Shown here one piece after another: positions 1 through 64,000 of a stretch of 64,000 nucleotides of DNA. A program made the translations under genes and the position numbers. How positions within the stretch are numbered: position 1 is the first letter of the stretch; every line of letters begins with the position of its first letter. Origin of the DNA: an uncultured Gammaproteobacteria bacterium (GTDB taxonomy: Bacteria; Cyanobacteriota; Vampirovibrionia; LMEP-6097); NCBI GenBank assembly GCA_964517685.1, contig CAZFCF010000003.1:47706-111705 (forward strand). The letters are read 5' to 3'. A model generated the notes under the pieces. It was not told where the DNA came from and made no database searches. It saw only the letters and a list, made by a program, of their open reading frames with translations.

Positions 1-167
1 ACTAAGGTATCGAATTTAGAAAAAATCTCAATCATGGTTACACTTGCTTCAGCGCGATTAAGCTCTTTGAATAAAGTGGGAGCAGTGATAGCTCCTATCG
101 CAAGTGTTCCGCCGCTAATTGAAATCAAGCCAGCGATTTGTATACAGTTAAGAATTTTTTCAAGCAT
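1..167 (-). CDS. partial hypothetical membrane protein (N-terminal 56 aa in window; MLEKILNCIQIAGLISISGGTLAIGAITAPTLFKELNRAEAS...)
   Basis: Reverse-strand ATG at 165-167 followed by an open hydrophobic reading frame that runs off the window edge. Short enough to be missed by the >=60 aa ORF track. Confidence 0.3.
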   Translation of the reverse strand, partial: MLEKILNCIQIAGLISISGGTLAIGAITAPTLFKELNRAEASVTMIEIFSKFDTL

Positions 168-220
168 AAAGAACTTCCTTATTAAAATTCTAAACCAAAA
201 TAGTCTAGAATTAGGCGTTA

Positions 221-784
221 GTGAAGATTTTAAGCATAGATACCAGCCGCAACAAGCAATCAATGACGGTATTTGATAATGAGACAGGTAAATTTATTAC
301 ACAGAGCTTTCAAGCTAAATCATCCTTTTTTGTGGCAGATTTGCTCAAAACCCTGGACACAGAGAAGATTAGCCCAATGGATATTTCTTTATTAGCTACT
401 ACTATTGGTCCTGGATCATTCACCGGAATTAGGACAGGAATTTCAATTGTAAAAACTTTAGCTTCTGAACTTGATTTAGAAATTTTTGCAGCAAATAATT
501 TTGAACTTATTAGATATGAGAAAAAATATCATGGTCCTTGTGCTATTCATGCTGGTTTGAATGACTACTATATTTCCCTGAACGAGGATTATGCCAATCT
601 CGAAAAGAATTTTTTTTCTTATCAGTTGGGTAATCTTGAGCTACTTGATTTTGAAGAAAGCACTTCTGTAAGTGAATTGCTTATTAAGCTATTTCTAGAA
701 AGGCAGGCATCTAACCCCGCTTTAATCTCCTATTCAAGCCTAAAGCCTTATTATTTACGTGAACCAAGTATAGGTAAGAAATAA
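221..784 (+). CDS. tsaB: tRNA threonylcarbamoyladenosine biosynthesis protein TsaB (YeaZ family)
   Basis: N-terminus MKILSIDTS... followed by TGxRTGIS, typical of the TsaB/Kae1 ASKHA fold. About 187 aa is the right size. Confidence 0.65.
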   Translation: MKILSIDTSRNKQSMTVFDNETGKFITQSFQAKSSFFVADLLKTLDTEKISPMDISLLATTIGPGSFTGIRTGISIVKTLASELDLEIFAANNFELIRYEKKYHGPCAIHAGLNDYYISLNEDYANLEKNFFSYQLGNLELLDFEESTSVSELLIKLFLERQASNPALISYSSLKPYYLREPSIGKK

Positions 785-824
785 GACTTAACTTGCAGAT
801 AACCTATTTATTTAAGAGCCTCTC

Positions 825-924
825 CGAAAAGCTCCCAGATGCTAGGCTTGCGAGTCCCCGAGGAGCCGGAGTTTACTTAGCGTAAATGAGGACGACGAGG
901 GGCGAGCGTAACAACGCAGATGGG
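825..924 (+). repeat. GC-rich ~100-bp repeat element, copy 1 (family B)
   Basis: Near-identical to the reverse complement of 7788-7878 (cgaaaagctcccagatgctaggcttgcgagtccccgagga...gaggggcgagcgtaacaacgcagatggg). GC-rich against an AT-rich background. Confidence 0.8.
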
Positions 925-1037
925 ACTTTGCGGATAGGCTCTAAGCTTATTAGCCTATGACTGTCTTGTAAATAAGCCATATGGCCTATCTCTCCTCTCA
1001 AAGTAGCTCGGGTATAACTTTTATAGGGTTTTAATAT

Positions 1038-1352
1038 ATGGAAATTAAGAGACTAAGTTTACAAGAAATAGAGATGGCCAAGCTAAATGGCACAAAGATT
1101 AACGCTGCGTTGGAAACTGCTAGTGGCAACAAAGAAATTGACCTTCAAGATTCTGCTGTTGCTATTGATAGCCAAAGTACAGAACAGTTTGAAGCCGTTA
1201 AAAAAACTGTTGCTGATGCCGTAAGACCTGGTGGTCCAGAATTAATTGAGAAAATAAAAGCTAGACTTGGTGATTTCGATAAACTTGATTCTAAAACCCT
1301 TGCAAATTCCATGTTTGAAGATGGATTCGATGAGAATTTCTTCAACAATTAA
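1038..1352 (+). CDS. flgM: putative anti-sigma-28 factor FlgM
   Basis: 104 aa. The C-terminal IEKIKARLGDFDKLDSKTLANSM resembles the conserved sigma-28-binding helix of FlgM (compare Salmonella [25 protein letters not shown]). Immediately followed by an flgN-like gene, as in flgMN operons. Confidence 0.45.
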   Translation: MEIKRLSLQEIEMAKLNGTKINAALETASGNKEIDLQDSAVAIDSQSTEQFEAVKKTVADAVRPGGPELIEKIKARLGDFDKLDSKTLANSMFEDGFDENFFNN

Positions 1353-1362
1353 AAGGTTATAA

Positions 1363-1833
1363 ATGAAATATTTAGTTGAATTACTTGAAAAAGAAACAGA
1401 CATTTATAGTAGCTATTTAGAACTTGCTGCACGTAAGAAAAAAGCTTTGATCGATAATGATATTGATAGATTAGATGCAATTACATCTGAAGAGAAGGCT
1501 TTATCAACTAAAATTTTGGCTTTAGAAGCCGCTCGTACTGAGTATCTTAGAGAAGAAGGTTTCTCTGGATCAATAACTCTAAATGAATTATTACCGAAAC
1601 TATCTCAGGATGATAGAACTCAAATTGAAGGTATCTCGGAAAATTTAAGAGTAGTTCTAACTAACTGTAAAAAATTCAATGACAATAACATAGCTCTTTT
1701 GAAACAATCATCAAGCTATATAAATCATATGATCAAAGTTTTTTCTTCAAATTTAAGTGGAGGAACAGCAGCAACATATTCTAGAGGAACTAATAAGTTC
1801 AGTTCAGGACAAATAGCTGATATGCAAGCTTAA
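1363..1833 (+). CDS. flgN: putative flagellar export chaperone FlgN
   Basis: 156 aa helical protein (LLEKETDIYSSYLELAARKKKALIDNDIDRLDAITSEEKAL...). Size, heptad pattern and position right after flgM fit FlgN. Confidence 0.4.
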   Translation: MKYLVELLEKETDIYSSYLELAARKKKALIDNDIDRLDAITSEEKALSTKILALEAARTEYLREEGFSGSITLNELLPKLSQDDRTQIEGISENLRVVLTNCKKFNDNNIALLKQSSSYINHMIKVFSSNLSGGTAATYSRGTNKFSSGQIADMQA

Positions 1834-1844
1834 GGGTAGTAATA

Positions 1845-2705
1845 ATGACAATAGTTTTTTTAATTCTAGTTTCAGTTTGTATTTTCGGTGGATTTGCCAT
1901 GGAGGGCGGTCCGCTCTTTGCGATTATTTCAGTTTGGCAAGAGTACATAATTATTTTCGGTGGAAGTACAGCAATTTTCCTTGCCATGATGCCTCCTAAA
2001 ATTTTGCAACACATTCTTATGAATCTTGGACATCCATTCAAAGGTGACCAATATTCTAAAGAGACTTTTACTGAAGCTTTAAAGCTAATGTACGAATCTT
2101 TTATCAACCTGAAACGTAGTGGCTTATTGAGTTTGGAGAAAGATGTTTCTAATCCTGCTGAAAGCACAATTTTTTCTAAATATCCAACTTTTGTAGGTAA
2201 TCATCACGCTTTAGATTTCTATTGTGATTCATTAAAGCTGGTTATTAACTACAACTCAAAACCTGAAGATGTAGAGCAAGCTATGAATGCAGAACTTGAT
2301 GCTCATCATCATGAGGCTGCTTTAACACCAGGCGCTGTAAATAGAATTGCAGATGCGATGCCTGCTGTAGGTATTATTGCTGCGGTACTTGGGGTAATTA
2401 TTGCGATGGCTCATATTGATGGACCTCCAGCAGAATTAGGTCACAAGGTATCTGCCGCGCTAACAGGTACGATGTTAGGTATTCTTGCAGCATATGGTTA
2501 TTACCAACCTATTGCTCAGCATATAGAATATATTTGCCAAGATGAATCTCAGTATTTTCAATGTCTTAAAGAGGGAGTTATTTCTTATTTAAGCGGTGCA
2601 GAACCAATGGCTGCAGTTGAGATTGCACGTAGGACTATTAGTAGTTTTAATAGACCTTCAAGCCAAGAGCTTGAGGAAGCTTTACAAGGCATTAAACCTC
2701 GCTGA
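1845..2705 (+). CDS. motA: flagellar motor stator protein MotA
   Basis: 286 aa with strong collinear similarity to E. coli MotA (FGGFAMEGG...; LSLEKDVSNPAESTIFSKYP...; LTPGAVNRIADAMPAVGIIAAVLGVIIAM...PPAELG...GTMLGILAAYG...PSSQELEE). Confidence 0.8.
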   Translation: MTIVFLILVSVCIFGGFAMEGGPLFAIISVWQEYIIIFGGSTAIFLAMMPPKILQHILMNLGHPFKGDQYSKETFTEALKLMYESFINLKRSGLLSLEKDVSNPAESTIFSKYPTFVGNHHALDFYCDSLKLVINYNSKPEDVEQAMNAELDAHHHEAALTPGAVNRIADAMPAVGIIAAVLGVIIAMAHIDGPPAELGHKVSAALTGTMLGILAAYGYYQPIAQHIEYICQDESQYFQCLKEGVISYLSGAEPMAAVEIARRTISSFNRPSSQELEEALQGIKPR

Positions 2706-2848
2706 TTTTTGAGTATTTATTCAATCGTTCGAACCCGCTCAGTAAGTAGGACTATAAGGTAGTAAATTTTACCTTATAGTCCTACTTACCTTGCTGTGCG
2801 TCGCTTCGCTTTGCAAAGTTCTCACTTGCTTGAATAAATACTCAAAAA
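2706..2848. repeat. nested palindromic element / bidirectional terminator between convergent motA and mscS
   Basis: Outer 19-bp inverted repeat tttttgagtatttattcaa (2706-2724) / ttgaataaatactcaaaaa (2830-2848). Inside it is a near-perfect 19-bp stem, gtaagtaggactataaggt (2742-2760) / accttatagtcctacttac (2771-2789). Confidence 0.6.
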
Positions 2849-2864
2849 TCCATCTGAAAAGGAA

Positions 2865-3908
2865 TTACTTCTTATTAGAACTAACATTCACCGTCTGCAT
2901 CGGAATCGCAAAGTGGATTCCAGCTTTCTCAAAATCTTCTTTAATACGTAGATTTAAGAGATTCTGTTTAGCCATGTATTCATTGTAATCACCAGAAGGA
3001 TAATAGAAAATTGTTTCATACATTAAACTTGAGATTCCAATTTCTTTAAGAGCAACATAGTCAACGCGAAGTTCCTCGAACGATTTAAGAATGTCTTTGA
3101 TCATATCGGGTATCATGCGGCACTGAGCAGCATTAGTCTCATGACTCACATGGATTAACCAACTAACTCTTCGTTCTTTCATTTTTTTGAAGTTTTGAAC
3201 ACGACCACTAGTTAATTCTTTATTTGGTATAACGATCTCCTCTCCCTGCAAAGCTTGAATACGAGTGGATTTCAGACCTATTTTATTTACCGTTCCCATA
3301 TGGTCACCGCTAATAATAAAATCTCCAACTCTAAATGGCTTATCACTATAAATTGAAAATGCACTGAACATATCGCCGAGTAAATTTTGTACGGCTAAAG
3401 CGATAGCAATACCACCAATCCCTAAACTGGCTACAAGTGAATTGACATTGACTCCCCAATTCGAAAGTACGAGTAATATGGCGATGATCCAAAGAACCAT
3501 GTTGATTAGTAACTTAGCTCCGTAGATTAAGGTGTAATCAGTTTTATCGCGTTTGCGACTTTGAATAGAACTTTCTAAGAGATAGTAAATAGTGCCTTGC
3601 AAAGCAGAAATGATTTGAAAAATTACTAATGTAACAAAAATCAAATTTAGAAACTTATGAAAAGTGGGCTCTAAATGAAGACTTTCGGTTGCTAGATAGA
3701 AAGCTACAAGCACATAGAAATAAGTTGGAATACGTGTTAAAGACTTAACTACAACATTGTCAAATTTGGCATGGCTTTGTTCAGACCAAGCATGTATCTT
3801 GGCTATAAAATATTTTCTGAATAACCAAAAGGCACAGTTATAAGCTAGAAACAAGAATAGTGCTATTGCATAAGCTTCAACATCGTTGCCCCAGAATTCA
3901 GTTTCCAT
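2865..3908 (-). CDS. small-conductance mechanosensitive channel (MscS family)
   Basis: TM helices followed by GIGGIAIALAVQNLLGDMFSAFSIYSDKPFRVGDFIISGDHMGTVNKIGLKSTRIQ, the MscS pore/beta domain signature. The ORF track extends to 4064, but that would overlap the divergent panE start. An internal Met near 3908-3926 is the likelier start. Confidence 0.7.
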   Translation of the reverse strand: METEFWGNDVEAYAIALFLFLAYNCAFWLFRKYFIAKIHAWSEQSHAKFDNVVVKSLTRIPTYFYVLVAFYLATESLHLEPTFHKFLNLIFVTLVIFQIISALQGTIYYLLESSIQSRKRDKTDYTLIYGAKLLINMVLWIIAILLVLSNWGVNVNSLVASLGIGGIAIALAVQNLLGDMFSAFSIYSDKPFRVGDFIISGDHMGTVNKIGLKSTRIQALQGEEIVIPNKELTSGRVQNFKKMKERRVSWLIHVSHETNAAQCRMIPDMIKDILKSFEELRVDYVALKEIGISSLMYETIFYYPSGDYNEYMAKQNLLNLRIKEDFEKAGIHFAIPMQTVNVSSNKK

Positions 3909-3944
3909 CACTTCTAAGAATCTCATCCTATAATTATAAGGCAT

Positions 3945-4937
3945 ATGCATATAGTTATTTTTGGTATTGGCGCAATTGGAGGGTTCTACGGTATCACTCT
4001 TGCAAGGTATCTGAAAAACAATCCTAGAGAAGATTTCAAAATTAGTTTTATTGCTAGAGGGCAAACTTTTGAAAACTTAAAACATTTTGGAGCTAAATTA
4101 ATTTGTAAAAGAGACACTCTTGGTGAAATGCAAGAGTCTATTGTTGTAGAAAATAATTTTACTTTGGTAAAAAAATATCAAGAGTTAGAAATTAATCCAG
4201 ATGAATATACTTTGGTTTTGCTTTGTGTCAAATCCAAAGACACTATTGATGCTTGCAAAGATATAAAAACTAAACTTACTGATAATACTGCTGTGATCTC
4301 AGTGCAAAATGGAATTGAGAATGAAGAAAGAATTGCAGAAATTTTGGGAATCAAGCATGCAATTGGTTCTCTGACTACGATTGCTGCAGAAACTTTAGAG
4401 CCAGGGATCTATCTTCAGAAAGGTGGTTACGGATTTACTATTGGTGAATTGACAGAGAACATTGGTTATAAGTGGGCTGATAAAAAAAGAATAGATTATA
4501 TTTATAACTTTTTAAAAGAAGCCGGTTTGAGTATTTCACAAACTGAAAATATTAAAGAAGAGCTGTGGATTAAATTAGTTTGGAATGCAGCTTTTAATCC
4601 TATTAGTGTCCTGTATGAAAATACTGTTGGGCAACTACTTGCAGATCCTAAGAAAAAAGCACTTATTGAAGGAGTGATGTTTGAAGTTACTGAAGTGGCT
4701 GCCGCAGAAGGATATAAGTTGCCTGATGGTATAGAGCAGAAGCAAATTGGCAGGACTAGTAGTCCGATTTGGTATGACTTCAGAACTTCGATGTTACAAG
4801 ATTTTCAAAAAGGTAGAGAAATTGAGCTTGATGATTTATTGGGAGTCATTGTTCGCAAAGCCAAAGAGCATGATATCGATGTGCCAAATGCTGAAAAAGT
4901 TTTTAGTGAGCTTTCGGCCGTCATTGCGAGGAGTTAA
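3945..4937 (+). CDS. panE: 2-dehydropantoate 2-reductase (ketopantoate reductase, PanE/ApbA)
   Basis: N-terminal Rossmann motif MHIVIFGIGAIGGFYG. About 330 aa, with KPR-like central and C-terminal regions. The last residues (SAVIARS-stop) are encoded by the MITE at 4917-5019. Confidence 0.65.
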   Translation: MHIVIFGIGAIGGFYGITLARYLKNNPREDFKISFIARGQTFENLKHFGAKLICKRDTLGEMQESIVVENNFTLVKKYQELEINPDEYTLVLLCVKSKDTIDACKDIKTKLTDNTAVISVQNGIENEERIAEILGIKHAIGSLTTIAAETLEPGIYLQKGGYGFTIGELTENIGYKWADKKRIDYIYNFLKEAGLSISQTENIKEELWIKLVWNAAFNPISVLYENTVGQLLADPKKKALIEGVMFEVTEVAAAEGYKLPDGIEQKQIGRTSSPIWYDFRTSMLQDFQKGREIELDDLLGVIVRKAKEHDIDVPNAEKVFSELSAVIARS

Positions 4938-5019
4938 AAGCGACGAAGCAATCCAGTTTGCGCAGGGGGATTGCTTCGCTGGCCGTCACTGCGAGCGAAG
5001 CGCGGCAGTCGCAATGACG
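4917..5019. mobile_element. RPE-like palindromic MITE (family A), full-length copy
   Basis: gccgtcattgcgaggag...cgacgaagcaatcc...ggggattgcttcgct...cgcaatgacg. Terminal inverted repeat gtcattgcga/tcgcaatgac plus an internal inverted repeat gaagcaatcc/ggattgcttc. Family recurs at least 10 times in the window. Confidence 0.8.
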
Positions 5020-6603
5020 ATGTATACTAATAATGTGATTCCCAGGCTGCTTATACTTTTTGTTTTGTCCTTTTTGCTAAATACCACAGCATTTGCTGCG
5101 GTGCCAGAGGCTATAAAAACAGAACTTACAAAGATTTATCCTGAAGCTAAATTCAGATTTGATGATTTAATGCAAGTTAAAGATCGTTTGTGGCTAGTAT
5201 TTATACCTAAAGCTAAAGTTCAATATCCAGAGCCGCCTATTAACCTAGTTCTCAAAACAGAGAATGAAGATTTTCTGTTTAGTAATGGCTGGATTTATAC
5301 GCCTATAAAAGATCATACAATTAAAAGTTTAGATTTTTATCCAGAGGTTATACAAAAACAATTTATATTAGATCAAGTTTCTCAAACTTTTCTTATCCCA
5401 AAGAAATTTACTTTGCCACGTGATTTAGCAATGACAATTGGTAGATTGCCTTTAGAGTTATCTAATGTTGAGTTAGCTACAGATAGAGAACTTTTGTTTA
5501 AACAAAGACTTGAAGCTGATAAACAAAAGGTCATGAATTTTGCAGTTTTCTCTAATAAAACTCATAGTCTTGATTTATTAGAATTTAATGACCAAGCCTT
5601 CCTTAAGCATGGAACTCAATCAGCAAATGGTTCTAGCATAGATGAAATAAAAACCAAATATCTTATAAAAGAAAAATTTACTTTTATTTCAAAAATAAAA
5701 AAATATAAGAATGATATCTATTTCTCAGATTTTCATAAAAGTAAAATCTATAAACTAATACAACCTAAACAAATAATGCCGGATGCAACTAAGCCTTTTG
5801 AGAAGTTTGAGGATAAGAAGGAATATGGTTTAGAAGAGTATTTAGATCTCAAAAATTTTGAGATTAAGGCATCTTTAGTGGATTTTGCTTTTAGTAATGA
5901 TGATTCTGTATTTTATGTACTCACAGGATCTCCAAGTCAATTATTGGTTTTTAGCACTAGAACCAAAAAATTAATGAAGGATATGAAAATCCCGGCAGCC
6001 AGTGATGAGCTTACAGTCTTGTCGCGTAATGCTTCTGAACCTGATAAAGTTTTTTTTAGATCGAGATCTGCAAATAAAGTTTTTGTATTAAACTCTTTTG
6101 ACTACAGCATTTCAAGTGAAATTGATTTGAATAAACTTGATAGTAAGTTTCTTTTTATCCCACACTCTTTTGCGATTTATCCAGATCAAATACTTTTAGG
6201 ATGTGAGGCAATTAGTAAGAGCTACAAAGATGGTTTAAAAAGTGGCGGTAAAATTTTGGTCCTTGATGTAATCACTGGTGGCTTAAATAAAATTATCGAT
6301 TTGGATTTTACTCCTTATAAGTTACTCAAGAACGATGATAAAACCGCTTATATAGTTGGTTATAGTCCTGATACTTATTATTCTAAATTAGCAAAATTAG
6401 ATACTCAAAGTTATGAATTAAAGGTGAATGATTTAGGAGCAGATTTCCCTGCGGTTAAATCTTTGGTTATTAGCAATACTGGAGATTTTATTTTGGTACC
6501 AAGCTCTCAAACCCAATTACTGGGAATAATTGATACTGCTAGTTTTTCTTTAGTCAAGAAATTAAGCATTGAAAAGCCAATCAACCTGATTATTGATTTG
6601 TAA
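5014..6603 (+). CDS. secreted hypothetical protein (signal peptide MTMYTNNVIPRLLILFVLSFLLNTTAFAA)
   Basis: Long ORF. The track start at 4747 reads through panE's 3' end and the MITE. The first plausible starts are the two ATGs at 5014/5020, the first lying inside the MITE terminal repeat. A hydrophobic signal peptide follows. No recognisable domains. Confidence 0.5.
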   Translation: MTMYTNNVIPRLLILFVLSFLLNTTAFAAVPEAIKTELTKIYPEAKFRFDDLMQVKDRLWLVFIPKAKVQYPEPPINLVLKTENEDFLFSNGWIYTPIKDHTIKSLDFYPEVIQKQFILDQVSQTFLIPKKFTLPRDLAMTIGRLPLELSNVELATDRELLFKQRLEADKQKVMNFAVFSNKTHSLDLLEFNDQAFLKHGTQSANGSSIDEIKTKYLIKEKFTFISKIKKYKNDIYFSDFHKSKIYKLIQPKQIMPDATKPFEKFEDKKEYGLEEYLDLKNFEIKASLVDFAFSNDDSVFYVLTGSPSQLLVFSTRTKKLMKDMKIPAASDELTVLSRNASEPDKVFFRSRSANKVFVLNSFDYSISSEIDLNKLDSKFLFIPHSFAIYPDQILLGCEAISKSYKDGLKSGGKILVLDVITGGLNKIIDLDFTPYKLLKNDDKTAYIVGYSPDTYYSKLAKLDTQSYELKVNDLGADFPAVKSLVISNTGDFILVPSSQTQLLGIIDTASFSLVKKLSIEKPINLIIDL

Positions 6604-6606
6604 GCT

Positions 6607-7761
6607 ATGTCGGCAAAAAGCATTTATATTCATTTACCTTTTTGTAAGACTAAATGTCCTTATTGTGATTTTGCATCTTTTGCTGATCATAATAAAGATA
6701 GACAAGAAGAGTACATAGAAGCCTTGGTGACTGAAATCAATTTTAGAATGGCTGGCTATAAACCAGAATCTAATAACATCCAAACAATTTTTTTTGGTGG
6801 TGGCACTCCAAGTGTGCATTCTGCTGAGCAACTACAGCGTATTTTAAATACTCTAAAAAAATATTTTAGCTTTGCTCATGATATAGAAGTTACTCTGGAA
6901 GCTAATCCTGGCACTATTGATAAATCCAAGCTTGCAGAATTTAAATCTATTGGAATTAATCGTATTAGTATTGGTGCTCAAACTTTTGATCCTGATCTGC
7001 TAATTAAGCTTGGACGAGGACATAGTATTGATGATACTTTGCAAGTTATCGCTAATATTCAAGCAGTGAATTTTAATTCTTGGAGCTTGGATTTAATATA
7101 TGGTCTTCCCGGCCAAACTCTTGAATCATGGTCAAAGACTTTAGTTCAGGCATTAAGTTTTGATCCACCTCATATCTCTGCTTATGCTTTGAGTATTGAA
7201 GAAAAAACACCTTATGGTGAAATATATAAAAACTCATATCATCCAGATTTGCCAGTCGAAGATTCTATTGTGGAGATGTATCAATTAACTAATGATTTAT
7301 TAGGTAAGCAAGGTATCAATCGTTATGAAATTAGTAATTGGTCTAAACCTGGTCATGAAGCGAAACACAATTTGACCTATTGGTATGCTGATGAATATTA
7401 TGCCTTTGGTTTAAGCGCGCATGGTTACATTGATTCAACTAGATATAAAAATACACGTGATCTTCCGAAGTATATAGAGGCTTTTGCTGAAAAAAATCTT
7501 GAAAGCAATTTTGGATATAATTTTGCTTTAGCTGAACCAATTCTTATACCAGAATCAGAAAAGTTAGAAGAAAAAGTTTTATTGGGATTACGTTTGACTG
7601 AGGGTCTTGAAATTACAGAAGCAATTTCTAAGTTTATTAATAAAAAAAATCTTAGTAAAAATATCGATGCTGGTTTTTTATTTTTTGACAATGATCGTTT
7701 AAAATTAACTGATAGGGCTTTGATGGTAAGTAACACTATTATTTCTGATTTACTCGTGTAG
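6607..7761 (+). CDS. hemW: radical SAM heme chaperone HemW (HemN-like, oxygen-independent coproporphyrinogen oxidase family)
   Basis: SIYIHLPFCKTKCPYCDF is the CxxxCxxC radical-SAM motif. About 384 aa, with a HemN_C-like tail. Confidence 0.75.
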   Translation: MSAKSIYIHLPFCKTKCPYCDFASFADHNKDRQEEYIEALVTEINFRMAGYKPESNNIQTIFFGGGTPSVHSAEQLQRILNTLKKYFSFAHDIEVTLEANPGTIDKSKLAEFKSIGINRISIGAQTFDPDLLIKLGRGHSIDDTLQVIANIQAVNFNSWSLDLIYGLPGQTLESWSKTLVQALSFDPPHISAYALSIEEKTPYGEIYKNSYHPDLPVEDSIVEMYQLTNDLLGKQGINRYEISNWSKPGHEAKHNLTYWYADEYYAFGLSAHGYIDSTRYKNTRDLPKYIEAFAEKNLESNFGYNFALAEPILIPESEKLEEKVLLGLRLTEGLEITEAISKFINKKNLSKNIDAGFLFFDNDRLKLTDRALMVSNTIISDLLV

Positions 7762-7787
7762 ATCCTGTTCGAAAAATCCCATCTGCG

Positions 7788-7878
7788 TTGTTACGCTCGC
7801 CCCTCGGAGATCCTCATTGACAATCAGTCAACTCCGGTTCCTCGGGGACTCGCAAGCCTAGCATCTGGGAGCTTTTCG
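7788..7878 (-). repeat. GC-rich ~100-bp repeat element, copy 2 (family B, inverted relative to copy 1)
   Basis: Its reverse complement matches 825-924 apart from an internal segment where both copies keep a hairpin through compensatory changes (tttac..gtaaa versus ttgac..gtcaa). Flanked by an extra inverted repeat cttttcgaatag / ctattcgaaaag (7870-7904). Confidence 0.8.
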
Positions 7879-7940
7879 AATAGGATCTTAGTAATTAAGA
7901 ATCTATTCGAAAAGTACAGTATTATTGAGTTATACAGCGT

Positions 7941-10900
7941 TTGAGGTGCTCAATTAAAGTCCCTAAAAAATATCTTTATTTCTTCTCTACCTTAGTTTTT
8001 TTGACTATAAGTTTTTTTCTTGTATTGAAATTAGTTAACTTCTCAGAATTAATAGCCAACTATGCGGTTAATGATTTTAATAAAAAGATCTATGGCGCTA
8101 TCAGTTTCAAAGATGCAAGACTCGGTTTAAATCCAAAGAATCTTGATTTATATTTTGAAATATTTATTCTAAAAGATCAAAATTCAGTCGAGATTTTCAA
8201 AGCTAAGAATCTAAGAGTCAAATGGTCTTTAAAGAATTTATTTGATCCGAATCAAAGAATTAATGAACTCTCTGCTGATAATTTATTTATAGCAGCTAGC
8301 AAAAATAAAAATGGTAAATGGAATTTTGAAAACCTATTCAAAAAACCTGCTGTTACGAAGCTCAAGTATTCATTTAGAGAAATTAATGTCCCTCAGTTTA
8401 CTTTGCATATAAGTGATGATATCGGTGGTTCGCAATTAAAATATGAAAATGTCAAAGTGTTTTTTAAAACCATTAAGCATAAAAAGCTCTATAGCATTGA
8501 TGTTGAGACTACCAGTAATGGTGACAATTTGATATCAGTTAAGGGTAATCTAAACCTTGCAGGTGATCAAAACTTTTTATTGAATAGAAATAATCTCAAT
8601 GTACATTTAGTAGATTTCCAAGCGATTAATTTACAGTTTTTTAGTTCTATATTTGATTTTGGTGCTTATAACAAAAACTTTACTGCGGCAGCTAAATATT
8701 TAGAAGGCTCTCGCTTAACTCTTGATGCACAGGTAAATTCCAATCGTAAGTCAAAAAACAATTTTAAATTCAATTTGCAAGTAAATGAATTGAGAAGCTT
8801 TGATCACGTAACTGCCGATTTTATTGGCAATTTGACTGCGGATTTATTAACAGTCTCTAAAATGGATCTAAATGCTGGAGAGGCTTTAATTAGCTGTGTA
8901 GGTACTGTATCTAAATGGCAGGAAAAAGATCCTATACTAAATTTAAATTTTAGAATCCATAACTTAAGTCTGCAAAAATTAAAAGTAGAAATTAATAAAT
9001 TGAAAATTCCTTTAGCAGGTTTTATTTATGAAACTTTAGCTGTAGTTTTGAAAACAGATTTAGTAAATGGTAATTTTAAAATTGCTTCTCATTTAACTAA
9101 TCCAGATTATTCATTAAATTTAGATATGGCAGGTTCTAATAATCAGCTTAAAACTAATTTTCAATATCATAATGCTGTTCTAGTAATTAAAAGTCTTGAT
9201 CTTCCTTTTGAGGCATCTAAATTATCTCTCAGGGGTAGTCATGATCTTAAGAACAATAATTTTGATTTTGAAATCGTTGCCAAAGCTGCTCCATTACAGA
9301 TTTTGACTGATATAGTATCTTCTTTGCCAATTGCTGCAAAATTACAAGTATTCTTGATTAAATCAAAATTTGAATCTGGAACTACAGATTTTAATATGCA
9401 TATTAATTCAGTGATAGATCCTCAAACTAAACTTAAAAGGGTGCAAATTAACTCTTCAACTAAAATTCGTAATGTTAATTTAAATTACGAAGATTATCCA
9501 ATTGAATTTAAGAATTTAAATTCAGATATGGAAGTTAAAGACTATGATCTCAATATTAAAACTTTAACTGGTTATCTAGGTGATGACTATGTTGAATTGA
9601 GAGGTTCATTGGATTATAGAAATCTTTCAGAAGTCAATCTAGAACTGGCTTCACCAGAATTTAATGCAAGTAACTTTAATGATTTAAAGCTTTTAGAGAA
9701 TTTGAAAAAATCTTATGGTATTAATATGGTCTCTGGTGTTCTAAAAGATTTTTATTTGGCTTTTAAGAGAAAGGATAAAAATATCGACATAGTTTCACAT
9801 GCCAATATTGATATGGGGGAAGTGGTTTTCAATGATTCTTCCAAAGTATCTAAAATAAGAGGTTTATTTGCTTTAAAAGATAAAGTTTTGAAATTTACTA
9901 AATTTACTTTTAGTTTTGGTGATGATTCAATTGTTCTCCTGGATGGCCTTGTTGATGAGACTTTGAAAGCACCAAATTTAATTTTACAAGCTAAAAAATT
10001 GTCTTTAGCTAAAATATCTAAAATTTTTGGTTTTGATAAAAAACTAAAAATCAATTTTACTGATGGCACATTGAATTCTAATTTAACTCTCAAGGATAAA
10101 GATTATTTCGGTACTATTGATTTTAATTCCGTAGGTTTTAACTACCTAGATTCCAAATATGGTGTTTACCCGGTTTCTAATATGAAAGGTAAGATCAATT
10201 TCAATAAATATTTATATGCAGAAGATCTTAGTGGTAAATATGGTGCTTCTGTATTTAAAAATCTAAATATTCATATTGATAAACCAAAGTCAGCAGATAG
10301 AATCTTCAGTCTTAGCTTCAATGGAGATCTATATGCTAATGAATTGAGTAACTTTATGCCACAAGGCATTAAGAGCTTACTTACAGTCACTGGCTATCTT
10401 CCAGCTCGTATTTTAATTTCTGGTAATAGACAGAAACAGAAATATAATATTGAGGCTGATTTGGATAATGTGGATAGCTTTAGCTTCTCAAATTGGCTTG
10501 TCTACCAAAAAAATGTACCGGTGCAGCTTAAAGCTAAATTTACTGTTACGCCTCAGCAAATTATTTCTGAAGATTGCAAGATTATTTTCTCAAATGGTCC
10601 AAGCAAAATAAATAAAATGACCAGAATCAAATCTACTTTCCAGATTGAAGATTGGTCAAATTCAAGAATGACTTATTATACAGTTTTCAGTATTTCTAAC
10701 AAGATTGGTAATGCTGATCTAGCTTATGTTGCACCGCAAATCATTAGTTTGAAGCCAATGAATCTCAGTGTTGGCAGAGGTTACTTCGATTGCGATACTA
10801 GTGGTGACATAGTCTCTAGGCAAACAATTTGTGATATTCGTATTAATAGTGCTGTTGCTAAGAAGTATGGAATTGGTGACTTGAAGGCTAATAAAATCAC

Positions 10901-11747
10901 TGTTGGATTGCTTTCAATCAATAATAAGCCTTTGGATGCTGATATTAGTTCTAGTGATGGTGACTGGAATGGTATTCCTTATAAGAACTTAGATTTAGAT
11001 TTAAAAGCAAATGGTGATTTTGTTTATATCGATAATTTAACGGCAGTTGTTAAAGATGGCACACTTGCTGCTAAAACTAGTTTCAATGTTAAAACCTTGG
11101 AATCTACATTCCGAATGAAAGGTGATAAATTACCTGCTCATGAACTTGTACAAGGTATATGGCTATTGGGTGATGAGGTGCCAGCTGGAGTCGTTAGTGG
11201 TACTTTTGAAGGTAAGACAGTCGGTATTTTACCTGATCCAATGTTCTATAACCTCGAAGGTAGCGCGAATCTGTCAGTTAAAAATGGCCAGTTGAGCCAA
11301 TTGAAATCAATGCAAAGAATTTTGACGGCAGTAAATACCATGACTAATTTTGATGTCAATAATGTTTTCCAAGTTTTGATTACTTATAAAGGAGGACTTT
11401 TTAACGATTTGATCAGCGCTATGAAATATGACAAAGGAGTTATAAGTTCAGAAAAAGTTCTTCTTAAGGCAGATGCTATTGAATTAGATCTCAGTGGTTT
11501 TTTGGATTTTAATAAAGATCATCTATCCGTAAAAGGCAAAGGCATGATCCCAAGAAGAGCTAAGAGTATTTTACAAACTGTAGGTGTGGGTAAGGCTAAC
11601 CTAGGTAATATACTTTCCAAGGCTAATTTAGACTTTTTAATCCCAACTTCTAGTAATAGATTTTTTGAATTCCAAATGACTGGTCCGATTAGTGATATGG
11701 AAACGACGGCTGAGTCGGTGCGCTCTACCTTCAAGTGGACCCAGTAA
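7941..11747 (+). CDS. AsmA/TamB-like giant outer-membrane-biogenesis protein (1268 aa)
   Basis: N-terminal membrane anchor, then a very long beta-rich, Asn/Lys-rich body. Size and architecture fit TamB/AsmA-family proteins of diderms. No catalytic motifs seen. Confidence 0.4.
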   Translation: MRCSIKVPKKYLYFFSTLVFLTISFFLVLKLVNFSELIANYAVNDFNKKIYGAISFKDARLGLNPKNLDLYFEIFILKDQNSVEIFKAKNLRVKWSLKNLFDPNQRINELSADNLFIAASKNKNGKWNFENLFKKPAVTKLKYSFREINVPQFTLHISDDIGGSQLKYENVKVFFKTIKHKKLYSIDVETTSNGDNLISVKGNLNLAGDQNFLLNRNNLNVHLVDFQAINLQFFSSIFDFGAYNKNFTAAAKYLEGSRLTLDAQVNSNRKSKNNFKFNLQVNELRSFDHVTADFIGNLTADLLTVSKMDLNAGEALISCVGTVSKWQEKDPILNLNFRIHNLSLQKLKVEINKLKIPLAGFIYETLAVVLKTDLVNGNFKIASHLTNPDYSLNLDMAGSNNQLKTNFQYHNAVLVIKSLDLPFEASKLSLRGSHDLKNNNFDFEIVAKAAPLQILTDIVSSLPIAAKLQVFLIKSKFESGTTDFNMHINSVIDPQTKLKRVQINSSTKIRNVNLNYEDYPIEFKNLNSDMEVKDYDLNIKTLTGYLGDDYVELRGSLDYRNLSEVNLELASPEFNASNFNDLKLLENLKKSYGINMVSGVLKDFYLAFKRKDKNIDIVSHANIDMGEVVFNDSSKVSKIRGLFALKDKVLKFTKFTFSFGDDSIVLLDGLVDETLKAPNLILQAKKLSLAKISKIFGFDKKLKINFTDGTLNSNLTLKDKDYFGTIDFNSVGFNYLDSKYGVYPVSNMKGKINFNKYLYAEDLSGKYGASVFKNLNIHIDKPKSADRIFSLSFNGDLYANELSNFMPQGIKSLLTVTGYLPARILISGNRQKQKYNIEADLDNVDSFSFSNWLVYQKNVPVQLKAKFTVTPQQIISEDCKIIFSNGPSKINKMTRIKSTFQIEDWSNSRMTYYTVFSISNKIGNADLAYVAPQIISLKPMNLSVGRGYFDCDTSGDIVSRQTICDIRINSAVAKKYGIGDLKANKITVGLLSINNKPLDADISSSDGDWNGIPYKNLDLDLKANGDFVYIDNLTAVVKDGTLAAKTSFNVKTLESTFRMKGDKLPAHELVQGIWLLGDEVPAGVVSGTFEGKTVGILPDPMFYNLEGSANLSVKNGQLSQLKSMQRILTAVNTMTNFDVNNVFQVLITYKGGLFNDLISAMKYDKGVISSEKVLLKADAIELDLSGFLDFNKDHLSVKGKGMIPRRAKSILQTVGVGKANLGNILSKANLDFLIPTSSNRFFEFQMTGPISDMETTAESVRSTFKWTQ

Positions 11748-11749
11748 CT

Positions 11750-12535
11750 TTAAGTAATTAAAAGTAATTCAGAACCGCTAACTAAGTCATCAATAAAATT
11801 TTTTGCTTGTTCAAATTTTGCTTTACCTAAATCACGAATTTTTTTAGCTTCAATCTCAAAACGACTTTTTCTCTTCTTTAGCCATAGCGGAAAATCTTCA
11901 TGCTCTAAAGCTCTAATCATACTTTCTAAAGTCTCTGCTTCAATAGTGAAATCATATTCAACCATAAATCTAAGAGCGCGAGTGAGTCGAGTTGGATCAT
12001 CGATAAAACTTTCTGTATGAAAAGCGCGAATGAGTTTTTTCTCTATATCGCTAATTCCACCAATATGGTCTATGATCTCACCAAAGCTTTTAGGCATCAG
12101 TGATTCAAGTAGGGCATTAATTGTAAAATCTCGGCGTACTAAATCTGCACTAACATCATGAATGATAGTAACTTCTGGGAAAGCTGCGGGCTCAGGATAG
12201 ATCTCTGTTCGGGTACTGGCAATTTCAATCATGCTTGCAGGATATTCTGGATGTTGAATTTTGATAGTACCGAAGCATTTAAACTCTTCGACTATATCGA
12301 AAGTTACATGATTTGGATCATTGTCCTCAAGGTACTTTTGGAATTTATAAATAAATTCAATGGCATCGGTGTTAATAACTAAATCTATATCTTGATTTTG
12401 ATTGAAATTTAATCCGTTTAATTCAGCGTAGATTTTATTGCGTAGATAGCCGCCGACTATATATAATTCATGACCCAATTGCGCTGCCGCCGCGCCAATG
12501 TCTTGAAGAAAGGGATGAATCGTAGCAAAACTCAT
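11750..12535 (-). CDS. tRNA nucleotidyltransferase / poly(A) polymerase family protein (head domain)
   Basis: N-terminus HPFLQDIGAAAAQLGHELYIVGGYLRNKI...DIDLV resembles the PolyA_pol head domain (GGxVRD, DxD). At 261 aa it is shorter than classical CCA enzymes. Confidence 0.45.
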   Translation of the reverse strand: MSFATIHPFLQDIGAAAAQLGHELYIVGGYLRNKIYAELNGLNFNQNQDIDLVINTDAIEFIYKFQKYLEDNDPNHVTFDIVEEFKCFGTIKIQHPEYPASMIEIASTRTEIYPEPAAFPEVTIIHDVSADLVRRDFTINALLESLMPKSFGEIIDHIGGISDIEKKLIRAFHTESFIDDPTRLTRALRFMVEYDFTIEAETLESMIRALEHEDFPLWLKKRKSRFEIEAKKIRDLGKAKFEQAKNFIDDLVSGSELLLIT

Positions 12536-12550
12536 TAAGACCTAAGTCTA

Positions 12551-13885
12551 TTACAAAGTTTCAATAATTTCAAAAAACTCAGGAAACGAAGTATTTACAA
12601 ACTCAGTTTGTAAGATTTCAATAGCTTTAGTTGAATGTAAGGCTGCAATTGCACTACTCATGGCTAATCTATGATCTCCATGTGAATCGATTACAGTATA
12701 GTCTTTGATCGGTTCAAAGGGTTTGCCTGCGCGACCTTCAATGATCATGCCATCTTCTGTTTCTTCAACAGTGACACCAAGATGCTTAAGCATATTAATA
12801 GTAGTTGCAATACGATTGGATTCTTTTACCTTTAATTCAGCTGCATCTTTAATGATGGTAGTTCCTTGAGCCTGTGCCGCCAGGATTGAAATCACCGGAA
12901 TCTCATCAATCAATCTTGGAATTAAATCACCCTCTATAGTAGTGGCTTGAGCTTCTGAATGATAAACAATGATATCTGCAATAGCTTCGTGATTAATTTT
13001 TCTTTTATTAGTAAGTTTGAATTTCACTTTCATGGCTTTTAATACATCAAGAATTCCAGTTCTAGTGGGATTGATGCCGACATTGATTAAATTCAGTTCT
13101 GCTCCCGGTAATATTGCTCCAGCAACTAAGAAGAATGCAGCGCTAGAAATATCACCTGGCACTTCTATTTTTTGTCCTTGAAGTTTAGTAATTGATTTTA
13201 ATCCGTTTAAGCTAGTTCTAAGTCCATCAATTTTAAGATCAGCTCCAAAGCTTCGCATCATTAATTCAGTATGATCGCGAGATTTTTCTGGCTCACTTAC
13301 ACTGGTTACGCCATCAGCATTTAAACCAGCAAGTAAAATACAAGATTTAACTTGAGCGGAAGCAATCTTGGAAACATAATCAATTGCCTTTAATTTTTTT
13401 GCGGTTCCGTCTGGATTGATAATTAAAGGTGCTTTATTGGCACGGCTTTTAATTATTGCGCCCATTTCAGCAAGAGGATCAATTACTCTGCCCATTGGTC
13501 TTCCAGAAAGTGATTCATCTCCAATTAATGTGGTTGTGAAAGGTAGTCCAGCAAAGAGTCCTGTGAGTAAACGCATTCCTGTTCCAGAATTACCTAGGTA
13601 TATGGCTTTACTTGGTTCTTTGAGATTTGCAAAACCGTTGCCGTGAATTTTAACTTCACGCTCGGCTTCATTGAATTCGATTTCAACGCCTAAGGCTTTA
13701 AATGCATTCATTGTACAAATACAATCTTCACCAGTAAGGAAATGTTCGACTTCTGTTAAACCATTTGCGATTGATCCAAAAATAATAGAACGATGAGAAA
13801 TGGATTTATCGCCAGGAATTTTAATTTCTTTTTTTCCAGCTTTTTTTAACTGGGAAATTACTTTCTTTTGCATTTCTTTTTGCAT
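12551..13885 (-). CDS. aroA: 3-phosphoshikimate 1-carboxyvinyltransferase (EPSP synthase, AroA)
   Basis: KIPGDKSISHRSIIFGSIANG, and later LGNSGTGMRLLTG and RPM..V motifs. 444 aa. Confidence 0.85.
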   Translation of the reverse strand: MQKEMQKKVISQLKKAGKKEIKIPGDKSISHRSIIFGSIANGLTEVEHFLTGEDCICTMNAFKALGVEIEFNEAEREVKIHGNGFANLKEPSKAIYLGNSGTGMRLLTGLFAGLPFTTTLIGDESLSGRPMGRVIDPLAEMGAIIKSRANKAPLIINPDGTAKKLKAIDYVSKIASAQVKSCILLAGLNADGVTSVSEPEKSRDHTELMMRSFGADLKIDGLRTSLNGLKSITKLQGQKIEVPGDISSAAFFLVAGAILPGAELNLINVGINPTRTGILDVLKAMKVKFKLTNKRKINHEAIADIIVYHSEAQATTIEGDLIPRLIDEIPVISILAAQAQGTTIIKDAAELKVKESNRIATTINMLKHLGVTVEETEDGMIIEGRAGKPFEPIKDYTVIDSHGDHRLAMSSAIAALHSTKAIEILQTEFVNTSFPEFFEIIETL

Positions 13886-13893
13886 CTTTGTAA

Positions 13894-15249
13894 TTATAAT
13901 TTCATCGCCAGTAAATCTTTTGCACTAATGATTTTGCCATAAAGTGCAGAAGCTGCAACTGTTGCCGGGCTTGCTAAATGCGCTCTAGAACCGGCTCCCA
14001 TGCGACCAGGGAAATTTCTATTAGTGCTAGAAATACAACGATTCTTAGGTGCAACTACACCCATACTCATTCCTAAACAAGGACCACAGCTAGCGTGAGT
14101 CCAAAGCGCTCCAGCATCTTGGAAAATATCATGTAAGCCTTCACGTTCAGCTTGTCTTTTTACTTCTTGAGATCCTGGAGTAATGATAGTAGGAATTTTT
14201 ACTTTATGACCTTTGAGAATATCAGCTGCAATTCTCAAATCAGAAATTCTTGAATTTGTGCAACTGCCAATGAAAGCTTGGTCAAGTTCTAAGTCTTCAA
14301 CTTTATCACCTGGCTTTAGTCCAGTATATTCAAGCGCTTTAGCATCAGCATCAGCAGGAATAACTCCATGAGTTGAAACTGCCTCACCAGGATTGATTCC
14401 CCAAGTTACCATCGGCTCAAGTTTGCTGATATCAAGCTCTACTTCTGCATCGTATTTTGCATCAGGATCAGCTTTGTATTTAGACCATTTAGCTTTTAGT
14501 GCATCAAACTCTTTAGAGTCTTTAGGAATTTGTTCTCTATCGCGTAGATATTCAAAAGTTACTTCATCCGCTTCGATCATGCCACTTGTAGCACCAGCTT
14601 CAATAGCCATGTTACAAATGGTCATTCTCTCTTCCATTGATAAGTCTTTAATGCCATCACCAGTGTATTCCAGTACAAAGCCAGTACCACCTTTAAAAGT
14701 TATTTTACTGATGATTGCAAGAATAATGTCTTTAGCATAAACACCTTCTTGTCTTTTGCCAGTGACATTGATTTTCATTACTTTAGGTTTTTTAAGTAAA
14801 AGACACTGAGATAACATTGCACCAGCGTTTGCAGTAGTACCGATACCCAGTGCAAAACAAGCGAAGGCGCCGTTAGTACAAGTATGTGAATCACCACAAC
14901 AAAGAGTCATTCCTGGTTGTACATAACCTTTCTCAGGAGCGATCACATGGCAAATACCATTTTCACCAATATCAAAGTGTCTTATACCGTGTTTCTTAGC
15001 CCATTTACGTAAAACATCAGCTTGAATTGCAGTAGCTGTATCTTTTGCAGGAGCTACGTGATCATTAATAGCTAAAATTCTTTTGGCATCGAAAATTCTT
15101 CCACCAAATTCTTCATCAATTTGGATAGCGCCTTGAGGAGTAGTAATTTCATGGGCAACAATTTTATCCATGAAAACTAAATAGTTATCGCCGGGTAGTT
15201 TCTCAACTACATGTTCGTCCCAAACTTTCTCAAATAGAGTCTTACTCAT
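13894..15249 (-). CDS. leuC: 3-isopropylmalate dehydratase large subunit (LeuC; aconitase family)
   Basis: Collinear with E. coli LeuC: MSKTLFEKVWDEHVV, GMTLCCGDSHTCTNGAF, LSMEERMTICNMAIEAGA, FIGSCTNSRISDLR, CGPCLGM, STNRNFPGRMG. No leuD is adjacent. Confidence 0.8.
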   Translation of the reverse strand: MSKTLFEKVWDEHVVEKLPGDNYLVFMDKIVAHEITTPQGAIQIDEEFGGRIFDAKRILAINDHVAPAKDTATAIQADVLRKWAKKHGIRHFDIGENGICHVIAPEKGYVQPGMTLCCGDSHTCTNGAFACFALGIGTTANAGAMLSQCLLLKKPKVMKINVTGKRQEGVYAKDIILAIISKITFKGGTGFVLEYTGDGIKDLSMEERMTICNMAIEAGATSGMIEADEVTFEYLRDREQIPKDSKEFDALKAKWSKYKADPDAKYDAEVELDISKLEPMVTWGINPGEAVSTHGVIPADADAKALEYTGLKPGDKVEDLELDQAFIGSCTNSRISDLRIAADILKGHKVKIPTIITPGSQEVKRQAEREGLHDIFQDAGALWTHASCGPCLGMSMGVVAPKNRCISSTNRNFPGRMGAGSRAHLASPATVAASALYGKIISAKDLLAMKL

Positions 15250-15281
15250 ATACTGCCAATCTTAGCAAATTAGAGTAAGTG

Positions 15282-15386
15282 CCGTCATTGCGAGCCACGA
15301 AGTGGCGTGGCAATCCAGTCAGCGCACGGGGATTGCTTCGTCAGGCTTTGCCTTCCTCGCAATGACACGCTACGCTCGCAATGACG
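15282..15386. mobile_element. RPE-like MITE (family A) copy, intergenic with duplicated right end
   Basis: ccgtcattgcgagccacgaagtggcgtggcaatcc...ggggattgcttcgtcagg...cctcgcaatgacacgctacgctcgcaatgacgg. Confidence 0.75.
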
Positions 15387-15412
15387 GTATTTATTTTCGA
15401 ATAATAAAAAAT

Positions 15413-16915
15413 CTATTTAGCTTGCACTATCAAATTAATTTTCAAAATCTGCGCTGCAACTTCATTGGCGATTTTAAAAGCAGATATTTTTACTTCAGTT
15501 GGATCTATAACTCCAGCTTCTTCTAAATCAAGTAATTCACCATTATCAAGATCAATACCCTTAGTATTTTGCGGGCTAAGGCTAAGTTTAGTAATCAATT
15601 CACTGAATTCAAATCCTGCATTAGTAACTATTTGTTTGAATAGTGCTGCAAGTGATTCAATAACCACATCAAAGCCGGCAGAGATTTCAGTGTCGTTTTT
15701 GAATTCTTGTTTTGATTCTTGTAAATTTTTAATTAGATTAAGCTCGGCAATACCTTCACCCATTAAGTAACCTGACTTCAGGGTTGCGATCATGGCTTGA
15801 ATGGCATCTTTAGTAATGCGCTTACGTTCCTCAAGGATAGTTTCAGTTTCAGCATTAATAATGATAGTGGCTTGATATTGCTTACTGCCAATTAAGCTAA
15901 AACCAGCGAGCTCGGGATAGTAAGTAATTTTTTCTAAGCTACCAGAATAATCTTTGAGATTTTGCTCTGAGCTTAATAAGTTTGCTCTAGTAGTTAATTG
16001 TGAGCCGCTTGCTTGAATTAAATTATCGATATCAGATTTTTTTAGATGAGTTAAAACAAAAATTCCTGACTTCACAAAAAATTCTTCAATAGTTGGAAAC
16101 ATCGAGGCACTAGTGAAAACTGCTTTAATACCCGATTTAGAAATTTTCTTAGCAGAGTCTAGCAGCGTTTGAATATTGTTTTCAAATCTTTTGACACCTT
16201 CATCAGTGCTTATAGCCTCGCTGGACATTGGTTCTGGCTCAAAAGGCCCTTCGATAATTAGGCAGCTTAGCTCATTGAAACTTTGTGAGTAATTAAAATG
16301 AGTTTTCTTTTTGATAAATAAGCCATCTAGAACTCGTGATTCTGAGAGGCTTGTAGCAACAACTGCTTCTGCAAGATCGTAACTATCATTAATGAGAATA
16401 TTTGTTTTATTCTTGTCGATAATTTTTTTAGCAGCATCAATGATTAATTCCGTGATGATTTGATTTTCTCTTGCGGCAATAGAAACTACTTGTTTGAGTT
16501 TTTCATCATTTATATCTTTGATGGGTTTAGAACTTTTTCTAAATTCATTAATTAACTTTTCTGAAGCTATTTGAATACCTTTGACCAAGCGTGAAGTTTT
16601 TGCACCATTATTAATTTTGTTTTGGGCGCTACTTAGAAGGGCGTCAATTAGAATCGCTGTACTAGTAGTACCATCACCAACTTGAGCTTCTTGAGATTTA
16701 AGTGCTTCATTAACCAGCCTAGAAATCGGATGGAGAATTTTTAGATTGCTAAGAATTTCGACGCCATCATTAGTGCAAGTAGTGTGACCAAATTCATCAA
16801 CTAACATTACATCAAGTCCTTTTGGACCTACAGTGCCTTTTACAGTGGCCACAAGGGATGCTACCGCATTAATATTGGAATTGAGAATGTCTGAGTATTT
16901 TTGGTTGTCTAGCAT
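15413..16915 (-). CDS. group II chaperonin (thermosome/CCT-like Cpn60, TCP-1 family)
   Basis: VGPKGLDVMLVDEFGHTTCTNDGVEILSNLKILHPISRLVNEALKSQEAQVGDGTTSTAILIDALL aligns residue by residue with the archaeal thermosome ([28 protein letters not shown]...VGDGTTTAVVLAGELL). 500 aa, no GGM tail. Confidence 0.75.
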   Translation of the reverse strand: MLDNQKYSDILNSNINAVASLVATVKGTVGPKGLDVMLVDEFGHTTCTNDGVEILSNLKILHPISRLVNEALKSQEAQVGDGTTSTAILIDALLSSAQNKINNGAKTSRLVKGIQIASEKLINEFRKSSKPIKDINDEKLKQVVSIAARENQIITELIIDAAKKIIDKNKTNILINDSYDLAEAVVATSLSESRVLDGLFIKKKTHFNYSQSFNELSCLIIEGPFEPEPMSSEAISTDEGVKRFENNIQTLLDSAKKISKSGIKAVFTSASMFPTIEEFFVKSGIFVLTHLKKSDIDNLIQASGSQLTTRANLLSSEQNLKDYSGSLEKITYYPELAGFSLIGSKQYQATIIINAETETILEERKRITKDAIQAMIATLKSGYLMGEGIAELNLIKNLQESKQEFKNDTEISAGFDVVIESLAALFKQIVTNAGFEFSELITKLSLSPQNTKGIDLDNGELLDLEEAGVIDPTEVKISAFKIANEVAAQILKINLIVQAK

Positions 16916-17009
16916 TAGCTTATAAATATTTTATCTTAGTGCTAATTGCTTTATTAACCGGAGCTTAACTATTAGATGTTACTTAAGTTCCAAGCAAAGG
17001 AAACCGACC

Positions 17010-17483
17010 ATGTCAGACACACAATTTTTTACGTCACAAATCTCTTCTCTTAATGTAGATCAAGCTGCAACACAGCAAAAGTTAGGAGAGGCACAAAGAG
17101 ATGCTTCGTTAGGTGGAGATGATTCTGCATTGAGCGAAGTGGCTAATCTTCAAGGACAAGTTTCTCAAATCAGAAGTGAAATTGCTTCTGCTAAATCAGA
17201 ATTAGAAAAAGTTGAAGTTAAAAATGCTCAACAAGAAATGCAAGAAGTTCAAGCTGAAGAAAGAAAAAGAGTTGATGAAGAAACTAAAGCTAGAGAGAAA
17301 GAGCAAGAAGATTTAAAATTTTTAGAAACAATTGAGCATCCTGCTAAGGATCAGCCAGCACAAGGCGCTGTAGCTACAGCAATTAAACCGGGTACAGCAG
17401 CTGGACAAGCAAATACAGCAGCTCAAACTGAAGAGAAGCCTGAAATAAAGGCTACAAAAAATTCTTCAGGACCTAGTACATAA
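17010..17483 (+). CDS. hypothetical coiled-coil protein (Gln/Glu/Ala-rich, 157 aa)
   Basis: ORF with low-complexity coiled-coil composition, followed by a clean intrinsic terminator. Confidence 0.4.
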   Translation: MSDTQFFTSQISSLNVDQAATQQKLGEAQRDASLGGDDSALSEVANLQGQVSQIRSEIASAKSELEKVEVKNAQQEMQEVQAEERKRVDEETKAREKEQEDLKFLETIEHPAKDQPAQGAVATAIKPGTAAGQANTAAQTEEKPEIKATKNSSGPST

Positions 17484-17510
17484 CGATTCTCCCTCCCTCC
17501 CAAAAAAAAT

Positions 17511-17545
17511 AAAAGAGCTTCCGCAAGGAGGCTCTTTTATTTTGT
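17511..17545 (+). terminator. rho-independent terminator
   Basis: aaaagagcttccgcaaggaggctcttttatttt: a 9-bp GC stem with a gcaa loop, followed by a T-tract. Confidence 0.7.
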
Positions 17546-17598
17546 AATTTAACAGCGACTTAACTTCCATTTGCTATAAAGTCAGGGGATTATCTAAC

Positions 17599-17853
17599 TT
17601 GATTAATAAAATTGGAAATTTTAATATTAAAGATCTGAAGCAGAAAGGCTTTCAGGTAGCGGATTCAGAGAATAATGAATCTGGCATAAAAAGTTTTAAA
17701 CAAGAAAAAAGTGATTTTGAAACATCAGAATCTTTGAAAGAAACTATTGGTCTTTTAAAAAATAGCATTGGACAAAATCGTAACGATGATCGTGTTCAAT
17801 ACGATATGTCTAACTTGAATAATCAAGATGATAGTGATTTGAAATTTTTATAA
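17599..17853 (+). CDS. hypothetical small protein (84 aa)
   Basis: ORF only; acidic, Asn/Asp-rich. Confidence 0.25.
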   Translation: MINKIGNFNIKDLKQKGFQVADSENNESGIKSFKQEKSDFETSESLKETIGLLKNSIGQNRNDDRVQYDMSNLNNQDDSDLKFL

Positions 17854-17913
17854 CGTTCGTCATCCTGAGCCCTGAAAGGGCGTGAGGATCTAGTCCTTAA
17901 TGGTTCTTTATAA

Positions 17914-18036
17914 CTGGAGAAAATTTTTCATACACTCTTTCACTCCCTATTGCTTGACGCCCCTCCCAGCTCCGCCGCTCGGAGGCGACGCAAACAGGGC
18001 GACCCTTAGTTCAAGAGTGTATTAAAAATTTTCTAG
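17914..18036. repeat. MITE-like element (family C): 24-bp inverted repeats flanking a GC-rich core
   Basis: ctggagaaaatttttcatacactctt (17914-17939) is the reverse complement of aagagtgtattaaaaattttctag (18013-18036). Between them lies a 72-bp GC-rich core with a ctccg..cggag hairpin. Directly preceded by a short family-A-like hairpin, tcgtcatcctgagccctgaaagggcgtgaggatc (17864-17896). Confidence 0.6.
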
Positions 18037-18118
18037 AACACAGTCTAAGAATTCCTAAACTTAAACTTACTGAACCACTTTAACCGGAAGATAAACAAGA
18101 TCCTATATAAAAGAACTA

Positions 18119-19126
18119 ATGGTACTTGGTGGTCAAACAAGTGGATTTAGTGCAGCTCCTTACGTTAGCCCGAATGCTAACTTTCCGACTAGTAATGGTC
18201 CAAAGAGCGCTGACACAAAGCCCGCAATTAATAGAGTAAGCCCTGCTGATGTGAGCAAGGTTGCGACGCAGAAGCCTGGAGCTAAGGCAGATCAGTTTGT
18301 AGATATAGCAGATAAGGCTACACAAAATCATGAAGATGCTAAAAGAGTTCATGATGATCTGAAGAAAGACAAAGCCCTTCAAGCAGATACTTTTAAGAGT
18401 AGAATTGAAGTTGGTAAATCTAGAAGTGAAGTTTTATTACAACAAGTTGCAGTTAAGCAATTAAACGATAAAGAATTTAAAAAACAACAAGCAGAGAATT
18501 TTGCTAAAAATCTTAGTGAAAGCCAGCTGAAAGGTAAAGCTAATCAAGGAGCAGTTCAGCAAGAACCACTCTCTGCTGATAAAGATCAAAATCTTGCAAG
18601 TAATGTAGTTCAATCGCAAATTGAAACTTTAGATCCTGATGCTAAAGCAAGAAAAAAACTTGATGATAAATTACAGAAAATTTACAATAGTGGTAGTGAA
18701 AAAGGAAAACATTTCGTTTCATTTGTCTCAAGAGAAATGACCAAAGGTCCTCTGCCAAAGAGTATTCTTGAGTTAGTTGATGGTTTTCTTGAAACTCTTA
18801 AGCCGCAAGGCAGTCAAACTCCATCACAGATGATTGCATCTGGTAATGAACCAATTTCAACTCTTAAAAGTATGGTTTCTGCTACTGATCTTGAAGAATT
18901 AGGGCAGATCCAAAATAGTTTAGCTAATTCGGTTGTTGCTTCTGCAGGAGAAAAAACAGATCTTCTTGCAATTAGAAATTTACTTAAAGTTGAGGTTAGG
19001 CAAGCACCTCCTCCAGCATTAGTCTCAAATTTTAATGATAGAGATAATTTAAAAACTGCTGCTGATTTTGTTATATCAATTAATCGTGGTGTTGCTAATA
19101 CGCCTTGGGATGCCATAGCTGCATAA
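18119..19126 (+). CDS. hypothetical protein (335 aa, Lys/Gln/Ala-rich)
   Basis: ORF only; no recognisable motif. Confidence 0.4.
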   Translation: MVLGGQTSGFSAAPYVSPNANFPTSNGPKSADTKPAINRVSPADVSKVATQKPGAKADQFVDIADKATQNHEDAKRVHDDLKKDKALQADTFKSRIEVGKSRSEVLLQQVAVKQLNDKEFKKQQAENFAKNLSESQLKGKANQGAVQQEPLSADKDQNLASNVVQSQIETLDPDAKARKKLDDKLQKIYNSGSEKGKHFVSFVSREMTKGPLPKSILELVDGFLETLKPQGSQTPSQMIASGNEPISTLKSMVSATDLEELGQIQNSLANSVVASAGEKTDLLAIRNLLKVEVRQAPPPALVSNFNDRDNLKTAADFVISINRGVANTPWDAIAA

Positions 19127-19157
19127 GAGGGTTGAGATACGCAACCCCTGTAGTAAG

Positions 19158-19847
19158 ATGAGATTAGTGCACTCTCAAATTCCATCAGAAGAACCAAAAA
19201 AAACTAAAGCAGAACTTAAAGCTGAGCTTGATCTAATGATGGCAAAGGCTGCTATTAAACATGCAGTAGTTACTTTTGCAAAAGGAATGATGCTGGAGCA
19301 ACCTCCAGTTGAATTAAAAGCTTATTGGGACAGTCTGGATACAGAAGGCTGGCAAAAACACTTACAAATTTTTAGTGTTGAGTTAAAAAAAATGAAAAAT
19401 GTTGCTATCAAAAAAATTCTTTTTGATATTGAACACTATATAAAAGATTGTAAGAAATTAGTACCTGGATTTAGAAGAACTAAAGAAGAATTATTGCTAA
19501 TGGTTGCTATTGGGCAATTTGAGGTTAAAGAATTTCTAGGTAACTTATCGACTGTTGCAACTAATCGCGAACGCTTGGATAGAAAAATTCATAAACAAAT
19601 TAAAGAACTAACTTGGGAAGATGATAGAGCTTTAGAGCGCTTGGATGAACTGACCAAAAAACTTGAAGAACCGAAAATTAAAAAAGATGATATCGAGAAA
19701 ATTGAAACTGAAATCAAAGAGATAGAAAGCAATATTACTATTCGTAAACAAAAAAGAGATGAGCTTGCAATTAAGCTAGTTGAATGGAAGGCTAGAGGAA
19801 ATATCGATATTGCAGGGCAGGATGGTTCGTTTAGGTTAGACGCATAA
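19158..19847 (+). CDS. hypothetical coiled-coil protein (229 aa)
   Basis: ORF only; charged heptad-rich C-terminus. Confidence 0.4.
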   Translation: MRLVHSQIPSEEPKKTKAELKAELDLMMAKAAIKHAVVTFAKGMMLEQPPVELKAYWDSLDTEGWQKHLQIFSVELKKMKNVAIKKILFDIEHYIKDCKKLVPGFRRTKEELLLMVAIGQFEVKEFLGNLSTVATNRERLDRKIHKQIKELTWEDDRALERLDELTKKLEEPKIKKDDIEKIETEIKEIESNITIRKQKRDELAIKLVEWKARGNIDIAGQDGSFRLDA

Positions 19848-19864
19848 AATGTTTTCATTCCTGC

Positions 19865-19899
19865 TCAGGGGGATTGCTTCGCTACGCTCGCAATGACGG
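19865..19899. mobile_element. RPE-like MITE half-element forming the 3' end of the ADH gene
   Basis: cagggggattgcttcgctacgctcgcaatgacggc. Read on the minus strand it encodes the last residues VIASVAKQSP and the stop of the 19865-20902 CDS. Confidence 0.7.
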
Positions 19900-20902
19900 C
19901 TTTTAAAATTTTCCCTTCAATCATTTCTTGCAAAGCAATTTCCAAATCTTCTAATTTAAATTCTGCTGTAATTAAATCACTTATATCAATTGTGCTATTT
20001 GCAAGTAATTCAAGAGCTTGCTGAATATATTGTGGACGATGATGAAAAGTACCAATCATTCTGATCTCTTGATAATGAATTTGATAAGTGTCAAATACAA
20101 CTTTTGAATCTTTTTTACAACCACCAAAGAAATTTATTAAACCACCAGGTCTCACCATCTTCATGCAATCTAACCAAGCTTCAGGTTTGCCCACGGCTTC
20201 AAAAACCACATCAGCACCAAAGCCATTGATGGCTTTTATTTTATTTGTGAATTCTGGATCTTTGTAATCAAAAATAAAATCAGCACCATTGGCTTTAGCA
20301 AGTTTTGTTTTCAATGCAGAATTGCCAATCGCAATTATAGTGATATTCTTGCGTAACTTTCTACAAAGCTTAATAAAAGTTAAACCGATAGCACCAATGC
20401 CATAGACGCAAACCATGTCATTGTCTTTGATTCCTGATTTCTCAAAGCCATGTAAAGTTACTGCTAAAGTCTGCACAACGGCTGCAGTTTTAAAATCAAG
20501 TGATTCAGGAATTTTGTATAAGTTATTTTCTACAATGCTTTCAGGAATTTTTATTAGTTCGGCAAATGAGCCATTGAGAAATTCTAGATTTTCACAAAGT
20601 TCAAATTCTTCTTTGCGGCAAAAAAAACATTTATAACAAGGAGCAGTATTTGCGGCGGTAACTTTATCTCCGATAGTGAATTTTGGATTTTTAGTTTCTT
20701 TAACTATTCCTGAAAATTCATAACCGAAACTTGAGGGAATGCTTTTGATTAATTTAGGATGACCCTGAAGGTAAGTTTTAGTATCAGTACCTCCAGTTAG
20801 TGCAGCTTTTATTTCCACCAAAACCTCACCCTTACTTATGTTAGGGTCTTGAATATTTTCAATCCTTAAATCTTTTGGTCCGTAGAATAATATAGCTTTC
20901 AT
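19865..20902 (-). CDS. zinc-dependent alcohol dehydrogenase / medium-chain dehydrogenase-reductase (threonine/sorbitol dehydrogenase-like)
   Basis: MKAILFYGPKDLRIENIQDPNISKGEVLVEIKAALTGGTD...; structural-zinc Cys cluster CYKCFFCRKEEFELC; GxGxxG-like VYGIGAIGL. The C-terminal 10 aa are MITE-derived. Confidence 0.7.
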   Translation of the reverse strand: MKAILFYGPKDLRIENIQDPNISKGEVLVEIKAALTGGTDTKTYLQGHPKLIKSIPSSFGYEFSGIVKETKNPKFTIGDKVTAANTAPCYKCFFCRKEEFELCENLEFLNGSFAELIKIPESIVENNLYKIPESLDFKTAAVVQTLAVTLHGFEKSGIKDNDMVCVYGIGAIGLTFIKLCRKLRKNITIIAIGNSALKTKLAKANGADFIFDYKDPEFTNKIKAINGFGADVVFEAVGKPEAWLDCMKMVRPGGLINFFGGCKKDSKVVFDTYQIHYQEIRMIGTFHHRPQYIQQALELLANSTIDISDLITAEFKLEDLEIALQEMIEGKILKAVIASVAKQSP

Positions 20903-20985
20903 CTTCTTGAGGGAACTTGCCTTTTGCTTAGAGCGTCACAGGTTATTATAATCATAGTGGCTAGCGCGTCGCTTTTTGAATTGTA

Positions 20986-23133
20986 ATGCTCGAAAAAAAA
21001 CTAAAAACATTTTTACTCTTAGCAGTACTAGGCTTTTTGCCTTTATCACTGCCATTTTGCCTACCTTGTTCTGCAAAAATTGATCTGGACGAAGAATTTT
21101 TTAATAGATACTCAGCAGCTATTAATGAAGAGAAAATAGGCAATACTCTTTCTGCTGTTAAAAGTTACCAACAAGCTTTAAAAATTCAACCACGTGATTA
21201 TGATGCGCTTTTAAAATTAGGACTACTTTATCTAAACAATGGTGCTGAAGGAGCAATTAGGCAAGAAGGCATTAAGCTGTCTCTTGATTATTTTAAAAAA
21301 GCCGAATCAGTTAAACAAAATGATGCTCTTTTATATCTGCTAATGGGAAGAGCTTATGAAGAGATTGGTGAAATTGATAATGCGGTAATCTCTTTTACTA
21401 AAGCTTCAAACCTTGATCCAGAGAATATTTTATTAAAATCAAATTTAGGTAGATTATATTTTGAGAAAAAAGATTTTAAAAATTCAATTGAAATTTTCAA
21501 CAAAGTAATTCTTGCTTATCCGGATAATCTAAAAGCCCGAGGTTATTTAGGAGCTTCACTTCAATCTACTGATAATTATTTAGCTGCAATCGAGCAGTAC
21601 AACTACATCCTAGACTATACGCCAAATGAATATAGCATTCTAAAAAACATTGGTGATTCATGGCTTGCTGTTGGTAAATTTGATAAAGCGAAAGAAAGCT
21701 ATGAGAAAGCTAAGAATGTAGATCCAAACGTTCCTAATATATATGCTGATCTTGCCTATGTATCAAGACAAGAGCAGGATTACAAATCTGCAATTGAGAA
21801 CTACAAAAAAGCTTTGCAACTAAAAGGTACTAATGAAGATTGGAAAAAATCTCTAGCTTATTCTTATTGGTTTGCTGATCAGAAAAAAGAAGCAGTGCAA
21901 GTTTTTACTGAAGTTAAAAACTATGCTGTAGCAGGATATATTCAACAAACTTTAGGTGATACTAATGGTGCAATTGAAAGCTACAAAAAAGCTCTAGAAC
22001 TTAATCCTAAGGACATCAAGAGTAGATTTAATCTTGCAAGAATTTATCACGAATCTAAACAACTTGATTTAGCTCAAGCTGAATATGAAAAAGTTCTTCA
22101 ACAAAAACCAAATGATGTTGAGTCAATATTTTTACTTGCAACTTTAAGACAAGAAGAAGGTGATCTTGATATCGCTATGAATTATTACAATGAGCTTCTA
22201 ACACAGCATTTGGCTACTACTGATGCAACTAAGCTCGATGATACTTCTAAGCTTATTAAGAACAATGTTAATTACAATCTAGGTTTGGCTTATAAGTCAC
22301 AACAAAAACTAGATAAAGCTGAACAGAATTTTGAAGAATTAGTGAAAGATGGAGCTACTAAAGATTTAGCTTTTGAGAAAGGTAAGAATGTCTACAAAGA
22401 ACTTAGCTTTATCAAAATTGCTTTAGGAAAAAACATTGAAGCTGAAAGAACAATCAATGACTGGCTTAGAGAAGATCCAACCAGTGTGGAAGCAAGAAAT
22501 CTTTATGCTGACTTCTTAGTTCATCTTGATAAAGAGCGTAAAGCTGTTGAGCAATTGCGTTTAGCATCAGCATTAGACAAGACTTCTACAACTAGATTGA
22601 AGCTTGCCAACTTATTGCATTCACAAAACAATCTTTATGAGGCTCTTGCTGAGTACCAAGTAGTGCTGCAAGAAGATCCTAGTAATTTAAATGCGCTATT
22701 GGGTGCAGCTAATAATTTCAAAGCTCTTGGTTTTAAGCAAGAGGCTGTCAATATTTATAAAGATGCTCTGAAAAGATATCCTAATGATGTTTTGACAAAC
22801 TATAACTATGGTCTCTTGATGCATGAAGACAATAATCTTGGTTTAGCGCGCGAGCAGTATGAGAAAGTTTTGGCATTGAATCCTAACTTTACTCAAACCT
22901 ACTACGTATTAGGTTTAGTATATTGGGATACTGATCAAAAAGATAAGGCTAAAGAAGTTTGGTCTAAATTCTTAGGCAGCTCTGCTGATGAAGGTTTAAA
23001 ACAACAAATCAGAAATATTGTTGACACTGGAATTAAAACTGACCAAGCTTTAAAACAACAAGGTATTGATCCAACGCCACTTGAAGCAACTAAGGCGCAG
23101 AGTATGGGTGCTGAGCAACCAAGTAAGACTTAG
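20986..23133 (+). CDS. secreted tetratricopeptide-repeat (TPR) protein (715 aa)
   Basis: Signal peptide, then many 34-aa repeats with the W/LG-Y-A-F-A-P TPR consensus (AYEEIGEIDNAVISFTKASNLDPEN, and so on). Confidence 0.7.
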   Translation: MLEKKLKTFLLLAVLGFLPLSLPFCLPCSAKIDLDEEFFNRYSAAINEEKIGNTLSAVKSYQQALKIQPRDYDALLKLGLLYLNNGAEGAIRQEGIKLSLDYFKKAESVKQNDALLYLLMGRAYEEIGEIDNAVISFTKASNLDPENILLKSNLGRLYFEKKDFKNSIEIFNKVILAYPDNLKARGYLGASLQSTDNYLAAIEQYNYILDYTPNEYSILKNIGDSWLAVGKFDKAKESYEKAKNVDPNVPNIYADLAYVSRQEQDYKSAIENYKKALQLKGTNEDWKKSLAYSYWFADQKKEAVQVFTEVKNYAVAGYIQQTLGDTNGAIESYKKALELNPKDIKSRFNLARIYHESKQLDLAQAEYEKVLQQKPNDVESIFLLATLRQEEGDLDIAMNYYNELLTQHLATTDATKLDDTSKLIKNNVNYNLGLAYKSQQKLDKAEQNFEELVKDGATKDLAFEKGKNVYKELSFIKIALGKNIEAERTINDWLREDPTSVEARNLYADFLVHLDKERKAVEQLRLASALDKTSTTRLKLANLLHSQNNLYEALAEYQVVLQEDPSNLNALLGAANNFKALGFKQEAVNIYKDALKRYPNDVLTNYNYGLLMHEDNNLGLAREQYEKVLALNPNFTQTYYVLGLVYWDTDQKDKAKEVWSKFLGSSADEGLKQQIRNIVDTGIKTDQALKQQGIDPTPLEATKAQSMGAEQPSKT

Positions 23134-23143
23134 TTTAATAGCG

Positions 23144-23231
23144 GCGTCATTGCGAGGAACGTAGTGACGAAGCAATCCCCCTGCGCAAATCAGATTGCCA
23201 CGTCGGGCTTTGCCCTCCTCGCAATGACGAG
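23144..23231. mobile_element. RPE-like MITE (family A) copy, intergenic
   Basis: gcgtcattgcgaggaacgtagtgacgaagcaatccccctgcgcaaatcagattgccacgtcgggctttgccctcctcgcaatgacg. Confidence 0.75.
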
Positions 23232-23279
23232 CGGTACGCAACCCATCTCAGGTGGTATGATTTTACTTGAAATTTCAGA

Positions 23280-24497
23280 ATGGATTTAGATAAATTAATA
23301 CAAGAATTAACCCAGGGTGTACATGAGATCAAGCCTGGTGGCAACAATGCTTTAAAAGAATTATTACAAGAAGCTGCAAAAGAAAAAAGACAACTAAGAG
23401 TAAAACTTGGAATTGATCCAACCAGTTCTGATTTGCATTTGGGTCATATGGTTTGTATCCAAAAGCTCAGACAGTTTCAAGAAGCCGGTCATAAGGCAGT
23501 CTTGCTTATTGGTGGTTATACCGCTCAAGTGGGAGATCCTTCGGGACGTAATGAAGCTAGACCACCACTAACTAAAGAAGCAGTTGAAATGCATGCTCAA
23601 ACATATCTCGATCAAGTGAAACGAGTTATTGATTTAAGTACAGTTGAACTGGTAAACAATGCAGATTGGTTTGATAAATTCTCTATGACGGATATGATTC
23701 GTTTAGCTTCGCGCGTTAGCGTTAACCAAATGATTGCTAAAGATGCTTTTGGTAAACGTATTGATGAAGGCAATCCACTTTATATTCATGAAATTCTTTA
23801 TCCACTCTTAATGGCTTACGATAGTTATCAAGTGAAAGCTGATATAGAACTAGGTGGTACTGATCAAACCTTTAACTTGATGGTTGGTAGAGATGTGCAA
23901 CGTCTTTATGGACAAAAACCACAGCTAGCTTTGACCATGCCTTTGCTTGTAGGTCTAGACGGTGTGAAGAAAATGTCTAAAACCTCTCAGAACTATATTG
24001 CGCTGAATGACAGTCCTACTGAGATGTTTGGCAAGACCATGAGTATTCCAGATGATTTAATCCTCAATTATTATATTCTTGCTGCAAGAGCAAGTATCGC
24101 TGAAATAGAAGAAGTGAAAGCGAAACTTGCAAATTCAGAGCAATTTAATCCACGTGATCTTAAAATCGAACTTGGCAAAAAAATAGTAGAAATTTATCAT
24201 TCGGCGCAGGATGCAGATGCAGCGGCAGAACAATTCATAAACCAATTCCGTAATAAAGAAATTCCTGATGATATTCCAGAGTATTTTTTACTCAGTCCTG
24301 CTAGGCTTGTTGATTTAATTGCAGATGCTAAATTGGCTGACTCAAAAGCAGACGCCAAAAGGCTTGTCTCTGGTGGTGGTGTAAAACTCGATGGCAATAA
24401 ACTGGATGATCCTTTTCAAGAAATTTCTCACGAAACAGATTTAGGCAAAGTTCTGCAAGTAGGTAAAAGAAAATTTATTAAATTGGTGAGGCAATAA
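23280..24497 (+). CDS. tyrS: tyrosine--tRNA ligase (TyrS)
   Basis: HIGH-type motif DLHLGHMV, KMSKTS (KMSKS), and a C-terminal S4-like domain. 405 aa. Confidence 0.85.
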   Translation: MDLDKLIQELTQGVHEIKPGGNNALKELLQEAAKEKRQLRVKLGIDPTSSDLHLGHMVCIQKLRQFQEAGHKAVLLIGGYTAQVGDPSGRNEARPPLTKEAVEMHAQTYLDQVKRVIDLSTVELVNNADWFDKFSMTDMIRLASRVSVNQMIAKDAFGKRIDEGNPLYIHEILYPLLMAYDSYQVKADIELGGTDQTFNLMVGRDVQRLYGQKPQLALTMPLLVGLDGVKKMSKTSQNYIALNDSPTEMFGKTMSIPDDLILNYYILAARASIAEIEEVKAKLANSEQFNPRDLKIELGKKIVEIYHSAQDADAAAEQFINQFRNKEIPDDIPEYFLLSPARLVDLIADAKLADSKADAKRLVSGGGVKLDGNKLDDPFQEISHETDLGKVLQVGKRKFIKLVRQ

Positions 24498-24501
24498 GTG
24501 C

Positions 24502-25905
24502 ATGTCTCAAGATTTGCAAACCTTAGTTAACTCATTAGATACAAATTTGCAATTTGTTTCGGAGCTTTTACAGGCTGATATTAGGTTATTTGTCAGACAT
24601 GGTGAAGATGTTTATATTCATAATTATTTTCATCCTAATCAAGATTCTATTTACCTTACTCCGAGATTTACAAGTAAGCGTACTGGTGAAAAACTGCGCC
24701 CACACAAGGACATCTCTGTAGATAAGGCTTTCAGGCTTGGTAAGCCGATTATAGGGCAGTATGGACTGGTCATTAATAATAGAAATGTACAAGAATTTGC
24801 TTATCCAATTTTTTTAAGTGAACTTGATCCGCATCCAGTTGCTGTAATTGCAATTGAAAGAGATATTTTTGTTACACGAAATATTCTTGGTAGACATTGG
24901 GATTTCATGGTTGATAATTTAATGAAAACTCTTAAAGAGAAATTTACTAGTGGCGCTAAGCTCCCGCAAATTTCTTTTGGAGAAGGTGCTTTGATTATTC
25001 AGAAAATTAATCGAGGTCAAGGTGATGTGCAAAATATTTTCTTTGCAAACCCACTTGCTGTGAACCTTTTATCAGAAATTGCTGAGAGTGTTCAGCAATT
25101 AATTGGTAGACCTCTTGATGATGTCTTTGTAAATTTTCAGAGAAAGTTTAAAGGTGATGATAAAAATTTATCAATTACTAAGCTCGAAGAAATTTCTCTC
25201 AGACAGCGCACCATTATTCTTAGACATATTTCTCTTAGTGGTGAAATGTCAGTAGTTCTTATTAAAGACAATTCAGAAGTGAAGGTAAAGGAAACTTTGC
25301 TAAAAGAAATTCATCACCGAGTGAAAAATAATTTACAAACAGTGGTTTCTCTTTTGAGTTTGCAAAAACGCCGCAATCCTCAGCTGGAAGAGGCTTTCAC
25401 TGAAGCGATCAATAGAACTAATAGTATTGCTTTAGTGCATGAATATTTAGCAAGATCCAATGATATTGAAAATATAGATTTTGGTTTTCTTGTACAGAAA
25501 ATTCTTAAAGGTCTAATTTCTTCTTATGGTGCTGAAGAAGTTGCAGTGAATTTTGATTGTCAAAAGAAAGTTTTTATACACAGTGAAGAGGCTACCAATT
25601 TAGCTTTGGTCTTGAATGAAATTCTTTCTAATACACTGGAACATACAGCTGGTGTGGTTTCTAGAATTGATATTAATTTATATTACGATGGTAAGAATCT
25701 GCACATGAGAGTCGAAGATAATGGTGGTGGTTTTAAAGATGGTTTTGATTATAAGAAAAGTACAGGCTTGGGTTGGGGGATTGTACAAACCATTACTGAA
25801 GAGAGTCTTAAGGGTCAGCTCATAGTAGAAAATATTGATAAAGGTGATACCAAAGGCTTAAAAGTGGAGTTAATAATACCTAATATAAAAACTCTTAGCG
25901 AATAG
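24502..25905 (+). CDS. sensor histidine kinase, HisKA_2-type (HWE/HisKA_2 family) with N-terminal sensory domain
   Basis: EIHHRVKNNLQTVVSLLSLQ is the HisKA_2 H-box. A downstream HATPase_c-like region has NEILSNTLEHT and GGGF. Confidence 0.65.
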   Translation: MSQDLQTLVNSLDTNLQFVSELLQADIRLFVRHGEDVYIHNYFHPNQDSIYLTPRFTSKRTGEKLRPHKDISVDKAFRLGKPIIGQYGLVINNRNVQEFAYPIFLSELDPHPVAVIAIERDIFVTRNILGRHWDFMVDNLMKTLKEKFTSGAKLPQISFGEGALIIQKINRGQGDVQNIFFANPLAVNLLSEIAESVQQLIGRPLDDVFVNFQRKFKGDDKNLSITKLEEISLRQRTIILRHISLSGEMSVVLIKDNSEVKVKETLLKEIHHRVKNNLQTVVSLLSLQKRRNPQLEEAFTEAINRTNSIALVHEYLARSNDIENIDFGFLVQKILKGLISSYGAEEVAVNFDCQKKVFIHSEEATNLALVLNEILSNTLEHTAGVVSRIDINLYYDGKNLHMRVEDNGGGFKDGFDYKKSTGLGWGIVQTITEESLKGQLIVENIDKGDTKGLKVELIIPNIKTLSE

Positions 25906-25938
25906 ATACTAATTTAAGAGCTATAATTTAGGATTAAG

Positions 25939-26547
25939 ATGAGTGCGATGAAAGAGTTTACCCTGAACGATCAAGATCTAATTAAAGTCATTATTGCTGA
26001 TGATGAGCCGCTTATTCGTATGGATTTGAAAGAGCTGCTTGAAGAAACTTCTACTTATAAAGTAGTTGCTGAAGCTAAAGATGGTAATGAAGCAATCGCA
26101 GCAATTAATGAGCATAAGCCAGATATAGTTTTTATGGATATTCGTATGCCAAACAAAGATGGTATACAAGCAGCAAAAGAAATTCAACAACAACTTGGTA
26201 GGCGTGTGCCTATCATTATGCTTACAGCTTATAGTCAGCCAGAGCTTTACGAGGAAGCATCTAAAGCGGGAGTCTATGCCTATCTTACTAAGCCTTTACG
26301 TAAGGCAGATATTCCACCAGCTATTGAAGTAGCGATGGCAAGAGCTATTGAAATGTATGGTCTACAAGATGAAATAGATCGTCTCAATGACAAGCTTGAA
26401 ATTAGAAAATTAGTAGAAAAAGCTAAAGGTGTTTTGATGAAGAAATTTAACATCGATGAATCTGCAGCTTATCGCCGTATCCAAAAAACCGCTATGGACC
26501 AAAGACTTGGCTTAAAAGAAGTCTCTGAGTCGATTTTGAATGGTTAA
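25939..26547 (+). CDS. response regulator with ANTAR RNA-binding antiterminator output domain (AmiR/NasT-like)
   Basis: Receiver domain (VIIADDEPLIRMDLKELL...DIVFMDIRMP...) plus a C-terminal ANTAR signature (LEIRKLVEKAKGVLMKKFNIDESAAYRRIQKTAMDQRLGLKEV). Confidence 0.75.
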   Translation: MSAMKEFTLNDQDLIKVIIADDEPLIRMDLKELLEETSTYKVVAEAKDGNEAIAAINEHKPDIVFMDIRMPNKDGIQAAKEIQQQLGRRVPIIMLTAYSQPELYEEASKAGVYAYLTKPLRKADIPPAIEVAMARAIEMYGLQDEIDRLNDKLEIRKLVEKAKGVLMKKFNIDESAAYRRIQKTAMDQRLGLKEVSESILNG

Positions 26548-26601
26548 GTTTTGCTCCGGAACTTGATTTATTTTTATACTTTAAGGTAAAGTAATTTCAT
26601 T

Positions 26602-27192
26602 ATGAGAATTGCACCAGAAGTAGTTGCTAGGGTTAAATTAGCTCTAGATGAGCGGATTAGTGGCTTCTCCGAGCCTCAACAAAAAGCCATGAGTCGTTTA
26701 GTATTAGGAGAGAAGCCAGAAGACTCAGATAAAAGTTATGTACAAGGAGTAATCTTGGCACAGGATCCTTTAAAAAAAAATATTCCTTTTGTTGTAGCAT
26801 TAGCAGTTTCTTCTGATAACATGGAGGCATTTACGAGATGGTTAGGGCAAACTATGTCCGAGACAAATCCTGTAAACGCGCTTGCTGCTTTGAAGCAAGG
26901 GATAGAGCGAATAGACAGGGCACAGTATGTTGACTCTCGCTATGCCCGAGATGTTGATGAGTTATTAAAATACATAGCTATGGATGATCTGGAAAAAAAT
27001 TCTCATAAGTGTGAGTCAGAACTTTTCAAGGAAATTGCCTTTGGTGTCTGTGAAAATGGGACATCGAGTCATTTGGCCAGAACTAACTTACAAGCATTAA
27101 AAGATATGGGTGAATTTTCAGTAACAGATGCTGTACTTACAGCATTGCAATCGAGGCAAAAGTACTTAAGCCGGCTTGCAGCTTCTCGATGA
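26602..27192 (+). CDS. hypothetical protein (196 aa) downstream of the ANTAR two-component pair
   Basis: ORF only. Confidence 0.35.
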   Translation: MRIAPEVVARVKLALDERISGFSEPQQKAMSRLVLGEKPEDSDKSYVQGVILAQDPLKKNIPFVVALAVSSDNMEAFTRWLGQTMSETNPVNALAALKQGIERIDRAQYVDSRYARDVDELLKYIAMDDLEKNSHKCESELFKEIAFGVCENGTSSHLARTNLQALKDMGEFSVTDAVLTALQSRQKYLSRLAASR

Positions 27193-27242
27193 CCTTCCTG
27201 AAATTATGAAACCTGCGATTTCGAAAGCTGAAAAACAAAGTT

Positions 27243-28298
27243 TTAACTATCCAAATTAGCCGGCTCTTTATCACTCACTGACCAAGTTTCACCGCTGTAA
27301 ACTAATTTCTTCAAATCGCCTTCGCCGAACTTATTAATCGCTTCTGCTTCTTGAGCATGAAGAACTTCATCATAAGTAGGTTTGCGCACTGAACGGATTA
27401 CACCCATTGCAGTCGGGAATTCTGGATGATCCACGCCTAATTGTGCAATTAAGTATTGAAGTGTAGTATCCATGCTCTTTGGATCATGAATAAGAAACTT
27501 AGAAGTATCTTCGCCAACTTTCTCTCCAACTTTAAGTGCTGGATTAGTGCCGTTCTCTAAATAGATACCTTTAGTATCTAAATCAAACATCAAAGGTTTA
27601 CCTTCTTCTAAGTATAGATTTTCAGAGTCTTTAGTTTCTTTGTTGAGATATTTTGCAAAAGCACCATCGTTGAAAATATTACAGTTCTGTAATATCTCAA
27701 TGAAGGCTATACCTTTATGCGCAGCAGCAGCAGTAAGTACTTGTTGCATATGTTTAGGATTCGCTGCAGTAGTACGGGCTACGAAAGTCGCACCACAAGT
27801 AAGCGCAAAGCTAACTGGATTTAAAGGAGCATCGATAGAACCCATAAGCGAAGTTTTAGTAACTTTACCTTGCTCAGAAGTTGGTGAGTACTGTCCTTTA
27901 GTAAGTCCATAAATACGGTTATTGAAAAGTAGAACTTTAAGATCCATATTTCTACGAATCATGTGTAGTGTGTGATTGCCGCCGATACTTAAACCATCGC
28001 CATCACCAGTTACCATCCATACAGAAAGTTTTGGATTAGAGATCTTCACGCCTGATGCTACAGTTGGCGCGCGTCCATGAATAGTGTGGAAACCATAAGT
28101 AGCCATGTAGTAAGGAAATCTGCTTGAGCAGCCAATTCCAGAGATGAATACTAAGTCTTCTTTAGCCACGCCTAAGGTTGGCATAATGGTTTGTACTGAA
28201 GAAAGAATTGAATAGTCTCCACATCCTGGACACCATTTCACATCACCTTCAGGAATGAAGTCTTGTTTAGAAAGTTGGGGTGCTACTGTTGTGCTCAT
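27243..28298 (-). CDS. korB: 2-oxoacid:ferredoxin oxidoreductase beta subunit (TPP-binding; KorB-type)
   Basis: WCPGCGDYSIL and GDGD TPP-binding motifs. 351 aa. Translationally coupled to the alpha-subunit gene: the korB start codon overlaps the korA stop at 28298. Confidence 0.8.
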   Translation of the reverse strand: MSTTVAPQLSKQDFIPEGDVKWCPGCGDYSILSSVQTIMPTLGVAKEDLVFISGIGCSSRFPYYMATYGFHTIHGRAPTVASGVKISNPKLSVWMVTGDGDGLSIGGNHTLHMIRRNMDLKVLLFNNRIYGLTKGQYSPTSEQGKVTKTSLMGSIDAPLNPVSFALTCGATFVARTTAANPKHMQQVLTAAAAHKGIAFIEILQNCNIFNDGAFAKYLNKETKDSENLYLEEGKPLMFDLDTKGIYLENGTNPALKVGEKVGEDTSKFLIHDPKSMDTTLQYLIAQLGVDHPEFPTAMGVIRSVRKPTYDEVLHAQEAEAINKFGEGDLKKLVYSGETWSVSDKEPANLDS

Positions 28299-30142
28299 TA
28301 TTTGCCTCCGATAATTTTTTCAGCGATGCTAACTAAATCGCTCACGTTGAATGGTTTTGTGTTCACTTGATTAACCGGTTTGGTATCAATTAAGAACTTA
28401 GATCTAAATAGCATGTTGAATTGACCACTGTTTAATTCAGGGATCATTACATGTTTAAATTTAGCAGCTATTTGTCCAAGATCATTTGGCATTGGATTGA
28501 TGTAACGCAAATGAACTTGCCCAACTTTGTAACCACGCTGAAGAAGCTCATCAATAGCTGATCTGGTGTAACCATAAGTGCTACCCCAACCGAGTATAAG
28601 TAGATCGCCTTCTTGCTCGCCGTAGATTTTAGTATCTGGATAAGTCTTCGCGATGTTCTCTACTTTCTGTGCACGAATTCTTGTCATCTCTTCGTGAACT
28701 TCAGGAGAAAGATTTACTTTACCTGTGATGTTTTCTTTTTCAAGACCACCTAGAGTGTGCTCGCAGCCTGGTGTTCCAGGTATAGCCCAAGGTCTAGCTA
28801 AATTCTCATTACGACCGTAAGGTTTGTAAGTTGTAGAGTCAGTATGAAATTCGGCTTTAATCTTTGGAAGATTATCCATGTCTGGAAGTAACCAAGGCTC
28901 AGAACCAATTGCAATTTGAGTATCAGAAAGTAACACAACTGGAGTCATGTGCTCCACTGCAATTCTGATAGCTTCGATTGCAGTTTCAAAACAATCTGAC
29001 GGACTGCTTGCAGCAATAACTGGCATTGGGCTTTCACCATTACGACCAAACATTACTTGAAGTAAGTCTGTTTGCTCAGTCTTAGTCGGCAAGCCGGTTG
29101 AAGGACCACCACGTTGGATGTCAGCAATGACTATTGGTAATTCAGTCATCATCGCTAAATTCATAAATTCTGATTTAAGCGCGATTCCTGGACCAGAAGT
29201 AGTAGTAATTGCTACGTGACCTGCAAACGCAGCGCCAATTGCAGAGCCAATTCCAGCGATCTCATCTTCTGCTTGGAAAGTTTTTACGTTGTAATGTTTT
29301 AGCATTGCAAGTTCTTGAAGAATTTCTGTTGCTGGAGTGATTGGATAAGAGCCAATGAACAACGGCTTTCCAGCAATTTTACTTGCTGCAACAAAACCGA
29401 TTGCGAGTGCTTGGTTGCCAGTAATGTTTCTGTAAGTACCAGCTTTAATTGTTGCCTTAGGCACTTCGTAAGTGTTTTGGAACATCTCACAAGTATCACC
29501 AAAATGCAAACCAGCTTTAAGAGCTGCAATGTTAGCTTCAAGAATCAAAGGCTTCTTAGAGAACTTAGATTCTAACCACTCTACAGTTGGGGTGATATCG
29601 CGGTTGTAGATGAAGTACATCAGACCTAAAGCGAACATATTTTTGCAACGTTCTTTTTCTTTGCCGATGATATCGATATCTTTCAGTGCTTCAAGAGTCA
29701 TCTTAGTTACAGGCACTTCGTAAACTCTGTACTTAGCTCTGTATGGAGCAAGAACATCGTCTTCCTCTTTAAAGCCAGCTTTAGTGAGGTTTCCAGCAGT
29801 GAAGCTATCTTGGTTAGTAATTAAAATACCGTTTTGTTTGAGATCTTTAACGTTGGTTTTCATTGCAGCAGGGTTCATGGCAACGAGCACATCTAGAGCA
29901 TCTCCTGGTGTGTAAATATCATTAGAACTGAATCTCACTTGGAAGCCAGAAACTCCAGCAAGCGTTCCTTGAGGGGCTCTAATTTCGGCAGGGAAGTTTG
30001 GATAGGTGCTGATGTCGTTGCCGAATAAGGCACTGGTCGTAGTGAACTGATTACCAGTCAACTGCATCCCGTCACCGCTATCGCCGCAAAATCTGATGGT
30101 GACTGAATCTAATCTTTCTTTAGTGTGGGTTGCCATATTCAA
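28298..30142 (-). CDS. korA: 2-oxoacid:ferredoxin oxidoreductase alpha subunit (KorA-type)
   Basis: 614 aa. N-terminal FCGDSGDGMQLTGNQF is typical of the OFOR alpha gamma-like domain. A pyruvate-flavodoxin-OR-like core follows. Confidence 0.8.
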   Translation of the reverse strand: MNMATHTKERLDSVTIRFCGDSGDGMQLTGNQFTTTSALFGNDISTYPNFPAEIRAPQGTLAGVSGFQVRFSSNDIYTPGDALDVLVAMNPAAMKTNVKDLKQNGILITNQDSFTAGNLTKAGFKEEDDVLAPYRAKYRVYEVPVTKMTLEALKDIDIIGKEKERCKNMFALGLMYFIYNRDITPTVEWLESKFSKKPLILEANIAALKAGLHFGDTCEMFQNTYEVPKATIKAGTYRNITGNQALAIGFVAASKIAGKPLFIGSYPITPATEILQELAMLKHYNVKTFQAEDEIAGIGSAIGAAFAGHVAITTTSGPGIALKSEFMNLAMMTELPIVIADIQRGGPSTGLPTKTEQTDLLQVMFGRNGESPMPVIAASSPSDCFETAIEAIRIAVEHMTPVVLLSDTQIAIGSEPWLLPDMDNLPKIKAEFHTDSTTYKPYGRNENLARPWAIPGTPGCEHTLGGLEKENITGKVNLSPEVHEEMTRIRAQKVENIAKTYPDTKIYGEQEGDLLILGWGSTYGYTRSAIDELLQRGYKVGQVHLRYINPMPNDLGQIAAKFKHVMIPELNSGQFNMLFRSKFLIDTKPVNQVNTKPFNVSDLVSIAEKIIGGK

Positions 30143-30396
30143 AATAAATTATATCTTCAGGTCTAGCTTTCTGATGTGATTAAACATTAGAGCTAGCTTA
30201 ATATTAGATACCCACAATAGTATTAGGTTTAATGGTTGAATTATATGTATCTGTAAATGGTGCATGGGGATTACCTTATAGATTTGTCAAGCGAGAATAG
30301 GTTTATTATGTCAAGTCTTGAATTTAGGATTTTATCTTCATTCCAAAAGAAATGCCTAATAAAACTCTTTCCCAGAGGTTTGTAAAAGAGATTTTA

Positions 30397-31815
30397 TCAA
30401 AGCGATACCATCTTAATTTGTAGCCTTTTCAAAGCCTCATCTGGATTAAGTTCTCGGCGTATAACTTTTAGGTAAGCATCTTTAATTTCACGCTTATACA
30501 TTTGGCTGAAAGGCAATTGTGGAAAGTATTTGGCATTAGGACTTTTAGCCAGATCAATAAATATTTCTATGTATTGATTTGGATGTTTCTGTATAAAGCT
30601 TTCGCTGTGTGTGTTTAATGGTGTAAATTTTTGTTGTGCTAAAGCTAGATACTCTAGATTTTCTTGTTTGTGTAACCATTTAATGAACTCTGCTGCTTGT
30701 CGAGCGTGTTTCGCGCCTTTGGGAATTGCAAGCGCATCTACCGTTACATAAGTAGCTTTGGGTACTCTGCCTGGAAACGCTCTCACAGAGATATTTAGCT
30801 GCGGTGAGTAAATTTTGGCAAGATTCTTTTCCCAGACCCCATTATTCTCAAGTGCAATTTTGCCAGAGTAAAAAGGATTGTCCGGACTTTGGTAAGCATG
30901 AAAGCCTTCAGTATATGAAGCGAGTTTTTGTGGGTCGATTTTGCTTGCGAAGTTTTCTACTGCCCAGTTCCAGGCTTCGAGGTTTTCGGGGGAGTAGGCG
31001 GTGATTTGCCACTCGTCATTGCGAGGAACGGAGTGACGAAGCAATCCATTTCGCGCAGGGGGATTGCCGCGCCCACTATGTGGGCTCGCAATGACGTTTG
31101 ATTTCACTCCCCACTCCCCACCAAACACAACCGGCAAGAAGCTTCCAGCCCAAGGAGGCCAGCTTGGTAAGTAAGCAATTTCTCTGCCATCACCATGGGC
31201 ATTTATGTGATCGAAGATTTTTACTATATCTTCTAAGCTTGAAGGTTCTGCTAAATGATATTTATCGAGAATATTTTTATTGATGTGAAGGGCTTCGCAA
31301 GTGGGCATCAAAGGCATCGCAAATTGTGAGCCTTGTAAATTCAACATCCTTATATATACCGGAATAAATCTATCCAAATATTCCTGATCAAAAAAATTAT
31401 CAAGTGGTTCTAGAGCGTTGCGTAAAGCAAAGTCACTGACCATATCTCCATCGAGGTGAACTAGATCTGGAGGGACTTTACCTACTATCGAAAGCAAAAT
31501 CTTTTTCTTGGGCATAGAAATGCTAACCATTTTTACTTTGAAATCGTGATCTTCTGAGTTGAATTTTTTTACTAATTCTTCTAAAGGTTTCTTTTCAACG
31601 CCGCTCCAATACTGCCAGAAGGTAATTGTTGTTTTAATGGCGCCGGGGGATTGTTTCGCTTCCACCTTCGCTAATGCTTCGGTGGACAAGCCGCTCGCAA
31701 TGACGGTGTTTGCAATGAAAGACTTCTTATAAAACTCAAAAACAAATACGCCCAGAATCACTAAGAAAAAAATCCATAAAACTATAAAAACTTTTTTTTG
31801 TGGGCTGAGGTTCAT
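30397..31815 (-). CDS. extracellular solute-binding protein (ABC transporter SBP family 1-like) carrying two in-frame MITE insertions
   Basis: N-terminal membrane anchor/signal, then an SBP_bac_1-like body. The two peptide stretches NTVIASGLSTEALAKVEAKQSPGA and SNVIASPHSGRGNPPARNGLLRHSVPRNDEW are direct translations of family-A MITEs at 31644-31706 and 31014-31096. The frame stays open. Confidence 0.55.
   Translation of the reverse strand: MNLSPQKKVFIVLWIFFLVILGVFVFEFYKKSFIANTVIASGLSTEALAKVEAKQSPGAIKTTITFWQYWSGVEKKPLEELVKKFNSEDHDFKVKMVSISMPKKKILLSIVGKVPPDLVHLDGDMVSDFALRNALEPLDNFFDQEYLDRFIPVYIRMLNLQGSQFAMPLMPTCEALHINKNILDKYHLAEPSSLEDIVKIFDHINAHGDGREIAYLPSWPPWAGSFLPVVFGGEWGVKSNVIASPHSGRGNPPARNGLLRHSVPRNDEWQITAYSPENLEAWNWAVENFASKIDPQKLASYTEGFHAYQSPDNPFYSGKIALENNGVWEKNLAKIYSPQLNISVRAFPGRVPKATYVTVDALAIPKGAKHARQAAEFIKWLHKQENLEYLALAQQKFTPLNTHSESFIQKHPNQYIEIFIDLAKSPNAKYFPQLPFSQMYKREIKDAYLKVIRRELNPDEALKRLQIKMVSL
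31014..31096. mobile_element. RPE-like MITE (family A), full copy inserted in-frame inside a CDS
   Basis: cgtcattgcgaggaacggagtgacgaagcaatccatttcgcgcagggggattgccgcgcccactatgtgggctcgcaatgacg. Confidence 0.8.
31644..31706. mobile_element. RPE-like MITE (family A), half element inserted in-frame inside the same CDS
   Basis: cgggggattgtttcgcttccaccttcgctaatgcttcggtggacaagccgctcgcaatgacgg. Confidence 0.75.
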
Positions 31816-31903
31816 TTTTTATTCTGATTTGACACTTATATCATTTCTAAAATTAACTTTACACTGAGGAAAGCATAGCGAAAAATCAGTTACTATTCTT
31901 GTT

Positions 31904-33199
31904 GTGATTCAAGAAAGAAGAGTTGTAATTACCGGTATCGGTCCTGTGACCTCTGTAGGTATCGGTTTAGAAGAATTTTGGGCAGCCTTGCTTGCTGGTA
32001 AAAGCGGTATTAGTATGCTCGACAATATAAATGAGTATGAAGGTTTCACGCCGCCAGTAAAATTTGGCGGACAAATCAAAAACTTTGATGTGGCAACTTA
32101 CTTTCCTGGAGATCCTCGTGAAATTCGTAGTCTACAAAAAGACATGGATAAGGTCAGCCAATTTGCGATGGTTGCAGCGAAATATGCAATTGAAAATTCT
32201 GGAATTAATTTTGATAAATTAGAAGAGTACGGTTCAGATCGCACTCAGGTAGCGACTTTCATAGGTACTGGTATCGGTGGTATCAAAACTACTTGTGATG
32301 ATATGCAAACTCTAGTTACCCGTGGCATTAAAGCTCTTGGTTTGCGTTCTATTATAAGGCTCATGCCCAATGCGGCATCAGGTCATGTTGCAATCAAATA
32401 TGGTTTGCAAGGTAGAGCTAAGTCAGATGCAACTGCGTGCGCATCGGGTTTGGATAGTTTAATGGATGCTTTCTACTATATAAAGAATGGTCTTGCTGAT
32501 GTTATGGTGACTGGCGGTACTGAAGCGTGTTTGAACACACTTGCTATTTCTTCTTTCTATAATATGACTGCACTTTCTCGTAGAGAGACTGCTCCAGAAG
32601 AAGCGAGCTGCCCGTTTGATAAACGTCGTGATGGTTTTGTGATGTCTGAAGGCGCAGTTGTTTTCACTATAGAAGAATTATCCTTTGCTAAGAAACGTGG
32701 TGCAAAGATATATGCTGAGCTTATTGGCGTAGGTGCTAGTTGTGATGCCTACCATATTACTGCTCCATCTGAAGATGGTAGTGGTGGATCTCGTGCTATT
32801 GAAGCGGCTTTGAAGTGTGCAGGCATGAGTAATGAGCGTGAGAAGATTAATTACATCCACGCACACGGTACTAGCACTCCATTGAATGATGCGCGTGAGA
32901 CTCTTGCAATCAAAAAAGTTTTTGGTGAACATGCTAAAAAGCTTGCAGTATCTTCGACTAAGTCTATGACTGGTCACTTGATTGGTGCTGCCGGTCCTGC
33001 TGGGCTTGCGGTTTGTGCAATGGCTTGTAAGGATGGCAAAGTGCCTCCTACTATCAACTATAAGGAAGCAGACCCTGCTTGTGATTTGGATTATGTGCCA
33101 AATACAGCGCGCTCAATGAATGTGGACTATGCGATGGTCCAAGCTCTTGGCTTTGGTGGACATAATACTGTGGCGATTGTCAAGAAATTTACGGAGTAA
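31904..33199 (+). CDS. fabF: 3-oxoacyl-[ACP] synthase II (beta-ketoacyl-ACP synthase, FabF/FabB family)
   Basis: RRVVITGIGPVTSVG; active-site Cys context ATACASG; HAHGTSTPLND; GHLIGAAG; C-terminal GFGGHN. 431 aa. Confidence 0.85.
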   Translation: MIQERRVVITGIGPVTSVGIGLEEFWAALLAGKSGISMLDNINEYEGFTPPVKFGGQIKNFDVATYFPGDPREIRSLQKDMDKVSQFAMVAAKYAIENSGINFDKLEEYGSDRTQVATFIGTGIGGIKTTCDDMQTLVTRGIKALGLRSIIRLMPNAASGHVAIKYGLQGRAKSDATACASGLDSLMDAFYYIKNGLADVMVTGGTEACLNTLAISSFYNMTALSRRETAPEEASCPFDKRRDGFVMSEGAVVFTIEELSFAKKRGAKIYAELIGVGASCDAYHITAPSEDGSGGSRAIEAALKCAGMSNEREKINYIHAHGTSTPLNDARETLAIKKVFGEHAKKLAVSSTKSMTGHLIGAAGPAGLAVCAMACKDGKVPPTINYKEADPACDLDYVPNTARSMNVDYAMVQALGFGGHNTVAIVKKFTE

Positions 33200-33204
33200 C
33201 AAAT

Positions 33205-33316
33205 GCCGTTATTGCGAGGAGCGAAGCAAGCCTGTCCAGAGCGTAGCGTGGGATGACGATCCAGTCTTCAAATAACTGGATCCTGACGCCTTCTGCGAAG
33301 GCTCAGGATGACGCGG
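33205..33316. mobile_element. composite RPE-like MITE (family A left half fused to a gtcatcctgagc-type palindrome)
   Basis: gccgttattgcgaggagcgaagcaagcc...gggatgacgatccagtc...ggatcctgacgccttctgcgaaggctcaggatgacgcgg. Confidence 0.7.
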
Positions 33317-33318
33317 CA

Positions 33319-33912
33319 TTAATTCTGCAAACAAAATCTGATGAGACTCTCAGCTTCATCTGGAATCTCTTGCTCTCTTGCAGCATTCAGCTTCTTATCA
33401 ATCTCTAGATAACTTAATCCAAGATTACTCAAAATAGAACTTACATCATTATGTGATTTATAAGAATGATTTTCATCGCCCTCTTTATTATCCTTGCTCA
33501 CGATAATATTTTTAAATTTATTTTTCAGCTCAAGAATTATTCTCTGCGCAGTTTTATTGCCAACACCTTGAGCTTCTTCAATTAGTTTTACATCTCCACG
33601 AATCACTGCAGAAATAAATTGCTCTACTTCAAAATAAGACAGAATATTGACCGCTGATTTAGGTCCAATTCCTGACACTTTTATCAACAACTGAAACAGT
33701 TCTTTCTCTGTTTTATTGAGGAATCCAAAAAGCCTAATTCCTTCTTCGTTGTTTATGGCCACAACGTGTATCTTGTAATCCTCTCCCTGATTGATTTTGA
33801 TTAAAGTAGTTTTGGGTATTTCAACTAAATATCCAATATTGTTTACGTCAATGATTGCAGTATTACAATTTAAATTCTTCTCAATTATCTTTCCTTTGAA
33901 ATATGCAAACAT
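33319..33912 (-). CDS. ruvA: Holliday junction DNA helicase subunit RuvA
   Basis: MFAYFKGKI...GYLVEIP; GIGPKSA helix-hairpin-helix motifs; about 198 aa from the internal Met. The track ORF starts 15 codons earlier. Confidence 0.75.
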   Translation of the reverse strand: MFAYFKGKIIEKNLNCNTAIIDVNNIGYLVEIPKTTLIKINQGEDYKIHVVAINNEEGIRLFGFLNKTEKELFQLLIKVSGIGPKSAVNILSYFEVEQFISAVIRGDVKLIEEAQGVGNKTAQRIILELKNKFKNIIVSKDNKEGDENHSYKSHNDVSSILSNLGLSYLEIDKKLNAAREQEIPDEAESLIRFCLQN

Positions 33913-34207
33913 CGTAATATAGATTATATTTTGAAAATTAATCTTCTTTAATTCCATGGGTGGAACTTTTTCTAAAACTTTTCAATGGTTGATACAAAAG
34001 GAATTTCACACAATATGATATACGTCTTACTCATTCATACAAAAATCTTAATTTTAAAAACTTAGCTAAAACAGTTGACCGCCTACCTAAAATTTGAAAG
34101 TATTAATGCTGTATTCTAATACGCTGGGTCTTAGTCCCTTGACCAATAGTGTTAGGAAATTTTTTATGGAAAAAAATAGGGTGAAAAAAACAAACAAAGG
34201 AGAAACA

Positions 34208-37200
34208 ATGAGTCTAAGGAAACTACTTTCTTTACTCTTACTTACGGCGTTTACTATGACGTCGATCGCTCCTGCCCAGGCGGCAGTTACGCTTAATTCA
34301 GGCGTAGTGCTTCCAACCATAGCTCAAGACGACGGTACACGTGCCGACGGTGCAAACAGAGATGTTGTGCCTTTAGTTTTGAGAATTGGTTTCGTTGGCG
34401 GAGATCTTACATTTGCACCGGACGGTACTGCGTTCCAAGCGCTTGACTCTTTCACTGTTCAAAACAATGGAAGTTTATCAACAACTGGATTTACAGTTCC
34501 AGCTCCGAGAGTTGCAGTTTTCGTACCACCTACTGGTACTGAATTCGTTAAATTAGTAGCTAATAGCTATAGAGATTTAACTTCAACTATCACTATTGCA
34601 AATGGTACGTCAGGTTCAGCAACGATCAATGGAACAACTCTTTTGAACGTTACTGCTGATTCTGCTACTACAGCTAGTTTCCCTGGAACAGGCGCTGGTG
34701 CAGTTGTTGCTGCAGTAGTTCTTACTGAGGCTGCTGGCGATGCAACGTTTGGTATTGGTTCTAGCACTGAGTTCCCAGCTGGTAGCTTAGTTGTTCAGTT
34801 CTTTACTAAAACAGATGCACCTAACCAAATTACTACTGGTGCTGGTGGACTTATCGTTATTAACGGTATCGGTCTTGCTGCAGATCCTGGTACTAGCTTA
34901 GGTTCTACAGGTGATTTAAACATCACTTATAAAGCTCCTAATACAAGTGCTGTGGCTCTTGCTGCTTTCGGTAGCTCAGTTTTAGCTGATGATACAGCTA
35001 TTAAAGTTGCTACTAAAGCAGATAACATTGGTAAATTAGAGTTCTTACAAGTTGGTACTACTACTGGTACTGAAGTAAGCACTACTTCTGAGCCAGACAG
35101 TCAACCAAACACAATACTTGCTGGTTTAATTTCAGGTACTACAGTTACTGTTGGTCCTGGATTAATCACTTCAACTGGATCTAGCTTAGCTACTGCAAAT
35201 CTTGATACGGATACACTTCTTATCAGAGCAGCTGAAAGAGCTGAATCTACAACAAGTGCAAGAGCTTATTACGAAACTCCGTTCAATACTTCAGCTTTAG
35301 TTCTAAGCCAAGTATTTAATGGTAGAGAAGCTACAACAATTCGTGATTTGACACTTGATGGTAATACTACTAACTTCCCTAACGCTGCTAACGCTTTAAT
35401 CAAAGTAACTTTTGCATTAGAGACTCCAGCAGGTGCTGCTTCTACAGCTACTCTTGCAGTTAACGCTGTAACAGTATCTATGGTAAGTCCTAGAGCATTT
35501 AATGGTTTCAGAAACACTGGAGCTGCTACAGGTGGTCAAACTCAAGCTCTTGAGGGTGCATTGCCTGGCGTAAGAGGTTTCTCAGGAGGTTTAATTAACA
35601 CTCTTGATAACGCTCCTGCGACTTCTGGTGTGACTAAGCGTACATTATATGGAGTTCTTGCTCTTTACAATGGTACAGCTTCTGTAACACAATACCAAGC
35701 AAAAGACACATTCACTGCTGACTTCAGAGCTCAAGATACTCAAAGAGGTCTTACAGATGCAGTTGCTAACACTAATACTGTAGTTGCTGGTAACGATACA
35801 CCTAGTAGTACTGGTACTGCTGCTCCAAGTGCAGACAGAATCAGTATGTTCCCTGGATCTATGATCATCAATGCTGCTGCCGCTAACGGTGTTGCTGCGT
35901 GGGATCTTGTTAACACAGCAAATGGCTCTGGATCAACTCCATTCTCATTTGCATTAGCAAGTTCTAATGACACTTATGCAAACACTAATACTATTTGGAA
36001 TCCATCAGAAGTTTCTGTAAGGATGATAAATGGTACTGGAGGAGCTTCTATTGGTAATACCGCGTATTTCTTAATTCACGGTACTAATGGAGCTGACGTA
36101 GGTGTTACTGTTGATAACTTCAGAGTTGCTTCAACTAACGTGAACGCTTCAACTGAGTTCTACGATAATGGAGTTACTTTGAAAGATGCAAACAATACTG
36201 TTGATGCACGTAATAACGTGTTAATGGCAGCTAAACTCAAAGCAAATGTTCTTGAGATTATGCCTGTATCTAATAAGTTTGATGGCTTAAGAGATGTACT
36301 TGCTCTCAGACCTGAAGCTACTATTACTCTTGATGCTACATCTAAGACTACTGGTGTGAACCTTGTAGCTACTGCTACTGGTAACAACCTTCCAACAGCT
36401 GGAGTGAAGCTAACTATAGCTAAAATCCTTCCTACTGGTGGTTTCACAGCTGGTCTAGATCTAACGTCATCGGCTCTTCCTGTTCATGGAACAATTGGTA
36501 CTCCAGCATTAATGAGCGAAAGTTCAACTGATGCAGGAGCTAGCAGATCTGCTATCCAATTGAGTAGCGTAACAGGTGCTACTACTTCTACTGATAATCT
36601 TTCAGATATCGTAGGAACTGGTAAGTCACTTGATACTACATTACCTCCATTATTCTGTGGTGGTACTGCTGGTACAGCTACTAGAGGTCCTAATGGTGTT
36701 GTATTCCAACCTAAGGCTCGTGCAATTCTGTTAACTGAAAACGGTACTACTAATTTCCAAGCAATTGAAGATTTAGGTGCTAACACAGTAATCAGAGTTA
36801 CTCTTCCTACAGGATGGGATCTAAACAAATATACAGCTACTAACGGTAACTTCCTTGCAACTGGAGTTTCTGGTGGTTTAACTGCGACTGTTATTAGAAC
36901 GCAAGACATCACTAGTACGGTCTCTAGAGCATTCATTGATATTACTGTTGATAGTAGTGCAACTACTGTAAGCACTAAGAGATTACTTGGTCTGTTCTTC
37001 AAGCCTAATGCGCTTGTAGTTCCAGAAGGAGTAACTAGCTTTACTGCTGATGTAGCGATTTACAATACAGCTGGTACCGCGGCAACTACTGATGATACTC
37101 TTGTGGGTACTATCGGTACAGTTAGCTTAGGTTCTGCATGTTCTACATTGTTAACAGTTTCATTCTGCGATAGCTCAATTTCATCTTTCGTAGCTTCTGG

Positions 37201-38899
37201 TTCTACAACTCAGACTACAGAAAATGGAAGAGTTGCTACAAGCGGATCTCAATTAACTGAATTTGGTGGATCACCATCTTCAATTCAGAGACTTGTTAAC
37301 TCATCTGCAAGTAACGAAGTAATCCTTCCAGACCTATGTGTGGAAGAGGGTGTGGCTGATGCATTACCAGTTGGTTCTATAACTGACGGTGTGCCAAGCA
37401 TATTCGGTGAATCTGCTTCTTCTACTGTAGGTGATGTTGAATTACACATTTCAACTAGCTTTGCTGGAAGTACTGCTACAGGTGAAGTTGGTCTAGATAC
37501 AGCTGCAACAGCAGTTCTATTCTCAGACACATCTATCATTGCTGACGGTGCATCAAGTGTAGTTACTACTGGTGATGATAATGAAGTAATCGTTCCTTTA
37601 CAGGAAGGTACTGCTTCAGGAAGAAAGAGACCATTCTTGGAAAAAACTCAAATCAGAATTACTGGTTTAAGACTTGACCAAGCTGCGGCTTCTCAACCAG
37701 TATCAGCACAAGACATATTAGTTTGGGCTGAAGTTGCGACAGGTACTGGTTCAGTAGCTGTTGGTAGCAATGCTGTAATTAGTAATGAAGAAACAAATAC
37801 TACAACTCATGAGTTCTTTGCTGGTAACGTATTTAGCTCTGGTAACGAAGATGAGAAATATTCAAACTCATTCTCTGACAAAGTGATAGATACTACTACA
37901 GGAACTGTAGTTGCTACTAGCTTCGGTGATAACAGTGCTACTGTTGCAACTAACACATTACAAGTTGCTCAGTCACTAGGTAATCACGGTACATTGAGTG
38001 GTGCTGTTGAGTCATTACTTGACAATTCAGGATACACATTACTTGATGAAGATACTACTTTCAGCGTTCAACTAAGTGATATCACTGGTTCTACAGACAA
38101 GAAAGCTACTATATCTGTTAATCCAGGATCATTAGAGCCAGGAACACTTGTTACTTTAACGTCAAGTGGTTCAGGTAATAGCGATTCAGTAACAGTTCCA
38201 GTACTTGATGATGGTAGTTTCATCGGTTCGATCAGAGCTAACACAAGTCAAACGATTGTGGTAACTCAAGGTCCTACTTCAACTCAAACTGGTGCTCTTC
38301 AATTAAGAGAATTAGATGTAGTTGAACAAAACGTTGAGCCTGTAATCACAGGAGCTGTAGCTGAGAATATTGGAATCGGTATCCTTACTAGAAGAGGAAC
38401 TGCGCCAGTAGTATTCACGGTAACTGCTAAAGGTAAATTGAATGGAGTTGACTTTACGCCAACTGCTAGCCAATTGACTTTAGGTGGTTCAAGCGTAATT
38501 GCTGTAACAGGTACTGATGATAAATTCATCGGTATTGCTGACTTCAGCAAATCAACGGCCTTGACTGTTAAAGCAACAGCTAATGGTGAGGAAAGTACAG
38601 CTACACTTACTGAGTTAGCTGTGTCTAATCCAACACTTAGTGGTGGTCCAGTTCTTAAGAAAGTTAAAGTCAACAAAAAAGGAAGAATTGCTCTTTCTGG
38701 TTTGAGACTACGTAACGGCGGAACATTCGGATTCGTATTAAGTGATGGTACTTACGTGCCAGTTGACCTAAAAGCTCAAACTGCTAACCAGAAGAAAACA
38801 GGTAAGAGAACTTCTGCTGTAGAAGCTACTATTCCAGCTACTGCAGTATTAGGTGTCTTCCATGTTCCTGGACGTGGTACTAGTACAATCGAACTATAA
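34208..38899 (+). CDS. giant secreted Thr/Ser/Ala/Gly-rich surface protein (1563 aa); candidate S-layer or surface-array protein
   Basis: Strong RBS aaggag 8 nt before the ATG at 34208. Signal peptide MSLRKLLSLLLLTAFTMTSIAPAQA. Only 6 Cys in about 1560 aa. Biased, highly-expressed-gene-like codon usage. Ends at a strong bidirectional terminator shared with flagellin. Confidence 0.6.
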   Translation: MSLRKLLSLLLLTAFTMTSIAPAQAAVTLNSGVVLPTIAQDDGTRADGANRDVVPLVLRIGFVGGDLTFAPDGTAFQALDSFTVQNNGSLSTTGFTVPAPRVAVFVPPTGTEFVKLVANSYRDLTSTITIANGTSGSATINGTTLLNVTADSATTASFPGTGAGAVVAAVVLTEAAGDATFGIGSSTEFPAGSLVVQFFTKTDAPNQITTGAGGLIVINGIGLAADPGTSLGSTGDLNITYKAPNTSAVALAAFGSSVLADDTAIKVATKADNIGKLEFLQVGTTTGTEVSTTSEPDSQPNTILAGLISGTTVTVGPGLITSTGSSLATANLDTDTLLIRAAERAESTTSARAYYETPFNTSALVLSQVFNGREATTIRDLTLDGNTTNFPNAANALIKVTFALETPAGAASTATLAVNAVTVSMVSPRAFNGFRNTGAATGGQTQALEGALPGVRGFSGGLINTLDNAPATSGVTKRTLYGVLALYNGTASVTQYQAKDTFTADFRAQDTQRGLTDAVANTNTVVAGNDTPSSTGTAAPSADRISMFPGSMIINAAAANGVAAWDLVNTANGSGSTPFSFALASSNDTYANTNTIWNPSEVSVRMINGTGGASIGNTAYFLIHGTNGADVGVTVDNFRVASTNVNASTEFYDNGVTLKDANNTVDARNNVLMAAKLKANVLEIMPVSNKFDGLRDVLALRPEATITLDATSKTTGVNLVATATGNNLPTAGVKLTIAKILPTGGFTAGLDLTSSALPVHGTIGTPALMSESSTDAGASRSAIQLSSVTGATTSTDNLSDIVGTGKSLDTTLPPLFCGGTAGTATRGPNGVVFQPKARAILLTENGTTNFQAIEDLGANTVIRVTLPTGWDLNKYTATNGNFLATGVSGGLTATVIRTQDITSTVSRAFIDITVDSSATTVSTKRLLGLFFKPNALVVPEGVTSFTADVAIYNTAGTAATTDDTLVGTIGTVSLGSACSTLLTVSFCDSSISSFVASGSTTQTTENGRVATSGSQLTEFGGSPSSIQRLVNSSASNEVILPDLCVEEGVADALPVGSITDGVPSIFGESASSTVGDVELHISTSFAGSTATGEVGLDTAATAVLFSDTSIIADGASSVVTTGDDNEVIVPLQEGTASGRKRPFLEKTQIRITGLRLDQAAASQPVSAQDILVWAEVATGTGSVAVGSNAVISNEETNTTTHEFFAGNVFSSGNEDEKYSNSFSDKVIDTTTGTVVATSFGDNSATVATNTLQVAQSLGNHGTLSGAVESLLDNSGYTLLDEDTTFSVQLSDITGSTDKKATISVNPGSLEPGTLVTLTSSGSGNSDSVTVPVLDDGSFIGSIRANTSQTIVVTQGPTSTQTGALQLRELDVVEQNVEPVITGAVAENIGIGILTRRGTAPVVFTVTAKGKLNGVDFTPTASQLTLGGSSVIAVTGTDDKFIGIADFSKSTALTVKATANGEESTATLTELAVSNPTLSGGPVLKKVKVNKKGRIALSGLRLRNGGTFGFVLSDGTYVPVDLKAQTANQKKTGKRTSAVEATIPATAVLGVFHVPGRGTSTIEL

Positions 38900-38927
38900 A
38901 TCTATAGATCGATAATATACAAATAAC

Positions 38928-38958
38928 TAAAAGGGAGCTTTCGGGCTCCCTTTTTTTT
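38928..38958. terminator. bidirectional rho-independent terminator
   Basis: aaaagggagctttcgggctcccttttttttg: an A-tract, a 7-bp GC stem, then a T-tract. It serves both the + strand surface-protein gene and the - strand flagellin gene. Confidence 0.8.
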
Positions 38959-38990
38959 GTATTAAATCTCTTTCGAAATCGTAAATTGTT

Positions 38991-39938
38991 CTAACCTTTA
39001 ATAAGCTGTAGTGCTATTTGTGGAGTTGCATTCGCTTGAGAGAGCATCGCTGCGGCAGTTTGCTGCAGGATTTGGTTCTTGACTAAGATACTACTTTCTT
39101 GAGCAACGTCAACATCTTGGATACGCGATCTAGATGCTTCGGCGTTTTCTTTAGCAATGTCCATGTAGTCAGTTTTTGACTCCAGTGCATTTTGAGTAGC
39201 TCCTAGGTAAGATCTCATTCTAGAGATATTGTCGATAAGAGTATCAATATCACCAACCGAAGCGGCAACGTTAGTTGTGTGAGTAGCATAGTTAAGTGAA
39301 TTAACATTTGCACCACTAATTTGCAATCTATCTAAGGCAAAACCCGTAGTAGTGCCTTCAATGATGTGACCGTAATCAGTTGTACCGCCATCTGCCACTT
39401 CACTGATATCGATGTCGATACCATTGTTAGCTGCATACTCAGAACGTAGACTCAAAACAGTGGTCTGACTTGCATCAGCACCGGTTTGTAGAGTTAAGTC
39501 TGCAGATGAGGAATTGTTACTGCTAAGCAAGTTGATACCATTGAATTTTGTTGATCCAGAAATATCATTGATAACTTTAACTCGCTCGTTAATCTCTCTT
39601 TGTAGAGCGTCTTTCTCGTTAGTGCCGTTAGTTCCGTTGACACCTTGTACAACAAGTTCTCTAATTCTCTGTAAATTTTCTTGTATAACTTGCAAACCAC
39701 CTTCTGATGTTTGAATGAGTGAAATACCATCAGCGGCATTTTGTTTAGCTTTGTCAAGACCGCGAATAGTTGTTGTAAGCTTGTTTGCGATACTTAAGCC
39801 GGCTGCATCATCTGCTGCTCTGTTGATTCTGTAACCTGTAGATAAATGTTCGATATTTCTCTCAAGTCCCATAGTATTCATTCTTAATGCCCTTTGGGCG
39901 AAGATACTTTGTGTGTTTGTGTTTACTACTAATGCCAT
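38991..39938 (-). CDS. fliC: flagellin (copy 1)
   Basis: N-terminus MALVVNTNTQSIFAQRALRMNTMGLERNIEHLSTGYRINRAADDAAGLSIANKL and C-terminus QNQILQQTAAAMLSQANATPQIALQLI are canonical flagellin D0/D1 segments. Confidence 0.9.
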   Translation of the reverse strand: MALVVNTNTQSIFAQRALRMNTMGLERNIEHLSTGYRINRAADDAAGLSIANKLTTTIRGLDKAKQNAADGISLIQTSEGGLQVIQENLQRIRELVVQGVNGTNGTNEKDALQREINERVKVINDISGSTKFNGINLLSSNNSSSADLTLQTGADASQTTVLSLRSEYAANNGIDIDISEVADGGTTDYGHIIEGTTTGFALDRLQISGANVNSLNYATHTTNVAASVGDIDTLIDNISRMRSYLGATQNALESKTDYMDIAKENAEASRSRIQDVDVAQESSILVKNQILQQTAAAMLSQANATPQIALQLIKG

Positions 39939-40149
39939 AATTGTTTCCTGCTTAAAATATCGGAACTTTGCAGGCTAGCACAGTTAACCATTGAGACTAT
40001 TTGTTGGAGCCTAACCTCAGGAAATCTAGGCACAGTGAGCTAATTTAGTGTGCAGGACTAATCTAAAAAGACTATAGGCATGAGAATTTCATTGAAATCT
40101 CGATTGTTTAATCAGATTTTAATTTGATTTATTTACTATAACTCTAGCT

Positions 40150-40761
40150 ATGGTAAACATTTCGCCAACAGCCAAATCAAATATATCTAGGTTTCAATCT
40201 GCAGAGGCCCCGGCGGCATCTAATATTAGCTTAGCTGCTGCTAATAATCATGGAGCTAGAGTTAGCAATTTAATCGGTGGTGGTGCTGCAACTGGCTCTA
40301 CAGGCGGTTTAAACAATCCATCAGGTTCTTCACAAACCAAAAGCTCCAAGAGTTTTGCTCAACTCATTGATATGAGTCATTATACTGATACTTACAAAGA
40401 TTATACGGACAAGTCAAAGGAAGCAGAAAATGTTTTAAAAACATATGAATCTAAAGTAGCTACTGGTGATGCTCCTGATAATCCATCTCAATTTCATTCT
40501 TCATATTCAGAAATTCTTTCATTAAATACTTTAGAAGAGTTTTATAAACAAGAAACATTATTCTGGAAATCAGAACAGAGTTTTACTAGTGCCAATCCTG
40601 ATAAATTAACTAAGGGTAGAGCAGACTCCTATAGAAATCTCCAAGATTTAGAAAGCCGTTATGAAGAAGCTTTGATTGCAGGCAATACTATTAAAGCTGC
40701 AGATCTAAAAGGTGATATTAACGCAGCGAAACACAATCTCCAAGCGTCACAGACGGCTTAA
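40150..40761 (+). CDS. hypothetical protein within the flagellin locus (203 aa)
   Basis: ORF only. Ser/Gly/Ala-rich N-terminus, helical C-terminus. The stop overlaps the flagellin copy 2 stop by 4 bp (convergent). Confidence 0.35.
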   Translation: MVNISPTAKSNISRFQSAEAPAASNISLAAANNHGARVSNLIGGGAATGSTGGLNNPSGSSQTKSSKSFAQLIDMSHYTDTYKDYTDKSKEAENVLKTYESKVATGDAPDNPSQFHSSYSEILSLNTLEEFYKQETLFWKSEQSFTSANPDKLTKGRADSYRNLQDLESRYEEALIAGNTIKAADLKGDINAAKHNLQASQTA

Positions 40762-41693
40762 TTTGGTAATAGCGACAAGACTATTTGTGGAGTAGTATTT
40801 GCTTGAGTAAGCATGGCGGCAGCGGTTTGTTGCAAAATTTGGTTCTTCACTAGAATACTACTTTCACGGGCGACATCTACATCTTTAATTCTAGATCTAG
40901 AACTTTCAGAATTTTCACGAGCAATGTCAATAAAATTTACTTTTGATTCGAGAGCATTTTGTGAGGCACCAAGATACGATCTCATTCTGGAAATATTGTC
41001 TATCATTGCATCTAAATCATTAGCTGAAACAGCAACATTCGTTGTATGTGTAGCATAATTAAGCGAATTAACATTTGAACCATTTATGTATAAACGATCT
41101 AGAGCAAAGCCAATTGAAGTGCCTTCAATTAAGTGACCATAGTCAGTTGTACCACCATCTGCAACTTCGCTTATATCAATGTCAATCCCGATCTGGGATT
41201 GAACTCCAGATTCAAATTTAATTTCTGAATTTTGTCCATTTACAGTTCCAGTTTGTAAGATTCGATCTGTAGTCCCTGCAAGCAAACTAATTCCATTAAA
41301 TTGAGTTGCTTGAGATATATCAGAAATAATTTTAATCCTTTCGTTTATTTCTCTTTGTAGAGCACCTTTTTCGTTAGAGCTATAAGTGCCGCTTGTACCT
41401 TGGATAACCAATTCCCTGATTCTTTGTAAGTTTTCTTGGATTACTTCTAAGCCACCCTCAGCTGTCTGTAGCATTGAAACACCGTCGCCAGCGTTCTGCA
41501 TAGCTTTCTCTAAGCCTTTTAATTCAGTAGTTATTTTATTACTGATACTTAAACCTGCCGCATCATCGGCAGCTCTATTTATTCTAAAACCTGTAGACAA
41601 ATGTTCGATATTTGCCTTTAAACCATCGGTGTTAACTCTCAGTGCTCTTTGAGCAAAAAGACTTTGAGTATTGGTGTTGATTGATAATCCCAC
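40758..41693 (-). CDS. fliC: flagellin (copy 2, divergent paralog)
   Basis: MGLSINTNTQSLFAQRALRVNTDGLKANIEHLSTGFRINRAADDAAGLSISNKI...LTQANTTPQIVLSLL. Conserved termini with a diverged central domain. Confidence 0.9.
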   Translation of the reverse strand: MGLSINTNTQSLFAQRALRVNTDGLKANIEHLSTGFRINRAADDAAGLSISNKITTELKGLEKAMQNAGDGVSMLQTAEGGLEVIQENLQRIRELVIQGTSGTYSSNEKGALQREINERIKIISDISQATQFNGISLLAGTTDRILQTGTVNGQNSEIKFESGVQSQIGIDIDISEVADGGTTDYGHLIEGTSIGFALDRLYINGSNVNSLNYATHTTNVAVSANDLDAMIDNISRMRSYLGASQNALESKVNFIDIARENSESSRSRIKDVDVARESSILVKNQILQQTAAAMLTQANTTPQIVLSLLPN

Positions 41694-41823
41694 TCATCTA
41701 CTATTCACCCGAGGGACTAAGATCTAAATCAGCCCCCAGACTGATTTTCATGGTTAAATGCAGTTAATTAGTCTCAAAGTCCTAGATTAAAAGGACTGTT
41801 TTATTTATTTTGAAAATTCTAAT

Positions 41824-41856
41824 ACAAAAAATAGAGAGCCCCGTAAGGGGCTCTCT
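41824..41856 (-). terminator. rho-independent terminator for flagellin copy 3
   Basis: agagagccccgtaaggggctctct is a perfect 10-bp stem, followed on the minus strand by a T-run. Confidence 0.75.
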
Positions 41857-41936
41857 AAGTGGGGTGGGGAGGGAATCGTCAGTTTCTACCCTTTTTATCA
41901 ACTATGCTAGGCATAGTTAAAATCTATAAGTCGAAT

Positions 41937-42887
41937 TTAGCCGCCTTTAATAAGCTGTAGTGCTATTTGTGGGGTTGCGTTCGCTTGCGAGAGCATCGCT
42001 GCGGCAGTTTGCTGCAGGATTTGGTTCTTGACTAAGATGCTACTTTCTTGAGCAACGTCAACATCTTGGATACGCGATCTAGATGCTTCGGCGTTTTCTT
42101 TAGCAATGTCCATGTAGTCAGTTTTTGACTCCAGTGCATTTTGAGTAGCTCCTAGGTAAGATCTCATTCTAGAGATATTGTCGATAAGAGTATCAATATC
42201 ACCAACCGAAGCGGCAACGTTAGTTGTGTGAGTAGCATAGTTAAGTGAATTAACATTTGCACCACTAATTTGCAATCTATCTAAGGCAAAACCCGTAGTA
42301 GTGCCTTCAATGATGTGACCGTAATCAGTTGTACCGCCATCTGCCACTTCACTGATATCGATGTCGATACCATTGTTAGCTGCATACTCAGAACGTAGAC
42401 TCAAAACAGTGGTCTGACTTGCATCAGCACCGGTTTGTAGAGTTAAGTCTGCAGATGAGGAATTGTTACTGCTAAGCAAGTTGATACCATTGAATTTTGT
42501 TGATCCAGAAATATCATTGATAACTTTAACTCGCTCGTTAATCTCTCTTTGTAGAGCGTCTTTCTCGTTAGTGCCGTTAGTTCCGTTGACACCTTGTACA
42601 ACAAGTTCTCTAATTCTCTGTAAATTTTCTTGTATAACTTGCAAACCACCTTCTGATGTTTGAATGAGTGAAATACCATCAGCGGCATTTTGTTTAGCTT
42701 TGTCAAGACCGCGAATAGTTGTTGTAAGCTTGTTTGCGATACTTAAGCCGGCTGCATCATCTGCTGCTCTGTTGATTCTGTAACCTGTAGATAAATGTTC
42801 GATATTTCTCTCAAGTCCCATAGTATTCATTCTTAATGCCCTTTGGGCGAAGATACTTTGTGTGTTTGTGTTTACTACTAATGCCAT
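41937..42887 (-). CDS. fliC: flagellin (copy 3, near-identical to copy 1)
   Basis: Coding sequence essentially identical to 38991-39938 over about 950 bp, with a few substitutions at the 3' end. Flanking DNA is unrelated. Confidence 0.9.
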   Translation of the reverse strand: MALVVNTNTQSIFAQRALRMNTMGLERNIEHLSTGYRINRAADDAAGLSIANKLTTTIRGLDKAKQNAADGISLIQTSEGGLQVIQENLQRIRELVVQGVNGTNGTNEKDALQREINERVKVINDISGSTKFNGINLLSSNNSSSADLTLQTGADASQTTVLSLRSEYAANNGIDIDISEVADGGTTDYGHIIEGTTTGFALDRLQISGANVNSLNYATHTTNVAASVGDIDTLIDNISRMRSYLGATQNALESKTDYMDIAKENAEASRSRIQDVDVAQESSILVKNQILQQTAAAMLSQANATPQIALQLIKGG

Positions 42888-43025
42888 GATTTCTATCCTC
42901 TCGTTTATCCCCGTAGTGGTGATTTATTACTGACATTTTGATTTATCGGAATCGCCATGGAGATCTAAGTCGGTCGAATACCTTAATTTTTTCTTCAAAT
43001 AGTACATGAGTACTAGTACTAATAG

Positions 43026-44378
<1,353 letters not shown>

Positions 44379-44379
44379 G

Positions 44380-45114
44380 TTACATCTTAAATTGAAAATG
44401 CTCTAAGGCTTTCTCGTAATCTTCTTGAGTATCGATGCCTATTGGCTTATAATTCGTCTCAAGTATTTTGATTTTGATGCCGTTTTCAAGTGCGCGTAAT
44501 TGCTCTAACTTTTCTAGGTTTTCTAGTTTAGTTCTTGGCAAGTTTGAGATCATCATTAGTGTCTCGCGACGATATGCATAGATACCAATGTGTTTTTTAT
44601 AAGAGTTTTGTCCACTTGCATCACGATCAAAAGGAATCGCAGCGCGTGAAAAATATAAGGCACAACCATTTATATCAGTAACGACTTTTACATTATTAGG
44701 ATTGTTAATTTCATCCAAGTCAGCTACTTTATGAAACAAGCTTGCCATCTGCATTTTAGGGTCATGTTTGAAAAGTTCTATTAATCTATCTATATCTTCT
44801 GGATTAATAAAAGGCTCGTCACCTTGTACGTTGATGATCAACTCCCAGTCGTGATTTTTGCCAGCAAGCTCGGCAAGCCTATCTGTACCTGATTGATGTT
44901 CGGTAGAAGTCATGAATGTATGTGAGCAGAACTTCTTAGCAACTTGATAAATCTCATCATTATCAGTTGCAATGCAAACCAAATCAGCAAGAGTTGCTTG
45001 AGATGCTCTATCGTAAACACGCTCAAGAATTGTTTTACCACCAAGATCCAAAAGCAATTTACCAGTTAATCTGGTACTTGCATGGCGAGCTGGGATAATG
45101 ATTGCTGTGCGCAT
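44380..45114 (-). CDS. kdsB: 3-deoxy-manno-octulosonate cytidylyltransferase (CMP-Kdo synthetase, KdsB)
   Basis: MRTAIIIPARHASTRLTGKLLLDLGGK...NVQGDEP is the KdsB signature. 244 aa. Confidence 0.8.
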   Translation of the reverse strand: MRTAIIIPARHASTRLTGKLLLDLGGKTILERVYDRASQATLADLVCIATDNDEIYQVAKKFCSHTFMTSTEHQSGTDRLAELAGKNHDWELIINVQGDEPFINPEDIDRLIELFKHDPKMQMASLFHKVADLDEINNPNNVKVVTDINGCALYFSRAAIPFDRDASGQNSYKKHIGIYAYRRETLMMISNLPRTKLENLEKLEQLRALENGIKIKILETNYKPIGIDTQEDYEKALEHFQFKM

Positions 45115-45128
45115 GATTCAATTATAGA

Positions 45129-46112
45129 TTAAATAAACTGATACTTCGTCTGATTTTTATCTCCGTGTTTTTTGACTAATTTGAGTTTGCAAGCTTCAAG
45201 AAGATCTCTGCTGGCTGTAGCGCTGGAAATAGATTTTTGAATTTCGCTGTATTCTTTGCGGCTGAACTCTTTATTGCCCAAAGCTTGTTTTGCATATTGG
45301 ATTCTGTCTTGAAAGCTAATTTCTGGAATTTTATATTCTTTAGAATATTCATCTAAAGTTTTTTTGATGATGTTTAACATGAATTCAATAAATAAACTTG
45401 AATCACCTGCTTTATCGCAATTGCCAAGCACTTTATAATATTCTTTTTGCTCGGCTTTGATGAGAGATTCGATAGGCAGATATTCAAAGATTGGATTGGA
45501 TTCTGCAAGCATCAGGCTTTGCCAAAAACGTCCAAGGCGCCCATTGCCATCACTGAAAGGATGTATAAATTCAAATTCATAATGAAAGACTGAACTTTTT
45601 ATCAAAATGTGATCATCACTATGTTTGAGATAATGAAATAAATCGCCCATGAGCTTCGGCAGCATTTTTGGTTGTGGACCAATATGAGTAACTTGTTTGC
45701 CTTTAAAGATGCCGACATTTTTAAGACGATATTTGCCAGCATCAGGGATTAAATTCTGCATCATTAATTGATGAGCTTTGAGTAAAGATTTCTCTGAACT
45801 ACTCTTTAATTGCGGCATGTACTCATATGCTTTAATAGCATTTTGAATTTCTAATATTTCTTGTTGCGGTCCAAGAATTTTTTTGCCATCAATGATTGCA
45901 GAAACTTGATCGAGATCTAGACTATTCCCTTCGATTGAGAGATTGGCTTGAATAGACCTTGCTCTATTTTTACGTCTTAGTTCAATATTAGGCTTTGCAT
46001 TATTTGGTAAAAATCCACTTAATTGCCCGAGCAGATTTTCAATCTGTCCTATCAGCTTAATCATATTGGAACTGATGGTATAAGGGGGTTTCATACTTAT
46101 AATTATACCCAA
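45129..46112 (-). CDS. Fic-family protein (AMPylation-type motif present)
   Basis: Canonical Fic motif HPFSDGNGRLGR. An upstream LSIEGNSL segment resembles the intramolecular inhibitory helix. 327 aa. Confidence 0.75.
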   Translation of the reverse strand: MGIIISMKPPYTISSNMIKLIGQIENLLGQLSGFLPNNAKPNIELRRKNRARSIQANLSIEGNSLDLDQVSAIIDGKKILGPQQEILEIQNAIKAYEYMPQLKSSSEKSLLKAHQLMMQNLIPDAGKYRLKNVGIFKGKQVTHIGPQPKMLPKLMGDLFHYLKHSDDHILIKSSVFHYEFEFIHPFSDGNGRLGRFWQSLMLAESNPIFEYLPIESLIKAEQKEYYKVLGNCDKAGDSSLFIEFMLNIIKKTLDEYSKEYKIPEISFQDRIQYAKQALGNKEFSRKEYSEIQKSISSATASRDLLEACKLKLVKKHGDKNQTKYQFI

Positions 46113-46183
46113 TTTCCAAGGATGATAGTATCATCTGATACTATCACGTGATACTATACATAGGTTCGACTTAAGGCAAATTC

Positions 46184-46255
46184 TGTCATTCAGAGCACGC
46201 GGAAGCGTGCGTAGGAATCCAGCGCGGGGAGATTGCTTCGCTTCGCTCGCAATGA
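46184..46255. mobile_element. RPE-like MITE (family A variant) copy, intergenic
   Basis: ctgtcattcagagcacgcggaagcgtgcgtaggaatccagcgcggggagattgcttcgcttcgctcgcaatgac. Confidence 0.7.
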
Positions 46256-46261
46256 CAAAAC

Positions 46262-47062
46262 TTAAAACCTAGAATGCTCTAGAACTTTATCAGCACCAAA
46301 AAATTCATCGCTAGGAATTTTTTCAATTAAAGTGAAAAGTAATTTACGAAGATTTTCGATATTCTGTCCGAATACTTTAATTACTTCAGAGTGACTAACT
46401 GGAGCTGCACCAGTTGCTACACCTGAGTCGTAGTCAGTGATTAAAGAGATATTCACTGCAGCCATTCCAGCTTCACGCACTAAATGAGCTTCTGGGTATT
46501 GAGTCATATTGATTACTTCCCAGCCCATTTTGTGGAACCATTCAGATTCTGCTCTGGAGCTGAATCTTGGACCATTGATAACTACTACAGTGCCGCGCTC
46601 GTGTACTGGAATGCCATGCTCTTTTGCTGCAGCAATTGCCAGCTTACGGAGCTCAGGAGTATAAGGCTCTGCTGGACTTACGTGCGTAGCAATTGGTCCA
46701 TCAAAAAAAGTATCTAAACGTGAATGAGTTCTATCAACCCATTGATCTGCAATCACAAATTCACCTGGCTTAACATGCGCTTGCAAACTACCTGCCGCGC
46801 AAGGACAGATTACTGTTGAGCAACCAAGCTCTTTAAAAGCCCAGACATTAGCTCTGTAATTGATTTTGTGAGGTGGAATTCTATGATGACGATCATGTCT
46901 TGGCAAAAAGGCTACAGTTTTACCGCCATGTTCACCGATAAAGACTTGATCCGAGGGCGATCCATAAGGAGTTTCTACCGTAAGTTCCTTAACATTATCC
47001 AGGAAGGCATAAAGTCCGCTTCCACCAAAAATCCCTATATCTGCACGTTTATTTCTTGCCAT
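46262..47062 (-). CDS. mtnP: S-methyl-5'-thioadenosine phosphorylase (MtnP/MTAP, PNP family 2)
   Basis: ADIGIFGGSGLY N-terminus, HGGKTVAFLPRHDRHH, and a conserved C-terminal region. 266 aa. Confidence 0.8.
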   Translation of the reverse strand: MARNKRADIGIFGGSGLYAFLDNVKELTVETPYGSPSDQVFIGEHGGKTVAFLPRHDRHHRIPPHKINYRANVWAFKELGCSTVICPCAAGSLQAHVKPGEFVIADQWVDRTHSRLDTFFDGPIATHVSPAEPYTPELRKLAIAAAKEHGIPVHERGTVVVINGPRFSSRAESEWFHKMGWEVINMTQYPEAHLVREAGMAAVNISLITDYDSGVATGAAPVSHSEVIKVFGQNIENLRKLLFTLIEKIPSDEFFGADKVLEHSRF

Positions 47063-47097
47063 AACTCAAAAAATACTAGCATGTATGAAATTTTCTG

Positions 47098-47724
47098 CTA
47101 AGCGTAAGCAGGATCAACAACTTTTGAAAATTTTCTAATGCTATTTAAAAATTCAAAAGCAGTATCAAAAGCTTGAATTACACTATGGTCAGGTCTCGAC
47201 GGGAAGGATTCAAGTAAAGCATCCAGATCAAAAATTTCGGAATCTTCGCAGTGTTCAAAGTGAAAATCAGCTTCATGCTTAAGGAAGTTATTGAACTCTT
47301 CTAAGCTTGTATTTGCCGGCAAGTTGCTTGCAAGAAGTTGGAATAATAATGTTTTTAAGGGAGCTACATTGAATTGCGTTTTTTCTGCAAGAGTATTTAA
47401 AGCTTTTATAGTTGGGTTATTTTCATCAATAACAGTTTGCTTTATAAATCTTCCTTTTGTGATAAGGTGAATTCCTTTGTTTGTAACGAAGTCACGAAGT
47501 CCATCTCTTACTTCTTGCAAATCAGCTTGTTCCGTTTTAGGGTATCTGTGTAAAGTTTTAATCCCTGTGTATTTAGCAATCTTGTTATCAATAGCCTGAT
47601 CTATCATTGGAGCTAATTTGGTCATCATTTCAAAAGTGATCTGCTGTGTTTGAGCGCCATCCCTGGTTGTTGAATTAATAAAATCTCCTCGTCTATTCTC
47701 TAATGTTTTTGCAATTGATACCAT
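47098..47724 (-). CDS. hypothetical protein (208 aa)
   Basis: ORF only. Confidence 0.35.
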   Translation of the reverse strand: MVSIAKTLENRRGDFINSTTRDGAQTQQITFEMMTKLAPMIDQAIDNKIAKYTGIKTLHRYPKTEQADLQEVRDGLRDFVTNKGIHLITKGRFIKQTVIDENNPTIKALNTLAEKTQFNVAPLKTLLFQLLASNLPANTSLEEFNNFLKHEADFHFEHCEDSEIFDLDALLESFPSRPDHSVIQAFDTAFEFLNSIRKFSKVVDPAYA

Positions 47725-47890
47725 ATTTAGTATTATATTATTTTTTTATAATCCTGATGCCTTAATAACGTTTGGAAATACCTTTAAATAGTCTTTTTTA
47801 GAGAATTAAGGGGTTCTTGAGGATCTTTAAGAATTGTTCTGACGATTTTCTTGCAATCCGCCACTTAAAGTTAATATAATTATCAATCTA

Positions 47891-48187
47891 ATGAAAAACT
47901 ACGAACTATTTTTAATTCTAAATTCTAAGAAAGACGAGGCCGCAGCTCAAAAAGCAATTCGTGAGGTTGAGGTTGTATTGAACAAATATGGCGCTAAGCT
48001 TCTAAAAAACAACGGTGGTGAGAATGCAAGATTAGCTCATCAAATCAATAAAAGAATTGATTCTTACCAAGCGGTTCTTGAAATTCAAGCTGAAGAGAAA
48101 GATTTGGCTGAGATTAGAAAGCAATTAGCTCTTGTAGAAGATGTATTACGTGCAGGTTTCTTTGCACTACAACCAGTAGCAGCTTAG
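47891..48187 (+). CDS. rpsF: 30S ribosomal protein S6
   Basis: MKNYELFLILNSKKDEAAAQ...GGENARLAHQINKR matches the bS6 pattern (compare MRHYEIVFMVHPD...RRQLAYPINK). 98 aa. Confidence 0.75.
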   Translation: MKNYELFLILNSKKDEAAAQKAIREVEVVLNKYGAKLLKNNGGENARLAHQINKRIDSYQAVLEIQAEEKDLAEIRKQLALVEDVLRAGFFALQPVAA

Positions 48188-48217
48188 TTTCTAAATTTAT
48201 AAAAGGGATTCCAAAAC

Positions 48218-48652
48218 ATGTCATTTACTTCTGTAACGCTTTCTGGGACTATCAAGAAAGATGCTCAACAAAAATTTACTCCTAACAACACTTCTGTAGT
48301 TAGCTTTATGATGGATACTTTGCGCTACGATGGCAAAGCTAAAGAAGAGAAAGCTTATCCAGTTAAAGTTAATATGTGGGGCGACAGCTTCACTGATATG
48401 GTTCCTGAATTAACTCAAGGAACTAGAGTGGTTGTGATGGGTAGATTGCAAATTGAGCAATATACTGACAAAACTGGCAAGAATGTTAGAGTTCTTTGTA
48501 TTGAAGCTAACCGTGTAAGCAAAATGAGCGAAGTTGCAGCTGGGTCTAAAACTGCTTCAGCAAGTAGCTTTGATGAAGATGAATTAACTACTGCGGGTGC
48601 TAGAAGCTCAACTCAAACTGATGCCTATGCAGACCAAGAAGTACCTTTCTAG
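48218..48652 (+). CDS. ssb: single-stranded DNA-binding protein (SSB)
   Basis: OB-fold core (VTLSGTI...VVSFMMDT...VKVNMWGD...VVVMGRLQIEQYTDKTGKNVRVLCIEANRV) and an acidic C-terminal tail ending DQEVPF. Follows rpsF. Confidence 0.75.
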   Translation: MSFTSVTLSGTIKKDAQQKFTPNNTSVVSFMMDTLRYDGKAKEEKAYPVKVNMWGDSFTDMVPELTQGTRVVVMGRLQIEQYTDKTGKNVRVLCIEANRVSKMSEVAAGSKTASASSFDEDELTTAGARSSTQTDAYADQEVPF

Positions 48653-48993
48653 TAACCAGTAACTAAAATTTTCTCATCACTAAGTTTTTTACCAGTAGCC
48701 TTAATCGGCTTATTGAATTTTTTATTAGGGAGCTGCTCACCAGAGATTTTATAACAAGCTTTGCTTGAAACATATTTCATTTCCATCTCGCCCGCTTTAG
48801 AATTCAGTTTATCGAGAGCAATCTCTGAAAGATATTTAGCTCTTAGGTTGCCTTTTTCGTCTTCTAGTATTTCTATGGAATCACTGAGTTTAGTATTGGT
48901 GGTATTTAAAGCAATATTTACTAAACTGGTAACGGCTATAACAATAGCTAAGCACGCAGAAATTGGTATTAGGATATTGTTTTTTGGAGCCAC
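48649..48993 (-). CDS. putative cell-division protein FtsL-like (single-TM, downstream of rsmH)
   Basis: 114 aa with a single TM helix (ILIPISACLAIVIAVTSLV) followed by a coiled-coil. Sits where ftsL follows rsmH in dcw clusters. Confidence 0.4.
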   Translation of the reverse strand: MAPKNNILIPISACLAIVIAVTSLVNIALNTTNTKLSDSIEILEDEKGNLRAKYLSEIALDKLNSKAGEMEMKYVSSKACYKISGEQLPNKKFNKPIKATGKKLSDEKILVTGY

Positions 48994-49002
48994 AATAACA
49001 TC

Positions 49003-49881
49003 TTAAACCACCTCGGCGATTCTGAGTTTGGCACTGCGTGAACGCGGATTTAGCTTCATCTCTTCCTCACTGGCTTCTATAGGTTTTTTGCTAAGAATTT
49101 TTAGACGCATATTATCGCGGAAAGCATTTTTAACGATTCTATCTTCAAGTGAATGGAAGGAAATTATGGCGATCCTTGCACCAGGTATATAAACTTCTGG
49201 GTCAAGCTTTAACACTTCTTCAAGTACTTTAAGTTCTCGGTTTACATAGATTCGTAGTGCTTGAAAAGTTTTGGTAGCTGGATGAGTTTTGAAATAGTTC
49301 TTCTTATAACTACGGGCATAGCAAGACTCAATAATTTTTGCAAGTTCATTGCAAGTAGAAATTGGTCTGCGTCTAACAATGGCACTTGCTATTTGTCTGG
49401 ATTTTCTCTCTTCGCCATATTCAAAAATTATATCTGCAAGTTCTTTCTCGTTATATTTATTTACTACTGTCTCTGCATCAAGCTGGGCATCTGGGTTTAA
49501 GCGCATATCGAGCGGGCCTTCGCTGAAGAAACTAAAACCTCTTTCTGGATCATCAAGCTGTATGCTGCTCAAACCTAGATCTAATAAAAGACCACCATCG
49601 ATCTTAATGTCATTTTCTTTGCAGTAATCAGCAATAGCTTCGAAGTTATCATGCACTAAAGTCCAATTAGAAAACTTCTGATTCTCCTCTTCTTGTTTTT
49701 CAATAACACCGCCATCTTGATCGAAGGATAATAAAGTTCCTGTGCCTGAGAGCTGCTCCAAAATTAGCTTTGAATGACCTGCACCACCAAGCGTGCCATC
49801 TACATAAACTTTATTTTTTTCAATATTCAAACCATCGATTACCTCTTTGGCTAGTACTGGAATATGGCTAAATTCACTCAT
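49003..49881 (-). CDS. rsmH: 16S rRNA (cytosine1402-N4)-methyltransferase RsmH (MraW)
   Basis: HIPVLAKEVIDGLNIEKNKVYVDGTLGGAGHS; SAM-binding motifs. 292 aa. Confidence 0.85.
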   Translation of the reverse strand: MSEFSHIPVLAKEVIDGLNIEKNKVYVDGTLGGAGHSKLILEQLSGTGTLLSFDQDGGVIEKQEEENQKFSNWTLVHDNFEAIADYCKENDIKIDGGLLLDLGLSSIQLDDPERGFSFFSEGPLDMRLNPDAQLDAETVVNKYNEKELADIIFEYGEERKSRQIASAIVRRRPISTCNELAKIIESCYARSYKKNYFKTHPATKTFQALRIYVNRELKVLEEVLKLDPEVYIPGARIAIISFHSLEDRIVKNAFRDNMRLKILSKKPIEASEEEMKLNPRSRSAKLRIAEVV

Positions 49882-49907
49882 TGTGTATTAGTAATTGTAT
49901 AAGACAA

Positions 49908-49945
49908 TGTCATTGTGAGGAGTGAAACGACGAAGCAATCCCCCC
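49908..49945. mobile_element. RPE-like MITE (family A) left half-element
   Basis: tgtcattgtgaggagtgaaacgacgaagcaatccccc. Confidence 0.65.
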
Positions 49946-49967
49946 TTTTTTTGAATTAAATAAACTC

Positions 49968-50190
49968 TAAACTGCAAATTAATTTGTGAGATATAAGTGA
50001 GGCTTCTATGGATTCAACTGCATTCCGCTTGAAGTAAATCAAGCTCGCCTTGAATTACACTCCGTGTGATCGAAATTTTATTAAAAGCTTTATATTCGCG
50101 AACTTCGCGGCTCGCTGATTTACTGATCAAGCTTCATTTGTTTCATCGCATAGCACCTCAAAATATCTCACAAACTAATTTGCAGTTTAA
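49968..50190. repeat. MITE-like element (family D): 28-bp terminal inverted repeats around a 166-bp core
   Basis: ctaaactgcaaattaatttgtgagatat (49968-49995) versus atatctcacaaactaatttgcagtttaa (50163-50190). The core holds further inverted repeats (cttgaagtaaatcaagc ... gcttgatcagtaaatcagc-like). Confidence 0.6.
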
Positions 50191-50229
50191 CAATACAAGG
50201 CTGATAGCACACTTAATAATTATTTTCTG

Positions 50230-50400
50230 AAGTGAACTTATGCAGCGAAACGTGACACAATTTGCAAGTCAAAAGCATTGTAGTCCGTAGGGGAAGGCCG
50301 TTGGGTGCCACCCCGAAGGACGTTAAGCAATGCTTGTAGGCGAGCAAATATTGTGTCCGTGAGCGAATCGTGAACGAAGGAAATAATTATTAATGTGCTT
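50230..50400 (+). ncRNA. candidate structured 5' leader / riboswitch upstream of purH (class unresolved; ZTP/pfl-type is the a priori expectation)
   Basis: Nested long-range pairings: acacaatttgc (50252-50262) with gcaaatattgtgt (50345-50357); agcattg with caatgct (50273-50279 / 50329-50335); gtcc..ggac enclosing a GC-rich gggtgccaccc hairpin. There is a cgtgac segment. GC-rich relative to the flanks. The first purH-side gene starts at 50409. Confidence 0.25.
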
Positions 50401-50408
50401 ATTGGTAG

Positions 50409-52016
50409 ATGCTAAAATCAAAGTTTGTGAAAAAAAAGGCATTGATATCGGTATGTGACAAATCTAATTTAGATCTGCTTTTGCCAGCACTTGAGAAAAA
50501 CGATTACGAATTTATTAGTACTGGTGGTACAGCTAAATACATCAAAGACAAAGGCTTCACTGTGCTTGAAGTCTCTGAATTTACAAGTTTCCCTGAATTA
50601 CTTGAAGGTAGAGTTAAGACTTTGCATCCTAAAGTTCTGGCTGGTATTTTGGCTTTAAGAGATAAAGACTCACATATGCAAGAGTTAAGCACTCATCATA
50701 TAGAGCAGATTGATTTAGTTGTAGTGAATCTATATCCTTTTGAAGAAGTAATCAGTAAGGATGATACAAGCTTTGAGAGTGCAATTGAAAATATTGATAT
50801 TGGTGGTCCAACTTTACTAAGAAGTGCTGCTAAGAATTTCAAATCAATAACAGTTTTATCGAACCCCTCTCAGTATCAAGAGTTTGCAACTTTGCTAGAG
50901 CAAAATGACAAACACAACTTATTAGCCTTCCGTGAAAAAATGGCTATAGAAGTTTTTAAATTAACTAATAGCTATGATGCTTTGATTGCTTCATATTTAA
51001 ACGATAAATTATTACAAACTCCAATTGGTGCTTCTTATAAAGTTGGCTCTGAAGCTAAAGCGCTTGCTGAAGCTCCAGAAACTATTAATTTGGATTTAAA
51101 ATTAAAGCAAAAACTTAGATATGGCGAGAATCCACATCAGTGGGCTGGTTTCTATGTTTCTGAAAACCAATCACTCACTGGTCTTGCAACTGCTAAACAA
51201 TTAAATGGCAAAGAAATTAGTTTTAATAATTTACTGGATCTGGAAGCTGCTTGGGATATTGCAAATGAGTATGATGCCACAATTCCTTGCGCTGCGATTA
51301 TCAAACACAATAATCCTTGTGGTGTTGCAATTGCTCCAAATGCAGCCTTGGCTTTTTCGGACGCACTTAGTTGCGATACGGTAAGTGCTTTTGGTGGCAT
51401 TGTTGCAATGAATGTGGAAGTTGATGAAGCTTGCGCGCAAGAAATGTTACAAATTTTTCTTGAAGTGATTATTGCACCTAAATTTTCTCCAGAAGCTTTA
51501 CAACTCTTAAAGGGCAAGCCTAATCTACGTTTACTTGAATGTGATTTTGTGCAAACAAATAATTTTGATATTAAGAGAGTTTCTGGTGGCTATCTAATTC
51601 AAGATTTTAATAGTAAGCTCTTAGAAAAAGAAAAACTTAAAACCGTTACTAAGACTGAAGTTGAGGAATCTAATTGGGTTGATTTAATTCTTGCTTGGAA
51701 AATCGTGAAGCATGTTAAATCTAATGCAATAGTCGTTGTTAAAGATGGTAAAACTATTGGTATAGGTTGTGGTCAAACCAATCGTGTGAAATCAGCTGCT
51801 GATGCTTTAGCTCATTGTGACTTTGATACGCGAGGTGCAGTGCTGGCATCTGATGGTTTCTTGCCATTTGCAGATAATGTAGATTTAGCTGCTCAAAACC
51901 ACATCTCGACTATCATTCAGCCCGGTGGTTCTATTAAAGATAAAGAAGTAATTGAAGCTTGTGATAAAGCTGGGATCGCGATGGTTTTCACTGAAACTCG
52001 TCATTTTAAACATTAG
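50409..52016 (+). CDS. purH: bifunctional AICAR transformylase / IMP cyclohydrolase (PurH)
   Basis: N-terminal MGS-like domain (KKALISVCDKSNLDLLLPALEKNDYEFISTGGTAKYI...RVKTLHPKV) and an AICARFT C-terminal domain. 535 aa. Confidence 0.85.
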   Translation: MLKSKFVKKKALISVCDKSNLDLLLPALEKNDYEFISTGGTAKYIKDKGFTVLEVSEFTSFPELLEGRVKTLHPKVLAGILALRDKDSHMQELSTHHIEQIDLVVVNLYPFEEVISKDDTSFESAIENIDIGGPTLLRSAAKNFKSITVLSNPSQYQEFATLLEQNDKHNLLAFREKMAIEVFKLTNSYDALIASYLNDKLLQTPIGASYKVGSEAKALAEAPETINLDLKLKQKLRYGENPHQWAGFYVSENQSLTGLATAKQLNGKEISFNNLLDLEAAWDIANEYDATIPCAAIIKHNNPCGVAIAPNAALAFSDALSCDTVSAFGGIVAMNVEVDEACAQEMLQIFLEVIIAPKFSPEALQLLKGKPNLRLLECDFVQTNNFDIKRVSGGYLIQDFNSKLLEKEKLKTVTKTEVEESNWVDLILAWKIVKHVKSNAIVVVKDGKTIGIGCGQTNRVKSAADALAHCDFDTRGAVLASDGFLPFADNVDLAAQNHISTIIQPGGSIKDKEVIEACDKAGIAMVFTETRHFKH

Positions 52017-52585
52017 TCTATTGGGATCATCAAAGACATTAATCCTGCGATCTTGTTCTCTAATTCAAGAATCCTGCCAGGACTTCCTCCCGGCTCTTTG
52101 TTCTTATTTGCGAACAATGCATTAGCAAGAGCTATTTCTAATTGATGAATTTGTTTCTCAACATCATCATTGTGAGAATCTTTTTTTAATTCCCAAAGTG
52201 AGTCCAGTTTATCTAATTGTTCATCTAAACTTATATCTGGCAGTTTGCTAACTATTAAATCGGCTAAACCTGCAAGTAAAGTTGGAATGCTTTCTGCCTC
52301 TGCTTTTGACTTATTGTGGCTGAAAGTGTTTAATAAATTTTTTGCCGCTAAGCCTTTGTTTTTATGTATTTCTTTAACTTTAACTGGAATTGGTAGAGTC
52401 AGTAAAACTTCTTCGTAATGGTTACTAGGTATATTAAAGTGATTTTTTAAACCAAGGGCATTAGTAGTTTTAGTAGTGTTTTGACCTTGCAGTAATTTAT
52501 CTATTTTCTGACTAATGAGATCATTGAGATTTACATGCAAGGAAGCATTGGGTTTAGAAGCTTTGCTTATAATTAAATCTTTCAT
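52013..52585 (-). CDS. hypothetical protein (190 aa)
   Basis: ORF only. Its stop codon overlaps the purH stop (convergent). Confidence 0.35.
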   Translation of the reverse strand: MKDLIISKASKPNASLHVNLNDLISQKIDKLLQGQNTTKTTNALGLKNHFNIPSNHYEEVLLTLPIPVKVKEIHKNKGLAAKNLLNTFSHNKSKAEAESIPTLLAGLADLIVSKLPDISLDEQLDKLDSLWELKKDSHNDDVEKQIHQLEIALANALFANKNKEPGGSPGRILELENKIAGLMSLMIPID

Positions 52586-53052
52586 TATTCTAGTTAAAAT
52601 TATTCAGTAACGAAATTATTCTTTGATGCTTTGTTTTTTTGAATTAGGTTACTAAGCATAGTAATTTCTTCGCGCTCATTGCGTTCTTTATAGTTATATT
52701 CAGGATCTCCTAGTATCTCTGAACTATTATCGAAATCCAGCAGAAATTTTTTGTATTCTTCAGTTATATTTGGTGAAACTTTTTTACTACTGCTAATTGT
52801 TATATCCTGGATTAAGCCGTCAGGACGATCTAAGGTTCCCTCTCTGTCATCAGTCCAAAAATGGATGTATTTTTCTAAGAGAGTTTTTTTCTCTCGACCT
52901 TCAAATAGTTGATAATTCTGTGAACCTTGTGCTTTCAGGGCAAATTCCTTTCTTTTAATTTGGTACGCTCAATTTAAGTAGCAGCTGTAATTTAAAATGC
53001 GGTTAAAAAGCTAGAATATATACAAAGGTTCTTAATGTAACCTTAATCTACA

Positions 53053-54981
53053 ATGCAAAATATTGAAAAACTAATAAAAGATTTCCCAAGTCCTGAGCAA
53101 ATCAAGGCTTTGGCACCTGATGGTGGCGATGATTGGAATCGTTTGATTTTCCAGCAAAGCCCTTATTTATTGCAACATGCAGCAAATCCCGTGAATTGGT
53201 TTCCTTGGGGTGATGAGGCATTTGAAAAAGCTCAAAGAGAAGGGAAGGCAGTAATGCTTTCTATAGGCTATGCCACTTGCCACTGGTGTCATGTGATGGA
53301 ACATGAGTGTTTTGAAGATTCTCAAGTTGCTGCGGTATTGAATGAGAATCTGGTTTGTATCAAGGTTGATAGAGAAGAGAGACCTGATATTGATAATCTA
53401 TATATGACCTTAGCCCAAATCCTTATTAAAAGAGGGGGCTGGCCTCTAAATATTTTCCTGACTCCAGAGCGCAAAGCTTTTTATGCTGCGACATATGTGC
53501 CCAAGCACTCAAGACATACTCCCAATGGGGTTTCCTTGGGTATGCTTGATTTAATTCCAAGAATTGCCGATCATTGGAGAAATCAACGTGAGCAAGTTTT
53601 AGCTTCTGCTGAAAATCTATTAGATGTTTTCAATCAATCTAATAAAGGTCATAGCCAAGTTATAGAGATCAATGATGAACTGCTAGATGAGATTTATCAA
53701 ATAACTTTTGAGCAATTAGAAAAAAACTTTGATAATAAATTTGGTGGCTTTGGTCCTGCGCCGAAGTTTCCTTCACCTCATATACTTAGTTTTCTTTTGG
53801 AATACCACAAGCGTAAGAAAAATGACCATGCACTGGCGATGGTTGAAAAGACCCTTACTGAGATGCGCTTGGGTGGTATCTTTGATCAAATTGGTAAAGG
53901 CTTTCACCGTTATTCGACTGATACAGAATGGCTTTTACCGCATTTCGAAAAGATGCTTTATGATCAAGCTACTTTACTTACAGCTTATGCAGAGTGTTAT
54001 AGCGCTACCCAAAATCCTTTTTACAAAAATGTCATTAATGAAATATTTGAATATCTAAATCGTGATCTGCTTTCACCTCATGGTGCTTTCTATAGCGCAG
54101 AAGATGCTGATAGTGAAGGCGAAGAAGGTAAGTTCTATGTTTGGACTACTGAGGAACTTAAAGCTGTTCTTTCGGCAGAAGATTATGAGCTTGCGGTAAA
54201 ACTTTTTCATTGCTACGAAGAAGGTAATTTTACCGATGAAGCTAGTCACGAAAAAACTGGTGCCAATATTTTAATTTTGGATAAAGTTAGTGATTTAGAA
54301 AATCAAAAACTGGCATCTATTGTTTCTAAGCTTTTTACAGAGCGTAATAAAAGAATTAGACCTCTACTTGATGATAAACTCCTCACAGACTGGAATGCCT
54401 TGCTAGCAGTGGCTTTGATCAAGTGTACAAAAGCTATAGGTGATAATAAATTTTTAGATTCTGCTAAAAAGATCATTGAGTTTATTTTTAAAGAACTTTA
54501 TCAAGATGGGAAATTATATAAGTCATATAGAAAAGCTAGGTCTGAGGTGCTTGCTTGTATTAATGATTATTCGTATCTAACTTGGGCGTTACTAGAGCTT
54601 TATGATCTGGAATCTAATCAAGACCACTTGAATAAAGCTCTGGCTCTAATTGATACCATGCTTAAAGAATTCTGGGCAGAAGCTGAAGCTGCATTTTGTT
54701 TTAATTGCAAAGACTCCAGTGAAATTCCTGCAAGAAATTTTGAGTTATATGATGGTGCAATTCCTTCTGGTAACTCAGTTGCGTTTTTGGTTTTGAATAA
54801 GGCTTTTAAAATCACTCAGAATATTAGTTATAAAATCACTTATGAGAAATTATTTTCTAGTTACATCTCAGACTTAGAGCGTTATCCAGCAGGCTATGCT
54901 CAATTCACAGCTGCACTGAAATATTGCTATTCAGATTACCAAGAGACTAAGTTTGTTTGTACCGAAAACGGCTGCTTTTAG
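53053..54981 (+). CDS. thioredoxin-domain protein of the DUF255/YyaL family (thioredoxin domain plus six-hairpin glycosidase-like domain)
   Basis: [45 protein letters not shown] (Thioredoxin_7 CxxC), then a long alpha/alpha-toroid-like region. 642 aa. Confidence 0.7.
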
Positions 54982-55080
54982 GGACCGCACCCTCGCCAAT
55001 TCGCCTAAAGTAAAGGGTTGTCCCAGCAACCCAAATATTACTTTGATTTTAGGCTAAGAGGCGGGAGTGCGACCCCAGAA

Positions 55081-55737
55081 TTACGCCACCGAATAACTAT
55101 AACTTTCCAAAATCAAGCCACTATATTTCAATGTAGAAAAACTTTCAGACCAGTCAATGCGCGAGACTGAGGCTGCTGGTATATCTATCCTGAAGAAATT
55201 CTCTACAGGAATTTCAAGTGCATTCATTATCATGGCTTTGATTACACCAGCATGAGTTACTAAAATTATTTTATTACCAGTAGTGTAATTTTTGAGAATG
55301 TCGCTTTGGGCTCTGCCTACTCGTGCCACAAAATCTTTAACACTCTCACCTTCTGGTGGCGCAAAGTTAATAGGATCGTTAGACCATTTCTCCCACATCT
55401 TAGAATTCTCTTCTCGTATTTGCCAATAGGTTTTACCTTCCCACTCGCCTTCTTTCTTCTCAACTAAACCGCTATGTTTGTAGTAAGTAGAAAGCTGTGT
55501 GTATTTGGCAATAATATCTGCGGTTTGTACTGTCCTTGCAAGTGGGCTCGCGAAGATCGATTCAACATGCATATCCGAGAACCAAGTGCCCATGATTTCT
55601 GCTTGTTCCACTCCTTCAGTAGTAAGAGCCACATCACTATGCCCGCAAATAACACCTTTCTTGGTGGCAATAGTTTCACCATGTCGGATTAAAAAAATTG
55701 ATTTGATATTTTCAGACGAATCTAAGAGGTCAACCAT
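55081..55737 (-). CDS. histidine phosphatase family protein (phosphoglycerate mutase-like, branch 1)
   Basis: IFLIRHGET catalytic RHG motif, and the downstream H at LVTHAGV. 218 aa. Confidence 0.65.
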   Translation of the reverse strand: MVDLLDSSENIKSIFLIRHGETIATKKGVICGHSDVALTTEGVEQAEIMGTWFSDMHVESIFASPLARTVQTADIIAKYTQLSTYYKHSGLVEKKEGEWEGKTYWQIREENSKMWEKWSNDPINFAPPEGESVKDFVARVGRAQSDILKNYTTGNKIILVTHAGVIKAMIMNALEIPVENFFRIDIPAASVSRIDWSESFSTLKYSGLILESYSYSVA

Positions 55738-56863
55738 TGTTTGTATCTACTTTCTTTGAATATTTTACCAGTGCTGCAGCTACAAGTCCGCTAATAGGAA
55801 TAGAAAGTAACAAACCAATACTAGCAACAACTGCAGCTGTTAACTCTGTAGCCACGACTTCTATATTGAGAATGCGTAAACCTGGTTCATCAGAAAAAAG
55901 AATGAAAAGCGGTAAGGAAGCGCCTGCGTAAGCAAGAATAAGAGTGTCAGTCATAGTTGCCATAATGTCTTTGCCAATATTCATTGCATGGCTAAATAGT
56001 TCTCTAAAACTTTGTGTGTTGTTAGCATCGTTGAGTTCTTGTACCGCACTGGCTATCGATATCGCCACATCCATCGCTGCTCCTAAGCAAGCAATCAAAA
56101 CTCCAGCAGCAAGAATCTCTTGGTAATTTAAACCTTTATTTGCATAGTTGGCTACCATGATCTGCGCTTCAGTACTTGCCATGCCACTCAATGGTGCGAA
56201 TTTAATTACAGCAATGGCAATTAAACCTGCAGCTGTAACACCACCAATGGTTCCAATTGAAGCCGCAAGAGCTTTCTTGGTGAAGCCTGCAATAAAAATC
56301 ATTGTAAGAGCTGTCATGAAAGAAGAAATCATAATGGCAAGTAAAATTGGACTCTGACCAGCTTTGATTCCTGGAATAAAGACAGTAATTAAAATATAAC
56401 CGGTAAGAACTAAACAGAGAATAGATTTAAAGCCTTTCATTCCTCCAAACAAAATAACTAAAGCAAGAAATCCACTTATAAGAGCAATTATTACTGGCTC
56501 TCTATAATGGTCAGCAAGATAGACCTGATCCATTTCATGATCAAAATTTATAATATATTTTTGACCTTTTTTCGCTTCAATAGCAAAGGCTTGAAAATCT
56601 GGAACACTATTAGTCAGAAAAAATTCATCATAACTATCATGATTTTTAATTCGGACTTTTACGATTTGCTCTCTAATGCCTTCTGCATTGCGTGATTCAG
56701 TGACATCTAAAACTTCTCCAATTTTAGTTATCATTTCTGGTTCTGCCAGCTCGCTTTCTTTTGCTAAGGCAAAATTACAACTAATAGAAAGTCCTAATAA
56801 CAAAATGACAGTAATGTAAAATCTTTTTAAAAATAATTCCAAAAAATACTCCTTGTAGATCAT
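55730..56863 (-). CDS. YibE/F-family polytopic membrane protein
   Basis: 377 aa with an N-terminal signal/TM, a soluble segment, then 6-7 TM helices rich in G/A/I. Resembles YibE/F-like proteins. Confidence 0.45.
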   Translation of the reverse strand: MIYKEYFLELFLKRFYITVILLLGLSISCNFALAKESELAEPEMITKIGEVLDVTESRNAEGIREQIVKVRIKNHDSYDEFFLTNSVPDFQAFAIEAKKGQKYIINFDHEMDQVYLADHYREPVIIALISGFLALVILFGGMKGFKSILCLVLTGYILITVFIPGIKAGQSPILLAIMISSFMTALTMIFIAGFTKKALAASIGTIGGVTAAGLIAIAVIKFAPLSGMASTEAQIMVANYANKGLNYQEILAAGVLIACLGAAMDVAISIASAVQELNDANNTQSFRELFSHAMNIGKDIMATMTDTLILAYAGASLPLFILFSDEPGLRILNIEVVATELTAAVVASIGLLLSIPISGLVAAALVKYSKKVDTNNG

Positions 56864-56983
56864 ATGACCTAGGTAATCAGGACTAATTTTAACCTTAAGG
56901 AACTAATAAATGGTTTAAAAAAACTAGTTAATTCCTTCCCTTGCTTTATCTAGATACAATGGGTACTGGGCTTAACATACTAC

Positions 56984-58018
56984 ATGGGTAAAAGTCAAAG
57001 CTCTATAAGAAGTTGGACCAAGCGAATGAAAGTCGCTGCAATGCTCGTGCTTATGGATCAAGAAGCAGCTGCAGGTGTGCTTAGAAGTTTTGATGATGAT
57101 CACGAAGTAATTGCTCTTGCAAAAGAGATTTCAATGGTTAGTACTGTTAGTGAAGCTGATCAAGAAATTTTATTAAATGAGATGTATGATGCACTACAAA
57201 TACAAAAAGGTGTTGCTAGTGGAAGTTTAGATTTAGCTGAGAACATGTTGGTGCAAGCTTATGGTCATGAGGGTGCTAATGACATTATCGACAAGATGAC
57301 GAACACTATTCAAAGGGTACCTTTTGAGTTCTTGCGTATCGTAGATCCTGAGCAGATAGCAAACACTATCCAACATGAACATCCACAAGTTATAACATTG
57401 CTTTTATCACATTTGAAAATTGAAAAAGCTGCAAGTGTTTTGCAAAATCTTCCTGAAGGTGTTAGATCAGACATTGCTATAAGGCTTGCAAAAATGGATA
57501 GAACGAATCCAGAAATTCTTTCTGTGGTTGAAAGAATTTTGGAAAGAAGATTTGCTGGGATTATGTCTCAGAACGAAATTCAGAATACTGTTGGTGGTAT
57601 CGAATCACTTGCAGAAATCCTCAACCGTGTTGATAGAAATACTGAGAAGAGAATTCTTGAAGATCTGGAAACTATTGACCAAGCGCTTGCTACAGATATT
57701 CGTAACTTGATGTTCGTATTTGAAGACATTATTAGATTGGATGATAAATCTATTCAGAGATTGCTTCGTGATGTTGATTCTAGAGATCTTGGACTTGCTC
57801 TGAAAGGTGCTCCTGAAGATATTCGTGTGGCATTCTTTAGAAATATGTCTGAGAAAGCATCTAAGCTTATGCAAGATGATATCGAGATGATGGGTCCAGT
57901 ATTGATGAAGGATGTATCAGAAGTACAAACCAAAATTGTTGGTATTGTTAGATCACTTGAACAAGCTGGTGAGATCATTATTCTTGGTAATAGTGATGAA
58001 GACATGTTCATTGAATAA
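56984..58018 (+). CDS. fliG: flagellar motor switch protein FliG
   Basis: The C-terminal torque helix region (IRNLMFVFEDIIRLDDKSIQRLLRDVDSRDLGLALKGA...) is the FliG signature. 344 aa. Confidence 0.8.
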   Translation: MGKSQSSIRSWTKRMKVAAMLVLMDQEAAAGVLRSFDDDHEVIALAKEISMVSTVSEADQEILLNEMYDALQIQKGVASGSLDLAENMLVQAYGHEGANDIIDKMTNTIQRVPFEFLRIVDPEQIANTIQHEHPQVITLLLSHLKIEKAASVLQNLPEGVRSDIAIRLAKMDRTNPEILSVVERILERRFAGIMSQNEIQNTVGGIESLAEILNRVDRNTEKRILEDLETIDQALATDIRNLMFVFEDIIRLDDKSIQRLLRDVDSRDLGLALKGAPEDIRVAFFRNMSEKASKLMQDDIEMMGPVLMKDVSEVQTKIVGIVRSLEQAGEIIILGNSDEDMFIE

Positions 58019-58149
58019 GAAACCATTCGCAAATTCGTCATACCTGTCTCAATTTTCAAATTATTGTTAATTTCAGAGGATTTAGGCTGTTTCAGGCTAT
58101 TATAAAAAAGCCTTTGGCTTTGAACGCTTTTTGAGGACTTACTAAACAT

Positions 58150-58235
58150 GGGTAGGTGTCCGAGTGGCTAAAGGAGGCAGACTGTAAATCTGCTCACGTA
58201 AGTGTTCGCTGGTTCGAACCCAGCCCTACCCACCA
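58150..58235 (+). tRNA. tRNA-Tyr (anticodon GTA), long variable arm
   Basis: gggtaggtgtccgagtggctaaaggaggcagactgtaaatctgc...ggttcgaacccagccctacccacca. Acceptor stem GGGTAGG/CCTACCC, anticodon loop ctGTAaa, T-loop GGTTCGAAC, encoded CCA. Collinear with E. coli tRNA-Tyr. Confidence 0.85.
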
Positions 58236-58354
58236 TTTTTAAGTTTGCGCATAATTAAGTTCGAACTCAGCGAATCGCTGGTTGATCCTTAGTAATGCGA
58301 CCTTCGGTCGCGAGCCCTACCCACCATTTTTAAGTTTGCGCATAATTAAGTTCG
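58223..58354 (+). repeat. 41-bp direct repeat duplicating the tRNA-Tyr 3' end (att-like)
   Basis: gccctacccaccatttttaagtttgcgcataattaagttcg occurs at 58223-58263 and again at 58314-58354. The copies are separated by about 50 bp that contain a small hairpin (gcgaccttcggtcgc). Confidence 0.8.
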
Positions 58355-58440
58355 GGTTCGAACTATCCTCTTTTAACTAAAACTTAAATTATAAATGCTA
58401 ATCCTGGAATAGACCTTTATTCAAATCACAGGAGATTATT

Positions 58441-58809
58441 ATGGTACAACCAGTTACATCTTTTACGCGTACTAGAGATTACTTTCAACAAAATATGGGA
58501 GCAATCATTGGCGGCTCTACGGGAGCAGCGGCAGGATTCCTATCTACTGGTAGTCTTGATAAAGCAGTCCTTGGTGGAAAAATGGGAGCTAGCTTTGGTG
58601 CGCATGCACAAAATGTGGTGGAAGAAACTTTGAATGAAGAATTCATTCCTAAAAAAGGAGCAGTGCCAGCTTCCTTAGATTCAAACAAGTTTCCCGGTAT
58701 TCAACAACAGAACCCATCATCTAAACAGGAAATAGAAGCTAAGGCGGATAAACCAGATCCCATGCAAAATTGGCAAGACAAAGGTGGTTGTCCTTGCTGT
58801 AATACTTAA
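58441..58809 (+). CDS. small glycine-zipper protein with Cys-rich tail (122 aa)
   Basis: GAIIGGSTGAAAGFLSTGSLDKAVLGGKMGASFGAHA is a GxxxG/glycine-zipper segment. The C-terminus is GGCPCCNT. No signal peptide. Confidence 0.4.
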   Translation: MVQPVTSFTRTRDYFQQNMGAIIGGSTGAAAGFLSTGSLDKAVLGGKMGASFGAHAQNVVEETLNEEFIPKKGAVPASLDSNKFPGIQQQNPSSKQEIEAKADKPDPMQNWQDKGGCPCCNT

Positions 58810-58897
58810 GTAAGGTTTTGATTCGGCTCATAAAGATGATAAATGCGGCTCATTTTGACTAGAAGATGAGCCGTATTTGCTCTTTGGGTGAGCCGAA

Positions 58898-59980
58898 TTG
58901 CATGATAAGATAATCGACTCAATGTTTGTTCAATCTGCACATACCATCAAAGACTCTCCTCGTGACCTTTCTAGCTTTAAAGAGAAATTGTTTCCAGGCA
59001 ATATAACAGCCTATAAAGTGGATTGGAAAGCTAACGGAAGTCCACAAGAGTTCCCGATCAAATCTGCGCAAGAGCTTGGAATTTCTGAAAAAGCTTTTAC
59101 GGCTATTAAAATTTTATTTCCCTATTTGGATAAAGTTTTTAGAGCAACTGGCGCTCAATTTATACCGCAGCAACATTCTACTGTTGCTAATCATTTAGCA
59201 GGTCTACAAAATTTATGTGATGAAATTTTTATTGTAGAACCTAGATTAAAATTTACAGAATCACAACAAGTTCGATTCGATGACCTTGCTAAGCAAACTA
59301 GGCTGGTATTAATGTTGCATGATATTTCTGAAATTCCTGGAGAAATATCTACTTTCTGCCAAAGATTACCCAAAGAAAAACTCACAGAGACTACTATTAC
59401 AGAAACTGATCGTCAAGAACTCGAGCAGCGAGTTGCAAAGAAATTAATTTGGCATTCTTTAAAAGCTGCATATGCAAACAGAAAAAGCTTGCCTAGAAAA
59501 TTACATCAAGCAATAACTAAGTGTCAAGATCAAGTCAGTAAGCAAGTTTCATTACCTGAAGAGCGATATAAATTAGTTGATGAGTTTTATAAATCTCTTC
59601 CTGAAATTGATGATAATTATGGAAGCAAAAAGTTTAAACAAGACTACGAAAAACTGTGGCAGGCTTACTTACCAGAGAAGAAAGGTAAAAATGCAATTCA
59701 TAATATGGCAATTGCAGCTTTGGCTAAATTAATTGATAAACTTGAATCAAAATTTCATTGTGCAATTGTTGGAGATTATTCCAAATTTGATTTTGAACCA
59801 AAATATATTATTGAAAAAGAATTTGCTCAGTTCAAAGAATTTCGTGAAAAATATTCTCACCTTTTACTATCTCCAATTTTGAAAAATTTAGCTAATTTAT
59901 TTAAAACTAGTGTAACAATTTACAGAGAGTGGCCTCAATTGGGTAGAGCGCTTGAAGAATTTAGGCTATGGGAGCATTAG
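58898..59980 (+). CDS. HD-domain protein (YfbR-like metal-dependent phosphohydrolase N-terminal half plus C-terminal extension)
   Basis: H...H (QQHSTVANHLAG) followed by LVLMLHDISEIPGEIS. This matches the HD motif arrangement of 5'-deoxynucleotidase YfbR (..YHDASEVLTGD..). 360 aa. Confidence 0.5.
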   Translation: MHDKIIDSMFVQSAHTIKDSPRDLSSFKEKLFPGNITAYKVDWKANGSPQEFPIKSAQELGISEKAFTAIKILFPYLDKVFRATGAQFIPQQHSTVANHLAGLQNLCDEIFIVEPRLKFTESQQVRFDDLAKQTRLVLMLHDISEIPGEISTFCQRLPKEKLTETTITETDRQELEQRVAKKLIWHSLKAAYANRKSLPRKLHQAITKCQDQVSKQVSLPEERYKLVDEFYKSLPEIDDNYGSKKFKQDYEKLWQAYLPEKKGKNAIHNMAIAALAKLIDKLESKFHCAIVGDYSKFDFEPKYIIEKEFAQFKEFREKYSHLLLSPILKNLANLFKTSVTIYREWPQLGRALEEFRLWEH

Positions 59981-60008
59981 TAAGCCCTTTTAGTCTAGAA
60001 TTGATACT

Positions 60009-60584
60009 ATGAAAAAAAGTTTTTTACTTAGTTCTTTAGTAATGTTACTTACTACTGTTCTGCCGGCAAGGTCTACTGAATATATTTATGCTGGTTCGCT
60101 CGCTTTAATTGGTGATTATGCTTACACAGTTGAAGCCAATACTGATAAAGCATATTTGGTTAAATATAGTTTCCCTCTTTTTGAAGAAGTCAAAAGAGTA
60201 GATTTAGAAGATGGATTTCCAACTGTTATCGGTTCAGAAAAAGGTTTTGCTGTAAATCACTACACAGAGTATGAATGGACCTCAGTCTCTGAAGAAGACA
60301 AGAGTGCTTTGAAAAAATTCAAAGCACATACAGGCGGATTTAGTCTTGCTACCGGGGATATTTTAACGGAAACAACTGTTTATACTAGCTACAATTCTGA
60401 TTTAGAGAAGGTTTCAGAAAAAACTATTTCTAATGTCTATATCTTCACTTACTCTTACGAAGATGATCCGACTACTCTTGCGGACGATGCGTTAGCTAGT
60501 GCGGTTGAAGACAAATTCTGCGGCAAGAAAAAATCTAAAAAAGGCAAGTGTAAGAAAGTTCTTTTAAGAACCTCGGCTCATTAG
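60009..60584 (+). CDS. secreted hypothetical protein (191 aa, signal peptide)
   Basis: MKKSFLLSSLVMLLTTVLPARS signal peptide. Lys-rich C-terminus. No domains recognised. Confidence 0.4.
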   Translation: MKKSFLLSSLVMLLTTVLPARSTEYIYAGSLALIGDYAYTVEANTDKAYLVKYSFPLFEEVKRVDLEDGFPTVIGSEKGFAVNHYTEYEWTSVSEEDKSALKKFKAHTGGFSLATGDILTETTVYTSYNSDLEKVSEKTISNVYIFTYSYEDDPTTLADDALASAVEDKFCGKKKSKKGKCKKVLLRTSAH

Positions 60585-60633
60585 CCTTTGCAAAAATGAG
60601 CCGTATTTTGGTTAATTATGAGCCGTAAATAAA

Positions 60634-61899
60634 TTACGCAGAAACTTTCAAGCTAGCTAATTTAGCTTTAAGTTCATTTACCTTATCGAGCTCTTCCCAA
60701 GGGAGTTTGAGATCAGGTCTGCCGAAGTGTCCATAAGCTGCAACCTCTTGGTAAAATCTGCCGCCTCTTAGTTTTGGCATTTCTCTTAGTTTGAAATTTT
60801 TAATAATAGAATATGGTCTGAAATCAAAAACTTCTTTAACTAATTCAGTAATTACTGCATCGTCCATATCACTAGTACCAAAAGCCTCTACATGGACGCT
60901 GGTTGGTCTAGCGACACCAATTGCATATGATAACTGGATTTCGCATTTGCTAGCAATGCCGGCAGCCACAATGTTCTTAGCTGCATGACGCGCTGCATAA
61001 GCCGCAGAGCGATCTACTTTAGTTGGATCTTTGCCTGAGAAGGCACCACCACCATGTCTTGCATAACCACCGTAAGTATCTACGATAATTTTACGTCCAG
61101 TTAGTCCAGCATCACCTTGAGGTCCGCCAACTACAAATCTGCCAGATGGATTGAAAAGAAATTTCGTATCAGCGTCATATTGCAAGTCATAATTTTTGAA
61201 AACTGCGTCAACAACTTTGCTTTTAAGATCTTTAGCAATGATTGCTTGGATCTTCTCATTGTCGCTTTCGCCATTAATAACCGGATCATGTTGAGTTGAG
61301 ATGAGAATAGTATCAACTCTAACTGGTTTGCCGTTTACATATTCTAAAGTTACTTGTGCTTTAGAATCAGGTCTTAGATATTTAACTCCTGGGTCATTTT
61401 TTCTTACCTCAGCAAGTGTGCGCATTAGATTGTGTGAAAGCGTTATAGCAAGCGGCATGTATTCAGGTGTTTCATCACAAGCAAAACCAAACATGATACC
61501 TTGGTCGCCAGCACCGAATTGATCTGCAGGGTCATGAGAAACATGATCTCTAATTTCTTTTGCTTGGCTTACACCAGCTGCGATATCAGGAGACTGTTGG
61601 TCAAGAGTAATCATCACTGCACAAGTATCAGCATCAAAGCCCCCTGATGAGTGTCCTGTATAGCCTATCTCGCGAATTTTATTTCTTGCGATTTCATTTA
61701 CAGGTGCGTAACATTCAGTAGTTATTTCACCACCAACTACCACAAGTCCAGTTGTACAAAAAGTTTCACATGCAACACGTGATTTTGGATCAGCAGTAAG
61801 AATTGCGTCCAGGACAGCATCAGAAATTTGATCACAGATTTTATCCGGGTGACCTTCGCTAACTGATTCTGAAGTAAATAAATAAGATTTTAAAGACAT
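60634..61899 (-). CDS. metK: S-adenosylmethionine synthetase (MetK)
   Basis: [28 protein letters not shown]-terminus, GAGDQG, and the [33 protein letters not shown]-terminal signature. 421 aa. Confidence 0.9.
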
Positions 61900-62096
61900 A
61901 GTTGAACGTTATTCTAACAAATTAACAATCAGAGCTCTACGTTCAATGTAAAAAGCAATATAAAATGAATAATTAAAAATATTATGCCCAATTTTTTGGC
62001 TTTTATAACGTCCAGCTTTTAGCTGATTTAGAACGCAAATACTAGTTTTTTAGGTCGAGTTTCAAACTAGGCTGATTTGCTTACATTACAGTGTAG

Positions 62097-62519
62097 ATGG
62101 CAAGCTCAAAAATAGAAGAATTACTATCAGAAATCCTTGTAATTAAGGACCTGTATATCTGCGGCAGAATGAACCAGTCGATTTGTTACGCAGTGGTTGG
62201 CGCTGGCCAGCAAAAGAACTTTTCTAAGAAGAATTGGAATGTCTATGAAGAGCTTAGCGAAAACTATATCAAAGATTCAATTTCAGAATTAGTTTTCAGA
62301 AGAGATGAATTAATCGAAGAACTTCAGAAAGTTGGTCCAGTTACAGCGAATGTAGTTTTTGATACTTCATATGCAGATTTTGATGATGAACTTATCAATG
62401 AAATGATGACCGACTTCTACGGCGGCAAAGATTCAATCGCCTTTGCAAGTTCTTATAATTATTTTTCAGAAGATTTTAACGCGATACTCAGTGAGTTTGT
62501 GATTACTGAGTTGAATTAA
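62097..62519 (+). CDS. hypothetical protein (140 aa, acidic)
   Basis: ORF only. Confidence 0.35.
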   Translation: MASSKIEELLSEILVIKDLYICGRMNQSICYAVVGAGQQKNFSKKNWNVYEELSENYIKDSISELVFRRDELIEELQKVGPVTANVVFDTSYADFDDELINEMMTDFYGGKDSIAFASSYNYFSEDFNAILSEFVITELN

Positions 62520-63103
62520 ATTTGTGAATAATTCCTAATCTTGTCTGTAAGGGCGTATAGACGCTCTGTTATTAGTCTTTTCTGATTAGGAGTTATTTGC
62601 GGTGAAATTTTTTCTGTTAAATAATTGGAATTCCAAAGAGCAATTGCTTCAAATAAATAAGTAATAGGTGATCTGCAATGCATTCCTACCGTTTTTTTCC
62701 AATGTAGGAAATACATTATCTCTTCAAGCTTTTTGGGTGAAGATTGAAATTTGTCACAGATAGCATCAAATATACCAATAGTCTCATTTGCAGAATCAAA
62801 GTCATTATCTATGAGAGTCAGTCTAAGACCTAATTCTAGTGCAGGAGGCATTCGAGAATTTTTTTTCTGTTGGGTAGGTTCCGTTAATACTTTATAAGTC
62901 TCATCTTCGCTCAATTGCCTTATTATTTCCTTAGCTTCGCTTGAGTTTAATTTCTCTTCTGAAGATATAGATTGTCTTAGAGATTGTATTTGATTGTTGG
63001 CGGGAATTTGAGTGTCGCCACTAGCATCTGCTTTAGTTCCATCTGCTGCTCTATATAATGCTGCAAATCTTCTTTCGGAAATAGCTCCAGTGCCAATTAA
63101 CAT
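62516..63103 (-). CDS. hypothetical protein (195 aa)
   Basis: ORF only. Stop overlaps the 62097-62519 stop by 4 bp (convergent). Confidence 0.35.
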   Translation of the reverse strand: MLIGTGAISERRFAALYRAADGTKADASGDTQIPANNQIQSLRQSISSEEKLNSSEAKEIIRQLSEDETYKVLTEPTQQKKNSRMPPALELGLRLTLIDNDFDSANETIGIFDAICDKFQSSPKKLEEIMYFLHWKKTVGMHCRSPITYLFEAIALWNSNYLTEKISPQITPNQKRLITERLYALTDKIRNYSQI

Positions 63104-63146
63104 AAGGTTTGATTATAGAATGCAAAATATTCTAATAGCCCAAAAT

Positions 63147-63995
63147 TTAATTATTGCGATTAATTATAAATTCAGCTAGCTCTATTAAAGCCTGCTTGTA
63201 GATTGAATTTGGTAAAGACGTCAATGCCATGCTTGCTGAATTGATATATTCTTTAGCTCGGGCAAAGCTTTTCTCGATGGCATTTGCTTCTTGCATTAAT
63301 GTATAAACTTCTTTAGCCAGAATATTTTTTTCATCAGGATCCTCAGAGCAAGAGAGCTTCTCGATCATTGAACAAAGTTTTGTATATTTATTTTGGTCAC
63401 TAGTTTGAAAATGTTCAAGCGTATAAAGTACGGGCATGGTAATTTGCCCATCTTTAAGATCGGCGAAAGCTGGCTTACCAAGAGTTTTTTCGTCAGCAGT
63501 AAAATCTAAAATATCGTCAATGATTTGAAAAGCTAAACCTAGGTCTTTGCCATAGTTTGCTGTAGCCTCGATCAAATCAGGGTTTGAGCCAACAATAATT
63601 GCTGGTGATTTAGTTGCTGCTTCGAAAAGTGAAGCAGTTTTTTTGTAGGTCTTCGAGTAGTAGTAATCCCAATCAGTTTCTGTCGAGAATTTTTTCTCGA
63701 CTTGCCTAATTTCCCCATCGCACAGATCTTCTAGCACTTTCGCGTAAATGCAAGTGATCTCGTTGATACCGACTTTCCCCAGATTCACTGCAGCGCGCGC
63801 AAACATAAAGTCTCCACTGATTACAGTGACGGCATTATCCCATTTGCTATTTGCAGTTTCTCTACCGCGTCTTATAAGCGAGTTGTCGATGATATCATCG
63901 TGCACCAAGCTTGCAGTATGAATTAGCTCGCTGATTTCAGCGACTAAGAATATCTTCTCTTCAATATCGGCTGAAATATTTTCCCCAATAGTCAA
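63147..63995 (-). CDS. polyprenyl diphosphate synthase (trans-isoprenyl diphosphate synthase family), N-terminally truncated by window edge
   Basis: First aspartate-rich motif LVHDDIIDNSLIRRGR and second QIIDDILDF. The frame continues beyond 63995. Confidence 0.75.
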   Translation of the reverse strand: MTIGENISADIEEKIFLVAEISELIHTASLVHDDIIDNSLIRRGRETANSKWDNAVTVISGDFMFARAAVNLGKVGINEITCIYAKVLEDLCDGEIRQVEKKFSTETDWDYYYSKTYKKTASLFEAATKSPAIIVGSNPDLIEATANYGKDLGLAFQIIDDILDFTADEKTLGKPAFADLKDGQITMPVLYTLEHFQTSDQNKYTKLCSMIEKLSCSEDPDEKNILAKEVYTLMQEANAIEKSFARAKEYINSASMALTSLPNSIYKQALIELAEFIINRNN

Positions 63996-64000
63996 AGCTC

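Follow-up and report, generated by a model that had tools for sequence, protein, structure and literature searches.

The two GC-rich inverted repeats flanking the flgM-hemW region of the window (the whole stretch of 64,000 nucleotides analysed here) are very probably copies of a non-autonomous, palindromic mobile element of ~127 bp, a TA-duplicating, ERIC-like MITE. The element belongs to a well-known class of bacterial repeats, within which its family has not been described before. The features of TA-duplicating bacterial MITEs that were found include a size of 100–200 bp, a non-coding sequence, terminal inverted repeats, duplication of TA and copies dispersed among non-homologous loci.

A sequence-only reading of this DNA had reported a GC-rich inverted pair at 825–924 and 7788–7878. 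The pair is real but was understated, as the element extends over 815–941 (+) and 7761–7888 (-), with a TA dinucleotide on both sides of each copy; the middle sequences quoted for the two copies (gtttacttagcgtaaat and gttgactgattgtcaat) were correct. Copies 1 and 2 are 85.7% identical, their longest identical runs being 40 and 30 nt, and a repeat search recovered them as two pairs of inverted arms (813–892/7811–7890, 80 nt, 89%; 896–943/7759–7806, 48 nt, 90%). Exactly two occurrences each were counted in the window for a 33-mer and a 29-mer of the element (expected 0, 100 shuffles), and a covariance model run over the 64 kb with filters off matched these two copies only. The GC content of the element is 0.51–0.55 vs. 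0.368 for the window, and no ORF of at least 60 aa was found inside either copy. The termini form inverted repeats (AGAGCC.../...GGCTCT) and the element as a whole is an imperfect palindrome. Its features in the window are as follows.

813..814, + strand: TA target-site duplication, left of copy 1; the empty site in the relative L034 has a single TA, CCTATTCA-TA-AGTCAGC
815..941, + strand: copy 1, palindromic element of ~127 nt (AGAGCC...GGCTC), canonical strand +; hairpin, 151.6 bits, filled in L031 and empty in L034
827..847, + strand: conserved left core, AAAAGCTCCCAGATGCTAGGC, pairing with the right core across a GA/GA internal loop (alignment)
871..887, + strand: apical hairpin of copy 1 (GTTTAC-TTAGC-GTAAAT), already noticed in the sequence-only reading (sequence, fold, copy alignment)
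909..928, + strand: conserved right core, TAACAACGCAGATGGGACTT, with an asymmetric bulge; aligns to ERIC profile positions ~86–119
942..943, + strand: TA target-site duplication, right of copy 1 (comparison with the empty site)
7759..7760, - strand: TA duplication, right end of copy 2; L009, empty at this site, has GTC-TA-AACC
7761..7888, - strand: copy 2, canonical strand -, between hemW and a TamB/YhdP-like gene; hairpin, 149.8 bits; spacer without the element in L009, L010 and L011–L013
7816..7832, - strand: apical hairpin of copy 2 (GTTGAC-TGATT-GTCAAT) (sequence, fold, copy alignment)
7889..7890, - strand: TA duplication, left end of copy 2 (flank reading and comparison with L009)
7897..7917, no strand assigned: terminus-like fragment adjoining copy 2, AAGAATCTATTCGAAAAGTAC, resembling the element terminus AAGATCCTATTCGAAAAGC

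Orthologous sites in related genomes show that the element is present at some and absent from others. The filled site of copy 1 reads ...TATT-TA-[AGAGCC...GGCTC]-TA-AGC... in the window, and L034 (FlgM 80% identical) has the empty counterpart ...TTCA-TA-AGT... with one TA; L031 (FlgM 86%) carries an orthologous copy 1 that differs by three substitutions, located in a bulge, in a loop and at a position where C->U gives a G.U pair. The spacer between hemW and the TamB-like gene measures 179 nt in the window and, in relatives that lack the element, 90 nt in L009 (HemW 87%), 77 nt in L010 and 5–6 nt in L011–L013. The L009 site contains one TA and the filled window site has TA on both sides. Since clean empty sites in relatives hold a single TA in the only two filled/empty comparisons (copy 1 vs. 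L034, copy 2 vs. L009), the two window copies are insertions accompanied by TA target-site duplication. They stem from different sublineages of the family and not from a local duplication. In only about 8–9 of 20 copies is the TA preserved on both sides, and the duplication could be 2–4 bp long (TA, TAA or TAAG). The fragment at 7897–7917 may be the relic of an older insertion, judging from its likeness to an element terminus; a diverged counterpart in the L009 empty site suggests that it predates copy 2.

Searches of public genomes and metagenomes yielded 21 full-length copies, 20 of them distinct (83–152 bits, 126–130 nt), besides partial and chimeric ones; the copies come from two MAGs (five) and from 17 metagenomic loci. 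Counting partial copies, the element occurs at more than 20 loci, with unrelated neighbouring genes, in many uncultured genomes of different composition, and copies are 80–85% identical between genomes whose HemW proteins share only 51% identity. All copies are intergenic and frequently overlap the stop codon of a neighbour by 3–6 nt; their orientation relative to genes is mixed, and the surrounding gene pairs are convergent, divergent or co-directional. In this lineage, other palindromic families are found in the same spacers too. The named proteins closest to the window enolase (76–82%) and HemW (57%) come from Melainabacteria, Vampirovibrionia and Caenarcaniphilales MAGs, and the host seems to be a Vampirovibrionia (Melainabacteria) bacterium.

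The element thus inserts at TA, duplicates it and comes to lie between genes, very commonly overlapping or adjoining a stop codon, which its own ends restore. In hemW, the stop TAG (7759–7761) consists of the duplicated TA and the terminal G of copy 2. Movement would be provided in trans by a transposase, a step that we infer because neither a transposase or full-length IS with matching termini, nor any extra termini, was found in the 273 kb of DNA examined.

Each copy is predicted to fold end to end into one imperfect hairpin (copy 1, -58.5 kcal/mol, z -4.4; copy 2, -61.7 kcal/mol, z -6.5). The compensated pair in the apical stem (tttac/gtaaa vs. ttgac/gtcaa) had been correctly described; the whole-length hairpin, the three compensated pairs rather than one between the window copies and the covariation over 20 copies had been missed. 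The three fully compensated pairs lie at columns 6/128 (GC->TA), 12/122 (CG->TA) and 62/72 (TA->GC). In an independent MAFFT alignment of 20 copies, 96.2% of pair cells are paired vs. 86.7% in shuffles. Compensatory double changes affect 22 of 42 pairs, compared with 10.1 +/- 1.8 in shuffles (0/500) and 5–10 in slid controls, and the cells with double changes number 71 vs. 19 and 6–12, respectively. The earlier proposal that the hairpin is kept by compensatory changes is thus borne out far beyond chance, and the repeat is therefore not a passively decaying duplicate. The opposition drawn there between a selected structure and a plain MITE does not stand, as the evidence shows a mobile element of the MITE type whose hairpin is conserved.

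Asymmetric internal loops (the GA/GA loop and a UAACAA bulge) are conserved as well. The invariance of GCTCCCAGATGC, in the left core, and of CGCAGATGGGA is in part an artefact of the search pattern, which fixed GCTCCCAGATGC; the adjoining AAAAG and TAGGC, which the pattern left free, are conserved too. Conservation is higher in the interior than in the subterminal outer stem, which varies in sequence among copies yet stays paired. This would be unusual if the termini were a double-stranded transposase-binding site, and a folded single strand, either RNA or ssDNA, could be what matters. In 20 of 21 copies the canonical strand gives the better fold of the two strands, and G.U pairs occur in 16 columns vs. 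A.C in 11, a weak strand bias. Hairpin integrity would be selected during propagation and possibly in place too. A co-transcribed copy would introduce a very stable stem-loop into the mRNA and, by analogy with ERIC, which is co-transcribed with adjacent genes and has an RNase E effect on mRNA that depends on its orientation, could alter its processing or stability; such an effect is conjectural.

An unlikely alternative is that the repeats are structured RNA genes or cis-regulatory RNA motifs (an sRNA, a leader or a processing signal) whose usefulness spreads the copies, mobility being secondary. The 22 covarying pairs, the conserved asymmetric loops and bulge and the better fold of the canonical strand would be expected of an RNA family, as would the restriction of the differences between copy 1 and its L031 orthologue to a bulge, a loop and a G.U-forming site; MITE-derived sRNAs occur in Coxiella (PMC5896051). 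However, Rfam gave nothing at the element, either in a gathering scan of the window or in a scan of 700–1100 at E<=5, and simple consensus scans, restricted to sigma-70 for promoters, found no promoter or intrinsic terminator at copies 1 and 2. Conserved synteny was not found either: some orthologous sites have the element and others lack it, and elsewhere it lies beside unrelated genes, in both orientations relative to transcription. The earlier suggestion of a small RNA, taken as a stand-alone gene, is not supported on these grounds. The TA duplication and the empty sites indicate insertion, and the excess of G.U over A.C columns is slight.

The compensatory pattern might also be a mutational by-product with no selection involved, as templated correction of quasi-palindromes by template switching, in which one arm is copied from the other, is an established mutational mechanism. 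Many of the double changes are transversions (e.g., GC->TA) without a wobble intermediate, as this would predict. Nevertheless, all 20 copies retain the asymmetric internal loops, the bulge and the G.U pairs, and since arm-to-arm copying should erase such asymmetry we consider this origin distinctly improbable.

A third reading, for which we see very little likelihood, is a REP/REPIN or IS200/IS605-derived (PATE) hairpin whose folded ssDNA form a Y1/HUH transposase (RAYT or TnpA) would recognise, so that a DNA hairpin is what is preserved. Whole-length pairing kept while the subterminal stem varies, the conserved internal loops and the failure to find a DDE-type partner IS in the 273 kb are compatible with it, and maintenance of the hairpins is documented for REPINs (PMC3116915). 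Yet the element is a single 127-nt hairpin and not a 20–40-bp REP or REP doublet, its sequence shows neither a GTAG nor a CGTC head, and an unsystematic look at the flanking genes noticed no RAYT or TnpA gene. In addition, both filled sites carry a TA target duplication, and to our knowledge IS200/IS605 and REP elements make none.

The genomic context bears on a further proposal, that the inverted pair could invert the intervening genes. FlgM and FlgN were confirmed (by PF04316 on orthologues and by PF05130, respectively), as were MotA, MscS, PanE and HemW by NCBIfam/Pfam, so that the gene calls, including flgM-flgN-motA-mscS-panE-hemW, largely hold; the large downstream protein called TamB-like matches YhdP/DUF748-type models weakly. 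Copy 1 lies between tsaB and flgM, and copy 2 within a hemW/TamB-like junction that is 5–6 nt long in relatives. Both are intergenic as claimed, but a position immediately 3' of tsaB and hemW describes them better than the term 5' elements. The order and orientation of tsaB-flgM-flgN-motA-mscS-panE and of hemW-TamB-like are common to the relatives L031 (copy 1 only), L034 (without copy 1) and L009–L013 (without copy 2), and the opposite orientation of the flgM-hemW segment was not found in the recovered contigs or in the relatives. That the pair serves as a recombination substrate flipping this 6.8-kb segment (a switch or an inversion polymorphism) can hardly be maintained: the copies are inverted and 6.8 kb apart, and their identical stretches of 40 and 30 nt slightly exceed the shortest length on which RecA-dependent exchange can act, but they are only 85.7% identical and independently inserted, every contig recovered for these proteins has the same junctions, and the ancestral order and orientation persist on both sides whether relatives carry both, one or no copies.

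The preferred reading, a TA-duplicating MITE, can be placed among known families. ERIC and similar MITEs are ~127 bp long, with terminal inverted repeats, terminal TA and TA duplication, and are co-transcribed into stable stem-loop transcripts (PMC2229807, PMC2759123, PMC3184786, PMC10969869). The element shares with ERIC/IRU/RU-1 an imperfect palindrome of ~127 bp that forms one long stem-loop, short inverted termini and TA ends with duplication (criteria in PMC2229807 and PMC2759123), together with an intergenic location at gene ends in either orientation, probable co-transcription, no known transposase and variants with altered internal parts. By description, it also resembles Correia/NEMIS of Neisseria and RUP of Streptococcus pneumoniae, which are non-coding, 100–160 bp long and intergenic, with terminal inverted repeats, terminal TA and TA duplication, and whose transcripts form hairpins that can be cut by RNases (PMC2229807, PMC10969869). 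However, 24-bp terminal inverted repeats and an IHF site are Correia's, and an IS630-type partner has been identified for RUP and none for the element. QMITE2 of Coxiella burnetii is likewise a small, very stable hairpin MITE found mainly in 3' UTRs and intergenic regions, with overlaps of a few bases with gene ends, and is a source of sRNAs (PMC5896051); it differs in its length (150–190 bp), its 7–11-bp direct repeats vs. a 2-bp TA duplication, and an IS1111-targeted GTAG REP, a tag that the element lacks. Nezha and other cyanobacterial MITEs occur in a phylum related to the probable host, have stable predicted structures and were shown to be mobile by filled and empty orthologous sites (PMC3184786), whereas Nezha, by description, is 130–170 bp long and has terminal inverted repeats in common with ISNpu3, no partner IS being known for the element.

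At the sequence level, the resemblance to ERIC is weak and borderline. A collinear resemblance can be traced in the apex (GAGyTTAC-loop-GTAArTGA), in GGGyGAGC and in CAACGCAsATG..ACTT, with pairwise z values of 5.7–6.0 for copy 1, 3.6/2.8 for copy 2 and 2.2/3.1 for the copy at L008. An ERIC profile scored element copies at 2–14 bits (Forward), in the canonical orientation only, and copy 1 at 13.6–14 bits vs. at most 2.7 for 100–200 shuffles of it. The only matches of an ERIC covariance model in 261 kb at E<=10 were four family members (19–22 bits, E 0.01–0.06). On the other hand, copies 1 and 2 reached 11.6 bits (E about 1.3), nhmmer returned no match between element and ERIC, the reciprocal profile test was borderline, and the termini differ (AGAGCC... 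vs. TATAC... in ERIC), so homology to ERIC is unproven. The hosts differ too, as those of ERIC are Enterobacteriaceae and Vibrionaceae and the present one is neither.

It is tentatively possible, on balance rather doubtful, that the family constitutes a deep branch of an ERIC superfamily outside Gammaproteobacteria, carried by Vampirovibrionia-like and other uncultured bacteria and spreading between distant hosts, whose functional unit would be the folded single strand with its conserved asymmetric loops, either an RNA module read by host RNases or an ssDNA transposition intermediate. If so, ERIC-type elements would not be peculiar to enterobacteria but would constitute an ancient structured mobile module that is widely shared.

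The element is a real, previously undescribed ERIC-like family of TA-duplicating MITEs with a strongly covarying hairpin. Two copies were read from the sequence of the window:

815–941, plus strand: element copy 1
7761–7888, minus strand: element copy 2

The inverted repeat claimed in the sequence-only reading at 825–924 and 7788–7878 is genuine and longer than stated there, as a repeat search of the window places its arms at 813–892/7811–7890 and 896–943/7759–7806. A 33-mer and a 29-mer from the core each occur exactly twice in the 64 kb, where chance predicts none. The copies are bracketed by TA, share 85.7% identity (including uninterrupted matches of 40 and 30 nt) and have a GC content of 0.51–0.55 against 0.368 for the window. 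Each is predicted to fold end to end as one imperfect hairpin (copy 1, −58.5 kcal/mol, z −4.4; copy 2, −61.7 kcal/mol, z −6.5), of which the 5-bp stem noted previously, although real, is only the tip. Three fully compensated pairs and one G-C to G·U change distinguish the two copies, the remaining differences falling mostly in loops and bulges.

Comparison with related genomes shows that the element is an insertion accompanied by duplication of TA. The gene order hemW followed by a large TamB/YhdP-like gene is conserved in the relatives compared, and the spacers, examined by reading and alignment, are as follows.

Spacer between hemW and the TamB-like gene (HemW identity to the window in brackets)
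Window: 179 nt, element present
L009, relative (87%): 90 nt, element absent
L010, relative (68%): 77 nt, element absent
L011–L013, relatives (about 60%): 5–6 nt, element absent

The empty site of L009 has one TA, within the hemW stop codon, where the window reads TA-[element]-TA; the TAG stop of the window hemW is made of that TA and the terminal base of the element. The tsaB-flgM spacer offers a cleaner comparison. In the relative L034 (FlgM 80% identical) the empty site reads CCTATTCA-TA-AGTCAGC, and the filled site of the window reads CCTATTTATT-TA-[AGAGCC...GGCTC]-TA-AGCTTATT. An orthologous copy 1 is present in the closer relative L031 (FlgM 86% identical) and departs from that of the window by three substitutions only, one in a bulge, one in a loop and one C to U change that creates a G·U pair. 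The copy 1 insertion site lies just upstream of a block of about 90 nt (~951–1037), directly upstream of flgM, that is near-invariant in the window, L031 and L034 despite the divergence of flgM itself and probably serves as the promoter or leader of that gene. Short terminus-like fragments were also seen at window 7897–7917, just beyond the left end of copy 2, and at ~1115–1137 of L031, where the right-end segment is duplicated exactly, upstream of a diverged copy (986–1103); these may be relics of older insertions or reflect a preference for insertion beside old copies.

The family extends beyond the window. Scanning of representative genomes with the right-hand core gave five copies in two uncultured MAGs (loci L004–L008), some chimeric, with identical termini around other GC-rich hairpin modules, and some without the left end. 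An exact 20-mer from the element had no match in a first metagenome scan, and a gapped pattern later matched 17 metagenomic loci. A covariance model trained on three copies picked up 21 copies of full length (83–152 bits), representing 20 distinct sequences, in loci of 36–58% GC; run with filters off it found none in the window beyond the known two, and it found none in ~53 kb from more distant relatives. Seven 16-mer matches in viral contigs were attributed to chance, none fitting the covariance model. Plasmids gave no BLAST match to the element, a literature search with its motifs returned only coincidental primer matches, and a search of 273 kb of retrieved DNA for its termini turned up no parent IS and no transposase. 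Several contigs terminate within the element, and two (L032 and L033) begin inside it, as expected of a multi-copy repeat.

The closest named relatives of the window enolase (76–82% identity) and HemW (57%) belong to Melainabacteria, Vampirovibrionia and Caenarcaniphilales MAGs, and the window encodes flagellar genes (flgM, flgN, motA); judged from these genes, the host is probably a bacterium of the Vampirovibrionia/Melainabacteria type, a non-photosynthetic cyanobacterial relative with flagella. The MAGs holding L004–L008 are labeled uncultured Gammaproteobacteria, a label that HemW distances do not support: the HemW of one is 50–53% identical to the window lineage and to Melainabacteria-labeled proteins alike, and because of this equidistance a claim of cross-phylum spread was dropped. 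The L008 copy (1392–1522) is 80–85% identical to the window copies (85% to window 7758–7890) where HemW is 51% identical, a gap that points to horizontal spread or else to strong constraint acting on the element.

ERIC (IRU, RU-1) sequences are ~127 bp long with inverted termini, carry at each end a TA that is duplicated on insertion, form long stem-loop transcripts co-transcribed with neighboring genes, influence mRNA stability through RNase E in an orientation-dependent way, and occur in Enterobacteriaceae and Vibrionaceae (PMC2229807; PMC2759123; PMC3184786; PMC10969869). Every architectural feature set out in these reviews is found in the element, which by this likeness would work as ERIC does; an effect on mRNA is conceivable by the same analogy. 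Homology was assessed with ten real ERIC copies. In pairwise comparisons copy 1, copy 2 and the L008 copy scored z 5.7 (0/500), 3.6 and 2.2 against a dinucleotide-shuffle null, in one orientation only, and z 6.0 (0/300), 2.8 and 3.1 against a hairpin-preserving null. The ERIC profile gave no nhmmer match, which was put down to the seed filter; full Forward scoring, used instead, gave 14 bits for copy 1 and 0.3–12 for the rest, most of which outscored shuffled versions of themselves; the match was confined to the canonical orientation (AGAGCC...GGCTC). Printed alignments of both window copies, L008 and L004 match the same profile region (GAGCG..CAACGCAGATG..ACTT), and an ERIC covariance model had only four matches at E ≤ 10 in 261 kb, all family members aligned end to end and in register (19–22 bits, E 0.01–0.06). 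The reciprocal search, with the element-family profile against ERIC copies, was borderline (best 7.7 bits). On the window, with filters off, the ERIC model gave the two copies 11.6 bits (E ~1.3), a level that short AT-rich hairpins also reach, and since they cannot be told apart from such background the element was not filed as ERIC. Membership by sequence could be put at about an even chance.

The view that the hairpin is kept by compensatory changes proved right. When 20 distinct copies were aligned with MAFFT independently of the covariance model and pairs counted, 22 of the 42 pairs had changed on both sides, against 10.1 ± 1.8 in column shuffles (0/500 reaching 22) and 5–10 with slid partners. 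Cells changed on both sides numbered 71 (19 in shuffles, 6–12 with slid partners), and 96.2% of cells held a standard pair (86.7% and 27–44%, respectively). The two motifs of the search pattern cannot vary, having been fixed by the search itself; the trend was already visible in the three-copy alignment. Simple arm-to-arm copying would also produce compensation, but the copies retain a GA/GA internal loop and a UAACAA bulge, which speaks against it. Of 21 copies, 20 fold more stably on the canonical strand than on the complementary one, much of this advantage coming from shared G·U pairs and loops; with G·U in 16 columns and A·C in 11, the strand bias is only weak.

The context does not fit a dedicated RNA gene. 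All copies are intergenic, many overlap a neighbor's stop codon by 3–6 nt, and some between convergent genes overlap both neighbors. Among co-directional neighbors both orientations occur (four independent canonical, two reverse). Scans at the two window copies found neither a sigma-70-type promoter nor an intrinsic terminator, and the Rfam search suggested earlier returned no family at the element at gathering or permissive threshold. Together these observations agree with a mobile element that targets TA and persists at sites where it is harmless. The choice posed between small RNA and MITE found no support: the hairpin covaries strongly and the element is a TA-duplicating insertion. Inversion of the flgM-hemW segment between the copies, also proposed, found no support: gene order and orientation are unchanged in L031, which has copy 1, in L034, which lacks it, and in L009–L013, which lack copy 2, so that both junctions are ancestral, and no alternative junction occurs among the recovered contigs, though rare isomers may exist at read level. 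An intrinsic terminator is ruled out, as no T-run follows either hairpin.

Other repeats share the window. A second, more abundant GC-rich palindromic family (GTCATTGCGAGG...GGATTGC...CTCGCAATGAC) also occurs at L004 1075–1111 and in the motA-mscS spacer of L031; one of its modules lies within element termini in L004, which shows the two families combining as chimeras or nesting in each other.

Further repeats in the window
4935–5031, 15271–15389, 19851–19900, ~23140–23262, ~31010–31177, 31635–31714, 33199–33328, 46175–46259, 49909–49944: second GC-rich family
2704–2850: nested palindrome in the motA-mscS spacer, AT-rich and paired without mismatch (outer inverted repeat of 21 bp, inner hairpin of 20 bp; −67 kcal/mol, z −11)
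17916–18036: third kind of GC-rich palindrome, ~120 nt, ends AATACACTCTT.../...AAGAGTGTAT
38995–42886: three long direct repeats, units ~1.2–1.8 kb
58222–58263 and 58313–58354: exact 42-nt direct repeat

The AT-rich palindrome is a further insertion polymorphism, absent from the motA-mscS spacer of the 86% relative (L031/L032), which has the GC-rich family copy instead. The third palindrome scores 14.8 bits with the element model simply as a hairpin. The long direct repeats (first and third copies 99–100% identical, middle copy ~71%) are probably recently duplicated genes. The 42-nt repeat contains the 3' end of a tRNA (58150–58232) and encloses a GC-rich hairpin-like insert, and the region (58150–58354) looks like a small insertion or att-like duplication at the tRNA 3' end.

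The element family alters no major concept. It accounts for GC-rich islands, and probably for some contig breaks, in an uncultured, little-known lineage with AT-rich genomes, and knowing it should keep annotators from calling copies sRNA genes or inversion switches. If the weak ERIC link is real, a classic family reaches far beyond enteric bacteria. As an unusually clean mobile element that covaries over its full length like a structured RNA, internal loops conserved, the family offers a good case for asking in which form MITE hairpins come under selection: RNA, single-stranded DNA or protein-binding DNA.

Follow-up and report, generated by a model that had tools for sequence, protein, structure and literature searches.

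What kind of element ends the panE gene of the 64-kb stretch of DNA analysed here (the window), how does it spread, and what does it do to the genes that it enters? A preliminary description of this DNA saw a dispersed, RPE-like family of MITEs. We find that the window holds ~16 copies of a short repeat that forms a hairpin and belongs to a known bacterial kind, the CGTC-tagged REP, and that the repeating unit is a REP monomer of 28–58 nt with a single hairpin, not a MITE with terminal inverted repeats.

Repeat copies in the window

Three patterns recover the family far above chance. With at most one mismatch allowed in it, GTCATTGCGAG matches the window 15 times (0.77 expected); GAAGCAATCC matches 18 times (5.1 expected), and a generic monomer grammar, consisting of [CT]GTC and AT NNN followed by the complementary NNN AT and C[CT], matches 13 times compared with 0.34 in shuffled sequences. 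A covariance model of the monomer detects 15 monomers at E ≤ 0.3, every one of them within the ten loci already proposed, and its search of the window yields no monomer locus beyond those ten. The proposal of a dispersed palindromic family with at least ten loci in 64 kb thus holds at all ten. The list of loci also stands, with some corrections of detail: the copy at 17858–17891 and the right part of 33205–33316 belong to a sister subfamily with an ATCCT/AGGAT stem. The features are as follows.

3945–4937, + strand: host gene panE (ketopantoate reductase) with a REP-derived C-terminus (Pfam domain; relatives compared)
4919–4954, + strand: REP monomer (CGTC-ATTGC...GCAAT-CC) in the panE end (grammar; covariance model, 44.9 bits)
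4968–5019, − strand: partner monomer of the 4917–5019 dimer, with a partial unit nested in its hairpin (4984–5011) and ATG 5014 in its head (grammar, covariance model; start-codon comparison)
15283–15316, + strand: REP monomer, left half of a dimer between cpn60-like and leuC-like genes (grammar; covariance model, 53.9 bits)
15330–15386, − strand: right monomer of that dimer (15330–15367, TGTC head) plus a duplicated partial head (15368–15386) (grammar, covariance model)
17858–17891, + strand: sister-subfamily singlet (CGTC-ATCCT...AGGAT-CT), kept in relative L003 (grammar, covariance model)
19865–19898, − strand: REP singlet (19871–19898) plus spacer remnant, encoding the ADH C-terminus VIASVAKQSP and TGA (covariance model; relatives compared)
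19865–20902, − strand: host gene for a zinc-type alcohol dehydrogenase (ADH) with a REP-derived C-terminus (relatives compared)
23145–23229, + strand: inverted dimer in the gap between a TPR gene and tyrS (monomers 23145–23178, +, and 23192–23229, −) (grammar, covariance model)
30397–31815, − strand: host gene for an ABC-transporter solute-binding protein (SBP) with two in-frame REP insertions (homologues; AlphaFold2)
31014–31096, − strand: inverted dimer within the SBP gene; its 81-nt core, GTC to GAC (31015–31095), encodes V241–D267 in frame (covariance model; homologues; AlphaFold2)
31648–31705, − strand: in-frame REP singlet in the SBP gene (~aa 38–56) with a long inner hairpin (motif only, beyond the reach of the covariance model)
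33207–33313, no single strand: composite in the convergent fabF/ruvA gap, made of a degenerate ATTGC-type monomer (33207–33232, +), a scrambled fragment and an ATCCT-type monomer (33278–33313, −) (grammar, covariance model; L248 and L249 compared)
46184–46257, + strand: inverted dimer flanked by the MTAP and fic genes; its left monomer (46184–46220, +) is degenerate and its right monomer (46230–46257, −) is of the short type (grammar, covariance model)
49908–49941, + strand: REP singlet with a TGTC head and one stem mismatch in the divergent rsmH/purH gap (covariance model, 47.1 bits)

By locus, the window contains five dimers, one composite and four singlets. Degenerate units are seen in the left half of the 46184 copy and at 33207, and partial units are nested or duplicated within the copies at 4917 and 15282. 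The elements have a G+C content of 0.53–0.61 in a window of ~0.36. Rfam at its gathering threshold matched only a tRNA in the window, and text searches of the literature with the repeat DNA or its peptides returned unrelated primers or nothing, the exact sequence being absent from the texts covered. Extragenic copies lie mostly 3′ of genes or between convergent genes, as REPs generally do.

Anatomy of the monomer and dimer

Each monomer begins with an unpaired CGTC or TGTC head (416 and 38 cases, respectively, among all fetched loci), as do all 13 window matches to a grammar that itself required [CT]GTC. The head is followed by an outer stem of 5 bp that opens A-T, T-A (ATTGC/GCAAT, or ATCCT/AGGAT in the sister subfamily), a GA/GAA mismatch zone with G·A mismatches and a bulged A, and a variable inner stem of 2–7 bp capped by a 3-nt loop of the GNA type. 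GNA triloops are of the kind that gives very stable DNA mini-hairpins. Of 454 monomers, 352 end in the tail CCA, with CCC, CTC and CCT following in order of frequency; window copies have CCA or CCC. Columns 5/32 and 6/31 are A-U and U-A in all 61 distinct monomers, a constancy to be read with the search pattern in mind, as it imposed complementarity in the outer stem, although AT occupies those positions in the sister subfamily as well. In the inner helix, all five pairs covary, with tandem G·A swapping for Watson–Crick pairs, and none of 500 shuffles reaches the observed score. Because a nearest-neighbour energy model finds consensus short monomers no more stable than shuffles, structural support comes from covariation and not from energy.

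The 'full' elements of 72–105 nt are two inverted monomers with their heads outward and a short, lineage-specific spacer between them, an arrangement like that of REPINs, and the 'half' elements are singlet monomers. The dimers at 4917, 15282, 23144 and 31014 are predicted to fold with their heads paired (z = −3.5 to −6.1); the degenerate 46184 dimer (z = −0.8) is not set apart from shuffles. Among the 117 dimers in the fetched loci, monomers are kept across taxa and spacers vary, and heterodimers of one short and one long monomer are common. That full and half elements coexist was correctly recognized. Deletion, suggested as the origin of halves, is a plausible but unproven route to the ADH copy, where spacer and a degenerate far end survive.

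Relation to described repeat families

The closest described relatives are the CGTC-tagged REPs, a superfamily with families CGTC-1 to CGTC-4 (Di Nocera, De Gregorio and Rocco 2013, BMC Genomics 14:522, PMC3733652). The window repeat shares with them the unpaired CGTC/TGTC head, the stem opening A-T, T-A and the CC(A) tail. It also shares their occurrence mostly as inverted dimers with some singlets and heterodimers, their location mainly 3′ of genes, their in-frame intragenic units and the lack of an adjoining transposase. In contrast, the published stems are continuous, with 8–9 bp and loops of 4–5 nt (Table 1 of that paper), whereas the repeat described here has a 5-bp outer stem, a G·A/bulge zone, an inner stem of 2–7 bp and a 3-nt loop. 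Our placement, made by comparison with the published descriptions of CGTC-1 to CGTC-4, is at the level of the superfamily. By the authors' own account, bulged classes probably escaped their survey (PMC3733652). CGTC-3 of Bradyrhizobium/Rhodopseudomonas encodes VIAGLDPAI. Back-translated, this peptide would imply a unit that starts GTCATTGC and ends GCAATC, as the window repeat does.

The label 'RPE-like' is acceptable if taken loosely, since Rickettsia RPE-4 (CGTC-4) and RPE-6 (CGTC-1) are, like Neisseria dRS3, members of this superfamily (PMC3733652). RPE-4 and RPE-6 have the same CGTC head and CC tail, and RPEs too are palindromic repeats that sit in frame within genes without destroying them, adding loops or altering termini. 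Membership by sequence in the Rickettsia families, by contrast, does not hold. Compared by way of peptides, the R. conorii RPE-6/RPE-4 products VIPAKAGI, VIPWLDHGI and SFLRKQES...RFRGND imply stems of ATTCC/GGAAT rather than ATTGC/GCAAT or ATCCT/AGGAT. Moreover, the hosts are Rickettsiales in one case and a Melainabacteria-like free-living or predatory lineage in the other. RPE-1 is also inserted in frame and is longer (~100–150 nt); it is unrelated in sequence to the window repeat.

In REPIN–RAYT systems (Bertels and Rainey), two inverted REPs likewise form one larger hairpin and there are many copies per genome; the larger hairpin is the replicating unit and singlets are its decay products. 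These systems are defined by a cognate RAYT gene with the repeats on both sides, and none is present within the 64-kb window. They are also described as vertically inherited and lineage-specific, whereas the window monomer recurs exactly across phyla and phage contigs.

Gene ends and loops supplied by the repeat

The repeat supplies the last five codons of panE (V326–S330) and its stop codon (TAA, 4935–4937), all within the monomer at 4919–4954, and the Pfam ApbA_C domain of the product ends before these residues, at aa 324. Likewise, the ADH C-terminus VIASVAKQSP is encoded by the singlet at 19871–19898 and a spacer remnant, with the stop codon (TGA, 19865–19867) in the remnant just past the monomer. 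Both ends had been attributed to the repeat, with the caveat that they could instead be ancestral. In relatives of at least 90% identity that lack the repeat, ADH ends KALIT* or KALIS*, and panE ends also differ in relatives without it. Since orthologues without the repeat have other ends, a shared ancestral end is not seen, and the attribution stands for both genes.

The third proposed effect on a gene boundary fares differently. ATG 5014 does lie inside the right-hand head of the dimer and is the first in-frame ATG of the downstream ORF, but start-codon comparison indicates that it is probably not the real start of that gene. GTG 5035, which is conserved in two relatives, is favoured, and in L245 the ATG of the repeat is out of frame.

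The SBP gene carries two in-frame copies that had not been picked up as such: the dimer encoding V241–D267, and the singlet (~aa 38–56), which directly follows the N-terminal membrane helix. An AlphaFold2 model of the protein has a mean pLDDT of 85 and falls below 50 only at residues 241–266 and 54–57, suggesting that the REP-coded stretches form disordered loops. SBP homologues do not have these residues; in L248 and L249, REPs occupy other in-frame positions, as confirmed on DNA. As judged from the model, the SBP insertions would thus resemble in-frame RPEs in occupying tolerated surface positions, with pLDDT below 50 only there. Five of the six reading frames through the repeat are open, and the 31015–31095 core is a multiple of three; 3′ gene ends and surface loops can therefore tolerate insertions.

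Polymorphism at orthologous sites

Close relatives differ in which sites are filled. At the ADH site, L001 has no element, L003 and L004 have a dimer and the window has a singlet; the TPR–tyrS dimer is present in the window and missing from L003; and the gap between ruvA and fabF contains an element in the window and L249 but none in L248, where the two genes overlap. Relatives in turn hold additional copies at sites that are empty in the window. Between close relatives, elements at one junction can differ strongly inside; to explain this, re-insertion, gene conversion or some other additional process is needed. The L001 contig itself ends in a repeat head.

How the repeats spread

These repeats are probably non-autonomous mobile DNA: CGTC-tagged REPs that are moved in trans by an enzyme of the RAYT kind, the enzyme being the part that we infer. 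Several properties fit such behaviour: the units are polymorphic at orthologous sites, leave no target-site duplication and pile into each other. In the mechanism we propose, another part of the genome would encode a RAYT-like HUH/Y1 transposase, and this enzyme would mobilize the units in the form of hairpins of single-stranded DNA, cutting at or beside the CGTC head. Insertion at gene 3′ ends could then swap stop codons and C-terminal residues, and insertion in surface loops could add disordered segments. In favour of such an enzyme, the Neisseria REPIN ATTCCCGCGCAGGCGGGAATC is dRS3, hence CGTC-1, and is tied to a Group 2 RAYT. Against it, no transposase associated with CGTC REPs was found in many species (Di Nocera et al., PMC3733652). 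Our own searches gave no candidate either. Pfam domains reveal no transposase of any kind within the 64-kb window, and none was found beside REPs or between REP pairs in 2 Mb of fetched loci, where the ORFs between pairs encode phage structural proteins or housekeeping functions, apart from an unrelated integrase of the rve type. A tblastn search of these 2 Mb with E. coli RayT and IS200 TnpA gave no match, a weak negative given approximate queries and no positive control.

Spread without a dedicated transposase, through hairpin-promoted template switching, illegitimate recombination or gene conversion during replication or repair, would accommodate the lack of a linked transposase in most species with CGTC REPs, the allelic elements with identical junctions and differing interiors, and the abundance of nested, duplicated and hybrid units. 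We nevertheless consider it unlikely. It explains neither the de novo copies with precise ends at unrelated sites nor the invariance of the unpaired head (CGTC) and the tail (CCA), which resemble a recognition or cleavage motif, and the related Neisseria family follows the functional state of a RAYT.

Similarly improbable, in our judgement, is that the copies are functional sites (terminators, mRNA stabilizers or protein-binding sites) spread by host selection rather than selfish mobility. Conservation of the exact sequence over many phyla, structure kept through covariation and the 3′ or convergent position of most extragenic copies would all be expected of such sites. Yet presence varies among relatives of at least 90% protein identity, copies are dispensable (convergent genes of relatives overlap at the same places), and some lie within coding sequence or in a divergent promoter gap. 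In addition, scans find no REP that is a canonical intrinsic terminator, while hairpins that do look like terminators, with T-runs, lie at other places in the window.

Finally, the MITE reading, an internally deleted IS with terminal inverted repeats CGTCATTGCGAG, a parent transposase and target-site duplications, is very improbable and already largely refuted: full elements do have 12-nt inverted ends and the 23145–23229 copy is flanked on both sides by the same 5 nt (AGCGG), but these ends are the heads of two self-contained hairpins that also occur singly, monomers and not spacers are conserved between taxa, direct repeats beside 212 dimers have the length distribution of a random-pairing control, filled and empty ADH sites differ without duplication, and the window contains no parent IS. 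Classical MITEs such as Correia/NEMIS of Neisseria are likewise short, non-coding, dispersed and foldable with inverted ends, and may overlap gene ends, but they have target-site duplications and IS-derived terminal repeats. Three repeated ORFs of 315 aa at 38991–42887, tried as a parent IS, are flagellins.

Spread across phyla and implications

The matches listed include exact copies of the monomer from more than 120 GTDB genome stretches, spread over many phyla, and from more than 120 IMG/VR contigs. We tentatively raise the possibility that the monomer represents an undescribed sequence class of CGTC REPs, a G·A-zippered hairpin with a GNA triloop, found almost letter for letter in Alpha- and Gammaproteobacteria, Bacteroidota, Chloroflexota, Armatimonadota, Fibrobacterota, Melainabacteria and many phage contigs. 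If so, there would be either a very widely conserved mobilizing enzyme of fixed specificity or frequent spread between phyla, possibly via phages.

There are several broader implications. First, an exact hairpin of 28–34 nt common to phyla and phage contigs sharpens the question of what mobilizes CGTC REPs, and its covarying inner helix with tandem G·A offers a concrete substrate (the monomer oligonucleotide CGTCATTGCGAGCGAAGCGAAGCAATCCAG). Second, orthologous sites that are empty, dimer-filled or singlet-filled at 90% protein identity or more constitute clean natural experiments. Third, for annotation and assembly, such repeats produce false C-terminal extensions, false start codons and broken assemblies, as in L001. 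Finally, in-frame insertion of palindromic repeats, best known from Rickettsia, now extends to a Melainabacteria-like lineage; if the proposed class is real, the repeat would repeatedly supply Melainabacteria with new protein loops and C-termini, as RPEs do in Rickettsia.

Anatomy of the repeating unit

The repeating unit is a monomer of 28–58 nt, not an element of 72–105 nt. Each monomer has an unpaired CGTC (or TGTC) head, a 5-bp outer stem (ATTGC...GCAAT) inside which a 5′-side GA lies opposite a 3′-side GAA (or GTG/GCG), an inner stem of 2–7 bp, a three-base loop that is usually GNA, and a CC(A) tail. Across the fetched loci, heads are CGTC in 416 cases and TGTC in 38, and 352 of 454 monomers have a CCA tail. 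The sequences that a preliminary description called a terminal inverted repeat and an internal repeat are both present: the first is the monomer head plus outer stem, and the second (GAAGCAATCC) forms the 3′ half of that hairpin. Its ‘full’ elements are two inverted monomers with heads outward, joined in the lineage of the window by a spacer of ~13 nt resembling AGTTTGCGCAGGG; its ‘half’ elements are singlets. Five of the six monomer reading frames are open.

All ten loci originally listed were verified by reading each locus, with motif counts that exceed chance and agreement from a covariance model. In the window, GTCATTGCGAG (up to one mismatch) matches 15 times versus 0.77 expected, GAAGCAATCC 18 times versus 5.1 expected, and a grammar free of stem sequence ([CT]GTC, AT NNN, 6–45 nt, complement of NNN + AT, C[CT]) 13 times versus 0.34 in shuffles. 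The covariance model, trained on 61 distinct monomers, places 15 monomers inside the ten loci and none elsewhere in the window; including a long-insert unit at 31648–31705, the total is ~16 units. G+C at the repeat loci is 0.53–0.61 versus a background of ~0.36. Partial and mixed units are:

4968–5019 and 15330–15386, nested or duplicated partial units
17858–17891 and 33278–33313, sister-subfamily units with outer stem ATCCT/AGGAT (grammar scan)
33207–33313, composite hybrid of both subfamilies

Hybrid dimers of the ATTGC and ATCCT subfamilies are represented by this composite and by a copy at the panE junction of L245, a contig stretch from a relative.

Covariation provides stronger structural evidence than folding energy. 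A set of 61 distinct 34-nt monomers, taken from numerous genomes, shows two-sided change at every one of the five inner-helix pairs (columns 12–16 with 20–24); such changes fill 43 cells versus 6.0 in shuffles, the covariation score is attained in none of 500 shuffles, and slid registers collapse. Outer-helix pairing in this alignment was imposed by the search pattern and counts for nothing as evidence. The commonest inner helix has tandem G.A/A.G at its two middle positions (GGAGC...GCGAC), replaced by Watson–Crick pairs in other copies (GGCCG/CGGCC, AGCCC/GGGCT, GCCAC/GTGGC and others), and all four bases occur in the middle of the GNA loop. From general nucleic-acid chemistry, we infer that the sheared G.A pairs and GNA triloop stabilize the DNA hairpin; the energy model gives consensus short monomers no special stability. 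DNA folding pairs both heads in the dimers at 4917, 15282, 23144 and 31014 (z = −3.5 to −6.1); neither the singlets, nor the composite, nor the 46184 dimer, which is degenerate, can be told from shuffles by folding.

Insertions that remodel genes

Copies of the repeat contribute coding sequence to the following genes:

3945–4937 (+), panE, ketopantoate reductase
19865–20902 (−), ADH, zinc-type alcohol dehydrogenase
30397–31815 (−), SBP, SBP_bac_1/SBP_bac_8 solute-binding protein (Pfam)

In-frame copies in the SBP gene are absent from the preliminary description. Aligned with 18 homologues (41–62% identity), SBP has two private insertions: residues ~38–56 (TVIASGLSTEALAKVEAKQSP) correspond to the monomer at 31648–31705, and residues 241–267 (VIASPHSGRGNPPARNGLLRHSVPRND) to the dimer at 31014–31096, with an 81-nt GTC...GAC core. 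AlphaFold2 modelling (mean pLDDT 85, pTM 0.77) gives low confidence only at residues 54–57 and 241–266, which lack secondary structure and are flanked by well-modelled elements. Other SBP homologues carry repeat-type peptides elsewhere (SSLRGAHKRDVAIQ, SVIARSAVSAT, SVIARSAKRDEAIS and GIASPLARND), and the covariance model places REP monomers within SBP of two relatives (L248, 10924–10961; L249, 2860–2898). SBP genes have thus undergone recurrent, independent, in-frame REP insertion, as has likewise been described for RPE.

The proposal that the repeat supplies the ADH C-terminus holds. Within the 90% identity cluster, ADHs end ...GKILKALIT-stop or ...GKVLKALIS-stop (each 338 aa), ...KAVIASPTQ-stop (342 aa) or, in the window, ...KAVIASVAKQSP-stop (345 aa). 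The site is empty in relative L001, where AAAGC runs directly into TTTAATCACCTAA and the convergent genes overlap at their stops, and is occupied in L003 and L004 by a full dimer (AAAGC, then CGTCATTGCGAG...CTCGCAATGACG, then ACATTTT). The window has one monomer, a spacer remnant CCCCCTGAGCA with the TGA stop, and a degenerate end GGAATGAAAACATTTT, a layout consistent with a dimer minus most of its second unit. Full and half copies do coexist, as first noted, and an origin of the half by deletion fits this layout. The copies of the window and L003 have different interiors, so that either re-insertion or conversion must have taken place.

At panE, too, the last codons come from the repeat: the monomer at 4919–4954 encodes the final five (VIARS) and includes the TAA stop. 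The Pfam ApbA_C match stops at residue 324 of 330; 36 distant homologues (46–64% identity) lack the VIAR tail, most ending ...L..KL, in some cases followed by a short variable tail; and the tail occurs only in the panE 90% cluster, as SAVIARS-stop or SAVIARPTK-stop. In L246, a syntenic, element-free stretch, the panE TAA is followed by 17 nt (TTGTATACTTAATTTTG) and a GTG start, and the window resumes with ATGTATACTAATAATGTG right after the element, which therefore sits at the old stop codon. The ATG at 5014, described as the first ATG of the downstream secreted-protein ORF, does lie in the repeat head, in frame only in the window. The conserved start of this signal-peptide protein is the GTG at 5035, and L245 has the equivalent ATG out of frame; the start probably does not come from the repeat.

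Other features of the window

A GC-rich block of ~100 nt (17925–18025) lies upstream of a 335-aa ORF (18119–19126) without a Pfam match. This block is near-identical in L003, with diverging flanks; its ends ACACTCTT and AAGAGTGT pair (RNA fold −35 kcal/mol, z = −3.6), and it has no significant Rfam match. We regard it as a candidate for either a structured leader or a small RNA. A duplication involves a tRNA gene:

58150–58235, tRNA-Tyr

The last 14 nt of this tRNA plus 28 nt downstream (58222–58263) recur exactly at 58313–58354, which looks like an att-type duplication from an integrating element; the three ORFs that follow (58441–60584) have no Pfam match. Three flagellin paralogues (38991–42887), two 99–100% identical and one ~72% identical, have an unknown 203-aa ORF between them and strong terminator-like hairpins (38929–38954, 41832–41857) after them. 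Together with FlgN, MotA and FliG genes in the window, they indicate a flagellated organism. A 500-aa Cpn60_TCP1 chaperonin (15413–16915) matches the TCP-1/cpn60 Pfam model over its full length. Two very large ORFs (34094–38899 and 7941–11747), one of 1601 aa with no Pfam match and the other of 1268 aa whose sole Pfam hit, to DUF748, is sub-threshold, keep their positions in relatives (L248, L246).

Mobility and mechanism

Presence of the repeat varies between relatives at several sites. Besides the ADH site (empty, dimer, or one monomer plus remnant), the TPR–tyrS gap has a dimer in the window, none in L003, and in L001 a copy at a different offset at a broken contig end. The ruvA/fabF gap is filled in the window and L249, and the two genes overlap in L248; the TsaD–FlgM and MotA–MscS gaps are filled in relatives and not in the window. 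One L001 contig end (1–46; GCA_964420165.1, CAYQSL010000144.1) falls exactly in CGTCATTGCGAG, so the repeat breaks short-read assemblies, and REP copy numbers in MAGs are likely to be underestimated.

Flanking direct repeats in 212 dimers equal a random-pairing control, and there is thus no target-site duplication (TSD); in 177 of the 212, a pyrimidine lies directly 5′ of the head. The dimer at 23145–23229 has AGCGG on both flanks (23139–23234), seen in no other dimer of the window or relatives and treated as chance. No transposase domains were found in the 64-kb window, and no transposases were seen beside REPs in 2 Mb of fetched loci. Lack of a TSD, hairpin dependence and a fixed tetranucleotide beside the hairpin are established hallmarks of IS200/IS605-type and RAYT transposition (see also Messing et al. 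2012), and their combination here suggests an enzyme of the HUH/Y1 kind that works on single-stranded DNA. The Neisseria REPIN ATTCCCGCGCAGGCGGGAATC is a dRS3/CGTC-1 unit that tracks the functional state of a Group 2 RAYT. On these two grounds, we propose that REP monomers are most likely mobilized in trans by a RAYT-like HUH/Y1 enzyme on single-stranded DNA.

Template switching or gene conversion, spreading copies without a transposase, could account for differing interiors at identical junctions, but leaves the invariant unpaired head and tail unexplained. A purely host-selected function is unlikely, because no copy occupies a terminator-like site, real terminator-like hairpins occur elsewhere in the window and relatives manage without copies; a secondary effect on mRNA is possible. 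The originally proposed reading as a classical MITE conflicts with three findings: TSDs are lacking, monomers are autonomous and spacers vary.

Family assignment and distribution

In anatomy, the monomer fits the CGTC-tagged REP superfamily described by Di Nocera et al. 2013 (PMC3733652), whose members have an unpaired CGTC, sometimes TGTC, head, stems beginning A-T, T-A and a three-base tail, mostly CCA; they occur mostly as inverted dimers, often heterodimers, with occasional intragenic units and without an associated transposase (PMC3733652). RPE-6 of Rickettsia conorii belongs to CGTC-1 and its RPE-4 to CGTC-4; Neisseria dRS3 is likewise CGTC-1 (PMC3733652). The label ‘RPE-like’ is therefore apt at the superfamily level but not for sequence, as the R. 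conorii peptides VIPAKAGI/VIPWLDHGI imply ATTCC/GGAAT stems. Published CGTC families have stems of 8–9 bp and loops of 4–5 nt, unlike the window monomers, and bulged classes were probably missed, according to the same authors (PMC3733652). The exact repeat and its peptides were not found by text search of the searchable literature. The element is a new member of a known superfamily, set apart by its stem and loop sizes from those described, and probably an undescribed sequence class of CGTC REP.

The exact pattern CGTCATTGCGAG-N(4–30)-GAAGCAATCC (22 fixed bases; ~2 chance matches estimated per 1.2e12 positions searched) occurs in at least 120 stretches of IMG/VR contigs and at least 120 of GTDB genomes. 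The GTDB matches listed include many Bradyrhizobium, Sphingomonadales and Rhodospirillales; Micavibrio, Rickettsiales, Legionellales, Solimonas and Lysobacterales; the Bacteroidota Pedobacter, Hymenobacter, Tannerella and Rikenella; and Armatimonadota, Anaerolineaceae, Fibrobacter and one Melainabacteria genome. Plasmid matches fall in Novosphingobium (at least 40 places on one 1.76-Mb replicon), Methylobacterium, Methylosinus and one cyanobacterial replicon. The monomer is conserved between taxa and dimer spacers vary, often as CAG...CTG with self-complementary ends; short-plus-long heterodimers are common. Phage contigs carry REP units between structural genes. In six IMG/VR contigs (L009, L029, L073, L095, L110, L119), monomers lie in short gaps between phage-structural-like genes (for example, portal- and capsid-like, judged by eye from translations); each contig has several, and L009 at least six. 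The window derives from a relative of Melainabacteria: its named homologues belong to Candidatus Caenarcaniphilales, Candidatus Melainabacteria and Cyanobacteria (41–49% identity).

Overall, gene remodelling and a loose likeness to RPE survive from the initial interpretation, whereas the MITE reading does not and the ATG probably does not serve as a start. The exact hairpin is common to several phyla and phages; the in-frame insertions and the empty and filled orthologous sites are clean cases.

Follow-up and report, generated by a model that had tools for sequence, protein, structure and literature searches.

A bacterial chaperonin gene outside the dnaK operon that very probably encodes a divergent Group III subunit

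Which kind of chaperonin does a bacterium encode when the gene looks archaeal, and how did the gene come to be there? We examine this question for a gene at positions 15413..16915 (minus strand) of a 64,000-nucleotide stretch of bacterial DNA (hereafter, the window). A sequence-only reading had assigned its product to Group II, the thermosome/CCT type, and had implied sporadic horizontal transfer as its source. Group III is the other candidate: bacterial chaperonins of this group were reportedly described in 2010 and 2017, and, to our knowledge, the group is known from a single crystal structure, a resurrected ancestor and a few papers. Its origin is disputed, with one view seeing a relic of an ancestral chaperonin and the other an ancient transfer in which Firmicutes received the gene from an archaeon. 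A literature search on thermosome, chaperonin or GroEL in Melainabacteria, the lineage to which the host belongs, returned no relevant work.

The gene is genuine and intact, and it encodes a lid-bearing chaperonin of archaeal-looking type. The reading frame lies exactly where it had been placed, starts with ATG and encodes 500 aa, and residues 23-500 are spanned by the Pfam Cpn60_TCP1 family (PF00118; 291 bits, E 1.9e-86). The AlphaFold model (pLDDT 91.7, pTM 0.87) has the three-domain Cpn60/TCP-1 fold, and searches of the PDB likewise return Cpn60/TCP-1 subunits of Group III type. Faster divergence than that of LeuC, AroA and TyrRS, together with a Glu at the central position of the GGG motif, might point to a decaying or catalytically inactive paralog under relaxed constraint. 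However, dN/dS against a 92%-identical relative (L001) is 0.08, an intact ORF of the same length occurs in ~50 relatives, the fold is predicted with confidence, and, throughout the chaperonin's clade, D50, D81, T83, T84, R149, D370 and D471 are invariant or almost so. A side chain is evidently tolerated at the middle GGG position, as Ala stands there in 29 of 101 Group II sequences. We therefore regard decay as very improbable.

To place the protein, we compared the window's own clade (M, n = 50) with Group III (n = 34), Group II (n = 101), a urease-operon clade that we call clade X (n = 11) and GroEL (n = 3), using group profiles built without members of clade M. The Group III profile scores highest, at 421 bits, followed by those of Group II (287), clade X (240) and Group I (139). 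Among solved structures, the best sequence matches are 9RWQ (311 bits) and 5X9U (235 bits), with thermosomes and CCT at 157 bits or less. Foldseek ranks 5X9V (E 6e-37) and 5X9U (E 3.5e-33) at the top for the model, with TM scores of 0.83-0.85, and Group II structures follow at 6e-29 or weaker. The NCBIfam thermosome models do align end to end, but they score below their curated cut-offs (224 vs 450, 217 vs 400 and 215 vs 671 bits); the CCT models reach 108-160 bits against cut-offs of 456-800, and the GroEL models align only as two separate pieces, scoring 147-159 bits where their cut-offs are 352-582.

The phylogeny that had been proposed as a check was run as distance-based neighbor-joining trees of 205-207 sequences under five trimming and distance settings, and it speaks against the earlier assignment. 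Clade M is recovered with 97-99% bootstrap support on a long branch, M and Group III group together at 78-88%, and Group II forms a clade without the window protein at 95-100%; the mean distance between M and Group III is 1.60, compared with 1.86 between Groups III and II. E. coli GroEL served as outgroup and probe, and E. coli GroES as probe; the GroEL sequence matches the database GroELs P0076 and P0086 at 644-654 bits, and the outcome of the trees is unchanged when it is left out. Three loci labelled as Chlamydia trachomatis MAGs (L004-L006), considered as distant relatives, turned out to carry ordinary GroELs, 49% identical to that of E. coli.

The details of the nucleotide pocket sharpen this placement. 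The equatorial motifs named by the sequence-only reading are all present on the minus strand: GPKG (residues 30-33, 16817-16828), TNDG (residues 48-51, 16763-16774) and the phosphate-binding GDGTT (residues 80-84, 16664..16678), to which we add IDP (15500-15508). Their columns are conserved in 47-50 of the 50 clade members (42 of 50 for the Pro of IDP), and they are conserved across Groups I-III as well. The segment at the position of the Group II nucleotide-sensing loop is more discriminating. It is 12 residues long in every member of M (50/50) and Group III (34/34) and in Group I, as opposed to 18 in 93 of 101 Group II sequences, and the window protein has neither the 6-residue insertion nor its conserved Lys. 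GroEL, too, has the short form, which therefore rules out Group II but is not enough on its own to join the clade to Group III. R149 (16469..16471, minus strand) aligns with Arg155 of the Group III prototype Ch-CPN, which contacts the gamma-phosphate; all 50 clade members and 33 of 34 Group III sequences have R at this position, whereas Group II has T, S or A and GroEL has N. D370 (15806..15808, minus strand) corresponds to D373 of Ch-CPN, the catalytic Asp of the intermediate domain, and is D in 50/50 and 34/34, respectively.

One pocket residue departs from the general pattern. Residues 386-388 (15752..15760, minus strand) align with the GGG motif but read G-E-G. The middle residue is E in 36 of 50 clade members. 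Elsewhere it is G (32 of 34 Group III, 3/3 GroEL and 11/11 clade X sequences) or, in Group II, either G or A, so that in this alignment the change is specific to the clade.

The built-in lid, or helical protrusion, occupies residues 222-262 (16130..16252, minus strand; beginning EGPFEPEPMSSEAISTDEGVKRF) by alignment and model. All 50 clade members and 32 of 34 Group III sequences have 41 residues here; in Group II the segment has 45, and in GroEL only 21. The model folds it into two helices (232-235 and 238-260). Within the clade it is the best-conserved segment (55% mean identity), and the apical domain is the part most divergent from Group III (21%). Four lid-tip residues, Leu237, Phe243, Tyr246 and Phe253, are reported to be strictly conserved in Group III, with Ch-CPN as the reference (PMC5635000). 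The clade has I/V, V, F/Y and L at these positions, all still hydrophobic, and the tip is not strictly conserved in our Group III sample either, where F243 is found in 25 of 34 sequences.

Sequence, fold, profile, tree and indel comparisons thus all favor Group III over the thermosome/CCT type. We consider it very likely that the protein is a member of the Group III branch rather than a true archaeal Group II chaperonin, though the bootstrap of 78-88% for M and Group III is not decisive, and, with similar confidence, that its clade is a divergent Group III sub-family which, among named sequences, occurs only in non-photosynthetic Cyanobacteriota. The long branch of clade M, the location of the gene outside the dnaK operon, the altered lid tip, the GEG motif and the rapid divergence of the chaperonin count against this reading. 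The earlier view that the protein is not a GroEL was well founded. A highly divergent GroEL, an assembly chimera or archaeal contamination could be argued from the partial GroEL model matches of 147-159 bits; yet those matches come in two pieces, the Group I profile gives only 139 bits, the lid is a 20-residue insertion relative to GroEL, the identical gene and neighbors are found in ENA, NCBI and Logan assemblies, and the flanking genes are bacterial and melainabacterial. We give this account a vanishingly small probability, in keeping with the earlier judgment that contamination was unlikely.

The host belongs to the Melainabacteria/Vampirovibrionia, probably to the order Caenarcaniphilales, judging from the closest named LeuC matches (84-85% and 71-72% identity), all of which belong to Candidatus Caenarcaniphilales or Candidatus Melainabacteria; the named relatives of the chaperonin are from Caenarcaniphilales or Cyanobacteriota. 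The window also encodes MotA, FlgN, FliG, three flagellins and KdsB, in agreement with the flagellated diderm that had been described. The gene order around the chaperonin recurs in independent assemblies (L007, L002, L003, L010, L012-L014) with chaperonins down to 43% identity, albeit with an insertion between leuC and aroA in L010, and a synteny block of ~17 kb is common to genomes whose chaperonins are 43-56% identical. In ~20 further cases, a chaperonin relative and a LeuC relative agree in the length of their longest contig.

The composition of the gene was also checked, as had been suggested, and it is no outlier: GC, GC3 and codon usage lie within 0.7 sd of the window's genes, so recent horizontal transfer was discarded as an explanation. 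Taken together, the ~17-kb synteny, the ordinary codon usage and the dN/dS of 0.08 point to a gene that has long been inherited vertically and kept under selection. Recent acquisition of a genuine Group II thermosome gene from an archaeon would account for the full-length alignment of the thermosome models and for the matching equatorial motifs. It would not account for scores far under the thermosome cut-offs, for Group II ranking behind Group III in both sequence and structure, for the missing sensing-loop insertion and Lys, for a lid 4 residues shorter, for exclusion from the Group II clade at 95-100%, or for native composition and synteny kept across deeply diverged relatives. We find such an acquisition highly improbable.

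The position of the gene is informative in what surrounds it and in what does not. As had been noted, leuC lies downstream and a cluster of hypothetical genes upstream. On the same strand as the chaperonin are leuC (13894-15249, minus strand; Pfam Aconitase family, 482 bits), aroA (12551-13885, minus strand; Pfam) and a CCA/poly(A)-polymerase-family gene (11750-12535, minus strand; Pfam), with gaps of 8 and 15 bp within this run (11750..15249), and the chaperonin stop overlaps the leuC start in L014. From co-direction, gaps and conserved order, chaperonin-leuC-aroA-cca probably forms a co-transcription unit. Upstream and divergent are four hypothetical genes (157, 84, 335 and 229 aa; 17010..19847, plus strand) whose products have no significant Pfam or PDB relatives. 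The chaperonin gene also lies between such genes and leuC in L002, L003, L007, L010, L012 and L014; positional homologs in L010, L012 and L014 are 63-65% identical for the 229-aa protein and 33-40% for the 335-aa protein. The hypothetical genes are missing beside the chaperonin in L020, and this, with their lack of Pfam and PDB relatives, means that no argument for a functional link to the chaperonin can be made.

A conserved region of the form TTAA-N6-GTTAA (16928..16968, minus strand) precedes the gene and overlaps a sigma-70-like promoter match, TTAATA-18-TAAAAT, at 16957..16928; its TTAA and GTTAA columns are invariant across six syntenic loci. Even when up to 3 mismatches are allowed, the whole 64-kb window contains no CIRCE element. 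Control by HrcA through CIRCE was considered for an 8/9 match to the left half-site (TTAGCACT) just upstream of the start and set aside, as there is no full element and relatives do not keep the half-site. The conserved promoter, the absence of CIRCE and the probable co-transcription with leuC, aroA and cca suggest expression of a housekeeping type rather than an HrcA-controlled heat-shock response.

The spacer between the chaperonin and leuC holds a palindromic dispersed repeat (15276..15393) with inverted arms at 15276-15295 and 15374-15393. Matches to the arms number 15 in the window against 0.77 expected, at least four full copies align, and the RNA hairpin has a predicted energy of -57.3 kcal/mol (z -4.0). 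The "MITE" that had been noted at the 3' end of the gene is thus real as a dispersed palindromic repeat, for which MITE-like or REP-like is the safer term. Relatives lack the repeat in this spacer, which there ranges from -4 to 138 bp.

The window chaperonin lies outside any hrcA-grpE-dnaK-dnaJ operon, the setting in which all but one of the Group III genes have been reported, as an association and not as a definition of the group (PMC5635000). The chaperonin genes of L020 and of the sister lineages P0266 and P0283 are likewise outside dnaK operons; as controls, the ~30%-identical homologs P0048, P0055 and P0056 sit in hrcA-cpn-grpE-dnaK-dnaJ. A search of the 64-kb window by tblastn, and of its other ORFs of at least 150 aa with Pfam and NCBIfam, found no GroES and no second Cpn60-family gene, in line with the earlier statement that groES and groEL are absent from it; none of the fetched melainabacterial loci contains GroEL or GroES.

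How, then, might the protein work? In all likelihood the gene encodes a functional Group III chaperonin subunit. By homology with the Carboxydothermus prototype, the subunits would assemble into a double ring with eight per ring. ATP would bind in the equatorial pocket formed by GPKG, TNDG, GDGTT and IDP, where R149 is predicted to contact the gamma-phosphate and D370 and D50 to act in hydrolysis. The two-helix lid would close the folding chamber in place of GroES, with closure presumably driven by ATP, and we infer a role as an accessory chaperonin beside GroEL. At 43-56% identity, compared with 64-88% for its housekeeping neighbors LeuC, AroA and TyrRS, the chaperonin diverges faster than they do, which is unlike an essential general chaperonin.

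Instead of belonging inside Group III, clade M could be a separate lineage, sister to Group III, with its own lid chemistry and restricted clients such as LeuC or the four hypothetical proteins. The clade is tight and long-branched (97-99% support), its distance to Group III is 1.60 beside 1.86 for III-II, and support for canonical Group III without M is only 21%. Further points in this direction are a lid that is the best-conserved segment (55%) beside an apical domain most divergent from Group III (21%), the clade-specific GEG motif, and the nearly universal adjacency to leuC, whose product is an aconitase-family Fe-S enzyme, with the stop/start overlap in L014; the thermosome-like clade X chaperonin inside a urease operon offers a precedent for a client-linked role. 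Against it, the chaperonin (44% identity) is kept in L020 and L021, where the neighboring 4.7-8 kb contain no leuC and none of the hypothetical genes, and the clade has in common with Group III the derived Arg and a lid of exactly equal length. As the whole 17-kb block is syntenic, the adjacency to leuC tells little that is specific. We judge a separate lineage to be distinctly unlikely.

Membership of Group III, our preferred placement, would give that group a mesophilic clade in non-photosynthetic Cyanobacteriota that is well supported and has been passed on vertically. This clade retains the structural hallmarks of Group III outside the dnaK operon and so weakens the generalization that ties Group III function to DnaK/DnaJ. 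Its natural variants (F to V or L in the lid, GGG to GEG) are useful for probing lid and nucleotide-pocket function, and as a taxon sample it could sharpen the debate on the origin of Group III. No new kind of machine is revealed by the window chaperonin. A bolder proposal would nonetheless make the Caenarcaniphilales clade a fourth kind of lid-bearing chaperonin: uncoupled from the DnaK operon, with its own lid surface and GEG pocket, expressed constitutively, and either serving a dedicated client, such as LeuC, to which it would be translationally coupled, or the lineage-specific proteins encoded next door, or taking over part of the work of GroEL. We hold this to be speculative and rather unlikely; if it were true, deep vertical presence in a second Terrabacteria phylum would argue that Group III predates a single archaeon-to-Firmicute transfer.

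Among known chaperonins, GroEL is the most remote. It shares the superfamily, the GDGTT/GGG/IDP pocket and the short segment at the sensing-loop position with the window protein but is lidless (21 vs 41 residues) and needs GroES, and its alignments are partial and low-scoring. The Group II structures (1A6D, 1Q3R, 3KFB and 6QB8) have in common with it the three-domain fold, a built-in lid, independence of GroES and the equatorial ATP motifs. They differ in a sensing loop 6 residues longer with its Lys, a lid 4 residues longer with a beta-strand, and a length of ~545 aa; against the thermosome models the window protein attains about half of the required score, and in the trees it lies outside Group II. 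Clade X, of which P0060 in L025/L026 is an example, is similarly divergent, lid-bearing and outside both canonical Group II and heat-shock operons; unlike the window's clade, it branches beside Group II, has a loop insertion of intermediate length (3 residues) and sits between ureC and ureE. An et al. 2017 mention non-canonical archaeal chaperonins, to which clade X probably corresponds.

The top sequence match of known structure is the ancestral ACIII (9RWQ; Severino et al. 2025, PMC12696368), which forms eight-fold double rings and groups with Group III in our tree; its sequence is inferred and consensus-like, which inflates scores such as its 311 bits. The PDB gives the molecule in 9RWQ the name "ACII", and PMC12696368 assigns the entry to ACIII. 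Ch-CPN (5X9U open, 5X9V closed; PMC5635000) is the best natural match in sequence and fold, at ~30% identity and TM 0.83-0.85. This prototype is a homo-hexadecamer of two 8-membered rings that closes on ATP binding with little cooperativity (PMC5635000), and it has been characterized biochemically, whereas the window's clade is known from sequences and a model. The two also differ in host (a thermophilic Firmicute and a low-GC melainabacterium, respectively), in the location of the window gene outside the dnaK operon, and in the substitutions F243 to V and F253 to L at the lid tip and GGG to GEG in the pocket. What they share is the set of features by which we recognize the window protein: the absence of a nucleotide-sensing loop, the gamma-phosphate Arg, the catalytic Asp, a two-helix lid of the same length, and a chain of ~500-520 aa that ends without a C-terminal Gly-Met tail.

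The chaperonin gene is an ATG-initiated open reading frame (ORF) at 15413..16915 on the minus strand, exactly where the sequence-only reading had placed it. Its 500 aa make up a complete Cpn60/TCP-1 family protein (Pfam PF00118, residues 23-500, 291 bits), with the equatorial motifs that reading had picked out (GPKG at 30-33, TNDG at 48-51, GDGTT at 80-84). The NCBIfam thermosome models cover the whole protein (224, 217 and 215 bits), while the match to GroEL models breaks into two pieces (at most 159 bits); as all these scores lie far below the curated cut-offs, no curated NCBIfam model claims the protein. The window had been said to lack groES and groEL, and we agree: tblastn with the window protein and GroEL/GroES probes found no second chaperonin gene in the 64 kb, and dnaK, dnaJ, grpE, hrcA and groES are absent from the Pfam/NCBIfam annotation of those remaining ORFs that reach 150 aa. 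The gene content is clearly bacterial (MotA, FlgN, FliG, three flagellins, FabF, KdsB, 2-oxoacid:ferredoxin oxidoreductase).

The same reading had classed the protein as a Group II (thermosome/CCT-type) chaperonin, but PDB matches, fold, tree and profiles all point instead to Group III, the bacterial thermosome-like chaperonins. Among all PDB sequences, 9RWQ matches best (311 bits) and 5X9U second best (235 bits), versus only about 110-157 bits for genuine thermosomes and CCT subunits. 5X9U/5X9V comes from the bacterium Carboxydothermus hydrogenoformans and is its Group III chaperonin, Ch-CPN (PMC5635000); 9RWQ is, according to its paper, ACIII, a resurrected Group III ancestor (PMC12696368). 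In the PDB, 9RWQ carries the molecule name “Ancestral Group II Chaperonin (ACII)” rather than ACIII; its sequence falls with Group III in our tree. An AlphaFold model, computed from an input alignment of 39 sequences, is confident (pLDDT 91.7, pTM 0.87), and its top structural matches are 5X9V and 5X9U (E 6e-37 and 3.5e-33, TM 0.83-0.85), with every Group II structure ranking behind them (E 6e-29 or weaker).

Phylogeny, the check proposed with the Group II claim, upheld a thermosome-like, non-GroEL protein but not a position within Group II. Our distance-based neighbour-joining tree, rooted on GroEL, used 207 aligned sequences: the matches of two database searches, Ch-CPN, ACIII, two GroELs from the database and that of E. 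coli. The tree splits in two, with Group II and an unclassified thermosome-like clade (X) on one side and Group III and a 50-sequence clade holding the window chaperonin (M) on the other. Bootstrap values are 97-99% for M, 78-88% for M plus Group III and 95-100% for Group II across five combinations of trimming and distance correction, also when the artificial sequence and E. coli GroEL were left out. Canonical Group III without M is supported at only 21%, leaving M nested within Group III or sister to it. Profile HMMs built with M left out scored the window chaperonin at 421 bits for Group III, 287 for Group II, 240 for clade X and 139 for Group I (GroEL). We conclude that the gene is a Group III chaperonin, a divergent melainabacterial addition to a known kind.

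An et al. characterize Group III by an absent nucleotide-sensing loop, an arginine (Arg155) where Group II has a lysine, a lid of two helices that is shortened and hydrophobic at its tip, and location in a dnaK operon (PMC5635000). The sensing-loop segment has 12 residues in 50/50 M and 34/34 Group III sequences versus 18 in Group II; because GroEL shares the short state, this excludes Group II without proving Group III. The derived characters that M and Group III share are the arginine (R149 here, invariant in M) and the exact lid length, which is 41 residues in all 50 M and 32 of 34 Group III sequences versus 45 in Group II and 21 in GroEL. The lid is predicted as two helices in the AlphaFold model, and its four tip positions in M are V/I, V, Y/F and L, all hydrophobic, against the L, F, Y and F reported for Group III. 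Conservation is at or close to 100% for the catalytic Asp D370 and for D50, D81, T83, T84 and D471. The GGG nucleotide-pocket motif reads G-E-G in 36 of the 50 M sequences, including ours (residues 386-388, 15752-15760), versus GGG in GroEL, nearly all Group III and clade X, and G-G/A-G in Group II; as 29/101 Group II sequences carry Ala at the middle position, a side chain is tolerated there. The lid is better conserved within M than any other segment (55% mean identity), and M differs most from Group III in the apical domain (21%).

The chaperonin belongs to a conserved block of genes: histidine kinase, TyrRS, TPR protein, ADH and four hypothetical genes, then, divergently, chaperonin, leuC, aroA, a CCA-enzyme-family gene, DUF748 and hemW. 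This order is common to the window and loci L002, L003, L007, L012, L013 and L014, and to L010 with insertions, drawn from ENA, JGI, NCBI and Logan assemblies. About twenty more chaperonin/LeuC match pairs share an equal-sized longest contig, including contigs of 4.9 and 6.5 kb. The gene's GC (0.350), GC3 (0.259) and codon usage all differ by no more than 0.7 sd from those of the genes in the window, and its dN/dS is 0.08 against the 92%-identical chaperonin of L001. The horizontal transfer implied earlier is therefore not apparent as a recent event; native composition, synteny and dN/dS mean long vertical inheritance under purifying selection. Across the syntenic set, identity is only 43-56% for the chaperonin, versus 82-88% for LeuC, 64-77% for AroA, 66-74% for TyrRS and 55-61% for the TPR protein and ADH; the gene thus changes much faster than an essential general chaperonin would be expected to. 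Archaeal contamination, a divergent GroEL, pseudogenisation and a recent Group II transfer are each contradicted by several independent tests, and we regard family, fold, intact catalytic set, built-in lid and selection as established.

Close relatives of the adjacent LeuC are 79-90% identical to it; among its named matches, the nearest (84-85% and 71-72%) are all Candidatus Caenarcaniphilales or Candidatus Melainabacteria, and the named relatives of the chaperonin are Caenarcaniphilales or Cyanobacteriota. Given these relatives, the “uncultured Gammaproteobacteria” titles of L001-L003 look like mislabels; synteny and an 87%-identical LeuC link L002 and L003 to Caenarcaniphilales-like genomes, and for L001 there is the 92% identity of its chaperonin to ours. 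Titles also look unreliable for L004-L006, “Chlamydia trachomatis” MAGs with an ordinary GroEL only 49% identical to that of E. coli.

Homologs at ~30% identity (P0048, P0055 from Firmicutes/Bacillota, and P0056) lie in hrcA-cpn-grpE-dnaK-dnaJ, the published Group III arrangement (PMC5635000). A dnaK-operon location was found for none of the M members inspected, nor for the nearest outgroups, P0266 and P0283, and the window has no CIRCE. As had been read, the gene sits between leuC and hypothetical genes: downstream, in the same orientation, come leuC, aroA and the CCA-family gene, after successive gaps of 163, 8 and 15 bp, and in L014 the stop codon of the chaperonin gene overlaps the start of leuC. 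On the other side lie four lineage-specific ORFs (157, 84, 335 and 229 aa; 17010-19847, plus strand), which have no significant Pfam or PDB relatives and whose order beside the chaperonin is preserved in several genomes. Among these genomes the 229-aa protein shows 63-65% identity, exceeding the chaperonin's own conservation. The intergenic region between the chaperonin and 157-aa genes holds a TTAA-N6-GTTAA motif preceded by TA.CA..T (16954-16968, minus), invariant in six syntenic loci (window, L002, L003, L010, L012, L014) with chaperonins 43-56% identical. It overlaps a predicted sigma-70-like promoter, TTAATA-18-TAAAAT, upstream of the chaperonin gene and may be a -35 element and/or some regulator's operator.

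Clade X (P0058-P0065, P0299, P0300, P0314; 99% bootstrap, beside Group II) has a sensing-loop insertion of 3 residues, not 6. Its member P0060 (L025:8001-9557 and L026:8001-9557) lies inside a urease operon ordered urea transporter, ureA, ureB, ureC, chaperonin, hyp, ureE, ureF, ureG, ureD, a location that suggests a urease-dedicated chaperonin. With this precedent, the linkage to leuC, the long branch of M and the lid and GEG specific to M could mark a separate client-dedicated lineage instead of a Group III member; however, locus L020 keeps the chaperonin with neither leuC nor the hypothetical genes nearby, and we consider such a lineage improbable beside the Group III assignment.

The 163-bp chaperonin-leuC gap is accounted for by a palindromic repeat at 15276-15393, absent from this spacer in relatives. 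Described earlier as a MITE at the gene's 3' end, it is indeed a dispersed palindrome, but no transposase was found in the window. The family shows 15 arm matches in the window versus 0.77 expected and at least four full copies (4905-5035, 15276-15393, 23130-23245, 31000-31110), with single arms near 19887, 31694, 33208, 46246 and 49909; its sequence runs CGTCATTGCGAG ... GCAATCC ... GGATTGC ... CTCGCAATGACG, and its RNA hairpin reaches -57 kcal/mol (z -4.0). One arm (19865-19897) lies within the last codons of a zinc-ADH ORF (19865..20902, minus), whose C-terminus (...AVIASVAKQSP) is thus repeat-encoded, and a 74-aa ORF (15302..15526, plus; ...LAMTRYARNDG...) likewise reads through the repeat and is probably not a gene. 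In L010 (GCA_013565675.1, JACCDV011210003.1), a Y1 (IS200/RAYT-type) transposase gene splits the syntenic block between ADH and the hypothetical genes, and an FG-GAP protein and a HipA/HTH toxin-antitoxin pair separate leuC from aroA; judging by the contig number, the assembly would have >1 million contigs, possibly of a eukaryotic host or a large metagenome. Elsewhere in the window, a 1601-aa ORF without Pfam or NCBIfam match (34094-38899, plus) adjoins the three flagellin genes (38991-39938, 40758-41693, 41937-42887, minus); between the first two, a 203-aa ORF without annotation runs the other way.

By analogy with Ch-CPN and ACIII (PMC5635000, PMC12696368), the window chaperonin would form an 8+8 double ring with weak cooperativity, its lid closing the chamber upon ATP binding independently of GroES. 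Gene context suggests constitutive expression outside HrcA control, possibly co-transcribed with leuC-aroA-cca. What chiefly sets the gene apart is its departure from the dnaK operon, together with what it may contribute to discussion of where Group III came from. In all other bacteria carrying one, the Group III chaperonin works beside GroEL (PMC5220055), and by that comparison this one most likely does too.
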